NCBI GenBank assembly: GCA_965644295.1
Contig: CBFFRP010000297.1
Span: forward strand, 992,001 to 1,056,000
Reading direction: 5' to 3'
DNA: 64,000 nt
Origin: Paraphysomonas bandaiensis
Lineage: Eukaryota > Protista > Chrysophyceae
A model generated the notes under the pieces. The model ran no database searches. It saw nothing but the letters and a program-made list of their open reading frames with translations, and was not told the origin of the DNA. This document shows positions 1-64,000 of this stretch, one piece after another. Numbering within the stretch: the stretch's first letter is position 1; each line of letters starts with the position of its first letter. Made by a program: the position numbers and the translations under genes.

Positions 1-374
1 TTAAATAGTACATCGTTCGTATCTAGCATGGTAATAATTTGATTATAATACGTTTCAACCATTGCATTTTGAAACATCTTAGGGAATGTTTTAACATTTT
101 TGTATTTCAACAGTTGTTGCTGATCCTCACTTAAAGCTTGGTAAGACTTTTGTATATAACTTGTGATTATTGTCATTAGTTTTGCTTTGCTCATGCTCAA
201 TGGCAATGCGGTGTAAGTTAAGTTATTATTAATGATGTACAATAAATGTTTACTGATAAAGCAATAATTCCGAAGTCCTTTGACTATAGTGGAAGCTTTG
301 TCGTTGGGGTATTGAGAGGTTGCAAGAAGATCTATATCATCTGAGTTCATTAAATCGGAATTCTTAAAATTCAT
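1..374 (-). CDS. Partial intronless ORF running off the left edge (MNFKNSDLMN...ITMLDTNDVLF); possibly the N-terminus of a viral D5-like primase/helicase
   Basis: Manually translated 124 open codons from the ATG at 374. Very AT-rich, with an upstream ACTTAAAGA...ATATTATA motif resembling the viral promoters at the right end of the window. The product call is weak. Confidence 0.4.
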   Translation of the reverse strand, partial: MNFKNSDLMNSDDIDLLATSQYPNDKASTIVKGLRNYCFISKHLLYIINNNLTYTALPLSMSKAKLMTIITSYIQKSYQALSEDQQQLLKYKNVKTFPKMFQNAMVETYYNQIITMLDTNDVLF

Positions 375-729
375 TTCGTTTATAATATTATATATCAAAT
401 TATCTTTAAGTGTTTTTAATTGCTTTTTAAATTAAAATAAATAAAATGAAAAATAATTCTTTAAACCATTTCATATAACAATAGTATTTAAAGAGAAGAT
501 TTGTATAGATAGTGTTGGTGCAGTAGCTAGTATGTTTATAGTATGTGTGCATAGTGTGGCGATGGGATATATACACGCTACTGCTATTGATGGTGATGAA
601 GTAAATGGCATTTTTGGCATGACATAATATTGTTTTTTTCTTTAATCTCGAATTATAATTTTAGTTCTTATAATTTTATTTGAAATGCCAATGCCAAAAT
701 GTCAAATTAATAATAATAATAATAATTTA

Positions 730-830
730 TGGATTTATTTAAGAAAGTATAGAAATATGGAATTATTTAAAATAGATATAGAAATATGGATTAATTAAGA
801 AAGTATAGAAATATGGAATTATTTAAAATG
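730..830. repeat. Imperfect tandem repeat (AAGAAAGTATAGAAATATGGAATTATTTAAAAT units)
   Basis: TATAGAAATATGGA occurs three times within about 100 bp. Confidence 0.7.
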
Positions 831-880
831 AAGCCATATGCCGAGCGGAGCGGCCATCATCATCACTATTTTTTTTTCCA

Positions 881-1010
881 AGCTCACAATAGTATTGCAC
901 TCAATATTATGATAGTCAAATACGAAAAGATTCTTAACTCTAGGGCGCATAATGCATAATATACGTCCATGTACATAAATATCCCTAAAAATAAGGAAAA
1001 AGCCTATTTC
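881..1010 (+). mobile_element. Degenerate remnant related to the subterminal region of the hAT element at 49692
   Basis: AGCTCACAATAGTATTGCA..TCAATATTATGATAGTCA..AAATAAGGAAAAAGCCTATTT aligns by eye with 49838-49970. Confidence 0.55.
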
Positions 1011-1640
1011 TTATATATAAAAAGGTTAGCAAAATGGGCTCGCTTCCCCCGTTTATCATAGTCTGCTGTACTCCATGCGCTCTCAGAATCTCAGAATTAA
1101 TGCAAGGTCTTATATAGCCTAATTATAAGTGTGACGTATGTCACAACGTTAAATTCATGCAGTACAGTTTCCGGTTGGATAAGTCATAAGTCCATTATTT
1201 CTCATTTTAATAGCGGAGACTTAACTCAACACTCAACCCTAAACAACAGCAGTATAGGCAACAATGTTGTTGCAAGGAAATAATGGTATGTACGGTCGCT
1301 CCATTTCCCTCCTAGCGTCTGAATATACTAGTCGTATTCATTGTAAGCCTATATACTATGTAGATATATAGAACATTGATTGCACTAAAGCGATATGAAT
1401 ACTTAATAGAATAACAGCACAGTCAAGTATGCAGTACATGCATCTACTACTGGCAAGACAGTTTGTGATGACAATAAATACTAAGTTTCGAGCTAGAGAA
1501 CATTATTCAAATGTATCTAGCTACTAAACTGACGTCACTGCATCAACGATTAAACGTCACTATAAGTGATGCAATTCGCTAAAAACATTTGTGATTATAT
1601 CAGCGATAGCAATAGCTAGGTAACGTATTCCCCGTCCTTC

Positions 1641-3507
1641 CTACTCTTCGAGCAGCCAAGCATCGACCTATCACAACGAGACGTCAGAACCTAAAGCACA
1701 CATAAATCAACATCCCAGACCTGGTTCCATATTGCGACGCGAGCCTCACGGATGAATACATCATCTGTTGGCTGTGTCGTGTGTGTCCAGAAGTGGTGGG
1801 AAGCGGCCTGCACCCAAAGTGTAGGCTCCTCAGCATTAGGAGCGGAGAGGACACCCAGAGCGTGCCATGGGTCGATCTGACCATTCGGGTACATTACACG
1901 CGTGGCCTGGACATGGCTACCGCCGTACATAGCATTCGTGTACTCAATTTGTCGGTTCACTGTGTCCGCGTCGATGTCAAAGGCTGTCAAGCAAATGTCA
2001 TAATCAACCTCCAAGGTGTGTAGTCCTTGTGTGTATGGACATTGGGAGCCTACAGGGCAGGTCTGATAAAAGCCCCACTCAGAGCAAGTTTGGTACAACC
2101 ACGAGCGAGACGGGTTCCTGGAAGACAAGGTCAATTAAGAAATATGAAGTAAATATATAATACTTTGGGTTTGCCATGGCGTCGATCATCATTTGGTACG
2201 ATACAACTTTGCAGGTCCCACCCGACTGCTTAGCAGACATTTGGGCGAGTCTGTTAACAGCGTCTCCAGTGGCTGTCTCGGTTAAATATGTACATACGGA
2301 AGCAATATTGCAGAGTGGTGCAGAACAAGCAGGGTCATTGGATTGAACAGGAAGGTACACAACACCGTCTCCTGCAAACTGCTCTTGGTTCTTAGGATCC
2401 TCCAAAGCACCAGGAGTGCAAACATTAAACATCTCTTCCAGATTTCTTCTACCAGTCTAATATACGTAGGTCAGCTATCATTAAGCAACACACAAAAATA
2501 GTAGATCCAACCTGTGTCTGCAGCATGTCACCAATGGATTTGTGTCCATTTACAATGATATCCAGACATTCCTGGGAGCCACCTACGTCCTTCGCAGCCA
2601 TTGACTGAGCCACAACCTCATTGTACTCCTCCATTTCGACCTGAACCGTTTCGTATTACATATGGTCATTCAGATATGATTAAGTCACACCTGTGCTTCC
2701 ATAGGACTGGAAGAGGAGACAGCAGCATGAATAAGATGGGGATATCTCAAGCGTGCCATTGCGGCCATCATTCCAGGGTAACTCCCACCCCAAGTGACCC
2801 ACTTGTTGTTGCTTGTGAGATCGAACTGATCTGAGATTGACGTGTGGAAATGGGCAATATCACCCAAGGCCTGTTCAGAATTCAGCCACTTCAAGTTCTC
2901 AGTTGAGAGGTCATCTCCAGGAATAGACTCGCCATAATATCTGTGTTCCAGTGCAAGCAACAAAGCACCATGTTTAGGGGCAAGCTCCACCATATCATTA
3001 CAGTGATCGCTGCTAACCAGAACCATCCAGTTGAGCGGTGGGCCCTCCCCGCCCACACAGAGAAAAACAGGAGCATTACTCTCCGGTCCTTTCCAATAAG
3101 TTGTATTCACAAAATACCTAACACAACATTAAGTATATATCTATATATTGGGCGTATATACATGATAGGTATGAAAATATGCATATATATGTATATATAT
3201 TCACGATAAGCTGTACGTACGTACCGTTGTTTAAAGAGAGTGGGATTTGATCGATCAAAATGATCCACACGCTGATCAAGGAAATAATCATGAGAGGAAG
3301 TGATAGGCTTCTCATCAGTCATTTCTTTTCCGTTAAATATAAGGCGTCCCTGGTTCCTATTATATGATATGTTAATATACAGTCATATGATACATACATA
3401 CATATATATATAGAGAGAGAAAGAGAGATAAGTGAGACGTACCATATTGGAAGAGCCAGACATGTTGCCGACATAGCCACGGCGAGAGCGATTGAATACA
3501 TGACCAT
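1641..3507 (-). CDS. Serine carboxypeptidase family S28 (PRCP/DPP7/thymus-specific serine protease-like), multi-exon, with signal peptide
   Basis: Motifs QRVDHFD, FKQRY, GGEGP, EHRYYGES, EQALGDIAHF, nucleophile GGSYPG, RSWLYQTCSEWGFYQT, NGQIDPWH, ASHH. Last exon VDAWLLEE* ends at 1641. Confidence 0.92.
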
Positions 3508-3656
3508 GATGTATTGATTAAGGGAGGTTGAATTATGAGGATGTAACTAGAGTGATATACCAGCATAACACTGTACACACTGCACGTATCCATACATAAC
3601 ACCACACACCACAATACACCATACGAAAGAATACCATCTAACAGCAACCACAAAAA

Positions 3657-3731
3657 TACATACATACATACATACATACATACATACATACATACATACA
3701 TACATACATACATACATACATACATACATAC
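3657..3731. repeat. (TACA)n microsatellite in a divergent promoter region
   Basis: Perfect tetranucleotide tract between two head-to-head genes. Confidence 0.97.
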
Positions 3732-4088
3732 GTATTCTATTGTTTTGACCGTTGCCTTCAGCTGTTGAAGTACACAGGCTGACACCAGCAGAGTGTATAT
3801 AGGTATATATGTATGTTCTATAGAGAAGAATTTTTGGTATACAGATATACAGTATACTATACAGCAGCACAGCTGTACTCACTATGTACTCACAGACAGC
3901 AGTGTATATATATATGTGTATATATGAGAAGAGCAGAGTCCCATCTGACTGACCACTGAACCAACTAGTCATTCAACCAACCTCATCTATTTCATATACA
4001 AAACCACCATCTATCACCCATCATCAATCTTTCATATCAATCATATGAATGAACTCATATTTATATAACATTATCGATATATATATCG

Positions 4089-7000
4089 ATGTTTTCATTC
4101 TTACAAGATAGTTGGGTTACTACTATAGAGAATACATCTGATGAAGATGAGATTCAATCTCAATCCAGTCTTCCATCCAATCAAATTGAAGATAATAATG
4201 ATGATAGGAATAATCTTCATTCGACAATATCTTTAGAGGACACTGACTTCATCTCTACTAAAGAATCCAGTCATGATAAGAATGATCTTCATTCAACAAT
4301 ATCTTCAAAGGACACTAACTTTATCTCTTCTAATGAATCTAGTCGTATACGTGAATTAGAGGAACAAAACTCTGTAATGGTGAAACAATTAGAGTCATTA
4401 CAAGGAATCATATCATCCAAGACATCCCTCTATCTGGATTATAAATCGAAATATGAGGTATTTGATATGATCTTTTTTATCAAGTAATATAAAATATTTT
4501 ATAGGCTAGTGAAGAAGAGCGTATGAAATCAACACAACAATCAACTGATACTTTAATAGTTATGCAAAATGAAATTGCTAAATTAGAAGCGGAAGTTATA
4601 AGATTACAACAATGTAATGAGGTTTCTTCTAGTGTATCTGATGTAGAATTGTTTAAAGCAAATCTTCAGGCTGAGAAAGATAAGGTATCTTGCTATCTAA
4701 CTGTGTTATATTGATTACATCGTGAGCTCTGGTTGTATATAGGAATGTCGTGAATTGCAACGTCGTTTATCGATTACGGAACGCGATCTTGCTCAATCCA
4801 GAGAACGTGTGGCTACATTAGAAGCTGAGCTTGAACACCTTCGTTGTAATCGATCTGACACTTCTAATCAAGACAATGGTAATGATGATGATGAGTTAAG
4901 CCGGTTTAGTGTGTCGGATTTGCCTTTGCCATTGGAAACGGGACGTAGACGAAAGAGAAAGCAGCCACCCAATTTGCTTGAAACTCGCATCCTGGAAGCT
5001 CGCCATATGCAATGGGCATCTTCCGTGCATCTTAGGTACGGTGTACACTCTACATTTTATGACTTATTTCCTTTGTAGAGAGTCTGCGGTGATGTTTAAG
5101 CAAAGCGAGAGAGTCTCAAATGTAATCGAGCAGATGGCGCTTCATCATAGAGAAGTCGGGAATGATCGCCACCTAAGAGGCAGAGATACTTCCGCTACGG
5201 AGTACAGCCATTCCAGCATTGCCCCACTCAAGAAGGCATTTAATGAACTGGAAAAATCTTTTGAGTCTTCTCGCAGTCTTGCTGTAATGCTAGATGCTCG
5301 ATTGGAGGCTGCGAGGCACACTATGTATGCAGATGTTCTTAGTGCTGTTGAGCCGGAAGTAGACGCCATAGATGAAATATATTCTTCTCTGGATCACACA
5401 ACGCTGCAAAGCATAAATAACGCTGTGACTTCAATCAATAAGTCCATTCGCTATAGACCAGGTGAGAGCAAGCTGCGTCAGGAACAGTCTGCAGAATCTC
5501 TGGGAGGAACCCACTCAGCTGAATACCTTTATAGCCTCAGAAGTGAGTGTGTAACTCTTCTACCGATAGTGAAGCAATTTGCAGAAACAGCTGTGATGAA
5601 GTGTCCCGGTTTGTCTGTTGCGATCGAGCCGGAGGTGAAGAGCCTAGAAGACATTATGGACGATTGTTTTCTTCAACATAAAGGGGACTATTCTCTTGTA
5701 TGTGATATGGTGTCCTGTACAATGGTTGCTGAGACCCTGGATGTTGTGAGAGAGTTTCTAGGGATCATTGGGTCCAATGATGGCGAGAGAAAACGCGTAC
5801 AACTACCTGGTAATACGGCCGCATTTATTGTATTAATGCATTGAATTGGGGTTTCATCGTAGGTTCCATGTCCTTCTCGACTCCTTCCGCTGCAAGGTTT
5901 CCCCGCTACGCTCTACTTGCGATTAAAAATAAGTTCAATTCCACATACGATGCTGTTGGTTTCTCCGCGGGGTACCGCGATATGTGTGTGTACTTAAGGT
6001 TTGTGGAGTCGCCCCATCCCCTTCACGTTATCGAACTCCGGCTAGACCTGCAGGCTTATGTCGACGTCGCTGGACTGAAGGTGAGACTGCTCCCATGACT
6101 TTTTCATAGTATTCTCATTTGAATGGCAGGGTGGTTGGGTGGTACATTTTTTCAAAGTGGCGCGCCCGTTAAAAATATTTGATGATCCGCTTCGAACCCA
6201 CATTGGCCCTGTGGATAAAGAGAGTGCAATGAACATAAAAGAAGGAATTACACATTCTGTATGCATGGACCACTTTTCCTTCTCCTTATCTGGAGGTGAC
6301 TATCTTATATCTGCGCTTTCTCAGAGCCCGTACTGTGCAGTCCGCGAAATATCTTTGCACGGTTCTGGGCTGTCGGATAATGACCTGTCTGTACTACTTG
6401 CTGTTCTGAGTATTCATAAGCGATTGAAAGTATTCAGAGCATCTGGAGAGAGGGATGATATTAGAGGACTAATACAGACATTTCCTTGGGATGTACTGGA
6501 AAGAGAGGCTGGTAGGGTCAATCGACCGTCGTCTTTAGGTGGAGATTCATCCGTAGGTTTTGCTGCACTGCAGAAGTTAGACTTATCGTATAACAGTATA
6601 CGAGGATCGATATACACATTTATATCCTCAATTCTTCCGAATTTGAGAATGCTAAATTTTGATGATAATAGTTTGACGGGACATATTCCACCAGATATTG
6701 GCAATATATCTAATCTTCAGTATATAATATTGTCTCGTAACGAATTGACGGGGCCTATCCCGACATCAATAGGTAACCTTCGTCATTTAAAAGACTTTCA
6801 GGTTTGGCAGAATAAACTTACAGGTACTGAATGAGTTCTTTGATATAGCTTGATTGCCGGCTAATTTCGTATTTTACAGGACCAATACCTGCAAGCTTAG
6901 GAAACCTCCATAATCTACTACGAATGAATGTTGACAGCTGTATGCTCAGTGGAACCATCCCCGAACAATTGGGGTGCTTGACATCGCTGCGAGAGCTATA

Positions 7001-7803
7001 TTGCTTTGATAATAGACTCAGCGGTCCTCTGCCATCATCTTTGTCCGGAATGATAAATCTCCAGTACCTTGGCTTGAATGGAAATCAATTTACGGGACCC
7101 ATACCGACTGAACTGGGGTAAGACGAATTTTATTTCAAAATTGTTATTCATGCTGTGTAGGCGTATGAGAAAATTGAGGACTTTATTTCTTCACGAAAAT
7201 TCTTTGAGTGGCACCATACCTCCTGAATTGGGGCGACTAGTGGACTTGAAGAAGCTATCATTCAGAGGGAACAGACTGAGTGGGCGCATACCACCAGAGC
7301 TGTGTGCGCTTACAGGGTTGCAGGCCCTAGCATTGTCAGAGAATCAACTTACGGGCGAGATTCCACAAGAAATTACTCGGCTGGAGTACTTGGAAGCTCT
7401 AACTTTAGCTAACAACCGCCTTACCGGATCCCTGCCTCGTGGCTTGAGTAGAATGAGTTGTTTGAAATCGTTGGATATAACGAAGAACCAAATTTCTGGT
7501 GCATTTCCAGTTGAGGTTTGTACGCTCAGTCATTTGCGTGATTTACTGCTTGCGGATAATTTCTTAGAGGGGCCCATACCTCATGAAATAGGAAAGCTTT
7601 CGGAATTGTGTAACCTTGAGCTTTCAGGAAACAGATTTCGAGGGGCGATTCCCACTATTGAGATTACTAGGATACGGTCACTTCAATCGATTAATTTGAG
7701 TAGAAATTACTTGATTCATGCAGATGCAGCTCAGAAATATTTGGAGGAACGATTACGACATTGCTTCATAAATGTTGACTCAGGCCAACGCCCCAAAATT
7801 TGA
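4089..7803 (+). CDS. Multi-exon cytosolic protein: coiled coil + degenerate RelA/SpoT-type nucleotidyltransferase domain + about 14 plant-type LRRs
   Basis: Exons join through GT-AG introns. Central motifs VKSLE..GDYSLVCDMVSC, IKNKF, GYRD, HVIELRL. C-terminal LxxLxLxxNxLSGxIPxxLG repeats. No signal peptide or TM segment evident. Confidence 0.8.
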
Positions 7804-8830
7804 CTTGTAGTCCAAGCGTGATTAATTTGGATGTGTCGTATTTTCTTTCCTACTCGGCGTTGTGTATTAAACATTATATTCATAGTGTATATACATATAT
7901 TGTACTGTTTTCAGTACCAATTTTCATCTTAATAAGTGTTATTTTCAAAGTGTGAGTGAACCCTAATTGTGAATATACAACGCTAGTATTTCGTCAATTG
8001 CTTTGGAGCCCCAGTTGATAGTTTAGCTAGTAACTATATAGAAAGTCTGTAGAACAATTAGAGCACAAATTATGAGAATATTTTTTTCTTTCTGAAGGAG
8101 TATAAAATTGGCGAAACATATTCGATTAGGGTTAGTAAAGGACATTGATTGAATAAAGAATTGATCTTTATAATAGTATAGCAATGCTGTTATTATTAGA
8201 GTGTAAGTAATGAACACGATAGAGTGAAAATTATGAATAACAATATAGAATATAACTATCATGCACAACGGAATATAGTTAGAAGTGTAACTACTGATAA
8301 TGACGACGTCATGATGATGATGATGATGTATCTTCGACAGATACTCTCTCTAATTATTCAGTTCATGATATATTTCATTGAATATTATAACTGACAGATA
8401 CAATCTTGTATTAAGCTGAATCCTAAAAGATTGCTAATATTTCCAGCTTTTTAGACTACGAGCGCAGTGATATGAGGAATTCAGTGATGTACAAAACATT
8501 ATGTTCTCTTCATATTCAATTGTTAAGAACTCTTTTAGTTCTTAGTTCTGACTCTTAAACGCCTATTGCTAATAATCAGATACTCACTACTGTGCAACAA
8601 AGCAAGAAGGTTTACATGTAGAGGACAAATTTTATATTATAAGTAATGTCTAATTAAAACATGAATGATTTTTTCCAGTGCTGGTGAAAGAAAGTATACA
8701 GAAACACTTCATGTCTTTTAATTCCTTGTGGGCTCTTCGAAATATTATTAGATTTGTGAATGCATAGAAACACATGATATACCTTCTCAAAAGGGAATTT
8801 AACAGTATTTTTTTTCTGGTAACTGTTTTT

Positions 8831-9010
8831 ATGATAGTAATTTGATTGCCTCCATCGACTATTATATTACAATCTCCTCCAATCTATATTAAGATTTGTT
8901 TGGACATTAATTACAAGTCACATGATAGTAATTTGATTGCCTCCATCGACTATTATTACAATCTCCTCCAATCTAGATTCAGAGTTGTTTGGTCATTAAT
9001 TACAAGTCAC
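8831..9010. repeat. ~90 bp tandem duplication
   Basis: ATGATAGTAATTTGATTGCCTCCATCGACTATT...CATTAATTACAAGTCACA is present twice in tandem. Confidence 0.85.
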
Positions 9011-9253
9011 ATTATATACTGGACACCCCATGATAACATAATGTAGTCAACGTTTTAAATAGCTACACATGAAATATTAATGATTACACATCATTAAAAT
9101 TGTAACGAAAACAAAGTTAAACAGTGAGCATCAAGTTCACAAACAAATAATATACAATACTTAAACGACAGATACAGATTGCTGTAGCTGCAGCATCTGC
9201 AAAAAGATGCTAGTTGACTTTGAACGGTGGGTTAAGTGAGTGCGCGTTTTTGC

Positions 9254-12200
9254 TTAATTCTTTTTTATTTTCGAATCTGGGCGCGATTTCTTTTTAGTAG
9301 ACGTCGTTTTCAATTTACCTCGACCAGCTGGTTTGCTTTTCTTCTTTTTCTCCGGTATAGATATTTCATCCTCTCCCTTACTTTGACTAATCGACCTGGA
9401 CACAGCCTGGTAATGATCTCCAAATATGTCACAAAATTTTTCTCCCCTAAAAAGTCTTGCAGAACTTGAGTTGCAATGGGCAATATAATGCCTCCATATC
9501 GCTGCGAAAGCGATTACTAAACGCATGGGCAGTATAAAATCAAGCAACGCACCGAAGGTTGGTCTCTCCTCTTTAGCATACTGCACTCCCTCTATCGCAT
9601 CGTGAATTTTCGTTCCATCATCAAGAATGTTATTCTCATCCACTAATAAATCTTGCTCCTCGATACGAACCTGATTTATCCATATTACTCGTATATACAG
9701 ATATAAATTATACTTACCATGCATAGGAAAGCCTTCCGTAGAAGCTCATCGGGCTTGCATCCTCTCTTGTTGCACCCTTCTCCCGAGTAGTAATTTAAAT
9801 AAAGACACCCCTGAATAATATGATACATTAATTAAATATACCCCTTTAAGCGGATTAAACCTTGCATGGCATTCCCTCTTCAGTCATCCAGTTTTGAGTG
9901 AGTTCCCATCCTGGAATAGGCGGTGTATGATACTCCCATCGGAATGTTTCATCCAACCAGTTCTCGCCGGGTTCATACACTGACATAGCTGCATACATTT
10001 TGGCCACAATTCTTTCATCGCGTCTTGATAAGTCCAAACATATCGATCCCTCAGGTTTCATAGGGTTGAATAAATTAAGAATTCCAATGCGACAGATAAC
10101 GCATGCCACTTCAAAGGGTGCCAAGAACCTCAAAACTAAATCAATATTATGGACATCTACAACTCGACTAAACAGTAAACAAAATAGTTCTACGCGGTAT
10201 GAGCCAAAATGACGGGTTTTGTGAGTACGACCTATGGTAAACCACTTTATCAGTAGCGCCAAATGCCGTGCCCGAATGTATACTCTGGAGACAATATCCA
10301 CGATGGCACTTACAATCTTACTACATTTAGCGTTGTGAGTAATTTTCTGATTCTTTTTGATTTTAATGAGTTGTTCACTACATTTGTAGAGAAACTTTTT
10401 AGAGTTCGTCATTTTGAACACCGGTTTGGTGATCCTCTTGTCTCTACCTGTCCGTTCATCAATAGCATATGATTCTGCTCGCTTTAGTTTGGACTTTTTG
10501 TCATCTTCGTATTCATCATCACTACCAATGTTACCGTGCACAGTCGATACCGCATCGCGCCTCAAATTCTGCATACTTGACGTGCGCTCCGTCGGCAATG
10601 ACTGTGTCCGAGGGATATCATGCAGTTTCTTCCTTGACAATTCTAACTTCAGCCGCTGTCCTCTCGTCAAAGTAGTCATTTCGATTAATTCGTCACGAAT
10701 ATTTTGCTGTTTCCTAACTATGTCGTCGTCCTCTACTTTGAAAACACAATGACTTAGGGACTCTGTGCTATCTTCGTCAGAATCTACTTCGGTCTGAGCA
10801 AGGGCTACTTCACTCTCAGCCAATTTATCGAGAAATTCGGCTTCTACCACCTCATCTTCAAGCACAAGTGCGGTATGGAATTCGTCACTTCGAAGCGGAA
10901 GTCTCGTATAAAACTTGTGCATACACAGTTGAATATCTTCTGCTCGTTGTTTATCATTAATGGGAACAAACTGACCATTTCCCCGCAAATCGGACCTCGA
11001 TATATCCTTCATATCACTCAGCTCTGACACCAGTTTTTCACGCTCACAGCGATTCACGAGGCCCAAATTAAGTACAATATTCGCACAACGTGAGTCACTA
11101 ATAACAGAGCTCTCTCGAGATGGTTTTTCTTCGCCACTGAAATCAAATGATAGTAATCCAGCCATTGGCATGGGGTTAAATAGATCCACAGTAATGCGAC
11201 ATGCTTTGCCATTAATTCTCTCGTTTCGAAATGCAGACCAATCTCCAATCTGACTAACGTCTCCAGAACCACCAGTGTCGACCACAACCTTGCTCATGCA
11301 CACTTCTCTGTAGTGCTCATTCTGTGCTAGCAGCTTTGACAAACATATTCTGTCATTTGCGACGGAGAGATCCAAATCATAATACCCATTAAAAATACCG
11401 ATGATTGGGTTGAGGGCACTGCCCAAGGATATTTCCAATCTCTTGAGTGCAACTTTATCAAAGTTAATTGCTTGCATTATAAAGCTCCGTGCTTCTGCAG
11501 GTTCAAACATTCTTGGCAAAATCTTCGCTGCAACTACAGCAATGTCATTCTGATCTCTCATCATGACATCAAATATGCGAAGAGCTTCTCTGAGACGTAG
11601 CATCGCATTCTGGATACAATAGTGTACAACAGTAGACACATTATCCACACCTTGGTTTATTACATCCATCATATTCGCATGGTCCACTGCAGACACAACT
11701 TTGTTTCCTGAATACTCAAGTAAATATATCAACGCCACAACATCTTCACACAAACCTTTCTTACTGTAGCTGTCCCCCACGTTAATATATAGTATTCCTC
11801 GGGTAGGTGGAACATATTTGGTTGCTTTATCCTTAGCGAGCACCATAACTGGAAACTCAAGAATGTCTTTTATACGCTCTGTTGCTTCACTTCTTTGTGC
11901 CTTTAAAAAGTCAAGAAACTCGTCCATCTGATATACATGCATTGACAAGCATTTATGAGTAATCATACAGATACTACCTCCAAGGTTCCCGAGCCGTCAA
12001 TGTCAAACATATCGACTGCCTGTTCGAACTCGACCATATCCATACGAAGCCCTACATCACAGAGTAGAGCATAAAGTTCCTCTCTGTCGAGCGACCCCGA
12101 GCCGTCCGCATCGTACTTTTTGAAGAGACTTCTCGCGAGTTCCAAGTTATTAGCGGCGCTTTCAATCTGCCTTAGACTGGACAGAACTTCCTGCTGAATT

Positions 12201-14142
12201 TCATCAAGATTATCAGCTTTTTCCGAAGAAAAAATTCGAGTAAAACGTATTTCTTTTGCTAAGGAGGGAATTTCTTGAGTCATTTCGTCGAAAGGTCGAC
12301 TAGGTCGCGTATCAAGCGCAGTTTTCACAGCGGAAGGGGGACATTTCTTCAGCTGTTGGGCATCTCTCGCAGACAAGTACGCAAATCGCGAAAATACATA
12401 CGATTGGTTGTTGGCAACAAGGCGCAACAATTTGAATGCTATTGCCCGCTCGTAAGGCTTACACATATCAAGTTCGTAACATCTATCTGGACGAGTCATG
12501 TCGAACTTACTGTTGCTATCTTTCACTGCAAAAAATACACAATACCGGCACATTATTCCATGAAATACTCAAAGTGATAGGTGCGTAACACACAAGCCAG
12601 CCACGCAATACTTACTCAGAAAATTGCATCCTGTCGCAGACACTTTTACTCGACTACCAGCAACGAAAGGAATCTGCATTAATATGCGGCCCCCACCTTC
12701 TCCAATCTGCAATAGCCTTTAAAATACATATAAGCTTCCAATCTATTCACAGTACATACCGGGTTCCCATCCATCTGAACTCGGCGTAAAGAAAAGTTTT
12801 CTTCTACTGCAACGCAAATGGTGAAGCAACCAGTGTGATTAATACTATTGTTCGCCAATAGGAGGGTTTGAATCGTCTGATTTTTCAGAATTGCTGAACC
12901 AAGTATCTCTGACGCATCTCTACCCATACCATTGTAAGACAGGTCAAGATAAGTCAGGTGCGTATTTCCACCAATCGAAGCCGCTAACGTACTAGCCCCA
13001 TCAAGGCGAATCATGTTCCAAGCAAGACTCAGCGACAGTAGGCCTGTAGAATTGGACGACAGTAGCTCCCCAATAGCTTCCCCTCCAGTCACAAGGTCTG
13101 GTTGAACCGTATTCAGGTTCTCTGCGTTCCCAATTAAATTATTAGAAAGGTTCAATTCCTCCAGAACAGTGTTCCCTGCCAACGCTCCAACAAACATGTG
13201 GCACTCAAAGTCATCCACGTCTGCCTTCCGGAGTGTGAGCTTACGTAGCCCGCACTGTGAGGTGTGCAAAAAGCGAGCCAACGCCTCCGCAGTATCTCCG
13301 TCAATGTCGTTATCTGATAGATCCAATGAAGTCAACTCAGGCAAAGCAGTGATTGCTTGGACTATAGCCCGCAACGACACATCTGTTAGGTTGTTGTCCG
13401 CGAGGTTTATCGACCGTACTAATGGTAGTTCGGGAAGCGTCTCAGCAAAAAGATTTCCAAATTCGTCTCCCATCCCCATATGCTGCAGATTCAACTCGTC
13501 GGTAACTTTCTTTCGGAGTATGAATGACATCCGTGGGTTAACTTTCCCCCTTATACAACTCGTTAAGTACTTGGAGCGAGGAGAAATTGCCCGACCATCT
13601 TCAGCATCATGCCTAACTGCAGATGCATCAAACGTACTTGCAGATATTTCATCGTTAAGTTCTGTATTTTCAGTTTCTTTTTCCTCCTCTGGACTGTCAT
13701 ATAAATCATCAACATCTAATCGTTGTGGAGCAAATGGAAACTCAAGTGCTGTTTTAGAAGGACAATCAAAACGTGTTTTCTCCTGTAATTCTTTACCATC
13801 AGGATCTACAAGAGCTCGTTGCTGATATAACCATTGAAATCTATTAGAACACTCGATACGTGCATTCTCACCAAAGTAATGATCAATCTGTATCATTCCC
13901 TCATGTTGATTACCTTCTTCTGCATAACTGGGTGGTTTAAGGATACTACGACTGTCTTTTATAGTACTAATTGCACTACTTCCTAATATACCACTAAACT
14001 TACTGAGTATACGACTATTTTGTTTGTATTCTTGTATGGATATCTCATCTGAGATATCATCATCAAAGATATCATAATCATCTGTATGGAAATTGATTTC
14101 ATCAGTAATTGTAGTAGTTAATATGCCTGGATGATCTTCCAT
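9254..14142 (-). CDS. Large multi-exon protein with ribonuclease-inhibitor-type LRRs and an EF-hand pair
   Basis: RI-like repeats (LTSLDLSDNDI, LEELNLSNNLIG, LTYLDLSYNGMG). EF-hands FKKYDADGSGSLDREE and MFDIDGSGTLEMDE. Likely start MEDHPG at 14142. Confidence 0.82.
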
Positions 14143-14732
14143 AGTATTATACAGTGTTAATGTATGATAATGTATGTACAAGTCGAGTCGTGGTATACAC
14201 AGTCTCGTGTGTTTATAGGTATGTATATACAGATAGCATGATGATATATAGCAGTACAATGCACGTATGATACATACATATAGCAAATTAGTGTAGTATA
14301 ATAAAATGAAGTGAAATGAAGTGTATTTTCTTCTATTCACTTCACTTCATTCTAACACTTCTTGATTCCCTGACACATTTTGACGTTATATATACGGTAT
14401 GTATGTACACTACACAACACAACACAACTGTAGATGTCCGTACTATATACAGACATACGGTCTAAGATGGAGTACAGCACAATACGGCTAAAATACAATG
14501 GTGACTGCTATTGCTATTCTGTCATATACACAGCGTGTATATGTGTGTGCGTGTATACCATATACAATATACACATGCATGTATGAGTGTGTATAGTACT
14601 ATTCGCCCCACATACACCCAGGAGGGATACACGCATCTAGCTCTCTATATATACTGTTCAGTGTTATATTATATACACTCCACTCAGTTTCTAGTTTACA
14701 ATCTTTATCACATTAATAAGAAATTTATTACC

Positions 14733-15603
14733 ATGTCTTGGGAAGGAGATGATAGAGATACGAATCCTTTTGCGGTAAGTTACGTTGTAATAGCCTATAT
14801 TTCATGCGAGGGATTAACTGTGTCATAGAGTCGACAACAACACAATAATCCTCTCCTGGGAGCCCATGCAAACTCATCATCAGAATCACCTGAGTGGTTA
14901 GAAGATCCACAAGCTGCTGGTGGTGATGCTGGTCCCACAGATCCGTGAGTTCCCTCTATTGGTAGTGTGCTATTGTAACATGTCTTTAGGGAGGTTCCAA
15001 AGATGATATTCTACACACGTATCATCAATTTGGTGCTTAGCATATGCATGTTGCTGGCATCACTACTGAGCCTTGTTACCACTGAGAGTATTACGACTGG
15101 GGTCTTGGCATGCTATGTGGTTGTCATGTCGTGCCTTTTGTGTTGCTACGAAACCCACTTGAAACAAGTTTCGAAAGTCATTGCTCTCAATTTTGGTTTC
15201 CTTTTCAGTGCAAAATCTAGATGCATTTTTATGGTATTCGTCGCGAGCCTATTGTTTTCATTTAGCTTGTTTGGGAAGTTAATCGGGTGTGCTATGCTTG
15301 CAAACGCTGCCTTAAATGTGTATGTGATCGTCAAACATCCGACATTCGAGGATGCTCAGCGACAGAGTGCACAGAAAGACATATCTGACTTTTTAGCAGC
15401 TCATCCTGGCCTCGCCAAGCAAGCGATGGCAATGGGTGTTCAAGCTGGTAGCGACTTCGCAAGGGAAAACCCAGGTGTGTGTTGTGTATTGCATGTAACC
15501 ATTATATAATCTCCAAATTGTTTATATAGAAATGGCTAGACAAGGTGCTGAAACTGTAGTACGTGAGAGCATGAATTCAAAAGGCACATATATCCAGGTT
15601 TAG
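14733..15603 (+). CDS. COPI-associated/TVP15-like four-TM Golgi membrane protein, multi-exon
   Basis: Four hydrophobic segments and NFGFLFSAKSRCIFMVFVASL. Start MSWEGDD at 14733, stop at 15603. Confidence 0.72.
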
Positions 15604-16992
15604 TTATTTTCACTATATTAGAATTCGTGTTTGGCCGCATTAGTTGTGAATATATGAGGTGTCAACTTGTGAGGATAATAAGCAATTAGCATTTCGTATC
15701 TGCTTCTTGTTGCATATAGTGCTTTATTTAGACAACTAGCCCACAGATTACCGATGGCTACCCCCTTAATCACGATTCTGTTGAAGTAATTATTCAAGGA
15801 AAGTGTGGTACGATGTGGTGTTTATTTTAGTTTTTAAAGCGACAGAGGTCGTCATTCAAGTATTTTATTATCTAATCATGATTATGCTCGCATGTACTAG
15901 TTACGTCTTGAAGAATAATCCCCATATAGTAGATAGCAGAAAGGACTAACGGTCAAAGTAACCAATGGGGCATTCAGCAATTTCGAAAATCGAAATATAT
16001 GCAGATATACAGACATAGACCTTAAGTTCTCTCAATGCTGACTTTTTATTTCTCAATAATGCTTGCTATGATGTGTATTGATCAAATCCGTTGTGTGAAT
16101 TGTGAATATACCAGCGTAGGCTGTTTCGTAATAATACTAGCAAGTCACTTCTATAGAAATGTGGCATTCGTTATGTATGTCTTTTGTTAAAACATATACT
16201 GCCCCATTCCTAGAGTGTGCCGTGTTTATTGAACTAAGCAATGAATAGATTTTATTAAAATCCAGGTGCCAAAGCAAGCTCCAGCTACATCTGCACTATA
16301 CTTGCATAGTCCATACATAATTACAAAACGTGGATGCTTTCTTTTTCAAAGTTATGATTTACATATAGCAACTACGTCAGAGGTGACCGATTCTGTATTA
16401 GTATATAGTATATATCATATTCTTTGGTGCGACTGCAATGCAACTTCCCCAACTCGTTTTTTAATAAACATCACAATCTCTAGTACTTATTAAATGGAAC
16501 TCATTCATAGTATTCACAAGGATGGAGGATATATGCAAGATGCATAAGTGACTTCATAGTTCGATTATCAGCTTAATATTTTAAGGAAGGGGTGGAATGA
16601 TATCTGCAGTGATATTGCATGTAGATACCAAAAAAAACAGGCTTTGTCTAGAAAACCAAAGATTTTTAAAATTTTACTTCATTTTTGTGTTCCAAAAACA
16701 GCAGTATTTTAGATATCTTTTCATAAAACACGAATTTTAAGACAATTATATAGGCCAATGAAAGTATGATATTAGTATTATGGCTATTTTAATTGGCTCA
16801 GTAATTGTCCAACACATCAACAGTGTTGCATAGCAGTGTTAGAGCAGCATTATATGCATATATATATATATATACAGTACATACATGATGATCTCATAGA
16901 TTATAAGTATTCATCTGCTTTGAATTGATTCCATACTTATATCTATCTTATGTTTCTTGATGAGATATAATCAGGACATTCATTAAAGTGTT

Positions 16993-18458
16993 ATGGGCTG
17001 TATATTAAGCTGTATTGACTGGTTATGTCCATCATCAGAGTATTTACTTATACCTGAAGGTTAAATACATGATTTCATTACATTTATTGTTTTAATTTCT
17101 TTGAACAGATGCATCAGATAGAAAAGACATTGAGGTAGTTACTATAATAATAAGTTATTAGATAATCTGCTTTACATATAGGCGTCTATACCCTCGAATG
17201 TACCTACTCCTCCTATGAGAAGTATACAATCCATAGTTTATGTTATAGTAGTAACGTGTTTTGTGCGTATAGAGGGTGGATATTATGATGATTATGTTAT
17301 GGCCAACAAGCTAGGTGAAGGGTCGTTTTCCGTTGTTAAAATGGCATTCAATAAGGTCTTGTTGAGCCATTCCCAATGCTTTTTTAATGATAAATCAGCA
17401 AACTGGAGAATCTGCAGCAGTAAAGATTATAAATAAACGTCGTCTTGCGAAAGGACCTCAAACTACTCTACTCTGGATGGAGATCAATATTCTACGTGAC
17501 ATGAACCATCCTAATATTGTCAAGTGAGCACCATACTTTGCATCATTATAAAGATTTACCGTGAGTCAACAGACTATATGACGTTTATGAGGAAGGACCG
17601 AGCTACCTCATCGTTACAGAACTGGTCCAAGGTGGTGAATTGTTCGATTGTATTGTACGTAGGACGTACTACTCCGAGAGTAGTGCCCGGAAAATTATCA
17701 CCCAAATTTTGGATGCGGTGGACTACCTTCATAACACCGTCGCAATTGTACACAGGTACTCTACACATCTATATACTTAGAGATCTAAATTAAAATATTA
17801 CGTGTGTAGGGATATTAAACCCGAGAACATTCTTATTACAACAGGTAAGGGTGTGGCTCGAATGCACTAATCTCTATAGACCAGCTGTACATAACTCTAA
17901 ATACCAACAGACTGTGAAAACGGTATTATAAAACTTGCGGACTTTGGTTTTGCAAAAAAAATTTCTGATCTAACAGAGTCGGAAGTAATGCTGGGAACAC
18001 CAGCATATATTGCACCTGAGATTCTCAACGGCCGCCCGTATGGTCCTGAAGTTGACATATGGAGCCTAGGAGTAATATGCTACATACTTCTCAGCGGACA
18101 GCCACCGTTTCAGGATGAGGATGACATTGGGTTATATCATCAGATCGAATCTGGTGCGTATGACTTTACACAGAGTGAGTGGTCAGCTGTATCACCCTCT
18201 GCAGTAAATTTTGTCATCTGCATGTTGACTGTAAGTCAGTCTAAACGGTACAAAATAGCTCAGCTGAAGCAGCACCATTGGATAACACAATCATCTGAGT
18301 ATGAGTGTAGTTGCCGTGACATATGTCTGGATCACCTCAGGAGATACCATGCTCGCAAAAAGTTAAAAGGAGCTGTAAACCTAGTAATTGCAACTAACAG
18401 GTTGGGTAGGGGTAAAACGTATCAAACTTCTCCTAATACGAACGGTGGTCAGTCGTGA
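16993..18458 (+). CDS. CaMK-family Ser/Thr protein kinase, multi-exon, with an N-terminal MGC lipidation motif
   Basis: LGEGSFSVVK, AVKII, HPNIV, GGELFD, HRDIKPEN, DFG, GTPAYIAPE, DIWSLGV, and a C-terminal ARKKLKGAV regulatory helix. The 5' exons splice in frame from MGCILSC. Confidence 0.9.
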
Positions 18459-18789
18459 GTGAGGTATAAGTAGGTATGATACTGACGAAGAATTTTATTG
18501 AAACTTCTAAACTTTGATTTATATAAATTGATGAAAGTGAATATATACACATCAGTCTTGTAATAAATATGTTTTGATTTATACACATAGGAGTATTAAA
18601 AATAGGAGCATGTAATATATGATCTTTGTTTCGATTCTATATTCTCAGTCGGACTCTCCTGTATATATATATTGAAAGTCTTATTATTAGCAATAGGCGT
18701 TAAAAGCCTGCACCGATGCATTTCGTAGCTAGATGAATGCTAGACAAACTAGTTAGACCTCTACCTGTAACTAATCAGTACATCAGTAC

Positions 18790-19160
18790 ACACTTTTTTT
18801 ATCCAACTATTTAACGCTACGGATGCTGCTTGTGCGTCGCCGCAAGCACCAAGGTACGACCATTTCCGCTCTGAGTTCTTAAGGTGAACATCCCGGATGC
18901 TTGACTTCAGCAGGTTACCCTTCAGGTGGGCCCTGTCCCGGATGCCCTTGAGGAGGGCTCATTCCCGGATGCCTGTTTATTCGTCAGGGCCCAAAGACGT
19001 CTACACAAGTGACACTTATTGGTGTCCCTTGTTCCATACAAGCATTCGGCTATGAGTGGGCAAAAGAATATCTGCTGACTATGTTTGCGGCTCACGTTAG
19101 TTTCCTAGAGAGAGTCTCTCCGGTACTTATCCCCCAGAACACCACGAAATGGTGCGAGAC
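18790..19160 (-). repeat. Dispersed GC-rich structured repeat, copy 1 (SINE-like/unclassified)
   Basis: Reverse complement matches 41140-41610. Repeated GCATCCGGG motifs and an A8 tail on the minus strand. Confidence 0.7.
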
Positions 19161-19790
19161 CTAAAAACCTGATGTTGTCAAGGTGAGAGAAGATGGAAGA
19201 TGCTATAGTAAATGTACAACTAGTAAATGTTAACTTGATAGCTCGTGTTTAGGTATTTCACTCCAAGAAATACTCTTGTTGAGTATAGATGGCAAGTCAA
19301 AAAGTGCTTTACAGATCAAACACATTTCCTTAAAGTCAAATAGTCCAACAATAATAAAATGACATATGAGATATATACACAACAAACATGTTCTTACCGG
19401 ATACTCCTTCGCTCATGTCTCTGTTGTCTATAATATGAGTATGAGTGTATTAATGAGTAACTGACTCTGACAAAGACAACAAACACTCCATAAGAACATA
19501 TCATGCATATCAACCATTATAATTCATGCATGATCTTGATCTCTGCTGCATATGATTATTATCCGTATGGGCAGTCAGCATCTCATTTTTCGGAAATAAA
19601 TTGAAGTAAATATACTCTATATTACTGCTATACAACTACGTCTAGAATACAGATAATTGTTGCCTCAATAACAGAGGTATCTTGGAACAAAAATACACAA
19701 AGGATGCCGATACGTCAGCCATATCTAGATATGCAGACAGCCACATCAGTGTACACTATAATGTATGGACATATAAAGTAAATACCGCAG

Positions 19791-19907
19791 TTTATTTCAT
19801 AAAAAGTCATCGTTTTTTCAGTGAAAAGTGAAAAAAAGTGACTTTTCGATGAAAAAACGATGACTTTTCAATAAAATAATAAACAAATCAATAAAATCGA
19901 CATGCAC
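19791..19907. repeat. Palindromic ~90 bp unit plus flank, copy 1 (MITE-like)
   Basis: Inverted arms AAAAGTCATCGTTTTTTCA / TGAAAAAACGATGACTTTT; second copy near 32069. Confidence 0.75.
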
Positions 19908-20170
19908 AACACTTCCTGTGTATGTAGCATACAATATGTTAGGCAAAAAATCACCCTTTTTTGTAGATCAAAAAACAGCATACAACTAAAAATCCTGAAG
20001 TTTTTGCATATTCTTACAAATAGAATTCTTAGAAAAAATTATTTCCAGGAATCCTAAAATTGGATTCATGTGATGATCATTCTGCATATACACAATGCAG
20101 ACTTATCCATACATCAGAAGATACATTCCATATCACAAACACAGTGCAGACAAGTTCTAAAAACAATATA

Positions 20171-21289
20171 ATGGCCGTCAATATGAAAACTCCTAATGGC
20201 AATGACATTGACAAGTATGACGAAGAGCTAAGACACTTTCGAGCGTCTTATCTCTATCCGTATACAGTTGACTATAAGACACTAGGGAGAGAGTCTTTCA
20301 TTCAGCACGCAGCGATGCAGTCTGGAATAGCAGCTGGAAGTAAAGAATATGCTATTTACAGAGCACTCTCCTCCTTTGTGACTAAGTTCTGTTCCTGCCT
20401 TTTACACGGTGCCACCATGCAAGCAAAGAGTGATGATCCGAATGTAAGAGAGAAAAAATTTAATGAGTTATTCACAACTAGTTTTGTGGTTGGTACCGCT
20501 CCTACCCTATTTGCCGAGTTGCTTGCCCATTTTGGATTGGAGCACGCGGTTGAGAGTTGTGTTGCTTATTTCACTTCCGCGTGTGCGAATGGTCCTCATG
20601 CTCATATATTCAATATGTCCTGCAAAGTATTTGCTGATACATGTTTAGCTGGCACCGTGGGTGTTACTACTACTCTCCTCTCCTTTATAATGCAGACACT
20701 GGTGCAGTATCTTCGCAAAGAAAGCATTACAATTGGGGACAACATAGTCACTGGATTGCTACTTGGGGTGTCTGCTGGAATTTGTACCTTTCTAATAAAA
20801 GGTTTTTTGGGTGTATTCGTAGGGGGGCTGATGGCTCAGGCGATAACAGATTTGCGATTGCGTGCTCAAAGATCTGATAAAAGCGTACTTAGTTTTATGG
20901 GAAACACCATTTATTATGTAAGAGAATATTGTACATTCTTCCGTATAAAATGAGTCATACTAATGATGTAGGCTGTACGTTATTATCCAAACACACTCGT
21001 TGGATTATTTTACTCCCCCCTTCCGAACCGGAAATATGACTACGACGGGCCTTTCTCTGATCTGATGGCGTGTGGTATATGTTTTGAGCTCATGTATGAT
21101 GCATCTCGTCTCAATGGTCATTGCTACTGTAAGCGCTGTATTTTGCGACGAGTGAGAGATACAGGTCGCGACTGCAGCAATATTCCCACAACGGAGGACG
21201 ATATTATTCCAGCAGCGGAATTGAATGCTATCATCAAGACGTTTGCAACGGAGAATAATATCTCCACTGTTTTGATTGAGGACGTTTAA
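20171..21289 (+). CDS. Hypothetical protein with Gly-rich hydrophobic helices and a C-terminal RING/U-box-like domain, 2 exons
   Basis: An intron at ~20918-20971 joins the ORFs. CGICFELMYDA..GHCYCKRCI...DIIP..LNAII fits a RING/U-box pattern. Confidence 0.65.
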
Positions 21290-22026
21290 TCGCCCAGCAA
21301 TGAAACTCTTGAGGACTTAAGCCTGGTCTATGAGAGCGCTTAAATTTGAGTAATTCTAATATTTAATATTTAATGATGTGATGAAACAAATTATATTTAT
21401 ACTTGCACAAGCTATTTCCATGACTACTCGGCGGGAAATAACTATATAGTAATGTTGACAATTTATAAGTGTGCTCCATTTCTATTACGTAGCTAGTGTT
21501 TGTGTTGAATATTACTTTAGCACACGGTAAGAATTTCTCCCTTCTTTTATCATCATCACATTTATGTAGAAAAATCAACACCTCGTCATATGCTATTCCT
21601 TCAGCATCCTTCTGTGGTAGGGGTACATTGGTTGTAGCTACTGTATGGAAATTCGGGGATATATAGGTTTGAGTTGACCTAACATAAGGGATGTAAGTTT
21701 ATATTGTTATTCCCTTATGTACGTTGATTTTTATTTTGTTTTACTAGTGTTAATTGTTGAAGACTTATTTCCTCTTACAGAAAGCACGATACATATTATA
21801 GCTATGCCTGCTAGATATTAGTATTTCAAAATTATGCAGATATAACTAGGTAGTAGTTTTTTTGCACTCTATACATTCGTATGGTATATGCTCCATGTGT
21901 ATAAAAGTCATAGTGTCTCCATATAACTTATAACTTATAACTTATATATGACAATATAGAATGGTAGCAGTAGATATGACATAAATTTTTAAATGACAAT
22001 GAATGATGACCGATGTTGATCACAAT

Positions 22027-22570
22027 TTAGTAGAGATTATACTTCGGGTGATTGAGCCTCGCCATATCATGACTAACATTGACGGTCTTATCATTCCTGT
22101 TCATGTGCACAGATGATGTAGAGTAGGAGATAGTCTTTTTACAACACCCAACACTACACTTAACTCTTCTTACTCTTAAACTCTCAACTCTTAACTTTGC
22201 TACTTCTATCTTCTCAACTTCTGCTATATCTAAAAATCTACCTATATATCTCCGAATATCTAATTCTAGAAGCGCCATAAATAGCTAGTTTTCTACTTCC
22301 AGAAATAATCATGTAGAATATCCGTACTTCTATATCACCCTACAGAATACCTACGTATACCATCAATACTGTACTGTTTACCGTAAGCGTCCGTTACGTA
22401 CTTATGTACACTCCAACTCTATATCTGACGTTAATACTCGTATCTTCGTATCCTCTAATCTACATCTCATAACTACCATCTAGATCTATCTCTTCTCATA
22501 GGACAACCTACATTACTTCTTCCTTATTCTTGTGCCATAACAAACCTCCTAAATCACCCATACTTGTCAT
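22027..22570 (-). pseudogene. Decayed ORF with strand-biased C-to-T changes
   Basis: The minus frame from 22570 (MTSMGDLGGLLWHKNKEEVM*VVL*EEIDLDG...) is interrupted by stops, and the region is strongly G-depleted on the plus strand. Confidence 0.4.
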
Positions 22571-22708
22571 ATTGACAATTGACCATTTTCAGATGATTAA
22601 GATCGTTGTAAGAGAAGTTTAATTTAGTCAAACTAGATGGATTACTTTATTAGAATTGTATACACAATTGTGTGTGTTGTCATGTAACACATGTCAACAA
22701 CATGATAA

Positions 22709-23015
22709 TATTGAACTACAACCAACTCCTACGTGCGTACTTGAAGTTTGGTAAAGTCAATCGCTAGTAGTTATCCTGTATTCTATGTAGCAATGAAATA
22801 CAGAATATACATGACTACAGTATAGGAGTAGCTATTACAAGTATACAAAGAAACTGAAAATATAGTAGCTGTTAAAGATATGATTTGTAGAACAGAATGT
22901 TGATGTTGGTAAATGACGTGGTTCCTAACTCACAGGGCTACAACATCATAAACTTACTATATCTCCTATAATATCAATCAGTCAATATTGCACTAACTAA
23001 AAGCGTAAATTAATA
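22709..23015 (+). repeat. 5' LTR (TATTGA...TTAATA)
   Basis: Direct repeat of 27582-27888. Confidence 0.95.
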
Positions 23016-26000
23016 TGGCAGCGGATGGAAATTTCACGAATGTCGCCTCAGGCTCAAAGGTACCTCCCTTCGAGGAACTGAACTTCAAGAAATTCAAGAA
23101 GTTCTTCACCTCATTCCTCATGAGACACAATCGAGCTCATCTTGTCCTCTCAAAGGATAAACCAAGGCACATTCATGATCTAGACTCTACAGTCCCAGCG
23201 GGAGCTCATATGACTGATGCACAGAAGAAGCGACTACGCAAAGCGAAGAAACTCTGGAACACCCGGAACGAGACCGCGTACTCCTTCCTGATGGAAGTGT
23301 GCAATGCTCACCCAAAAGCAGGCACAACAGCGGCTCTCTACGAAGGAAGTACAGCAAAAGGGTTACTACAGGCACTGGAAGAGAGATTTCTCAATGTTGA
23401 AAAGAATACAGTACAGGCAGAGGTCACAAAGTTCAATTCAATGAAGATTACCTCAAGTCAGTCAGGAGCAGAGTTCGTCGACAGCGTTGAAGCCCAGGCC
23501 AAGATTCTCGAGAATCTAGGTCGTGAAGTCACGGAAGACGACAAGCTCACTCGACTAAAGGAAGGTCTCACAGACAAGAGATATTCCCAACTAGCACACA
23601 GCCTGTATACAGCAAACGATGTGACATACGCAAGAGCAAGCAGCCTAATCAAAGGGTATGAAAACACATCATTCGGCAAGCATGCGTTGCAAAATTCAGG
23701 GGAAGACAGTGTCAATCAAGCAGTGGATGACAGTAAATGGAAAGAGCACAAGAGAAAGGGCAGATGCAATAAGTGCAAGAAACTTGGCCACTTTGCTAGG
23801 GAGTGCAAGACTCCAGAGCATGTCATAAAGAGGATGAAGGGGACAAGATCACAGAGAAAAGATAGAGATCACAGAAACAGGGGTGATAACAAAACAAAGC
23901 TACCTGTGTGTGAGATATGTGACATCCCAGGCCATCAGACTAAAGACTGCTTCCACTTGAAGACTGCTAAAGCTGCAGTGGTCAGTTCTAAACGGGGGCG
24001 AGACTCTAGAAGGGAAACGGCACCCTACAAGAACAAGAAGAAACCGCGAGTGTCTGTACATGATTCAGAAGATGAAGCGGGATACGAATCGATGATATGT
24101 GTGGAAGAAGAGGTGAATCTAGCACAGAGCATGTCAGATGTTATTTATTTAGACAGCGGGTGCAACAAGATGATCCTTACCTCCAAAAACCACATGACCA
24201 ACCTTCAGCGCGCTGATAGGCAGATGTCCACAGCGAACAAAGGTAAACTGTCAATACACAGTGTTGGCGATGTAGGAAGCTTTAAAAAGGTGTACTACGC
24301 ACCTGAAGCAAGTAAGAACCTCGTAGATATGAAGAGCATCACAGATAGGGGTTGTGTTGTGACGTTCGATAATGATGAAGTCGTCATTCGAAATAAGACT
24401 ACGAACAAGACACTCATTAGACAGAGAAGTGTTAATGGATTATATCCAGTTCGACTCGAAGACTTACTTCAGCTTGGAGAAGAATCCTCAGCAGCACTTG
24501 AGGAGCAGGGGTTTGATGACCAGCGAATTCTATGGCACAAAAGACTTGGCCATGTCAACTATGATAAACTGACTGAGTCCGACCGCCGAGGCCTAGTTGA
24601 TGGAATAAATCTGGACAAGAAATATTTCAGAAAAAAAACACAAAAAAACGATATGCAAATGTAATACCTGCATGCGATCGAAACTCACGAGAAAGAACTT
24701 CAGGACTCCACGCCAGTTGATGAACTTAGACAACAACCCAAAGGAGAGAGGGGTGCTCAGTGCAGATACGATGGAAGTCCTAAACACGCCATCGATGGAA
24801 GGCTACAAACATGTGTTACTATTCAAGCACAGTGATGCAAAACATGTATGGGCTTATGGGTTGAAAAACAAGACTGGGAGTGAAGTGTTAAAGTGTATGA
24901 AGGACATGGTAGAGACCCAACTTGTCAAAGAAGGATTGCAACTACGACGATATCATGCAGATGGCGCAGGAGAACTAGTAGGGCAACATGTCAGGCAGTA
25001 CTTACGTGAAACCACCAGCACAAGGACTGTACAGGTTACTTGGACTCCACGTGACACACCCGAAATGAATTCGCTATCGGAACGCACTAATCGTACAGTG
25101 AAGGAGATGGCCCTTGCTATATTGCTCGATAGTGGCATGCCATCAGTATTTTGGTTCAAAGCAGTCTTGCATGCTGTATATCTGATCAACAGGTTACCTA
25201 CGAAGACAACGAAAGGATACATCTCACCTTTTGAGTATATTACTGGAACCGCACCAGATGTGAGTGACTTGAAGATCTGGGGCTGCAAGGCATGGGCTAT
25301 TGTGCCGAAGGAGCAGCGCCGCAAAGAGTGGAAAGAAAAGGGAAAACCTGGATACTATATGGGACAATGTCAACAACCTGTTGGACACCAAATATATATT
25401 CCAGACCTGAATGCTATTATTGTTGCAGTCAATGCACAGTTTGATGAGTCAATTCCAGAGCGTTCACAGGAGTATTTCGACGAAATAGATAATCTACAAA
25501 TCGACACCTCAGAAACAGCAGAGAGTGTAAATGACTATCAGTACCTGGTGGGCCTCAGACATCTTGATGGACACCTGTGTTATGTTACCACCAGAGTGAT
25601 AGAGAGAAGAGGAGTCATTGTTGCATATAGGAGATTAGATATGAAAGGAAATACTACCGAGGAGCAAACTCCAATTCATATCAAAGATGTAGTAAAGATG
25701 ACTCACTCTACAAAGTGTCAGACCGACAAGTTTAATAGTTTGCGAAATGAGTTGGATCAGACTTGTAATGACAGTGACAATGAACAGAGGACTCCTGACC
25801 GCTCAAATCGGGGCGCATCTTCAACAGGTGGGGCAGATCGAAATCCCAGAACTGAAAAACGACCTCGAAAAAAACGGCACATTGTTAACGTTGGTGTCCT
25901 CGGCGATGTCTCATTGTTTCTTGATTCCTCCAACAGCACAATTAAAGAGCCACAGACGCTGGCAGAAGCAAAGAAGACTCCACAGAGAACATACTGGATT

Positions 26001-27533
26001 GAAGCTACCAGGAAGGAGGTGCACAAGCTTGAACGAAGGACATGCTGGAAGATTGTCCGAAGGCCGAAACACCGAAAAATCATAAAATCTAAATTGGTCT
26101 TTAAAGTAAAGCGCGACCATCTTGGAAAAATTAAGAAGTTCAAAGTTCGACTTGTGGCGAAAGGGTTTACTCAAGAACAAGGAGTCGACTATAATGAGAC
26201 ATTCTCCCCAGTAGCTAAAGGTGTATCATTTAGGCTAGCACTAGCACTGGCTCTGCGATACAATCTGCAACTCCGTCAACTCGATGTAGAAACGGCATTT
26301 CCGTATGCAGATCTGGACGAAGACGTGTTTATGTCTCCACCTGCAGGAATAGATATTCCACAAGGCTGTTGTTTGAAGATTCTGAAGAGTTTGTATGGCC
26401 TAAAACAAGCGCCTCGAAATTGGCATTCAATGCTGAAGGACAGTATAAAGGCGATGGGGTATAAACAATGTGTTCTTGACCCATGTTTATTTGTACTCAA
26501 GGGTACTGATGATAACCTACATATGATACTTGTGTATGTAGATGATATCATTGTGCTCAGCTCTGACAGCCGTCATATTGAAGAAGTCATCAGCGCCTTT
26601 AAGACTCAATATGCCATGCAAGATATGGGGGACCTTAAGCATTATTTAGGTCTTACCATTGAGCGTCATAATGGCCAGATTAAGTTACATCAGTCTGCAT
26701 ATGCTAAAGATGTTGTGGCCAGATTCAATCACTTGTTGTCAGAAAAGAAGAGACGGTGCAAGGCAACCACACCTCTACCACCTGGCCTAAAGTTGTCCAA
26801 GGATGCAAAAGAGGAAGAAACTCGAAAACAGAGAGAATACGTTGATGCATTTCCCTATCAATCTGTTATTGGTGCCTTAATGTATTTGGCAGTGCATACT
26901 AGACCAGACATGGCATATACAGTAAATCTTCTCTCCCGGTTCACCACAAGACCCACGTACGCTGCATGTCAAGCTGCTCTGCATACTTTATTGTATTTAG
27001 AAAATACAGTTGATCAAGGTATCATATTTCCTAATTTCACAGATGAAGACCCTCTATGTGTGTACTCTGATGCAGATTGGGCCGGAGATCTGGATACATG
27101 CAGATCCACTACAGGGTATATCGTATATCTGTGGGGTGCTCCAATTGCATGGCAGTCCAGACTGCAGCCAACAGTGGCTACGTCGACTATGGAAGCTGAA
27201 TATATGGCTGCATATGCTGCAATTCAGGAGATTGTATGGATACGAGGGGTGATGACAGAGCTCGGAATTCGTGGATTTGAGCTCAGTAAGAATGCGTCTC
27301 CAACAATCTTGAATATGGACAGCAAGAGTGCGATTGATCTAGCTCAGAACCCGGTAAATCATAAACGTTCCAAGCATATTCGGATCAAGTATCATTGGAT
27401 TCGAGAGCAAGTGGGAGGCTGTATCGTCAGGCTGAATCATGTGCCAACGGCAGAGATGACAGCAGACGTGATGACTAAAGCCTTGTCCGAGAAGCTGCAC
27501 TATCAGCATGTGCACACTATGGTATCGCACTAA
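23015..27533 (+). CDS. Copia gag-pol polyprotein with one +1 frame break at ~24631-24650
   Basis: Two CCHC knuckles, protease YLDSG, LWHKRLGH..CNTC zinc finger, integrase ADT/ADGAGE/SERTNR, RT YGLKQ and YVDD, RNase H SDADWA and TMEAEY. Confidence 0.93.
23016..23027 (+). promoter_or_regulatory. Putative primer-binding site TGGCAGCGG (tRNA-Leu-like)
   Basis: Begins with TGG immediately after the 5' LTR and is complementary to the CCGCTGCCA 3' end typical of some tRNA-Leu genes. Confidence 0.55.
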
Positions 27534-27572
27534 GTAGACTTGCTCATCACAGTATATTCTGATATGTTCATT

Positions 27573-27581
27573 GAGTGGGAG
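27573..27581 (+). promoter_or_regulatory. Polypurine tract GAGTGGGAG
   Basis: Purine-rich run abutting the 3' LTR. Confidence 0.75.
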
Positions 27582-27888
27582 TATTGAACTACAACCAACT
27601 CCTACGTGCGTACTTGAAGTTTGGTAAAGTCAATCGCTAGTAGTTATCCTGTATTCTATGTAGCAATGAAATACAGAATATACATGACTACAGTATAGGA
27701 GTAGCTATTACAAGTATACAAAGAAACTGAAAATATAGTAGCTGTTAAAGATATGATTTGTAGAACAGAATGTTGATGTTGGTAAATGACGTGGTTCCTA
27801 ACTCACAGGGCTACAACATCATAAACTTACTATATCTCCTATAATATCAATCAGTCAATATTGCACTAACTAAAAGCGTAAATTAATA
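27582..27888 (+). repeat. 3' LTR
   Basis: Direct repeat of 22709-23015. Confidence 0.95.
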
Positions 27889-28198
27889 GATAAACTATTT
27901 CGTTCATGTCAACCACTGATCAACTTCCGTATCTTGAATCGTCATGATATAATACTTCAGTTTCACAGTTATAGCTATATAGCACCTTTGACTATTGACT
28001 ACGTATTACTGTTTTTCACATTGTATTTAACGTATTCTACAGTACTATCTTAGAGAACCATACGTATTCCAACATGTCATACCCAATTTTGCTACAAATA
28101 TGTTCCCTAGCTCTACGTTATATCGAAATCTATATTGTGGTAGATATATACATCGTCGGTATATATATTCATATAGAGTTGTTATAAATCATACTTTA

Positions 28199-31100
28199 TT
28201 ACAGCATTCCACAATCACAACCATTACTAGATATATATCTATTCACAAAGTCTGATAACAATTTTTTGTGAGATGCTGCATCCAACACATCAGTCTCTTC
28301 AGTAAGCTTGGGAATAATTTTCTGCTGAATAATATTCAGGACGGCAATGAAATACTCTTTGCAGACAGTCGTCATTGCTGGTGCAACAGCACGAAGAAAA
28401 ATATCCAATAACTTTGCAGTAGGTTGTGGAGGAGCAGAAGTTAACCTTTATATTCATCGTGGGCACAAAATAGAGTATTAATAATGCCATACCTTAAGCA
28501 GAAATTGACCACTCTGGATAGCCATCTCCACCCATCGTCTAGAGAGAGAGGATAGTCACCTGGCTGTGCCACTACACTAGCATATACCGCCAAGATATTG
28601 CTCATTCGTTTCAGCCAACTGTCAGTGGATTCCCACACCTCCGCACCATCGCCGCTCTAAAAAGTAATTAATGCCAAATTAGTATGAAGGACAGCCTTCT
28701 TACTTTCTTTTTTGTGAACCCCATGCTCATTTTGTACTCATCGCCGGACCCGCCATCTGCCACCAGTTGTGGAATAGTAAAAGGGCAACTCGCATAAAAC
28801 TGCATTAAAAATAGTTCTGATGTATTCGGGAACTGTGTGCATATCCCTGATATAACAACGGCCAATGGCTCCACAGATTTCACAACAAAGCTGGTGGTCT
28901 GGCAGTAAACGATGCAATTCTTGGCTATCGTGTAGAGAGTGTACCTCAGCATTGCATCATCATCAAGATCTTTAGCTCTAATTATCTTGCCGCATAAGCT
29001 GCATGGTTATATCAGTGCGAGCATATTTGCAACTACTTCATACACATACTTATCCACTGCTTTTTCTTGACTGCTCTTCTCAGTCCCTAGTTGGTTGAGG
29101 GCTTTTCTATCTTTAATTCCAATTTGCCTACTAAGAGTGTACATTCTCTCGGACTTGTCATTGCTTAACCTCTCCGCCTCGGCCTTGAGAGCTGCTAAGG
29201 ATCTACGCATATGTAAACACCGAGAAACCCAAAATATACTTAGCTATACCTGATGACAACTTTTGCATGAATACAGTGGGAATCCTGCCCCTTGAACAAT
29301 GCACAAGGAATTTGATGTGTTCGAACAATATTAGTCAACATATTGCGTAAGTCGGTGGCCTCAAGGTGCGTAGGATCACTCACCGCCTCTAGCACAGTGC
29401 AAGGGAGAGCTTCTACAATGGTGCTCAGCATCTCCACGAACTGCCTTCCAAAAGTCACTACGAGGGTTTCCCCTGCTATGCGTAAGAAAGCTCGCAGACA
29501 TCCACACACTTCTCGCAAATATCTCTTATCTGTCGCACTAGATGGGGAATCACTAGACCCCAAACGGGAAGCAAATTTCGAAACCAATAACCCACAGCGC
29601 AATACCCATGTCCACCCCGCCTTAAGATCCACATACTTCGGTGTTCCGGTGCTACTCATTTGGCAGGCCAAAAGCATGACCACACGTTTCCTTTCTTGTG
29701 GACTCTTAGCGCGTGGTATGTTATTCTTAATCGGGGTGTGCACCGGGAATGGAATGGACCACATGCAACTATTGCACACCAATGCATGAAATGTACGACC
29801 TGCAACAGTTCCCGCCATTCGGCACACAGCACAAGCAATGTGGCCCAACATAAGCACCGTCTCCTCATGGTCCGAACGCATTACCTCGCCGACAACGGCA
29901 CTGAGTATGCCCCGAATAACATTTTGCTGATGACCTGACACGACAGCACTAAGAGTTTTCTCCATGAAGCAAATATCATCCACCAAACGTGCGCTCGTTC
30001 TTTCTTCGGGGCAAAGAGTAGCTAACGAGCGAATTCTCTCCTGGCACTCTTGAACTGTCTCCAATATAGTCTCATCTTCCTTCTCTTCCTCCGGAGCACA
30101 GGTAGAGTATAACCATTCTATATGTTCTATTGCCTCGCGCACATACGCTGGAACAGGTTCTTCAAGAAACTCAAAATCATTAGAGTCGATATTACGGCCT
30201 CCTGACACCTTCGTGGCTTTCGCTTTCGAGAGATCTGCACAAACCTTTTCTGCTTCGGTGACAGCTTGGTCCAACTGCTTTACCCGCTCTTCACCACCAT
30301 TCCTCAGTCGGCCTAATAAAGAATCATCTTTAACCATTTTGCTGAACGCACACACTTCTGCAAGGCGGTCGTTGAGTTGTAAATCATCCTGCGCCAATAT
30401 AATGCGCAACTCCGCGTTTCTCTCTTCTGTGGAAATTAATAGCCGCTCACACTTCTTTAAAAGCATTTCTGTATGCTCCACTACCGTTCGTTCGTTCTCA
30501 GAGAGGGGGCGTCGTTTGTGGTCCTCGAGTACTGTGTTAAGAGTTTCCTTTAGTTTTGGCAAAGAAATAGGAGAGGTGGAATTGTTTGACACCATGTCGA
30601 CCAAGAAACGCAGCGATGCCTCGCGGAGCTTATCGCTCTTTCTATGTGCTGCTTCCACCTCTCCTAACTTCCGCAACCGAGCGCGCTGTGAAATTTCTTC
30701 CTGACGCATTCTATCTATACAATCTTCCTCAAACTTTCCCATACTTTCATCAAAATCAGCTGCCTAATATATACAGTCAAGGGATTCCCGATATATAAAC
30801 AGACAACGCAGTACCTTCTTGGCGACACTTGAGAGGAAGGCTTTATATTTCGTAAATTCCGGCCAAGAAGACGTCGTATCCACGCGAGGGGAAGCAAATA
30901 CAGCGGGGGGAGGAGTCAACGGTGAGCGGGCGCCTATACCTCCGCTAGGTGAAGAAAGTTTCAATGGAGTCCTGCGATATAACACAGTAAGTAAGACAGA
31001 TCGCACGACAGTTTGGGTTCTTGCCGTTGAGGAGACCCGAGAATAGTCGGGTGGGAGTCAAAACCATCAGCAGTGTCCGAACTACTATATTCACGCATAC

Positions 31101-31566
31101 TTGCGTTATGGAGAGTTTCATTTTCCATAACAACCCCGTGGACCATCATGCTGCTTATGGCAGGAGGGATATAACGCGACACAGAGGATGTAGCTGTATA
31201 AGCACCAGACACAGTTGTAGCTGAACTAGAGCTAGACGGGGAACATGCAAATTCATTTATTGCATGATTTGTTTCTGGTTGACTTTCTTTTAATCCTGTC
31301 TTTCGAGGGGACTCAACAGTATCACTAACAGTATCATGCCACTGCACGGTCTCATCCTCATCATCCCCACTATCAGATGTACAATATCCATAACATCCAG
31401 GTGATGATAAACGTGATTTCAAATGAATTGATGACTCATTATATCTTTCATTATCTTGTTTACAGTCATTAGATACATAATAAGATTTATGTGGAGTGTA
31501 TTGTCGTCTAAAGCTACTGGGAATACTCACACCTAAAAGACGTGTTGATAGTATGTTATGATCCAT
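28199..31566 (-). CDS. GLE1: GLE1-like mRNA export factor, multi-exon, apparently with two GLE1 domains
   Basis: C-terminal CPFTIP, WLKRMSNILAVYA, GWRWLSRVVN, TAKLLDIFLRAVA. Low-complexity N-terminus and a coiled coil, as in Gle1. Confidence 0.72.
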
Positions 31567-32068
31567 CTATATCTTCTTATTTACAGTGAAGAGAGTAGAG
31601 AATATCTTGATGAAATGGAAATGGAGATGATGGAGTGTGTGATGAGGTTAATGAGCTTACTAATATATGACTCATGTGGTTATATATGTATGTATGTATA
31701 CTAGAGAGAGAGAGAGAGAGATGTAAAAAAAAATTTATGTTGTAAAAAATATTTTTTTACATTTGTGTTTATATATGAATATATGGACAAAATATGTAAA
31801 AATAAGTTTGGAAAAAATATTTTGAAAGACATTTTGCATATTGCAGTACTAAAATGTGTGATAGATAAATAAGGATAAAAACATGCTATTTTTTAGGTTG
31901 TTTAGTAAGAAAATGCAGGGTTTATAGGATGGGAAATGAAGTAGGTTGTCTGCCAACACAATACAATAAAAATCCAGATTTAAAAATATAAAATGTATAG
32001 TTTTTCAATAGTTTTTTGATAATATCAAGAGTTTTTACAGCTAAAAAAATAGATGTTCGTTACATTGA

Positions 32069-32178
32069 ATTTATTTCATTGAAAAGTCATCGCTTTTTCA
32101 TTAAAAAGTCACTTTTTTTTCACTTTTCACTAAAAAAACGATGATTTTTCATGAACAAATCAATAAAATCGATATGCA
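32069..32178. repeat. Palindromic unit plus flank, copy 2
   Basis: Matches 19791-19907 with the palindromic core in the opposite orientation. Confidence 0.72.
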
Positions 32179-32432
32179 CTACCACCCCCTGTACATAACA
32201 TACGTATATATGTATATATAGATAAGCAAGCTGTCCACTCTTACCTTAACAGAACATACTCATATATATATACACAGTACTCATCCTCATCTTTACAATC
32301 AACTTCGAATCAATCTCTTTATTACTATAAATCCCTCTAAGTAATTCATACTGATCTCTTAATACACACACACACTCAATACACACACTCTCATACACAT
32401 ACACATACATATACATACATACATATCTAATC

Positions 32433-35199
32433 ATGGAATCACAATTAGGAAAATTTGATCGTGATCGTGAATTAAATCAAATATTTGATCATAATGATAA
32501 TCCAAAAATGAAAGCAGTTGATAGAGAATTAAGAAGAAAACAAAAATGGTTATCAGAATTAATTAAATTTAAACGTATGGATTTTGAAGGGAATGTACCG
32601 AAAGGATGTGAATGGAAAGTTATGAGAAGAAAAGTTAATAAAAGATTTATACAAGATTTAGTTAATAGATGTCCTATACCATGTACAATTGATTATGTAT
32701 ATGATAATCATGGTGTTGCTCATTGGTTTGATGATTTATTAATGACTGCTCAACCAGAACCTGCATTTTATGTGATTACACCACAAGTTATTAGAGGCTC
32801 TGAAGATATATTGTTGGATCCAACCTATCAGGGACAGACATCTTTTATAATGAAGTATGTTCCTCTTGTGGCCAAAGACGGGGTTACTCCTGTTACAGCA
32901 GATGTACTACGGGAATATCTATTTTTGGCAATATCTGAGGAAGACCCAGTTACCTTAAAAATCCAAAAAAGTATGGAAGATATACAGAAAGAAATAGCAG
33001 ACATCACTAAAGTTATCAAGCGCATTCCGAAGCAAGAGATTCGGGATCATGATAACAAGTTGGTGTCACAAGAGGAGGCCGATGAGGAACGTGAGATCAT
33101 GTACAAAATGTACGGTCAAGCAAAGTATGAAATTGAGTTGCGGTACAAGAAGCGCGAACAGGATTTAAGGGATCATGAAAATTGGCGTAGGAGGATGGGA
33201 CTTGATGTGGTTCAGAGTGAGGTAGACGCAAACACAGAAACGGCTGTGTGGGAGGTGCGTTTGTTTGGTACAGAAGACGCCAGTGCAATGGAGGACATGT
33301 TAATTGCCAAGGACGACTGGCAGGGTATAAAACTGGCATGCGGAAGTGATGATCCACCACTTCCACCTTGGGCAGGTATTCTACTAAGTGTATAGTGTCA
33401 ACTCTTGAACAGTTAGTTATATTCATCATGGACAATTCTCTACACGATTTTTGTATATATGAATTGGTCGATGTTGATAGTTACCGCTGTATTCTCACGA
33501 TTGTATACAGGTCGAGGTGCTGTACCTGATGGTTCTAAGCCCTTCCTTCCCGATTACACGGAGCTACTGGTAAATATATCTGGCGTGCGTATATTGCGCG
33601 TCCCACATGGCGTTGGCACCCACAAGAAGTTGGACAGCCAAACGGCCAGTATACGTGCGGATCGTTTCGGAGTGTACTACGGAGACTGGAGTTTGGGCAA
33701 AAAGACAGGTCATGGGATAGAAATTAACGATTCAGGCGTTTACTGTGGACGATTTGTGGAAGACAGACGGGATGGCTATGCTCAATGGGATTTGGCTAAC
33801 GGCACAACAGTTAAAGCACAAATGAAGGTCGAACAGGCGCTCCCAGCCCCCATCGTTACAGCAGGATTTGAAAACCCCTACTATGATGGACTTCCAACTG
33901 GAGACAACGTGGAAATACTTTTTGCGGGTAAGTACTTACTAAGGTCCATGGATGTCACGCTGCTATGTGCATTTTTTACATCTGGTGCTTGATACTACTG
34001 TGTTAGATGGGGGTATATATCGCGGACAGATGAAGAATGGTCTTATCACTGGAATTGGAGTTTATGAAAGTGCCTTTGGCGAAACCTTTGCTGGCGAGTT
34101 TAAAGACGGGATTATGGAGTGTGAGATTGGAAAAGTTACTACTCATGCGGGGGAGACGTATATTGGACGGTGGAGTAATGGTGAACTCAATGGAAAAGGG
34201 GCTTACGAAGACGAGAAAGGGAATCGTTACAAGGGGTATTGGCGGGACTCTCTAAAACACGGTCGCGGATATGAAACTACCAAAGGGAAAGGGTTGTACA
34301 AAGGTTATTTCTTGGCAGGCTTGAAGCATGGAAAAGGTGAACTAGACTTTGTGAAGCGTAAGAAAGTGAGAAATCCTGTTCAAGATGTGGATCAAGAGGC
34401 AAGTGATACAGCTAAATCAGAAGGTGAAAAGAAAATAAGCGAGAAAAAAGATCCCCGTGGTGCTATTAGTAATCACAAGACAGAGCACGCGGCTGATCAG
34501 GCTGCATCACAATTTAAATATCGCTATCAAGGGTATTTCTTCGGAGATTTTATTGCTAATGGTGGAATTATCATGGACACCATGATACAGACACCATATT
34601 GCGTTTCGAAACGTGACACCACACGAACGGATAAACTGAAGGCTTATAAAGATTCTCTTGACAAGTCTGCCAAGCGAAAGACCCGTATGAATGAGAAATC
34701 AAACGACATGGAAAAGCATATACGGCTCGAAATGTTAAAAAAGAAGAATAGAATATTTCGTCAACAGAGACACTATCTCAAGAAGACAATGTATTTTGAG
34801 GATCAGTATGGACTGGACCCTCAATTACTCGAGGCGCGACAGCGGGTGCGCGAAAATCGTTTGAAAAAAGTGAGTGAGGATTACCTCAAATCCACTCGAG
34901 CTCGCATTCCACGCTTACAGGTGAAGGATGTTGGAAGTATACCCACGAATCACCTTCAGAGAGCTTTTAACAATATTGTACCCGTTGATGCGGACGACGA
35001 ACAGGTTCACGCCGAAACTGATGCAAAGTACAAGTACGATGCTGGTTACGTTGACGACATGCTTGCGAAAATCGTTGTATCTGACTTTGAGGAAACTAAA
35101 GAAAGACAGAATATGATGAAGTATGATCGTATTTGGGAGCGGGCTGAAGCGGCATATGTAGAGAGGAAGAAGAAAAGTAATGCTGCTCGTGGTTTGTAA
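32433..35199 (+). CDS. MORN-repeat protein, multi-exon
   Basis: Multiple YxGxWxxGxxxGxG repeats (YYGDWSLGKKTGHG, YIGRWSNGELNGKG, YKGYWRDSLKHGRG). Confidence 0.85.
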
Positions 35200-36125
35200 A
35201 TATATCTAGTAGAATGTTAACTTGTTGTATCGATATTTTGATGTAGTGCTAAAGTATGGTGAAATACTTTCTATTCATTGAAGATGTTAACTTCTGTATT
35301 TTCTATTTTCAAATGTGGGCTTTTATTATTTTTCCTACCTATTTTTAGTAGATAGCCTATGGAACCTAACAAATTAGTACACTGCCTACCTATCAATGAA
35401 ATGGCACATCATACATCACCTACCTATGTATAAATTAATCATGCCCACCACTCCACACTTAATCAGCACTCATCAAGGCTACATCAAAACTAAAAGTATC
35501 ATCACAGCAGCACAGTTGTACACAGCCAGTAGATATGAACAAGAACAACCATATGCAATAGGCTACCATACAAGCAGGATGATAGCTGGATATATACTTA
35601 CTAGTACTCCTTCTCATTGAAATGTGCCCAAGTGAGGAACTGTGAGCAGCGTTTGCACATGAAATATTATCGCCGGGATTCTGGAAGGACAACTCCGTCT
35701 ATATTCACAATGAGGCTATAGTTGTTTTCGTCATGTCGCCACGCATCACAACACAAAAAACTAAACTGTTAATTTCAACTCAAATGAAATGTGTCACTTC
35801 ATTTAGCTACTTTGGACAACATTTTCGTCTCGATTCTATATTCTATACTGCTCTAAAGAGCGCGCATAAAAAGCAATACGACAAGAAAACAACGGCGACA
35901 TTGATATTAAAAATGGCTTAATTTCTACTTTAGAAAAATACAGCCATTATAAATAAGCAAAGATGCAAACAAACTAATAATGTATCCAAATAAAACTTAG
36001 CTAAGCTACTGCAGACTAAACTATAATCTTGAAACATCACCTATTTCACATCGTATCGTACGTGATATGCAGCACGATCTACTCAACCGTTTTAAAAAAT
36101 CTAGGTATAGCTTTCAGCGTGTATA

Positions 36126-36938
36126 TCATTTTGTTGCCCATGCTGTAAAACTATCGGTTTTGAGTTCCGAGGTGTTCCATCTGGAGGATGAACCTTTTGG
36201 TGTCGGAAATCCATCTCCGAACAACCAAGTCGTGCCTTTCTCCTCGCAAGTTTCCGGCAGGACTTTCATAAACCTCCTAAGTTTGTTTCTTTGATGAATG
36301 TGTATGTCTGTCGATGCTTCAATAATATTCTCACTGCATACCATGCCTCTATATTTGCCCGGGATAGAACGAATTAATTTAATCGCTTCCTTCTTGCACG
36401 TAAATATCCGTAGCCGTAGTAGGCTTTTCAACAGAGTTTTAACATGGACTCCATAGTCATCTTCACGTCTCATTAAAAGTTGAAAACTCTTTCTAAAGGC
36501 TTCGTAATCTTCCTCCTTGAACGAGGTATTGTATACTACTCCACGTGCTTTTGATGCTGTTATTAAATCTTCTCGTAAACTCTTTGTTTGATATGATTTA
36601 CAATCTCTTAATCCTCCTCCACGTGGTCTCCAATAACGTCCTTGTTGCATATACATTTTATTATAAAATGTTAACGAGGATGGTTCCACAAGATCTCCTT
36701 TTGCCCCTCTACGTGTCCGTCCAATAATCGGTTTCATTACTGTAGCTATTGTTCTCATAGATGAGAGACGTGTACGTTTATTACTATCATCTAATTGTGT
36801 GGTTATATGATGAGGTGATATGGGCTGTATAGTCTCTGATTTCTTACTATGAATAGTCTTATGAGGGGTGTGGGAGGAGGGGGGGGTAGGGTGTATAGAG
36901 GGGGAATCACCACTAGGATGAATTCGTTTTGTATTCAT
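36126..36938 (-). CDS. Hypothetical basic protein
   Basis: 270-codon ORF, head-to-head with CCDC40, with the AT-rich 5' end typical of genes here. No family recognised. Confidence 0.6.
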   Translation of the reverse strand: MNTKRIHPSGDSPSIHPTPPSSHTPHKTIHSKKSETIQPISPHHITTQLDDSNKRTRLSSMRTIATVMKPIIGRTRRGAKGDLVEPSSLTFYNKMYMQQGRYWRPRGGGLRDCKSYQTKSLREDLITASKARGVVYNTSFKEEDYEAFRKSFQLLMRREDDYGVHVKTLLKSLLRLRIFTCKKEAIKLIRSIPGKYRGMVCSENIIEASTDIHIHQRNKLRRFMKVLPETCEEKGTTWLFGDGFPTPKGSSSRWNTSELKTDSFTAWATK

Positions 36939-37073
36939 TAATATATGAGTTTATGAGGTTATCTCATAGTGAGTGTAGTTAACATGATGACACATGCGTT
37001 AATATACATACACATGAACACACATACATATACATATACATGCGGTTACATCTTCCAGACCACACCGACACTC

Positions 37074-37214
37074 ATACATACATACATACATACATACATA
37101 CATACATACATACATACATACATACATACATACATACATACATACATACATACATACATACATACATACATACATACATACATACATACATACATACATA
37201 CATACATACATACA

Positions 37215-37248
<34 letters not shown>

Positions 37249-37530
37249 CATACATACATACATACATACATACATACATACATACATACATACATACATA
37301 CATACATACATACATACATACATACATACATACATACATACATACATACATACATACATACATACATACATACATACATACATACATACATACATACATA
37401 CATACATACATACATACATACATACATACATACATACATACATACATACATACATACATACATACATACATACATACGTACACACATACCTACCTACCTA
37501 CCTACCTACCTACATACATACATACATATA
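37074..37530. repeat. ~400 bp (TACA)n microsatellite followed by (TACC)n
   Basis: About 100 near-perfect units. Confidence 0.98.
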
Positions 37531-37946
37531 CGGTACATACAAACATGTAGACCTTGGAGTTTTGAGTATAAAAACGTGGTTTTAATATCCAAAAACTGAT
37601 ATTTACGTAAAATTGCTTAGTTTTTCACCAAAGCTGTTTTTTATCAAATAAACCTGGGCTTTATCAAATAAAAACCGGTTTTATGTCGTTTACATACTGC
37701 TGTATGTGTACAGTCAGCTTGAAACTGCCCGTATATATGTTGCTATATACAGTATGTATGTATGTATTCATGCAGGTGTTAGAATTTAAATTCCTGTGAG
37801 TCTATTCATGTGTGTATATATACATATAGATAGACAGACAGACAGACAGACAGTGTCTGTGTAGAGGTTGGTTGTTAGTACTATCATCTCATCTCTTCTC
37901 TCCTATCATAACATACATCACTCATTACTAAACAATATCAATCATC

Positions 37947-40679
37947 ATGACAGAAGATACTCATACCAATCAACATCCTCTTGATACCCCTGAAGATGCT
38001 TATGATACAGAGGAATCAGAGGATGAATTCATTGAAGATCCTGTTGATATTATAAAAGATTTTAGTGCCCATCCATTAATGGAAAGAGCACAAAAAGCAT
38101 TAATATCTCAATTAAAAGAATCATATGAACGTGTTTCAAGTGATTTATATGATAAAGAAGAAGAAATCAAGAGATTAACGTTACATAGAGAGACTATTGG
38201 TGTTGATTTGTATAATTTACAACAACAATTAGCTAAATTACAAGTATCATTAGAAAATAATCATAATGAATATAATAGTATTATAGATGCTAAATTACAA
38301 GAAGAAGAACTTTTACAATCTATTATTGGAAATAATAAAGAACAACAGGCAAGGTATGAAGAACATCGTAAACAACAGACGAAATATACCTCTGAACTAG
38401 AGGCGTTGAATGAAACACTGCGACAGATTGAAGCGTATAATGAAGAAGTAAAATCTGAAATTGCGATGACACGGAGGGCAACATACAAGGCCGAACAGAG
38501 CATGCAGAGTTTAGAGAAGCACAAAACTATGCAAGATGTGTATGTCGATAAACTGTCAAAGCAGGTGAAAACTCTGCAAGAACAGATTGCTCTACATGCG
38601 GGTCAGATAGAAGCTCAAAGAAGCGAAACTACGGAGGCAAATGGTGTATTTCAAGACACTGTACGTGAGCTTGAGTTAATTGCACATGAGAAAAAGCAAC
38701 TTATGACACAGTGGAAGGCTGCACTGGCCGGCCTGAGTCGGCGTGATGAGGCTCTCGCTCAAGCATCACAGACTCTTGCAACGGCTGAACGGGCAGTCCA
38801 CGACTACGACGTTGAACTCGAAACAATGAGACGAAATATTCAGAATGAGCAGGGTAAACATGAGTCGCTGGTACATGTGAAGGATAGGCTGGAAAGCGAA
38901 TTGCAGTGGGTGGAGGAGAATCTGGTGAAAATCAGAGCGGAGCGTGAACAGCTACAAGAACGGTTTGGACTTTTAACTAAGTCACTTGCTCAAACTGATG
39001 GCGAGGCAAAGAAACTCAACGCAATCGCTAAAACTCTCTCAACTGACTCGGAGTCGCTGTTGCAAAATCTTCAGGTAGTTACAAGAGAGAGACAGCGCAT
39101 GGAGGAGGAAATGCAAGCCGCAAAAAGCACGCATTCCAATGTGAACAAGGCAGTCGATAACTTATTACGAAAGCAGGCCAAGATTATGAAAAGCATTCAC
39201 GACTTGGAGAATGAGGGTATTGATGTGAATAATGATATTGCGAGAACCAAGGTGGATAGTCTGAATGCTGGGATGCTCAACGATCAACTCAAAGACCAGC
39301 TATGTACTCATTCGAAGGAGTTCAGTGAGAAAGAGGCGCTGATTGATAAATATCAGGTGGAGATCCGCCAACGACACGATGAAGTCGAAAAAAAGATGTA
39401 CCGAGTTGACCGACTAAATAAGAAATACGACAAGATGGTTGAAGCTAGTGGTGGTGAAGAGAACCTCGGTCCTCTAGAGAATACAGTCAAAAATCTGGAG
39501 AAGGAGGTAGAAACTGTATCAAACGAATGCAAAGAGTTTGAGCGTGATTGGCTCAAGAGGCAAACGGAAATGGTTGCTATCACTGCACAATCGGAAGAGA
39601 TATCTGAGGCGAACCATGAGCTGCAGGCACGAGTAACTATACTGACTCAACAACAGTTAAGACTTACGAAAGACCTGCGTGTCCTAGCGAGTGAGGTGAA
39701 AGCTGCCAGCCACAGTAATACTGATCTCCAGAAAGATGTAGCCAAGCTTAATGTACTCATTAGCCAGAATCAGGATCAGGAAGGGGCCCTTCAAAATGAG
39801 AACTACGTGCTAGAGATGGAGTGTGTAGAGGAGCTTAAGGAGATGGAGAAAGAGAGTGTTGCCCTACAAGCAACTGTGAATGAGACGAAGAGTGCTAAAG
39901 CTGCCTTACTTGATGAAATCATGGATACGGAGAGACAAGCATTATTGTGGGAAAAGAAAATTCAGCTCGACAAAGAGACAAGAGCAGCTCTGGACCCAAC
40001 TGTGGGACAAGCGGAAACGCAAAATATGGAGCGTGAGATACACCGAATGGAACTACGCTTGGACGCATTAAAGAGGGAGCAGGAGCGTTTGTCTATTGAA
40101 CTGGAGAGAGCAATAAATAAACGTTCAGCGATTGCTACACGATTCAAGGGAAGCAAAAGTACTGACACTGACAAACCCGTCGCTGTAGCGAAAAAGCAGG
40201 CAACTAAGGAGCTCACTCAGGCTGGGATGAAGAAGCGCATATCAGCCCTAAAGAAAGAGGCTCGCGCGCTGTCTAATGAAACTTCGCAGTATACAGGAGC
40301 TATCGAGGAGAAGAAGGCTCAGTTTTCTGAAATGACATCTGAACTGGAACGAGTCACGACACAACATAGCGATATGGAAGAAGAGAACCGACAACGACAA
40401 AATGAAATCAACGACCTCCTTTATCAAAAGCAACTTAATCAGGAGAGAATATCTTACCGCCAAAAGTTTGTTAAGCGTTTGCGCGAATACTCAGCGCAAG
40501 GCATTGATATTTCTCTGACTCTTCAAACACAACGCCGCTTATTAGCCGCTTCGCAAGCTCTCGATAACGTCAAAGAAATTATAACAGATCTTACGAAATG
40601 TAGTCCGCATTTAACTGATGTATTGGATCGAGTAATGGCAATGACTGATCCTGGTATTGACATAGGAGGAGAAAGTTAA
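37947..40679 (+). CDS. CCDC40: Coiled-coil domain-containing protein 40 (FAP172, axonemal 96-nm ruler), single exon
   Basis: HPLMERAQKAL, RETIGVDLYNLQQQLAKLQ, QDVYVDKL, ENLGPLE, LWEKKIQL..VGQAE..MEREIHRM; 910 aa coiled coil. Confidence 0.88.
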   Translation: MTEDTHTNQHPLDTPEDAYDTEESEDEFIEDPVDIIKDFSAHPLMERAQKALISQLKESYERVSSDLYDKEEEIKRLTLHRETIGVDLYNLQQQLAKLQVSLENNHNEYNSIIDAKLQEEELLQSIIGNNKEQQARYEEHRKQQTKYTSELEALNETLRQIEAYNEEVKSEIAMTRRATYKAEQSMQSLEKHKTMQDVYVDKLSKQVKTLQEQIALHAGQIEAQRSETTEANGVFQDTVRELELIAHEKKQLMTQWKAALAGLSRRDEALAQASQTLATAERAVHDYDVELETMRRNIQNEQGKHESLVHVKDRLESELQWVEENLVKIRAEREQLQERFGLLTKSLAQTDGEAKKLNAIAKTLSTDSESLLQNLQVVTRERQRMEEEMQAAKSTHSNVNKAVDNLLRKQAKIMKSIHDLENEGIDVNNDIARTKVDSLNAGMLNDQLKDQLCTHSKEFSEKEALIDKYQVEIRQRHDEVEKKMYRVDRLNKKYDKMVEASGGEENLGPLENTVKNLEKEVETVSNECKEFERDWLKRQTEMVAITAQSEEISEANHELQARVTILTQQQLRLTKDLRVLASEVKAASHSNTDLQKDVAKLNVLISQNQDQEGALQNENYVLEMECVEELKEMEKESVALQATVNETKSAKAALLDEIMDTERQALLWEKKIQLDKETRAALDPTVGQAETQNMEREIHRMELRLDALKREQERLSIELERAINKRSAIATRFKGSKSTDTDKPVAVAKKQATKELTQAGMKKRISALKKEARALSNETSQYTGAIEEKKAQFSEMTSELERVTTQHSDMEEENRQRQNEINDLLYQKQLNQERISYRQKFVKRLREYSAQGIDISLTLQTQRRLLAASQALDNVKEIITDLTKCSPHLTDVLDRVMAMTDPGIDIGGES

Positions 40680-41139
40680 TATAGAATCTCGATATTTGTG
40701 CTCATGTTTTTGTATACATGAGCGACGGGGTTTTGTGCTGAATCCTTCTCAGTAACGGTGTCGTACTTCGTAAATAATTTTCAATAGACTTTTACATATC
40801 TGTTTATTGTGATTTTCATGAGGTAGTTTCTGGGAATCTGAGTTGGAAATACGACTACGTAAAACACTTGTGGTGCACTTATATCATCTAATATATATAG
40901 TCGCCAGCCTTTACTACAACATAAATAGCAGGATGATATTTTCACTCCCATAATATTGTAGCTATACATTGCTTCTGACCATTGCAATCAACAAACAAAT
41001 GACATTAAACCGTCAGAAATCATAATATATTAAAACACGAAAATAGTCCCTTTTGACGACTGCTGATTCCATACTGAAAAAAGTGCACCTCATAACGTTG
41101 ATCTGACACCCTCAACAAAGTCGGACCTTTTCTTACCGG

Positions 41140-41610
41140 ATAAACCTCGGAGATATTTCTCCGGGAAACTAACTTGTGCCGCATATGTAGTCAGCAGATA
41201 TAGTTCTGCCTACTCATAGCCAAATTCTTGTATAGACGTCTTGGAGCCTTGAAGGATAAACAGGTATCCGGGAATGAGACCACCTCAAGGGAATCCGGGT
41301 GTTGGGCTGCTTGTTGAAGTCAGGCATCCGGGTTGTTCACATTAAGGTATTGTTATGCCCACTCATAGCCTACTAATGCTTGTGTGATACAAGGGACACT
41401 AATAAGTGCCACTTGTATAGTTGTCTTTGGGCCTTGACGTATAAACAGGCATCCGGGAATGGCATTCGGGGTATTGGACTGCTTGCTGAAGTCAAGCATC
41501 CGGGTTGTTCACCTTATGAACACAAAGATTTTGAGGTATGTCAGGTATATCAACACTTTGCTTGCTCAGTGCGTCCGCTTTGAGTGAGAGAGCAAAAATG
41601 GTTACACCTT
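41140..41610 (+). repeat. Dispersed GC-rich structured repeat, copy 2, with an internal tandem duplication
   Basis: Matches the reverse complement of 18850-19135. The ACTCATAGCC...CATCCGGGTTGTTCAC block occurs twice. Confidence 0.7.
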
Positions 41611-42660
41611 TGTAAATTGTGATGCTAAATTAGTTTGACACTCACTACTGCAGTTCTGGTAGCTTTAGTTATGCATTTCACTGATATGTAGCAATACTTA
41701 CTTAAATTATACTGTCAAACTTATAGAAATGCACTTCGTGTATTGTTTCTAGAATGAAAGAAGACTACTTTTGGCTAGCTATATACATTTAATTTCGAAG
41801 TGTTTCTGCGCAGTATGTAATCAGTATACTCTAAGCATGAGCTTAATCAGTTGTCTCTTTGTGTCAAAGGAATGAAAGGCAAAATACAATATGTAGGGTG
41901 TGTTCTTTTTTTCTTCTCTCCAGTTATCGACTATTCAGTCGCTTAGTTTCTTACTTCCATTATATTACTATACATGTTCACTTATTATGCATCAATCAGT
42001 ACTGTGTATACATATTTCATGTACACAGTCGCCACTATACAAGTTCAAAACAGCAATATATTCATGCATCTTTCAGTACGTGTTGTTTACATAGTCATCA
42101 ATTATAAATGTATCCATCACATAATTGCAACGGTATAGAATCACATAGCTTATGTTTTGAGGTTGTATGATGTGTTTATTTGCACCAACAGTGCTCTGTT
42201 TGCAGTAATTGCAACAATCCTCTTAATGGTTAAGGCTCTTTGCATTGGACACACATGGGACACCTCTGCTGTATATATACACAGATGACTGTTGTCCGTA
42301 CTTATGTATTGTGCAGCAGTATATACAGTCGAGTGTATGAGTACACTATTGTACTACTGTATTATTATATGCTGTATTATCTACTGGTATATTATAGTGG
42401 TATAGAGTCTGCTGCTGCTCCTGTCTACCACTGTATACGTGGAGTGTATTCTAATGTATTATAGGGCAATACGGTACACAGCAAGGCCAACAGCGCAACA
42501 CTCTCTATATATACATGTACATACATATACATATATACACACATGCCTGTGTTGGAGCATCTAAGCAATTATCCATATATACAATTCTAGCAGTTAGACA
42601 CTGTTTGCTGCACTGCTGAAGACCCTATAATACAATCATCGTATATCATATTGCAAGATA

Positions 42661-43467
42661 ATGTCTAAAAATCTAACAGAGGGACAAAACTTTTCGCTTG
42701 GTGTAACAGCTGCATTTATTGAAGGGGTACTCTTGCAACCAACTCTCTATTGGAAAAATGCAAGAGCTCAGAAGCTACCCTTCACAATTAACCCTAGGAT
42801 TATTTATCGGGGAACTGCAGCCTCCTTGTACAATGAGATGCAAATGATGGGTCTGCAGTTTGGTATCACGGGATTGTTTCAAAGTTTTAGTAAAAATGGG
42901 TCCGATGCATCAGAAAAGCCCTCTCGCATGCAAGATTACTTATGTGCATTTTCGGGTGGTGCAGCAGCAGCTATATTTGCTTCCCCTGTTGAATTAATTA
43001 TGATTCAGCAGCAACGATATGGGGGTAGTGTCTGGAGTACACTACAGAAAGTTCTTTCTGACCATGGCACCAAGAATATGTTCCGAGGTTTGATTCCTGC
43101 AATGATGAGAGATTCTCTATATGTTTCAGGATTTCTAGGAGTAACTCCAATTCTTCAAGATTATTTAATGGAGCATCAGAATATGTCTCCTATTCAGGCT
43201 GGCTTTTGGGCATCTATTGCTGGTGGAACTGCGGCTGCTGTACCATCGCATCCTCTGGACCTTGTGAAGACATGCATGCAAGGCGATCTGGGGCAGTCGC
43301 ATTATAAAGGTATGATCCATACTTTTAAGCAACTGTGGCAAGAAGGAAAAGTTGTGAGGTTATTTAGTGGGTGCTTCTGGAGATCATTTAATATTGTGGG
43401 AACGGTCTATATTGCTAATGAGTGCAGGACGAGACTACCTATTCACATGTTTGGATGTGAGTACTGA
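42661..43467 (+). CDS. Mitochondrial carrier family (SLC25) protein
   Basis: Three repeats with PxxxxK-type signatures (PTLYWK, PVELIMIQQQ, PLDLVKTCMQ) and YRG/FRG motifs. Confidence 0.92.
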   Translation: MSKNLTEGQNFSLGVTAAFIEGVLLQPTLYWKNARAQKLPFTINPRIIYRGTAASLYNEMQMMGLQFGITGLFQSFSKNGSDASEKPSRMQDYLCAFSGGAAAAIFASPVELIMIQQQRYGGSVWSTLQKVLSDHGTKNMFRGLIPAMMRDSLYVSGFLGVTPILQDYLMEHQNMSPIQAGFWASIAGGTAAAVPSHPLDLVKTCMQGDLGQSHYKGMIHTFKQLWQEGKVVRLFSGCFWRSFNIVGTVYIANECRTRLPIHMFGCEY

Positions 43468-43832
43468 GAAGTTAATTGAATTATACAGTGATGTTGATAA
43501 ACATCGTCGACTTTGTATGGTTACATATATAAAACTTAGTAAGATTAGATTATCTTCAATGTCCACTGTTATTGCATTCTAAAGGACGTGAATAAGATGT
43601 TGCTTTCATCTATCATATATTATAGAAGTCACTAGCAAGAAAGAATTGACACGGATCTATTATAAGTAACTTATGCATAATATTAATGACATCTTCGACA
43701 GTCTCTCATATCCGCTGGCCAGTTCACTATGTATGGGGAAAATTAAACGGGCTGCCTTATATGGTAACTGTATCCGTCTTTCAGTATCGTGTAAACTCGT
43801 AAAAACGAAAAGTTATTAATTATTTCACGCCC

Positions 43833-44861
43833 TCAATTGGAGAAGCTCCAACATAATATTCTACTTACTTTATTTCCACTCACTATACTAATCACTTTTC
43901 TATTCTTCTGTAGTACGCCACATCGCCTTAGTTGGTTATCTAATTTAGGGAGACTGTCTCCAGCATTAACAAGGGTTGTGAACCAAAGTATCGAGTTGCG
44001 AATCTCAGTCAAGCTGCTTTCTTTAATCATCTTCGTTATAAATGCCACCTCTCCTCCAGGGTACCATAGCTCTTCATCCACCCCGCATAAATTTTGCGTC
44101 ACGGATTTATTATTTGAACTTTTCTGTCGATTTAAATTTTTATTTTTTCGCCTATTCTTGGTTTCTGCTTCCTTTTGAGATTTATAGAAAGGAGGATTAC
44201 ACATCGAAAATGCAAACTTCTCTTGAGACTCAACGATTCCTTTAAATATGGACCCTTTGTCGGCTTGGTGACGCAAAAGAATACGTTCTTGTCTTTTGTT
44301 GGCTTCAACATTTCGCCGCGCATATTTCAGTGCAGTTTTATTAGTATCAGACCCCACCATTGTCCACGTCGGGTGCATTCCTGTAGCAATAAGAGGATAT
44401 ATACAGGATGCTCCACATCCAATGTCTAAGCCTCGTATTGTAGTGATGCCACTAGGCTCCAATAGATTAGACTGTATATTAAGTATATATTCAGCTCTAC
44501 TTGGTATAGGTGGAGTTAAGTATCCTTCTGGTATATCCCAACTAATAACATTATAATGATATTTCAATAATGCTTTGTTTAATTCATATACACTCCTTGT
44601 ATCAAAATAAGATATAGTTAAGTCGTTTGTCTTAGAACATTTATATATATATGATTGTAATGATGGAGATATATTACAAAGTTGATTATAATCATATCGT
44701 TTACGAAATGGACTATCTTGATGATGATGTTCTTTAATATGTATGTTAGTGTTATAATAGTTATGGATAGTATGATGGAGTCCTATATAAGACTTATATG
44801 GTGGATGAGACCCTATAGTGGTAATACGGGTATGAAATATACAGTGTATGGATGCTTTCAT
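43833..44861 (-). CDS. METTL16/RlmF-family RNA adenine-N6 methyltransferase
   Basis: LNKALL, IPEGYLTPPIPSRAEYI, LDIGCGASCIYPL, MCNPPFY, GGEVAF, WFTTLV. True start is uncertain. Confidence 0.9.
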   Translation of the reverse strand: MKASIHCIFHTRITTIGSHPPYKSYIGLHHTIHNYYNTNIHIKEHHHQDSPFRKRYDYNQLCNISPSLQSYIYKCSKTNDLTISYFDTRSVYELNKALLKYHYNVISWDIPEGYLTPPIPSRAEYILNIQSNLLEPSGITTIRGLDIGCGASCIYPLIATGMHPTWTMVGSDTNKTALKYARRNVEANKRQERILLRHQADKGSIFKGIVESQEKFAFSMCNPPFYKSQKEAETKNRRKNKNLNRQKSSNNKSVTQNLCGVDEELWYPGGEVAFITKMIKESSLTEIRNSILWFTTLVNAGDSLPKLDNQLRRCGVLQKNRKVISIVSGNKVSRILCWSFSN

Positions 44862-45177
44862 AGTTTATTTAACTATAGATTCTATTGGATGGATGGATGA
44901 TGTGTGTGTATTAATGGAGTGAAGTTCATGAAGAAGTAAACTTCATATGGCTGCATGGTGATACTGTACATGAAAGGACTGACCTATAAATACCATATTT
45001 TCGATTACTAAAGGATTAATATCCCCATTTTATGGATAAAAAGCTGGTATTTATTATGTAAACTGTATTTTCTATATCATAAACAGAGTGATCTATCATG
45101 CACACAGACCTCTACAGTATCATATATATAATATATACCCAGGCTATGAACGAAGTATTGAAGTGAGATATATTAAC

Positions 45178-45287
45178 ACTTCCTACTTCATACTTCCTAC
45201 TTCCTACTTCCTACTTCATACTTCATACTTCCTACTTCCTACTTCCTACTTCCTACTTCATACTTCATACTTCATACTTCATACTTC
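45178..45287. repeat. Heptamer tandem repeat (ACTTCCT/ACTTCAT)n in a divergent promoter region
   Basis: About 15 units. Confidence 0.9.
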
Positions 45288-45361
45288 AGTATCTTGAAGT
45301 GAATGATTTCATAAGCATTTAACGTATAGTACTATACATATATAGTACTCATATATTATAC

Positions 45362-48300
45362 ATGAAATCTCATACATTATTCTTCTATCTCTTATGTATT
45401 CTACATATATATACATGCTACACATATAGATACATAGTTATATATAAATATAAGATGCTACCCTCATTAATCCATACATATATCACAGATAATCATACAT
45501 GTGATAGTATGATCACTTATCAATATTCAAGTTATCTATCTGGTAATATACCAACGGATTATAGTGTGATTACAGTCAATGAACCTGATGATATATGGTT
45601 ATCTTGTTTATATACACATGATGCTGTGTTGGGTGTGTATATGGATTCTATGTATGATATTAATATGAGGAAGATGCTCAATCATGATAATAACAGAGAC
45701 GATCCATACGATCCATACATACATACAGCAGGGAGCCCTCATCATACAGCAGAGAGCCTTCATCATATACAGAGCCTTCATACAGCAGAGAGCCCTCATA
45801 GTGTACAGAGCCCTCATAATGTACTAGACCAAGAGGGTCCTTATCAAAAGGGTTATGAGGCTCAACAGGATCCACATCAACGGGGCCCTCACCAAGAGGG
45901 TCAAGAGGGTAATCCTTTACAAGGCACAGAGGGAAATAGACAACACAGTAATCGTCAACTGGACCAAGAAGGTCAACAGGGTCCTTATCAAGGGATTCAA
46001 GAGGGTCCTCCTCAAGAGAAGAGGTCATACCAGTCAAAACCAGAGGAGGTCCATCCCTATCAAATTGCCAAACATCTTATTGAGAAAGGATATCGCGGAC
46101 AGGGTATTAAAGTCGCTGTCTTTGATTCTGGGCTTGCAGACAACCACCCTCATTTCACGTCCTATCATCGCTTTGATTACACTGATGAGAATACTCTATC
46201 TGATCCAGTGGGGCATGGCACTTTCGTAGCTGGAGTTATAGCAGGCTTATCAAACGAATGTCCTGGTATGGCGCCTGATGTAGATTTATATATATTTCGT
46301 GTCTTTACAAAGAATCAACGAACGTATACCTCATGGTTTATGGATGCTTTTAACCTTGCTATGTACCTTGGAATCGATGTGTTAAATCTAAGTGTGGGTG
46401 GCATGGACCACGCTGACATCCCGTTTATGAGTAAGATTGATGAACTAGCAGCTAGTGGTGTCATAATCGTCTCAGCCATTGGAAATGATGGACCTTTGTG
46501 GGGTACTGCGCATAACCCCGCTGACCAAAGTAGTGTAATTGGGGTGGGAGGGTACCTCCGTGATGACAAGGTATCCCACTTTTCCTCTCGTGGTATGACA
46601 CTGTGGGAGGTACCATATGGTACGGGGAGGGTGAAACCGGATATTTTAGCTCCGTCTAGTCGGGTAGTTAGTCTTCAGCACGTACCACCGTATGGTTGTC
46701 GAACCCTATCCGGAACAAGTGTTGCAAACCCTATTGTCACCGGAGCAATAGCATTGCTTCTTTCTGCATCTGAAAATAGAGAAGAAGTATCCAATGTTGC
46801 AGCTATGAAACAGATTCTAATTTCGTCATCCCGAAGCCTATCAAGCTCATCTATCTTTGAACAAGGGGCTGGGGTGATTGATATTGGTGCAGCGTACGAT
46901 GTGATGAGAAAATTTGTTCCTCATGTTACCCTCTGGCCGAACCGAATTAGCAATTATGCGATTGACTGTCCTGTACTTTGGCCGTACTGTGCACATTCAA
47001 TGTTCAGTACAGCTCAACCCCTTCTTTTTAATCTTACGATATTGAATTCCCATGGCAACATTGGGTCAGTTGTCGGACTGAGGTGGGAGGAAAAATCTGG
47101 TGCTGGACACGGAGTCGATGAAGTCCACCTGCCGGGATACTCCCGTGGCGATAACGTAATACATCGTCGTGTTACTCTACGAGGTCCGGTGTTCATGGTT
47201 CGTGTGGAGGCCAGCCGACTAATTTACCCGTGGAGTGGTCATGTTGGTGTCGCGATTAGTGTGAACCCCTCTGCAAGTACGTTTGAGGGAGATGTGTCGG
47301 GTCACTTACACGTGGTTGTATCTACTGGTGACATCCGAGATGAAGCATCTATTGCTGTAGACCTTCAAGTGATACGCCCACCTGTTAGAGAAAAACGTGT
47401 ATTGTGGGATATTTTTCACAGCATGTCATACCCCTCCCCTTTTGTGCCCAATGATGACCTCGATGACATCAGGTGGGCACAATGTATTCTGAATAATCGT
47501 ATATATACTACTCAACAAAGCACTTTACTTTGCTATACTTATCACAGTGGATGCAGGTCTAAAATGGATTTGTATGGAGATCATCCGTTCACGAACTACA
47601 GGGATACTTTGAGCGCACTTCGAGAAATGAATTTCGTCGTCGAGATACTACGCGGCCCGTGGACATGCTTTGATGCCAATAACTACGGAATTCTTATTAT
47701 TGCTGATACTGAAGAAACCATTGCAGAAAAGGAAGCCATCAAACTCGAAAATGATGTGCGCTATAAGTCTTTATCGGTGCTGGTAATTGGAGACTGGTAC
47801 GATGAAGTAAGTCTGATGAGAGGATTTATTTATGATGACAGCACGCATTCAACATGGTATCCCATCACAGGAGGGGCTAATATTCCCTCGTTAAATAAGT
47901 TTCTAAGGCGATTTGGAATTAGCTTTGGATTGCAGTCGTTCAACGGTTTATTCCGTGTAGGATATCAAAACCACGAAGTCCAATTTAAGTATGGAAATAC
48001 GATATCACGGTTCCCAGCAGGAGGGTATTTGATTCATTCCGCGGCTGGTGAGCTGTTTCCTCTTAACGGTGGGGGTCTTCGAGGACCGTTTAGAAATACG
48101 CAACCGGTAGTTGGGATGATTCAATTAGGGGAGGATGAAACTGACTCTAGTGGGAGAATTGTGGTGTATGGTGACTCGAGTATTGTGGACTCATCTGTAC
48201 CCACTGGTAGTGGGGAGAATTATTTGTTGGAATTAATGGTGTATTTTTTGCGTGATGGAATTATTCCAGTGGAAGCCATTGAAGTAGATGAGCCATATAA

Positions 48301-48508
48301 CGATATGCGTATCATGTTACCTTACTCGTCGCGCGAGGTGGTTGATATGGATGATTTAAATCGTGACATACTTGCCAGAGACACGGAGCACAAACGGTGC
48401 GTTTGTGTTGGGAAATGTTTATTGCTTGACGTGTTCTGCAGATTTTCCAAGTTTGGTGCTCTAGAAGACAAATATTCATTCGAAGATATGTGCACTTTAT
48501 TGCTCTGA
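45362..48508 (+). CDS. MBTPS1: Site-1 protease (SKI-1/S1P, subtilisin S8)
   Basis: Catalytic motifs VAVFDSG, GHGTFVAG, GNDGPLWGT, SGTSVA. S1P-specific SSRGMTLWE.PYG.GRVKPDI, WDIFH..YP, GDHPFTNY, TGGANIP. Two short in-frame introns are probably included in the ORF. Confidence 0.9.
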   Translation: MKSHTLFFYLLCILHIYTCYTYRYIVIYKYKMLPSLIHTYITDNHTCDSMITYQYSSYLSGNIPTDYSVITVNEPDDIWLSCLYTHDAVLGVYMDSMYDINMRKMLNHDNNRDDPYDPYIHTAGSPHHTAESLHHIQSLHTAESPHSVQSPHNVLDQEGPYQKGYEAQQDPHQRGPHQEGQEGNPLQGTEGNRQHSNRQLDQEGQQGPYQGIQEGPPQEKRSYQSKPEEVHPYQIAKHLIEKGYRGQGIKVAVFDSGLADNHPHFTSYHRFDYTDENTLSDPVGHGTFVAGVIAGLSNECPGMAPDVDLYIFRVFTKNQRTYTSWFMDAFNLAMYLGIDVLNLSVGGMDHADIPFMSKIDELAASGVIIVSAIGNDGPLWGTAHNPADQSSVIGVGGYLRDDKVSHFSSRGMTLWEVPYGTGRVKPDILAPSSRVVSLQHVPPYGCRTLSGTSVANPIVTGAIALLLSASENREEVSNVAAMKQILISSSRSLSSSSIFEQGAGVIDIGAAYDVMRKFVPHVTLWPNRISNYAIDCPVLWPYCAHSMFSTAQPLLFNLTILNSHGNIGSVVGLRWEEKSGAGHGVDEVHLPGYSRGDNVIHRRVTLRGPVFMVRVEASRLIYPWSGHVGVAISVNPSASTFEGDVSGHLHVVVSTGDIRDEASIAVDLQVIRPPVREKRVLWDIFHSMSYPSPFVPNDDLDDIRWAQCILNNRIYTTQQSTLLCYTYHSGCRSKMDLYGDHPFTNYRDTLSALREMNFVVEILRGPWTCFDANNYGILIIADTEETIAEKEAIKLENDVRYKSLSVLVIGDWYDEVSLMRGFIYDDSTHSTWYPITGGANIPSLNKFLRRFGISFGLQSFNGLFRVGYQNHEVQFKYGNTISRFPAGGYLIHSAAGELFPLNGGGLRGPFRNTQPVVGMIQLGEDETDSSGRIVVYGDSSIVDSSVPTGSGENYLLELMVYFLRDGIIPVEAIEVDEPYNDMRIMLPYSSREVVDMDDLNRDILARDTEHKRCVCVGKCLLLDVFCRFSKFGALEDKYSFEDMCTLLL

Positions 48509-49301
48509 CTATGTTTGTATTGTTGCTTTGGTTCGATATATTTCTTCAGCGTATTTTTATTATTTCGGATAGACAGGTAGTGTTGTATACGGTTTGCTAA
48601 AACATTTACTAGAGGTGTGTACAGTGTGTGAATTTCCCAAAAGTTGAGGATGTACAGTGCAACTTGATATTTATATATAGGACATAGAGTTGCACCTAAC
48701 TTTAACAAGTCAAGGGTAACGTGTAGCAGAGTAGAATTGTTCGCGGAAGCGTATAAAGCACTATATAAATAGCGGAGTCCTAGGATGGGGCAATTGACAG
48801 TGAATGACAAGTGATTTTATTATATGTTACTATAAGTCGATGTGATGACCAAACCTGGTGAATTTTTGAAAATGTCAATTTAAGTTGAGTTTTTGATGCG
48901 TTTTGCAATAAATTAGGCAGTAGGTGCGAAGAATAATGTTTATAACTTTTAATCTAAGCATAGAGTGCTTTTACAGTTTAGTCATTTTAAATAAGATTTA
49001 TTTAATGTTAGTCGTGGTATTTAGTAACCAAGGATACACTTGATATTATTAGAGATAAAGCTTAATAGTATAACAGCAAGATACGTTTGAGCAGAGCGTT
49101 AGCACCTCATACATGTGCGTATCTTATACAGTCGCGTATCATGTATAGTTTTGTAATTATTCAGTCTATTTGGCGTTTCATTGTATACATGTGTTGTATT
49201 CACGCGTTAAGGGATATACGTGAATCAATGACTCTTAATAATTTTCGAACACTGATAATGAACAAAAAGTTACCACGAAGTGGCATGAACAATGCACATT
49301 G

Positions 49302-49563
49302 TAAGGAGATATAGTAAGTTTTATGATGTTGTAGCACTGTGAGTTAGGAACCACGTCATTCACCAACATCAACATTCTGTTCTACAAATCATATCTTTAA
49401 CAGCTACTATATTTTCAGTTTCTTTGTATACTTGTAATAGCTACTCCTATACTGTAGTCATGTATATTCTGTATTTCATTGCTACATAGAATACAGGATA
49501 ACTACTAGCGATTGGCTTTACCAAAATTCAAGTACGCACGTAGGAGTTGGTTGTAGTTCAATA
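49302..49563 (-). mobile_element. Solo LTR of the copia family at 22709, shortened at its 3' end
   Basis: Reverse complement matches the LTR with about 3 substitutions and 1 indel; flanked by CATTG on both sides (49297-49301 and 49564-49568). Confidence 0.93.
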
Positions 49564-50095
49564 CATTGTTCGGGGTATAAAGGAGATACTAGCACTTAAT
49601 TTTACATATAGAATGACCTGGCAATTATAATGGCATTACCAGTAATGACTATTACCATTACTGTTCCCCGGTCTTGGTATCTACTCTGTACCAGGGATAG
49701 GGAACAATATATTGTATTGCAATATATTGTACAATATATTGTATTGCAATATATTGTACAATATATTGCAATATATTGTAAAATATATTGATTGGTGGAC
49801 TGGTCAAATATTCCATCAATAGTGTTTCTGTTAATAGAGCTCACAATACTATTGCAATATATTGCAATCAATATTATGATAGTCATATAAGAGAAGATCC
49901 TCAACTGTATGGTGCAAAATATACGCCTCTGTATACAAATATCCGGAAAATAAGAAAAAAAGCCTATTTTTGATGTTATTTTCTATTTTTTATGTATCGC
50001 CAGCTCAAACAGCACTCTACACCTCTCCACATGTATGTACAGTACTTCTCTTAATATAGTATATATATCCTATAGTGACAAGAAGAGACAACTGA

Positions 50096-50833
50096 ATGAT
50101 GAGTGCATACAAGAGTAGGGACATTTACCGCTGTTTTTGGAGTCCGGTCGAAGGTGTCCCGAACAAACACGAGTGTAAAATCTGCGGACGTAAACGACAA
50201 CAGAATATTCGGAATGGATACAACAATCTAAAGGATCACACTTTCTCTCATGATGTGTGGGAGGAGACATTGAAGAGGTATTTACGGGCTGTCTGCACCA
50301 ATGGTCCCATGGATGCTTTTGTTCTGCAGCCTTCAGACAAGGCGAAAACAATTTATGAGTGGGTGGAGTGGATTGTCGAGGAAAATCTTCCATTAAATTT
50401 CTGTGAGAAAATTCTTTGGGTAAGATAACTACAAAAACACTGAAAAAATATATGAGACTGTTGGAACTGAAGCTACGTGATATGATTAAAGATATATTAC
50501 CACCAACATTTGGTCTAGTCATGGACGGTTGGACGTCGGACTCCCACCACTACAGTGCAATATTTGCAACCTTTTGCGACCGAACCAATACTCCGAATTT
50601 GTTATTGTTGTCTTGTAATGTGCAAGAGGATATTGATGACAACACTGTTTTCGATGAAGATCTACCTGATGAAGAGAAATTCTACGGATTCACTGCTGCG
50701 GATTGGTTTGATACTATCGTAGAAGTTCTCAATAAATTTGGAGTTGAGGTTAACGCTGACAATGTTTGCGACATTGTTGAGTTTTATCTTGGAGATAACT
50801 GTGCTACAAACAGAAAATTGGCTACTGATTCTG
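50096..50833 (+). pseudogene. hAT transposase, N-terminal half (BED zinc finger, first two catalytic Asp), frameshifted
   Basis: CKIC..GYNNLKDH, LPLNFCE, MDGWT, GDNCATN; frame break near 50420. Confidence 0.88.
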
Positions 50834-51367
50834 GTAACACCGTATTACTTGTGTGAAATTGTCGAATGTTATAATATATATTAGCGCAGTATTCTTAGTA
50901 TTTGAGATGTTTGAAGTACACATACATGTACAACGTCATACAAAGTCGTAAAATCTGCATAGTATATCGATGGACAATATATAAGCGATCATATTTAAGC
51001 AATGACTTTGTCAACGATACTCTATGACTCAGAGAATCGCTTTCGCAAGCTTTTTGGGAAATACTATTCAATCGGTTGCATAACGTAGTTAAAGCTCATT
51101 GTACTGCAGTATTAATCTGTACTATACGGTACAGAGCAGGGATAGGGAACAATATATTGCAATACTATTGTTAGGTAGCGTTCCATCAATAGTATTGATG
51201 GATTTTTTGAACCGGCCCTACAATACTATTGCAATATATTGTACAATATATTGCAATATATTAGTATGACTAATCAGTAAGTAAACACATCCGTAGTTTT
51301 CATTTTTAGTACTTGCCATATTTTATAAGGTCTAAGGTCACTTGATAATCAAACCCACTACTCTTAA

Positions 51368-52356
51368 CTAATTAAAAGTTTCCTCATACTCATCCTCTGA
51401 GCCATCATCGGTGACATCATCATCACCATATTCATTCAATATTGATTGAAATATGCTTGCATCCGGCCACAACTGTCGGTTAGCTTTCAGAAACAACAGC
51501 ATATTAAGTGTAGTAGGATGCATACGTTTGCGCAACACTGATATAATCAGTTTTGCTGCGCTGAACAGGCGTTCACACGTATTGGAAGTACATACTACAT
51601 GACTCGTGCACCTGTACTTAGATATATTTCAACTTTTCGCTTCTTAAGTTTTTGAGCTGATTGAAGAATTTTTTCCGCATAGCCAACTTCAGCTTCATCA
51701 TCCTCTGTATTGTTGCAATAATCACTGTCTGAACGGAGATATATTCTAACAGCATCTTTCTCAGATCTTGTCAAGTCCAATTCTTCGCCTGCTTGGAGTT
51801 TTGCAATTCCATTCTCGAAATTCGGATCATTAACAATGGGACTGTTTTTCTGTAAAGCAGATAGTGGATACTTTGGCCTAAAGTCCCTCAATAAGCCATC
51901 AAATATGTTCCGGCATTCATAAAGATTCACTTGACTTGATCCTCCAGTTTGAAGCAATTTCGAGACGCTTTCAAACTTCCTCAGGTCGTCTACAAGGGCG
52001 ATTATTTCGGTATTCTGTCGAGGAGTAGGAATCATATCAGTAACTGCAAGCGGTAAGTCTTCAATTTTTAATACATGATCTTTTATACGCATCCACTTTA
52101 CGAGAACCTGAAACATAGAAGACCATCTTGTGACATTTACCCTTTCTGGTAGCAGACTGGTTTGGCCACGTAGCAATGCAGCATTCTTAATCTGCTTCAA
52201 CTTCCCCATTAGTAGGTCTACTTTGCGAATAAGAGGCCTAATGCCTTCGTCAGATCTTGTCACATCTCCTTGGTTATTCCTCTTCTCTTTGCTGCCAATG
52301 AGTTCATTGACAGCGAGATTTAGTCGGTGAGATGCACATCCAACTAGGGGTACCAC
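51368..52356 (-). pseudogene. hAT transposase, C-terminal half (CxxH, TRW, dimerisation domain), frameshifted
   Basis: GCASHRLNLAV, NVTRWSS, TSNTCERLFS...LNMLLFLKANRQLW; frame break near 51620. Confidence 0.9.
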
Positions 52357-52371
52357 TTTGTTGGTTTCTTA

Positions 52372-53726
52372 CTATATATCACTACGCCCAGGCCCAGTAA
52401 GCTTCATCTCTACTAGTAGAACATGACACCTATCGCCAGAACCAGGGATTATCGTCAAGAGACTCTCTCCAAATACTTCAGCACCATCATGTCGATCCAG
52501 CGTTTCGTTGTCACCGTTTACAGAAATGCAGGCAGATCCCTCTATCATGAGAAGATATCCCTGCCTTTTTACGATAACATATCAGAGGTTTCACAGCAAC
52601 TATATATCTCGACAAACACAGTGCGTATTGATGTCGTTATATTTTTCGGATGTACTTACCTTCCGCTCGAAAGTTGCATTGTTACTTTTTCATCTTTCGA
52701 TATTTCTGTAACATATATATTTGTATCCTGATTTATTTTGATAGGGGTTTCAGCTGGTGATCCTACATCGGACACCATATGATGCCTATGAAGTACCTCA
52801 AAGATGAGAGTAAATAGGAAAAGAAGCACTGTACCATTTATTAGTTCTCAATGAGGAGTCTCCCGCAGCAGACCCATAGTTAGGTGTTAACCCTCGCGTG
52901 CGAGTGTTGATCCATATCTGGATGAATCGCAAAGGTTGCGTCTCATGCAGATTATGCTCGCTATGAACCACGCCTCTGCCAGCAGTCTGTACAATACATT
53001 TACAGTCTTAGTTTCACAGTACGACTAATCATGACTGATGAGCTGACTACCATAAACTGTATGTCCCCACGTGTAAGAGTTTCCTCTGTTCCCATTGAAT
53101 CCTTGTGCGACAGGAAACCGTCAACAATGTAGGTACAGATCTCAACATCTCGATGAGGATGTTCTCCTGCAAAGTATACAGTCGAATAAAACAGCAAATA
53201 AACAGCATCGAACTTCACGTCATCATATACATATATACTTATAAGGGTATTTACCGAATCCACGACACGGCTGTACGAGATCATCATTCATGACTCGTAA
53301 CACTCCAAATCCCATATTGTTAGGATTCGAATATTCCGCAAATGAGAAATGAAATCTGCTTTTAAGCCCTACAGAGACATATGGTTATATAGTGCTATGC
53401 GTATAGCTCTGTGTATAGTTATATATGTGTGTGTCGTTGTATGTATATAGAGTCATATGTATGTATAGTTCAGTGTGTAGATATGTATATGTATAGTTAT
53501 GTATACAGTTATATGTATGTGTGTGTATGTGTGTGTGTGTGTGTGTATGTGTGTGTGTGTGTATGTATGCGTACAGTTCTTGTTAGTCCAGTGGGGGTTC
53601 GAAGGCTCATTGGGAGGGTTACCAAAATAAGAGGGAGGGGGCTCAGATACACCTGAAAGAGGTTATGGATGAGGTGATGTAGAGAGGGGAGATACCGAGT
53701 ATGGTAGATGGGATTTTACGGATCAT
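52372..53726 (-). CDS. Pirin-family cupin (YhhW-like), multi-exon
   Basis: WLKSRFHFSFAEY, FGVLRVMNDDLV, GFGEHPHRDVEICTY, HKDSMG, MTAGRGVVHSE, FIQIW. Stop at 52372. Confidence 0.92.
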
Positions 53727-53922
53727 TTGGATGATGTTATTCTTGTGATGTAATATGACCACCCCATAGAGACATACCCATATATACATACACATACATA
53801 TATACACACATATATATACACACACATATATATACACACACATATATATACACACACATATATATATACACACCATACCCTCCTACACACCAGATCCAGG
53901 TGAAAATATTCTCAGAAATATC

Positions 53923-54076
53923 ACATACGTACATACATACATACATACATACATACATACATACATACATACATACATACATACATACATACATACATAC
54001 ATACATACATACATACATACATACATACATACATACGTACATACATACATACATACATACATACATACATACATAC
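53923..54076. repeat. (TACA)n microsatellite upstream of pirin, abutting the viral element
   Basis: About 38 near-perfect units. Confidence 0.97.
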
Positions 54077-54084
54077 TGTGGCAT

Positions 54085-54266
54085 GAAACTCCTAGTTTTA
54101 GGGCTGGGAGTTTCTTTCCTTCGGGAAACGTGGGGTTTCCCTTCAGGATACGGTAGTCTAGTGACACACAAGCAGGGGGAAGGGAAACGGACGCTCTGTG
54201 CCGCTTAGGCATCCCTCCTGAGCCGGGAGGCTCTTCGTATAGTTATAAAACATTCGTTTTATAACT
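54085..54266. other. Cluster of stem-loops at the viral terminus
   Basis: At least five inverted repeats, including TTTCC-TTCG-GGAAA, GTTTCCCTTC/GAAGGGAAAC and AGTTATAAAAC-ATTC-GTTTTATAACT. Confidence 0.75.
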
Positions 54267-54653
54267 CTTCCTTTTCACTCTAAGTATATAATTAATACTA
54301 TACTTTAAATACTATACTTTAAATACTAATATTAATAATCTATACTTTAAACTGTTTTATAATACTATATACTTTAAATAATAATATTTCTAATTTATCC
54401 ACTTTATACAATGAAAAGTAACACACCTGACAACATGGATAAAATGGATAATATTTTAAAGGATAATAAAAAAGTTATAAAAATAGTTTTGAAATTGAAA
54501 AATCCACCCAATCTATCCAGCATGAATAAGAAGAGAAGGAAGACAACTTCTAGATCTTCAAAAGACTAAAGAGTGTGTCGAATGTGAAAAAGTGATAACG
54601 ATTATAAAGCACACTCACACGCAAAAAACAATATACAAAATGGAACAGAGAGT

Positions 54654-55070
54654 TTATATGTCTACTTTTACATTCTCTCTATAGACTGTTATAACATTGC
54701 TTCTTTCATTGAGAACTTGTTTCTTTAGTTTCTTTGGTTTCTTGTCAGTTTCTTTCTTGATTGCTTCTTTTACTTTCGTTTTATCATTAAGACAAGGAAC
54801 AGTGTTTATATAGTGCTTTAACTTTTCAATTGCTTCATCTTTTGATTTAAACTCTTCAATAATTACCATGTTACAACGCTTAACACCTTTTAAACTGAAT
54901 AATTTGAATACTGGATGTGCAAAATCTCCGTTTTTGTCATAACGATGCGTCATATACCTCTTTTTTAGGTAGAAATAATAAAATTTATAAGATTTTTTTG
55001 TTGATACTCCAAAATAGCAGTTTTTTGAGTTTCTATGACCTTGATATTGAATTCTATAGATAACATACAT
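54654..55070 (-). CDS. GIY-YIG-like endonuclease
   Basis: N-terminal VIYRI...YFGVS and a downstream helix ending CLN. The usual catalytic Arg and Glu are not clearly placed. Confidence 0.55.
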   Translation of the reverse strand: MYVIYRIQYQGHRNSKNCYFGVSTKKSYKFYYFYLKKRYMTHRYDKNGDFAHPVFKLFSLKGVKRCNMVIIEEFKSKDEAIEKLKHYINTVPCLNDKTKVKEAIKKETDKKPKKLKKQVLNERSNVITVYRENVKVDI

Positions 55071-55136
55071 ATATATATACATATGTTAGATAAAAATATT
55101 ACTCTGTTGTTGAGTCAATCTGATATTAACATGAAA

Positions 55137-55592
55137 TTAATGAATATAAGTTTCACTTAATTTATTATTTAGTTTTGCAAATTCAATTCTTTGTTCTTCA
55201 ACACTTTTAATTTGTGATGGTATACATGTAAATACATCAATAATGTCTAAGAAATACAATCCATTTGAATGAAACCATTCCATATTAGCTTTATAAACAG
55301 AATGATGACAACGAAATTTATTATACTTTGAATCTTTTGAAACATAATATTTTCCATTGCTTGCATTATAATTACTTAAATCATCAATTTCAAAAGATTT
55401 TTCTTTATACATTGTCATTGAATCAGATAGTGCACAATATACATATTTGTCATATAAACTTTCATTATTTAAATAGTCTTCAAGAGGTAATATGTATAAG
55501 TAAGAGTTAGAATCAAACATAACATGAGGTGATGTTTTTAAAATTTCTTCATCTTCATTGGAATGAATAATTAATTTGATGCATTTAATCAT
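55137..55592 (-). CDS. Viral hypothetical protein
   Basis: 151 aa ORF preceded by TTATTATATAAG-ATG like the other viral genes. Confidence 0.7.
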   Translation of the reverse strand: MIKCIKLIIHSNEDEEILKTSPHVMFDSNSYLYILPLEDYLNNESLYDKYVYCALSDSMTMYKEKSFEIDDLSNYNASNGKYYVSKDSKYNKFRCHHSVYKANMEWFHSNGLYFLDIIDVFTCIPSQIKSVEEQRIEFAKLNNKLSETYIH

Positions 55593-55644
55593 CTTATATA
55601 ATAATAACTTATATTTTATTTTTAAAAAACTTATTTATAAAATA

Positions 55645-56445
55645 TTACTCTGTTGTTGAGTCGAGACTCCATGTATCTCCCGTTAATCTGAAATTGATAG
55701 TATTGAACATACTATAACCTGCTGATGCGATAACAATCCTTATATATGAATATCTCTTTGTCGTTGTCACTGATTCAGTAAATAAAGTTGAATCTTGAGT
55801 TCCTGGAAATGCGACATCATCTATATAATTCCATGTTGAGCCATCATCAGAGCCCAATATATAACAAGCTTTCATTGTTCTCTCTTGTGGTGTGCTTCTC
55901 TCTTGAGTTGATATAGATGTTAAACGAATCTTATAAGGTAATTGAACTTGAACCCATTCACCGTCGATTGTTTGATTAGTGTCGTAGGTTGTTGAAAAGT
56001 AATAGTTTGTTCCATTGCTACCAATATAATTACCTGTTGTTCCGTCATAAGCTTCACCAGAAGGCATGGTATGTAAAACGCCGTCTCTGTAATTGTCTAT
56101 ACCATTCGGACCACTGTTATATCTGTTATTACCCCAGAATGTATCATCACTGTCATCAAATAGTAAGTTACATGAATTTAAAGGATCGGCTGTTCTATAT
56201 CTACCATATGAAGAACAAATCAAATTATAATCTCCATTAGCGTAAGCAGTTGAACCACTTCCACCAGAATAAGACTTTGTAATGTGAGTGTCAAATACAT
56301 CTTGACCGTTAAAAGCAGTTGGAAGACCTGTAAACGATGTAGGGAAAGTAACATTTGTTTGATATTGTGTATTTGTGACACCTCCTTCTGTAACTTTGTA
56401 TTTGTTGATGTGATTAGCAATGTTGATAATAGAAGATAATGACAT
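55645..56445 (-). CDS. Discoidin/F5-8 type C (galactose-binding-like) domain protein, candidate receptor-binding virion protein
   Basis: LFDDSDDTFW, GEWVQVQLP, ILGSDDGSTW, YSYIRIV. Confidence 0.78.
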   Translation of the reverse strand: MSLSSIINIANHINKYKVTEGGVTNTQYQTNVTFPTSFTGLPTAFNGQDVFDTHITKSYSGGSGSTAYANGDYNLICSSYGRYRTADPLNSCNLLFDDSDDTFWGNNRYNSGPNGIDNYRDGVLHTMPSGEAYDGTTGNYIGSNGTNYYFSTTYDTNQTIDGEWVQVQLPYKIRLTSISTQERSTPQERTMKACYILGSDDGSTWNYIDDVAFPGTQDSTLFTESVTTTKRYSYIRIVIASAGYSMFNTINFRLTGDTWSLDSTTE

Positions 56446-56495
56446 TGTATATATATATATATGTTAGAAATAATTATATAATGTATTATTATATA

Positions 56496-57548
56496 ATGAG
56501 TATTTATCCAAAGCCGAAACCTTCAAATGGAGTGTTCAATCCTTCAAATTACACATATATAAAAGATAGCATTGTTGATATTGACTTAACAGGATACATT
56601 CAAAAGAGTGGAGATGTTATGAGTGGAACACTTGTTACACCATCTTTAAACTTATATGGAGATGGACAATTGTCATTCAATGATAACTCAATACAAACAA
56701 CAGCAATGACAGATAGTTTGAAAGCAGATATTGAAACTAGCAAAACAAAGACAACTAATCTAGCTTATGATGGAACGAATACATCAATCTCTGGAAGTGT
56801 AGAAGTATCAAAAATAATATTTCCTGATTCAAGTGAACAAACTGTAGCATTCACAAATGGATTGAAAACGACATATGATAACTATGAAACAAACAAACAA
56901 GATTTAATAACATCAGGAAACAGAATAGATTGTAGTTTGATAGGAAATGGACTAATAACAAATAATGAGTTAGATAAACTAAACAATGTTTCATCAAATA
57001 TTCAAAATCAATTGGATGCTTTAGGACATGGACTAGGAAGTATATCAAAAACTTATGAATTTGACAAAGGTGAAATGATAGGTTATAATTCAACGAATAT
57101 GACTAATGGTAATATATCTGGAATAGTAAGCGTTGGATCTGGTGTTTTATATGCATCACATAATCCAACTCACACATCAGAATATAATATATTAGCCCCA
57201 TATATTCCGCCTGTTGATGATTTCTTTGATTCATTCGGATATATAAAAAAGTTAGGTAGATATTTAGTTATTCATCAATGGGAATTAGGAACACTTGAAT
57301 CTATAAATCATTTCTTTACTCACATTGAATTACATAAAAATGATGTTTTGCATAAGAAGTCTCGGGTATCGGGTGAACACTGGAATTCTAATCGTGGTTC
57401 TATTGAATACATCACTGGTGAAACTACATTTTATATTACAGTGGATGAGTTATCAACATATTCACTATTCTTTAAGACTGATTATGATTTTGACGGTGCA
57501 AACAGTGATACAGTTTTAAAATCAACTATAGAGATAGTTCAAATATAA
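56496..57548 (+). CDS. Fibre/spike-like virion protein
   Basis: N-terminal MSIYPKP...VFNPSNY, fibre-type YIQKSGDVMSGTL, repeated F.D.S.QT.A, SSNIQNQLD, and a beta-rich C-terminal head. Confidence 0.62.
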   Translation: MSIYPKPKPSNGVFNPSNYTYIKDSIVDIDLTGYIQKSGDVMSGTLVTPSLNLYGDGQLSFNDNSIQTTAMTDSLKADIETSKTKTTNLAYDGTNTSISGSVEVSKIIFPDSSEQTVAFTNGLKTTYDNYETNKQDLITSGNRIDCSLIGNGLITNNELDKLNNVSSNIQNQLDALGHGLGSISKTYEFDKGEMIGYNSTNMTNGNISGIVSVGSGVLYASHNPTHTSEYNILAPYIPPVDDFFDSFGYIKKLGRYLVIHQWELGTLESINHFFTHIELHKNDVLHKKSRVSGEHWNSNRGSIEYITGETTFYITVDELSTYSLFFKTDYDFDGANSDTVLKSTIEIVQI

Positions 57549-57594
57549 AAGAATCAATATATTTTTCTAAACAATGTTATATATACAGTATAAG

Positions 57595-58290
57595 ATGGTT
57601 GATATAGTAAATTTTTATGAATTAGATGAAGTGAAAGCCTTTCAAACAGAAGCTATCAATCCTAACTATGGAAAACATGGAATCAAAGTTCCTTTCAGAA
57701 TGTTAATCGTTGGAGCATCTGGAGCAGGTAAGTCGAATATCGTTTTGAATATGATTCGTGTTATGAATAATACTTTTCACAAGATTATATTATACACAAG
57801 GAACAAGAAGGAGCCATTATACGAATACTTAGAAAGTAAGTTAGAAGACAATGATGACTTATTTGAAGTTCACGAAGGTTTAGAGCATTTAAGAAAAGTG
57901 AATATTGACAAAGAGTATTTCGGACAAACATTAATAATATTTGATGACTTAGTCAATGAGAAGAATCAAGATATAATAGGTGAAATGTTCTTAAGAGGTC
58001 GTAAAATTGGTGTATCATTGATATATTTGACTCAGAAATACGCACAAGTTCCAACACTAGTTAGAGAGCAATTAAACTATTTGATAATGAAGAAGATATC
58101 AGGCAAAAGAGATATAACATATTTGATGAGAAATCACGCTTTAAGTGGAGATATTAAACAACTTTTAAATATGTATAAGTATTGTGTAAACAAAGACATA
58201 ACGAACTTTTTATTAATTGATTTAGAAGCACCAAGTGAGAGAGCATTCAGAAAGAACTTTAATGAAATCTTGAATATAGAAGCATTTTAA
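57595..58290 (+). CDS. A32-like (FtsK-HerA) DNA packaging ATPase
   Basis: PFRMLIVGASGAGKS (Walker A), LIIFDD (Walker B), RGRK arginine finger, LTQ motif. Confidence 0.93.
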   Translation: MVDIVNFYELDEVKAFQTEAINPNYGKHGIKVPFRMLIVGASGAGKSNIVLNMIRVMNNTFHKIILYTRNKKEPLYEYLESKLEDNDDLFEVHEGLEHLRKVNIDKEYFGQTLIIFDDLVNEKNQDIIGEMFLRGRKIGVSLIYLTQKYAQVPTLVREQLNYLIMKKISGKRDITYLMRNHALSGDIKQLLNMYKYCVNKDITNFLLIDLEAPSERAFRKNFNEILNIEAF

Positions 58291-58324
58291 TAAAATATAA
58301 TGTGTTTGTATTATATATAGAAAC

Positions 58325-59725
58325 ATGTTATCAAGTTATGAAATAAGAAGATTAGGTCCAAAGGAAAGAGAAAGATATTTCAGACAAAAGGAACTAAACA
58401 ACTTAAAGATATTATCAGACATCAGCAAGAACATATCAGAAGAGCAACAACACATAGAAGAAGGCATTATACCAGAAGTGAGAGATAAAAGAACACTAGC
58501 AGAGAAAGAAGAAGATAATATATTACAATTACAGACAGCACAAAAGAACGCTTTAAAGTTGTTTAAAAATGACGGTAATGAAGCACAAGACTTTTTAAAT
58601 AAATTAAAGAACAGTAGATATAACGATTTTGTTGACTTTAACAAGTATTTTTTAGGCATGTTTTCTTCTTTATCTAATAAGGTTGGTAAACTGCGAGCAC
58701 AAGAAATGTATGATTTTGTTTATAGATATCTTGAAAATCAAAAGAACACATCAGGAATACGAAATCTTCTATCATCAGAACAAGAAGTTGATGCAATAAT
58801 ACGACATTTAACTAATATAGCAGGTATATCAAGAGAAACTAGAAGTGATTTAAATGATAGATTAGAAGCATTACAACAAACTTTAGAATCATTGATTCAG
58901 AAATATGGAGAAAGCAAAGTGAAACAAGCTTATGAAATGTCAGATTTACCTGTCTTTGATGAAGAAGTGGATGAAGACACAATAGTTCCAGAAATACAAA
59001 AGATAGATAAAAAGTCATTAGAAAGTTTCTCAAGACAATTTCAAAGTTATCCAGTTATTGACGATTACGAAGATTCAATATCATCAATAACGAATCAAGA
59101 TGAAGATTTCAGTATTGAAAATGATGATTATGACTTTAGCTTTGACGATGAAAGAGAAGATGATGATGATGATGAAGAGAAAGAAGAGAAAGAGATAAAA
59201 GAAGTAAAAGAAGTATATGATGAAAAGACACAACGAGCCATAAATAAAGTAAACTCAATGACATTAGAAGAAATGAAAGCAATGTCAGGTAATGTAATAA
59301 GATTGATAAGAATATTGAATCAAGGAGGAGATGATTACAGAGATAGTTCAACACGAGTTAATAAAGATGATTTAAACGCTTACAATGAAGTTGCACCACT
59401 CTTTACACCAAGAGGAGGAAAAGCAACTGGAATACAAAAGAAGAGTTTATACAAATTTGTCAAAGACTCAGGAATCAAAACGATAGATAGAGTATTAAGA
59501 GAAAGAATAGCAGAACAAGAAGGAGATGTCGCAGAAGCAAAACAACCGAGAGAACCGAGAAAATTAATTACACGAACTATACACGATATAAGAAGAGAAG
59601 AAGAAGAGAAGAAAAGAAAAGACGATGAAGATGAAGTAGAAGAAGAACCACAAGAAGGTGTTTTAAAAGAAGGTAACGGATTGATGATTAGAAAGATAGG
59701 AAGTATGAAAGTTAGATTCGGTTAA
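58325..59725 (+). CDS. Viral hypothetical protein, highly charged
   Basis: 466 aa intact ORF within the morphogenesis block. Confidence 0.78.
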   Translation: MLSSYEIRRLGPKERERYFRQKELNNLKILSDISKNISEEQQHIEEGIIPEVRDKRTLAEKEEDNILQLQTAQKNALKLFKNDGNEAQDFLNKLKNSRYNDFVDFNKYFLGMFSSLSNKVGKLRAQEMYDFVYRYLENQKNTSGIRNLLSSEQEVDAIIRHLTNIAGISRETRSDLNDRLEALQQTLESLIQKYGESKVKQAYEMSDLPVFDEEVDEDTIVPEIQKIDKKSLESFSRQFQSYPVIDDYEDSISSITNQDEDFSIENDDYDFSFDDEREDDDDDEEKEEKEIKEVKEVYDEKTQRAINKVNSMTLEEMKAMSGNVIRLIRILNQGGDDYRDSSTRVNKDDLNAYNEVAPLFTPRGGKATGIQKKSLYKFVKDSGIKTIDRVLRERIAEQEGDVAEAKQPREPRKLITRTIHDIRREEEEKKRKDDEDEVEEEPQEGVLKEGNGLMIRKIGSMKVRFG

Positions 59726-59774
59726 TATTCAATAGTATAAAATATAATATAATATAATAGTATATTATAGAATA

Positions 59775-60233
59775 ATGACAATTAAAAAGAACTATAAAAA
59801 GTTTTACAAACTACAAATCAATGTAATGAAGCTATTAGACAATAAGTTAATGATATTGTATGAGACAGGGTCACCTTTCAGCAGATATATAAAGACACGA
59901 ACAATAAGTCCAGAGTTTGCGAGTGTGTTGTTAAACTTGATAGACACAAATGAACTGAACTATGAAACGATAAAACGACTAACAGAAGAAGAGAAGAAGT
60001 TATTTAACATCATAATGACACAATCAGGAGCAAAGACAGAATTGAAATACAAAGAACCAGAACTAACGGAAGAAGATCTGTTAAAGAGATTTGAACTATT
60101 ACAAGCTAGTATAAGAGCAGGAAACAATAGCAATGAAGTATTAAAAGAAGGAATAGACATATTGAAAAGATTAAATAAGTTAGGTAGAATTGATGATGAC
60201 CAGTTAACAGAAATTTTGGAGAGTTTAGAATAA
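59775..60233 (+). CDS. Small viral protein with an RFELLQASIRAGNN motif
   Basis: Intact ORF. The motif resembles, from recall, one in Polinton/adintovirus-type small proteins; function unknown. Confidence 0.7.
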   Translation: MTIKKNYKKFYKLQINVMKLLDNKLMILYETGSPFSRYIKTRTISPEFASVLLNLIDTNELNYETIKRLTEEEKKLFNIIMTQSGAKTELKYKEPELTEEDLLKRFELLQASIRAGNNSNEVLKEGIDILKRLNKLGRIDDDQLTEILESLE

Positions 60234-60270
60234 CTATTTGTAAAATTATTATATAAGTAAATATTATATA

Positions 60271-61158
60271 ATGTCAGACACAAATTATAACTACAACACA
60301 ATTATATTAAACAAAAACAATATAGTTCCAGGTTCAAAGAATTCAGTGTTCAAATATACTTTCAATCAATCATTAAGACTAAACAATTGTTCACTAGCTA
60401 TTCAAAGTATCAATATGTATTACAGTTGGTTTAACATATCAGACTATTTCAGAAATAACAAGTTTTCATATGTATGGTTTGACAATGCAGGAGAATTGAA
60501 CACAACTATAGATATAACAATTCCAGACGGCTATTATACAGTTGAATTATTGAATAAGTTTTTACAATCTGAATTAGAGAAAAGAGGTCATTACTTGGTT
60601 CAAGAAAGCACGGGAGATTTTGCTTATCACATAGAATTCATTTCAAATGTAAGTTATTATTCAGTTCAATTGAATGTGTATGCAATGATGACAGAAGCTC
60701 AAGCAGGGACAGATTTCGTTAAAGGTTCAGAGACTTGGTCTTATCCTTCAACAGCCACAACACCTCAACTAGTTGTTTCAAATTCTTCTTCATTTGGAGA
60801 CTTAATAGGATATTCTAATGGAACATATCCATCAACAGCGTCAAGCACAAATACAACTTTTCTGTCAGATAAGACGCCGAATATGACGCCTGTTAGCTCT
60901 ATAAATGTCGTTTGTTCAATGACAACTCAAAACGGCTTTAGTAATCCTGATGGACTGTTATATTCATTTACAAGTGGTAGTGTTGAATTTGGAGGTATGA
61001 TAGACAGAGAACCAAAAACGGAGTCTTTTGTTAAGGTGAGAGATGGTTTATATTCAAGCTTTACAATAGAACTATATGACCAAGACATGAGAAGATTAGA
61101 TATAAGAGACGCTGAAACGGTTATAATGTTAATTATTAAGAGTCCTGATGAAGATTAA
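60271..61158 (+). CDS. Minor capsid (penton) protein, single jelly-roll
   Basis: LAIQSINMYYSWFNIS..NNKF, ITIPDGYYTVELLN, SINVVCS, FTIELYDQ; beta-rich, 295 aa, upstream of the MCP. Confidence 0.82.
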   Translation: MSDTNYNYNTIILNKNNIVPGSKNSVFKYTFNQSLRLNNCSLAIQSINMYYSWFNISDYFRNNKFSYVWFDNAGELNTTIDITIPDGYYTVELLNKFLQSELEKRGHYLVQESTGDFAYHIEFISNVSYYSVQLNVYAMMTEAQAGTDFVKGSETWSYPSTATTPQLVVSNSSSFGDLIGYSNGTYPSTASSTNTTFLSDKTPNMTPVSSINVVCSMTTQNGFSNPDGLLYSFTSGSVEFGGMIDREPKTESFVKVRDGLYSSFTIELYDQDMRRLDIRDAETVIMLIIKSPDED

Positions 61159-61199
61159 AACGATATAGTATATTTTTTTATATAATACTATTATATAAG

Positions 61200-61514
61200 A
61201 TGTCATATTATAAAATGATTGGTGGAAGAATGAGAAGACAAGTTCTTCCTTCATATGAAGAGTTAATACAAGAAGCAACCAAGAAAGAAGATAAGATAAA
61301 AGAAGACAGAAGTGTTCCCGTGATTGTTGAACATAAACAGAAAGTAGAAAACATAAAGAAACCTAATATAAGTTTGAGTGATAAACTGATGAGTATCAAA
61401 GTAAAACCAAGAACGGAAGGTAAAGGACAAGAGAGAACCAAAGATGAATTATTTGAAAGTGTAAACAATGTGTCAATGGAAAGATTAAAGAAATTTGCTA
61501 ATTTAAAAGTATAG
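61200..61514 (+). CDS. Small basic viral protein
   Basis: 104 aa ORF between the mCP and MCP with the viral promoter motif. Confidence 0.7.
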   Translation: MSYYKMIGGRMRRQVLPSYEELIQEATKKEDKIKEDRSVPVIVEHKQKVENIKKPNISLSDKLMSIKVKPRTEGKGQERTKDELFESVNNVSMERLKKFANLKV

Positions 61515-61562
61515 AATAATTTATTATAAAATATTTTATAATCTAAGTGTATATTATACAAT

Positions 61563-63263
61563 ATGGACAAGTTAATAGTTGAACAATCTTTTGAAAAAGC
61601 AGAAGAGAATGTAAGTGACTTTGTGGAGTGGGATTATTCTAAATTGAGTGATTCACAAACTTCAGGTAATTATTCAAGCAATCAAACAATATTTGAAACT
61701 ACTACACTCAGTAACAATGGTAAAATAAGTGATTACACGGATGGATTTATGTCAATGCCAATGGTTGATGTTGTGACAGGTAAAAATGGTGGGAATGACA
61801 TTGACTTTACAGCAGCGCACATAAAGGAGAGTGATTTGTTATTATGCAGGAAGAATTCAAGTTTAAATATGATAGATTCAGTATCTATTCAATATCAAAA
61901 TCAAGCAGGAATTCAAGAGACAAGAAATATTAATCAATACTTAATCTTTAAACAACATTCAGAAATGTCATTAGATGATGAATATGTAAACGGACCAACA
62001 ATAGGATACGCTAAAGACACATCGGATTCTTGGAGTTATGACGAAGCAAATGGTTTAATGAATAATAACAACGCTTTAAATCATTTAAATGGTATTGATT
62101 ACATCAATAAATGCAATAAAGGAATGTATGAAAGACAACAAGTTTTTAGTAAGGTTGTTGATACTGCCAATGCATCTAAGAGAGATTCAGTGTTGGGTGA
62201 TAATGATAAAATTAACAACATGAATCGTAGTCATGTTGTGAATGTATCAGTGAATGGTTCAAAGTATAAAGCTTACTATTATACTTTGATTATTCGTCTT
62301 AAAGATCTTTCAAGTATATTTGAAAAATGCCCTCCTATGAAAGGTGGTCTTTTCAAAATAACAGTAAATTTTAATCAGTGTATATTTAAAGTAACTAAAA
62401 CAGATAATGACACACTATCATTTTCTCCAGCAGACTTTAACGGAAGAGGAACAAACCCCTTGATGGTTTCAAGTTCTCAATATAAAACTTTGATAGGTGC
62501 AGCCAACAACGAATCAACGGCAGGTAATGTAATTTGTGGAGGATACACTATACCAGATGGAACAGAACTTACAATTAGTTGTAACATAGCAAAACCTCAA
62601 TTTTACCCACATAATACACTTAATGTCACACCTTGTAAGGAGCAGAACTGTTTTCTTCACATTCCTTCTTATGTAATGAAACCTGCACTTCAGAAAAGAT
62701 ATTTAGAGAGTCCACAAAAACAAGTTATATATAACGATGTTGTTTTATTTCAACTTTTCAATAAGACAGGTCAAATTAATGAACTCATCACAAATGGTTT
62801 ATCATATGCTAAGAGAATGATTATTTGTCCTTTCATTAGTTCATCAGGCAATGGAACGAATCAAATTCACCCGTTTCAATCACCTTTTACAACTGAACCC
62901 GCAACCTGTAGTCCTTATACCATTCAAAACCTTCAAGTTAAAGTATCATCAACAAATCTATATCCCAATCAAATCAATTATTCATATGATATGTTTATGA
63001 GAGAGCTTAACGGCAAATATGGTGTAAACTCTAACTTAACGACTGGTTTATGTAGTTCAAGAATCAATTTAAAAGACTTCATTAATACATACGGTTATAT
63101 CGTAGTTGATTTAAAACGCAAACACACTGACGACGAAAGCGTTCCTTTATCTATTCAACTTGAATGCAATATAACAAGTCCTAAGCCTCTTGATTTTAAT
63201 ATCTTCATTGAACAGGAGAAATCATTCGGACTTGATGTAGCAACAGGAAGAAGAGTAGATTAA
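61563..63263 (+). CDS. Major capsid protein, double jelly-roll (Polinton-like virus type)
   Basis: 566 aa beta-rich protein in an ATPase-mCP-MCP context, with NYSSNQTIFE, IRLKDL, SPFTTEPAT and YGYIVVDLKR. Confidence 0.82.
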   Translation: MDKLIVEQSFEKAEENVSDFVEWDYSKLSDSQTSGNYSSNQTIFETTTLSNNGKISDYTDGFMSMPMVDVVTGKNGGNDIDFTAAHIKESDLLLCRKNSSLNMIDSVSIQYQNQAGIQETRNINQYLIFKQHSEMSLDDEYVNGPTIGYAKDTSDSWSYDEANGLMNNNNALNHLNGIDYINKCNKGMYERQQVFSKVVDTANASKRDSVLGDNDKINNMNRSHVVNVSVNGSKYKAYYYTLIIRLKDLSSIFEKCPPMKGGLFKITVNFNQCIFKVTKTDNDTLSFSPADFNGRGTNPLMVSSSQYKTLIGAANNESTAGNVICGGYTIPDGTELTISCNIAKPQFYPHNTLNVTPCKEQNCFLHIPSYVMKPALQKRYLESPQKQVIYNDVVLFQLFNKTGQINELITNGLSYAKRMIICPFISSSGNGTNQIHPFQSPFTTEPATCSPYTIQNLQVKVSSTNLYPNQINYSYDMFMRELNGKYGVNSNLTTGLCSSRINLKDFINTYGYIVVDLKRKHTDDESVPLSIQLECNITSPKPLDFNIFIEQEKSFGLDVATGRRVD

Positions 63264-63330
63264 ACAAAAGTTTTTTAACATGATAATATTTAATATAAAC
63301 TAATTATTATCTCAACATAATATATATATA

Positions 63331-64000
63331 ATGCATCAAGTAAAACTCAATCTATCTGAAGCTCAATTAAGAAAGTTATCAAACAAACACAATATACAAG
63401 TTAGACCTGACCAAATCGGCTTCGGCTTTCCAGTTGCTTTATCTGACAAGAACTTAAAAAAACTTGAAAACTCTTACAACAAGTCAAAAGGAATGCGATT
63501 AACATTAGACGATAATGAAATTGAAGGTGGTAATCTAAAACAAAACATCAAAAAAGCTTTCAATAAGACTAAGAAACAAGTTAAAAAGACATTCAAAGAC
63601 CCAAACTTAGGAAGAAAGATTAAGAACACATCAAGAAAAGTTAAAAACACTGTCAATGATTTTGCTGTTGTTGGTGATTTAGGTATTCCCGTTGTTAGTG
63701 ATTCATATAATCTATTGAATACTACAACCCGTTTAGGTGATAAGTTAGTTAGAAGTGGTGTTGACCATATTGAAGATAGAAAAGATGATAAGAAAAGAAG
63801 TCAATTTGTTGATGATTTCAATGCACTGAGAGAACATGCTAACACTCAATCTTCTGTTCCTCCTCCTCCTCCTCCAACTGAAGGAAGCGGTAATCCTTAT
63901 CTTCCATCAAAGCAAGTAAAGAAAGTTAAAAAGAAACTGACTGGTTCATCATTTAGAACATTAGGTGCTGGAGTAGTAGATTTAGATTACAAAGGAAAGA
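63331..64000 (+). CDS. Partial basic core/internal virion protein (runs off the right edge)
   Basis: Manually translated MHQVKLNLSEAQLRKL...KGMRLTL..IEGG; Lys-rich, with a polyproline run; open to the window end. Confidence 0.7.
   Translation, partial: MHQVKLNLSEAQLRKLSNKHNIQVRPDQIGFGFPVALSDKNLKKLENSYNKSKGMRLTLDDNEIEGGNLKQNIKKAFNKTKKQVKKTFKDPNLGRKIKNTSRKVKNTVNDFAVVGDLGIPVVSDSYNLLNTTTRLGDKLVRSGVDHIEDRKDDKKRSQFVDDFNALREHANTQSSVPPPPPPTEGSGNPYLPSKQVKKVKKKLTGSSFRTLGAGVVDLDYKGK

What the first reader, a model, noticed from the sequence alone, without database searches (positions are those of the whole stretch)
54077..64000. Apparently intact endogenous Polinton-like/virophage-like virus integrated next to host pirin
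Seen: an AT-rich, intron-free block of at least 10 uninterrupted ORFs, including a packaging ATPase, candidate minor and major capsid proteins, fibre- and lectin-like genes and a GIY-YIG-like nuclease, joined directly to intron-containing host DNA. Known: ATPase + penton + double jelly-roll MCP is the morphogenesis module of Polintons, PLVs and virophages. Inference: a recent, possibly reactivatable provirus, perhaps of an undescribed lineage. Replication, integrase and protease genes would lie beyond the window.
Basis: partly seen in the sequence, partly recalled or inferred. Interest (0 to 1): 0.88.

Follow-up and report, generated by a model that had tools for sequence, protein, structure and literature searches.

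The report
Gossevirus provirus beside a microsatellite
This is the left part of a small DNA virus (capsid, vertex and DNA-packaging genes all unbroken) assembled next to an ordinary host gene in a protist genome, most likely a new member of the already described gossevirus group of Polinton-like viruses, which would probably wake up only when a giant virus infects the cell.

Summary
From 54077 to the window edge lies a 30% GC block of 11 unbroken ORFs (host 39% GC). The 566-aa protein folds as a double jelly-roll capsid, the 295-aa protein as a penton, and the 238-aa protein is an A32 packaging ATPase. Related contigs keep the gene order and add a protease plus variable replicase and integrase genes.

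The lineage is probably not undescribed. By eye, capsid, penton, ATPase and two neighbouring genes match the published gossevirus (GKS1) genome GKSPLV8, a group known from chrysophyte and oomycete genomes.

Four runs from four studies hold near-identical pieces amid many variants about 10% diverged, with 27 synonymous, 13 non-synonymous and no stop changes among 40 sites examined. The left arm swaps accessory genes between copies. All 11 genes have TATA within 12 nt of the start codon, suggesting helper-virus transcription.

The junction sits exactly at a 154-bp (CATA)n array. Whether that is targeted insertion, chance or an assembly join could not be tested. The right end, TIRs, TSD, polymerase and integrase lie outside the window, so 'intact and reactivatable' is unproven. 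Verdict: new member of a known kind.

The parts
52372..53726 (-). Host pirin gene with introns, pointing away from the virus (flank, not part of the element)
   Evidence: PF02678 E 1.4e-12 on one exon; exons in three frames; limits read from the sequence
53923..54076 (.). (CATA)n array, 38.5 units, at the host-virus junction
   Evidence: two other CATA arrays of 76 and 456 bp lie in host DNA of the window
54077..54245 (.). GC-rich, hairpin-forming end segment; likely start of the left terminal inverted repeat or origin (inferred)
   Evidence: Fold z -2.19 (+ strand RNA), -3.81 (- strand RNA), -3.07 (- strand DNA). No Rfam match and no tRNA; no match in host part of the window. Contigs in X5 (54164-54641) and X10 (54192-54520) join it to the viral left arm
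54246..54653 (.). AT-rich non-coding left arm with a 14-nt tandem repeat (54294-54351); common breakpoint of variant copies
   Evidence: joints between 54293-54311 and 55585-55607 in X1 and X6
54654..55070 (-). 138-aa divergent GIY-YIG-family protein (start probably the second Met); accessory, absent from many copies; likely inactive
   Evidence: 2 of 6 homologues hit PF01541, one above cut-off. Leu stands where 3 of 5 distant homologues have the Glu of R-E-x-x-W/Y-I; that Glu being catalytic is recalled
55137..55592 (-). 151-aa orphan accessory gene bracketed by an exact 24-bp direct repeat (55093-55116 / 55639-55662)
   Evidence: no Pfam, PHROG or NCBIfam hit; absent from other copies
55645..56445 (-). 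F5/8 type C (discoidin) lectin-domain protein, likely attachment factor
   Evidence: PF00754 E 8.2e-11; homologue in the same inverted position beside the fibre in L003 (34% over 268 aa); also in L012
56439..57548 (+). Fibre-like protein (369 aa; 350 aa from the likelier start at 56496)
   Evidence: Homologous to long ORFs upstream of the ATPase in L002 and L003 and to ORFs of L005 and L012; N-terminus resembles GKSPLV8 orf20 'tail fibre like' by eye
57574..58290 (+). A32-type genome-packaging ATPase (likelier start 57595); Walker A and B motifs present
   Evidence: PF04665 E 2.4e-18; 45-63% identical to ATPases of 6 related loci
58325..59725 (+). 466-aa conserved core protein of unknown function
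   Evidence: N-terminal part conserved in L001, L002, L003, L005, L009; resembles GKSPLV8 orf12 by eye
59775..60233 (+). 152-aa conserved core protein of unknown function
   Evidence: Homologues upstream of the penton in 7 of 8 annotated loci
60271..61158 (+). Penton (minor capsid protein, single jelly roll)
   Evidence: pLDDT 93.5. VIA-align: PBCV-1 capsid chain 8h2i_bG Z 14.2 (rmsd 5.8, 248 aligned), aviadenovirus 8roq_M 12.2, mavirus penton 11.9 (6.8, 242), Sputnik 3j26_N 10.9
61200..61514 (+). 104-aa basic protein between penton and MCP
   Evidence: small ORF at the same place in L003 (listing, no BLAST hit) and GKSPLV8 orf14
61563..63263 (+). Double jelly-roll major capsid protein, gossevirus (GKS1)-like
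   Evidence: pLDDT 88.4, pTM 0.89. Foldseek: mavirus, Sputnik and faustovirus MCP, E about 1e-12. VIA Z 19.1 (rmsd 4.7, 364 aligned) faustovirus MCP and 17.8 (4.0, 401) Sputnik
63331..64000 (+). Basic conserved protein cut by the window edge; followed by the cysteine protease in relatives
   Evidence: Homologues in L001, L002, L003, L012; weak PF00770 hits on the ORF in the matching position in 5 of 5 loci scanned

Best explanation
The block is the left ~10 kb of a Polinton-like virus with unbroken double jelly-roll capsid, penton and packaging-ATPase genes, most likely a gossevirus (GKS1) integrated in a probably chrysophyte-like marine protist as one of many diverged copies, and it likely stays silent until a giant virus supplies transcription. 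Shown: the structural module, its conserved order in relatives, purifying selection among variants, near-identical pieces in four studies, and copy-to-copy gain and loss of genes in the left arm. Inferred: a protease, replicase and integrase follow beyond the right edge; the GC-rich hairpin segment begins a terminal inverted repeat; TA tracts directly before each start codon act as compact late-type promoters read by a helper's RNA polymerase; fibre and discoidin proteins let the virion attach to the host cell by itself; left-arm accessory genes are exchanged by recombination at short shared gene-end and promoter repeats.
For: Folds and Pfam A32. Same order, fibre-ATPase-ORF466-ORF152-penton-MCP-basic ORF-protease, in L002 and L003, and the core of it in L001, L005, L007, L009, L010, L012. 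GKSPLV8 (MCP cluster PC_0014, group GKS1; PMC7805220 Table S2 and S4 rows) shares about 23 of the first ~70 MCP residues and 28 of ~61 penton residues by my eye count, plus look-alikes of ORF466, ORF104 and the edge ORF. Gosseviruses are the one major PLV group with a core cysteine protease and occur in chrysophyte and oomycete genomes. Variants: 27 synonymous, 13 non-synonymous, 0 stop among the 40 sites shown of 712, against 20-27% synonymous expected under neutrality, p<1e-7. TATA lies in the last 12 nt before ATG in 11 of 11 window genes and 38 of 46 genes of relatives. Controls: 52 of 393 ATGs in the element, 5 of 14 guessed host starts, and 23 and 20 of 57 in two more upstream 12-nt windows. 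Integrated PLVs and virophages reactivated by giant viruses are documented (passages).
Against: GKS1 membership was judged by eye and by motifs written after seeing both sequences; one of six motifs did not match the window, and no GKS1 HMM was run. Host taxon was not tested. The helper step has no direct support: known early (AAAATTGA) and TCCGGA motifs are absent, TCTA is in only 4 of 11, and the gene-end hairpin test was negative. The shuffle null is lenient for TA-alternating DNA. This copy is a minority variant, and its MCP has a 4-residue insertion absent from its 6 closest relatives. Nothing spans the junction. Depth of contigs is not a copy number and host depth was not obtained.
Confidence: 0.6

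Rival explanations
1. Same virus, but the join to the pirin flank is an assembly artefact: a free or differently placed viral copy was stitched to host DNA at the (CATA)n array.
For: The junction coincides to the base with a 154-bp array; long CATA arrays cover only 1.3% of the host part of the window. The family is highly repetitive (10907 contigs laid in X1), and such regions are known to misassemble (PMC10120064 passages).
Against: The viral side begins with a distinct non-coding, hairpin-rich segment that independent contigs attach to the left arm, as expected of a true terminus. A join via CATA needs CATA on the viral side too, which would itself imply insertion in such arrays. The ORFs show no frameshifts of the kind false consensus gives.
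Confidence: 0.15
2. A real provirus that replicates without a helper, using host nuclear Pol II like a Polinton or the lytic TsV-N1; the TA tracts are ordinary TATA boxes or a by-product of AT-rich spacers.
For: Its closest annotated relative L002 (MCP 49%) carries rve-chromodomain integrase (E 1.3e-9) and pPolB-like motifs by eye, the Polinton kit. Gosseviruses are placed with Polintoviricetes and are transcribed in chrysophyte cultures. No known helper motif was found.
Against: Spacers are only 34-67 nt and the TA tract peaks at -19 to -4 from ATG, too close for a classical TATA box at about -30 from the start site (recalled).
Confidence: 0.2
3. A truncated or dead copy: the structural genes are open only because the insertion is young, and the right arm is missing or broken.
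For: Right end unseen; minority variant with a private MCP insertion; likely inactive nuclease.
Against: All 10 complete ORFs are open, and the MCP, penton, ATPase and ORF152 match relatives in length; 361-684-bp pieces are identical in runs of three studies.
Confidence: 0.05

Closest known systems
Gossevirus / GKS1 group of Polinton-like viruses, e.g. GKSPLV8 (VC_12, MCP cluster PC_0014; PMC7805220; PMC10120064; bioRxiv 10.64898/2026.06.19.733378)
   Same: MCP of similar length (566 vs 586 aa) with matching motifs by eye; penton with a shared YYSWFNIS...NNKFSY.W stretch; order ATPase - long conserved ORF - penton - small ORF - MCP - basic ORF; protease, lipase-like and fibre genes in relatives; variable replicase and integrase.
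   Different: Marine sub-clade: the window's MCP forms a 3-member clade within a 27-member clade (no published GKS1 sequence in the tree). Fibre lies upstream of the ATPase and the protease after the basic ORF. Left end abuts a (CATA)n array; accessory cassettes swap in the left arm.
GKS1 proviruses of Rhodomonas lacustris (cluster C3) and chrysophytes (PMC12220804)
   Same: Many endogenous copies, lower GC than host, protease, free-standing GIY-YIG genes; discoidin genes are reported in other PLVs.
   Different: There TIRs and TSDs are shown; here only one end is visible. A text search of their TSD table gave 6 rows containing CATA, TATG or ATAC, two of them pure repeat words, so no general CATA targeting.
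Tetraselmis PLVs reactivated by TetV-2 (bioRxiv 10.1101/2025.10.09.676808), Gezel-14T/PgVV (10.1101/2022.07.28.501842), and mavirus/EMALEs (PMC8547959)
   Same: Works like them by inference: integrated small DJR virus with its own fibre and an FA58C-type lectin, AT-rich spacers, conserved structural core with variable replication genes.
   Different: Different MCP group; none of their promoter motifs; no helper known. EMALEs show no sequence-specific integration.
Microsatellite-inserting endogenous nimaviruses (PMC10871703)
   Same: Precedent for DNA viruses whose integrase targets simple repeats ((TAACC)n, (AT)n).
   Different: Unrelated large viruses of crustaceans; shown on many insertions by long reads, against a single junction here.

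Membership tests
Polinton-like viruses (Polisuviricotina morphogenetic module) | Double jelly-roll major capsid protein | tested here: met
Polinton-like viruses (Polisuviricotina morphogenetic module) | Single jelly-roll penton | tested here: met
Polinton-like viruses (Polisuviricotina morphogenetic module) | A32-like packaging ATPase | tested here: met
   PF04665 E 2.4e-18
Polinton-like viruses (Polisuviricotina morphogenetic module) | 14-40 kb genome with TIRs and target-site duplication | not testable with these tools
   Window ends 9.9 kb into the element; no genome held
Gossevirus / GKS1 | MCP in cluster PC_0014 / hit by the GKS1 HMM | tested here: inconclusive
   Strong likeness by eye to GKSPLV8 orf16; 5 of 6 motif patterns match the window; no HMM or alignment with the published sequence was run
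Gossevirus / GKS1 | [quoted passage not shown] | not testable with these tools
   Expected just past the window edge; weak PF00770 hits (E 6.5e-5 to 6.9e-3, one above cut-off) in 5 of 5 relatives scanned
Gossevirus / GKS1 | Stramenopile (or cryptophyte) host | not tested
   Flank is an intron-bearing, gene-dense eukaryote; holders include marine metagenomes; 'chrysophyte-like' is my recall of the host proteins plus the group's published host range
Virophages (Virophaviricetes) | Virophage-type MCP detectable by sequence | tested here: not met
   No Pfam hit to E 0.1; no PDB sequence hit with protein or profile to E 10; only fold-level likeness, 8-10% identity. A language-model search with P0001 listed one cluster with 29% Sputnik-MCP domains at rank 20
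Maverick-Polintons sensu stricto | pPolB plus rve integrase in the element | not testable with these tools
   Outside the window; relatives differ: L002 rve + pPolB-like, L005 and L012 D5 primase-helicase, L007 SF2-like
GIY-YIG nucleases | GIY-YIG motifs with catalytic Arg, Glu, Asn | tested here: inconclusive
   Family link through 2 of 6 homologues; Arg and Asn positions kept, Glu position is Leu (residue roles recalled)

The most novel reading that the evidence does not exclude
A currently circulating marine gossevirus lineage that homes to its host's (CATA)n microsatellites as a safe harbour, runs on a giant-virus helper through TATA-at-the-start promoters, and shuffles an array of attachment and nuclease cassettes at its left end. 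It would be the first microsatellite-targeting Polinton-like virus I could find in print, and the first gossevirus with a route to a helper.
Probability: 0.12. Interest if true: 0.72.

Novelty: new member of a known kind. Interest (0 to 1): 0.38.

Why it matters
Endogenous gosseviruses in chrysophyte-like protists are already described in bulk, so the find itself is ordinary. It matters as a handle. Gosseviruses are the closest protist-virus relatives of animal Polintons, and in the papers I read their lifestyle is undetermined. A high-copy family under purifying selection, held in sequenced organisms and in marine metagenomes, makes helper dependence directly testable. The first chrysophyte giant-virus isolate has been reported (bioRxiv 10.1101/2025.06.17.660233, listing and passages). 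If the CATA junction repeats across copies, it would add target-specific integration to a group reported to insert without sequence preference.

Tried and rejected
IMG/VR scans for MCP relatives: none (3 and 43 pattern hits, 0 confirmed). Terminal 16-mer in IMG/VR: 4 hits, none extending beyond 24 nt, so chance. The terminus has no clear match in the 12 related loci, and no long TIR was seen in the 5 longest.

Terminal segment as a known RNA: no Rfam match there, only microsatellite-driven hits next to it; no tRNA.

Mimivirus-type hairpin rule at gene ends: z<-2 in 2 of 10 window genes, 9 of 66 overall, against 2 of 30 interior controls; rejected. CroV-type TCTA, AAAATTGA and TCCGGA promoters: 4, 0 and 0 of 11.

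PDB sequence searches for the MCP, ORF142 and the L002 polymerase-like protein: nothing. A profile search added 1 protein and no named homologue. No RNA holder was listed, which says nothing on expression. Host single-copy depth was not obtained, so no copy number is given. The supplements of PMC10120064 did not contain the accession prefixes of L001-L003.

Earlier scan findings: nothing for this genome or these proteins; the 8 items concern other genomes and do not bear on this. Literature searches for microsatellite-targeted Polintons, PLVs or virophages (listings only) showed none; the library lacks most subscription papers, and Kapitonov & Jurka 2006 was not held. bioRxiv supplements, including the 2026 GKS1 HMMs, could not be seen and bear on membership.
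Full report
Observation. The stretch 54077-64000 holds 10 complete ORFs and one cut by the edge, is 90% coding, and has 30.3% GC against 39.4% for the rest. The left flank is eukaryotic: an intron-split pirin gene on the minus strand, and further out a site-1 protease, a mitochondrial carrier, an RNA methyltransferase and a copia retrotransposon. The pirin start lies about 350 bp from the junction. The last 154 bp before 54077 are a (CATA)n array. No whole genome is held, so nothing right of 64000 could be read.

Structural module. The 238-aa ORF is an A32 packaging ATPase. The 566-aa ORF has no Pfam or PDB sequence match but 81 homologues among 5289 candidates, none with a functional name. 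Folded on 68 sequences (pLDDT 88.4), it matches mavirus, Sputnik and faustovirus major capsid proteins. The 295-aa ORF (76 homologues of 573 candidates; pLDDT 93.5) has as its six matches at Z 8 or more capsid chains of PBCV-1, an aviadenovirus, mavirus (penton), Sputnik and EhV-201.

Relatives. A metagenome scan gave 11 loci from 72 pattern hits and a genome scan 1 from 28. I annotated 8 of these 12; the other four are under 2.5 kb. L002 and L003 keep the order fibre, ATPase, ORF466, ORF152, penton, MCP, basic ORF, protease, and the others keep most of it; L012 lacks the ATPase and ORF466 on its contig. The protease hit is weak but present in 5 of 5 scanned. Replication and integration genes vary: rve-chromodomain integrase with pPolB-like motifs in L002, D5 primase-helicase in L005 and L012, an SF2-like helicase in L007, and tyrosine-recombinase-like ORFs in L005 and L007. 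The pPolB and recombinase calls are by eye only. This window's own replication module therefore cannot be predicted.

Which group. In Table S2 of PMC7805220 (one part read; rows found) the gossevirus GKSPLV8 has MCP cluster PC_0014. By eye it shares about a third of the first 70 MCP residues, nearly half of the first 60 penton residues, and look-alikes of the ATPase, ORF466, ORF104, the edge ORF and the fibre start. Gosseviruses are described from oomycete and chrysophyte genomes and transcriptomes and have a core protease (PMC10120064 parts 1-3 of 7; PMC7805220 passages; bioRxiv 2026.06.19.733378 parts 1-2 of 5; PMC12220804 passages and sections 13 part 1 and 16). Mosaic replicase modules are general in these viruses (bioRxiv 2026.10.13.758929 part 1 and passages). 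I put gossevirus membership near 0.9, without an HMM test. In a tree of 76 MCPs without published references, the window groups with P0001 and P0002 inside a 27-member clade.

Is the family alive. Of 24 listed runs, 20 hold part of the stretch, from 11 studies, including three coded organisms and marine metagenomes; one may be the source. Laying four runs from four studies gave 10907, 405, 557 and 2709 records. Most differ from the window, but pieces of 361-684 bp are identical in X1, X5 and X6, and 614 bp differ at 2 sites in X10. Summed depth in the core is far above that of the 138-aa ORF in all four runs, which fits a many-copy family, though contig depth is no copy number. Of the 40 variant sites shown (of 712), 27 are synonymous, 13 non-synonymous and none makes a stop. 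Full-length pentons 94-97% identical occur in many assemblies. Against this, the window's MCP has a private 4-residue insertion, in a confidently modelled strand-turn region.

Left arm. Contig joints show copies that go from about 54300 straight to about 55600 (both small ORFs absent), copies without the lectin gene, and copies in which the 138-aa ORF takes the lectin gene's place. In the window an exact 24-bp repeat, made of the lectin gene's last codons and stop, brackets the 151-aa ORF, and the DNA upstream of the 138-aa ORF resembles the lectin-fibre spacer. I infer exchange by recombination at these short shared sequences. The 138-aa ORF is a distant GIY-YIG member, probably without its metal-binding Glu, so a homing role is doubtful.

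Promoters and lifestyle. Spacers are 34-67 nt. TATA lies within 12 nt of the ATG in 11 of 11 window genes and 38 of 46 genes of relatives, above shuffles, upstream windows and guessed host starts (5 of 14). A TA initiator next to the start codon is what I recall of late promoters of cytoplasmic large DNA viruses; I have no citation from a call for this. Other PLVs and virophages are known to use a helper's promoters and to be reactivated by it (passages). None of their motifs is present, and the gene-end hairpin test was negative. Helper dependence is my preferred reading at roughly two to one.

The junction. The first 170 nt are GC-rich and fold better than shuffles, match no Rfam family and are joined to the viral arm by contigs of two other studies. 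Terminal palindromes are reported for other endogenous PLVs (bioRxiv 2026.07.28.741278 section 7). Long CATA arrays cover 1.3% of the host part of the window, so the coincidence is notable. It rests on one junction, however, and targeting, repeat-seeded misassembly and chance all remain. Repeat targeting is known for nimaviruses (PMC10871703 passages), was not found for mavirus-like elements (PMC8547959 passages), and did not appear for PLVs in two listing searches.

Verdict. A real Polinton-like virus, most likely a new marine gossevirus in a many-copy family under purifying selection. It is a new member of a known kind, with two open leads: the CATA junction and the TATA-proximal promoters. 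Interest 0.38.

Noticed in passing
window 23009-27533 (+): Copia-type LTR retrotransposon with long open gag-pol frames in two overlapping ORFs (zinc knuckle, RVT_2 E 5e-59).
   Followed up: no
window 49690-52368: Transposase-like fragments (hAT-like by recall; no Pfam hit) on both strands with repeated ends at 49692 and 51137; one fragment starts right after the pirin stop.
   Followed up: no
window 3656-3731, 37073-37528: Two further (CATA)n arrays (76 and 456 bp) in host DNA, without viral sequence beside them.
   Followed up: partly
L012 1-15234: A gossevirus-like contig sits in a bacterial MAG labelled Crocinitomix, probably misbinned. Its primase-helicase gene is bracketed by inverted repeats (2050-2090 / 4730-4770, 98%) that recur at the contig end.
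   Followed up: partly
L002 16176-21344: Replication module of a 701-aa protein with pPolB-like motifs that no library detects, an rve-chromodomain integrase and a 506-aa helicase-like protein.
   Followed up: partly
run X10 on window 54050-64000: Core depth about 1000-fold above that of the window-type variant, far more than in X1, X5 or X6; could be amplification bias or active replication.
   Followed up: no
L003 8436-8564 and 12673-12836; L005 4821-5012: Long imperfect palindromes in intergenic DNA of relatives.
   Followed up: no
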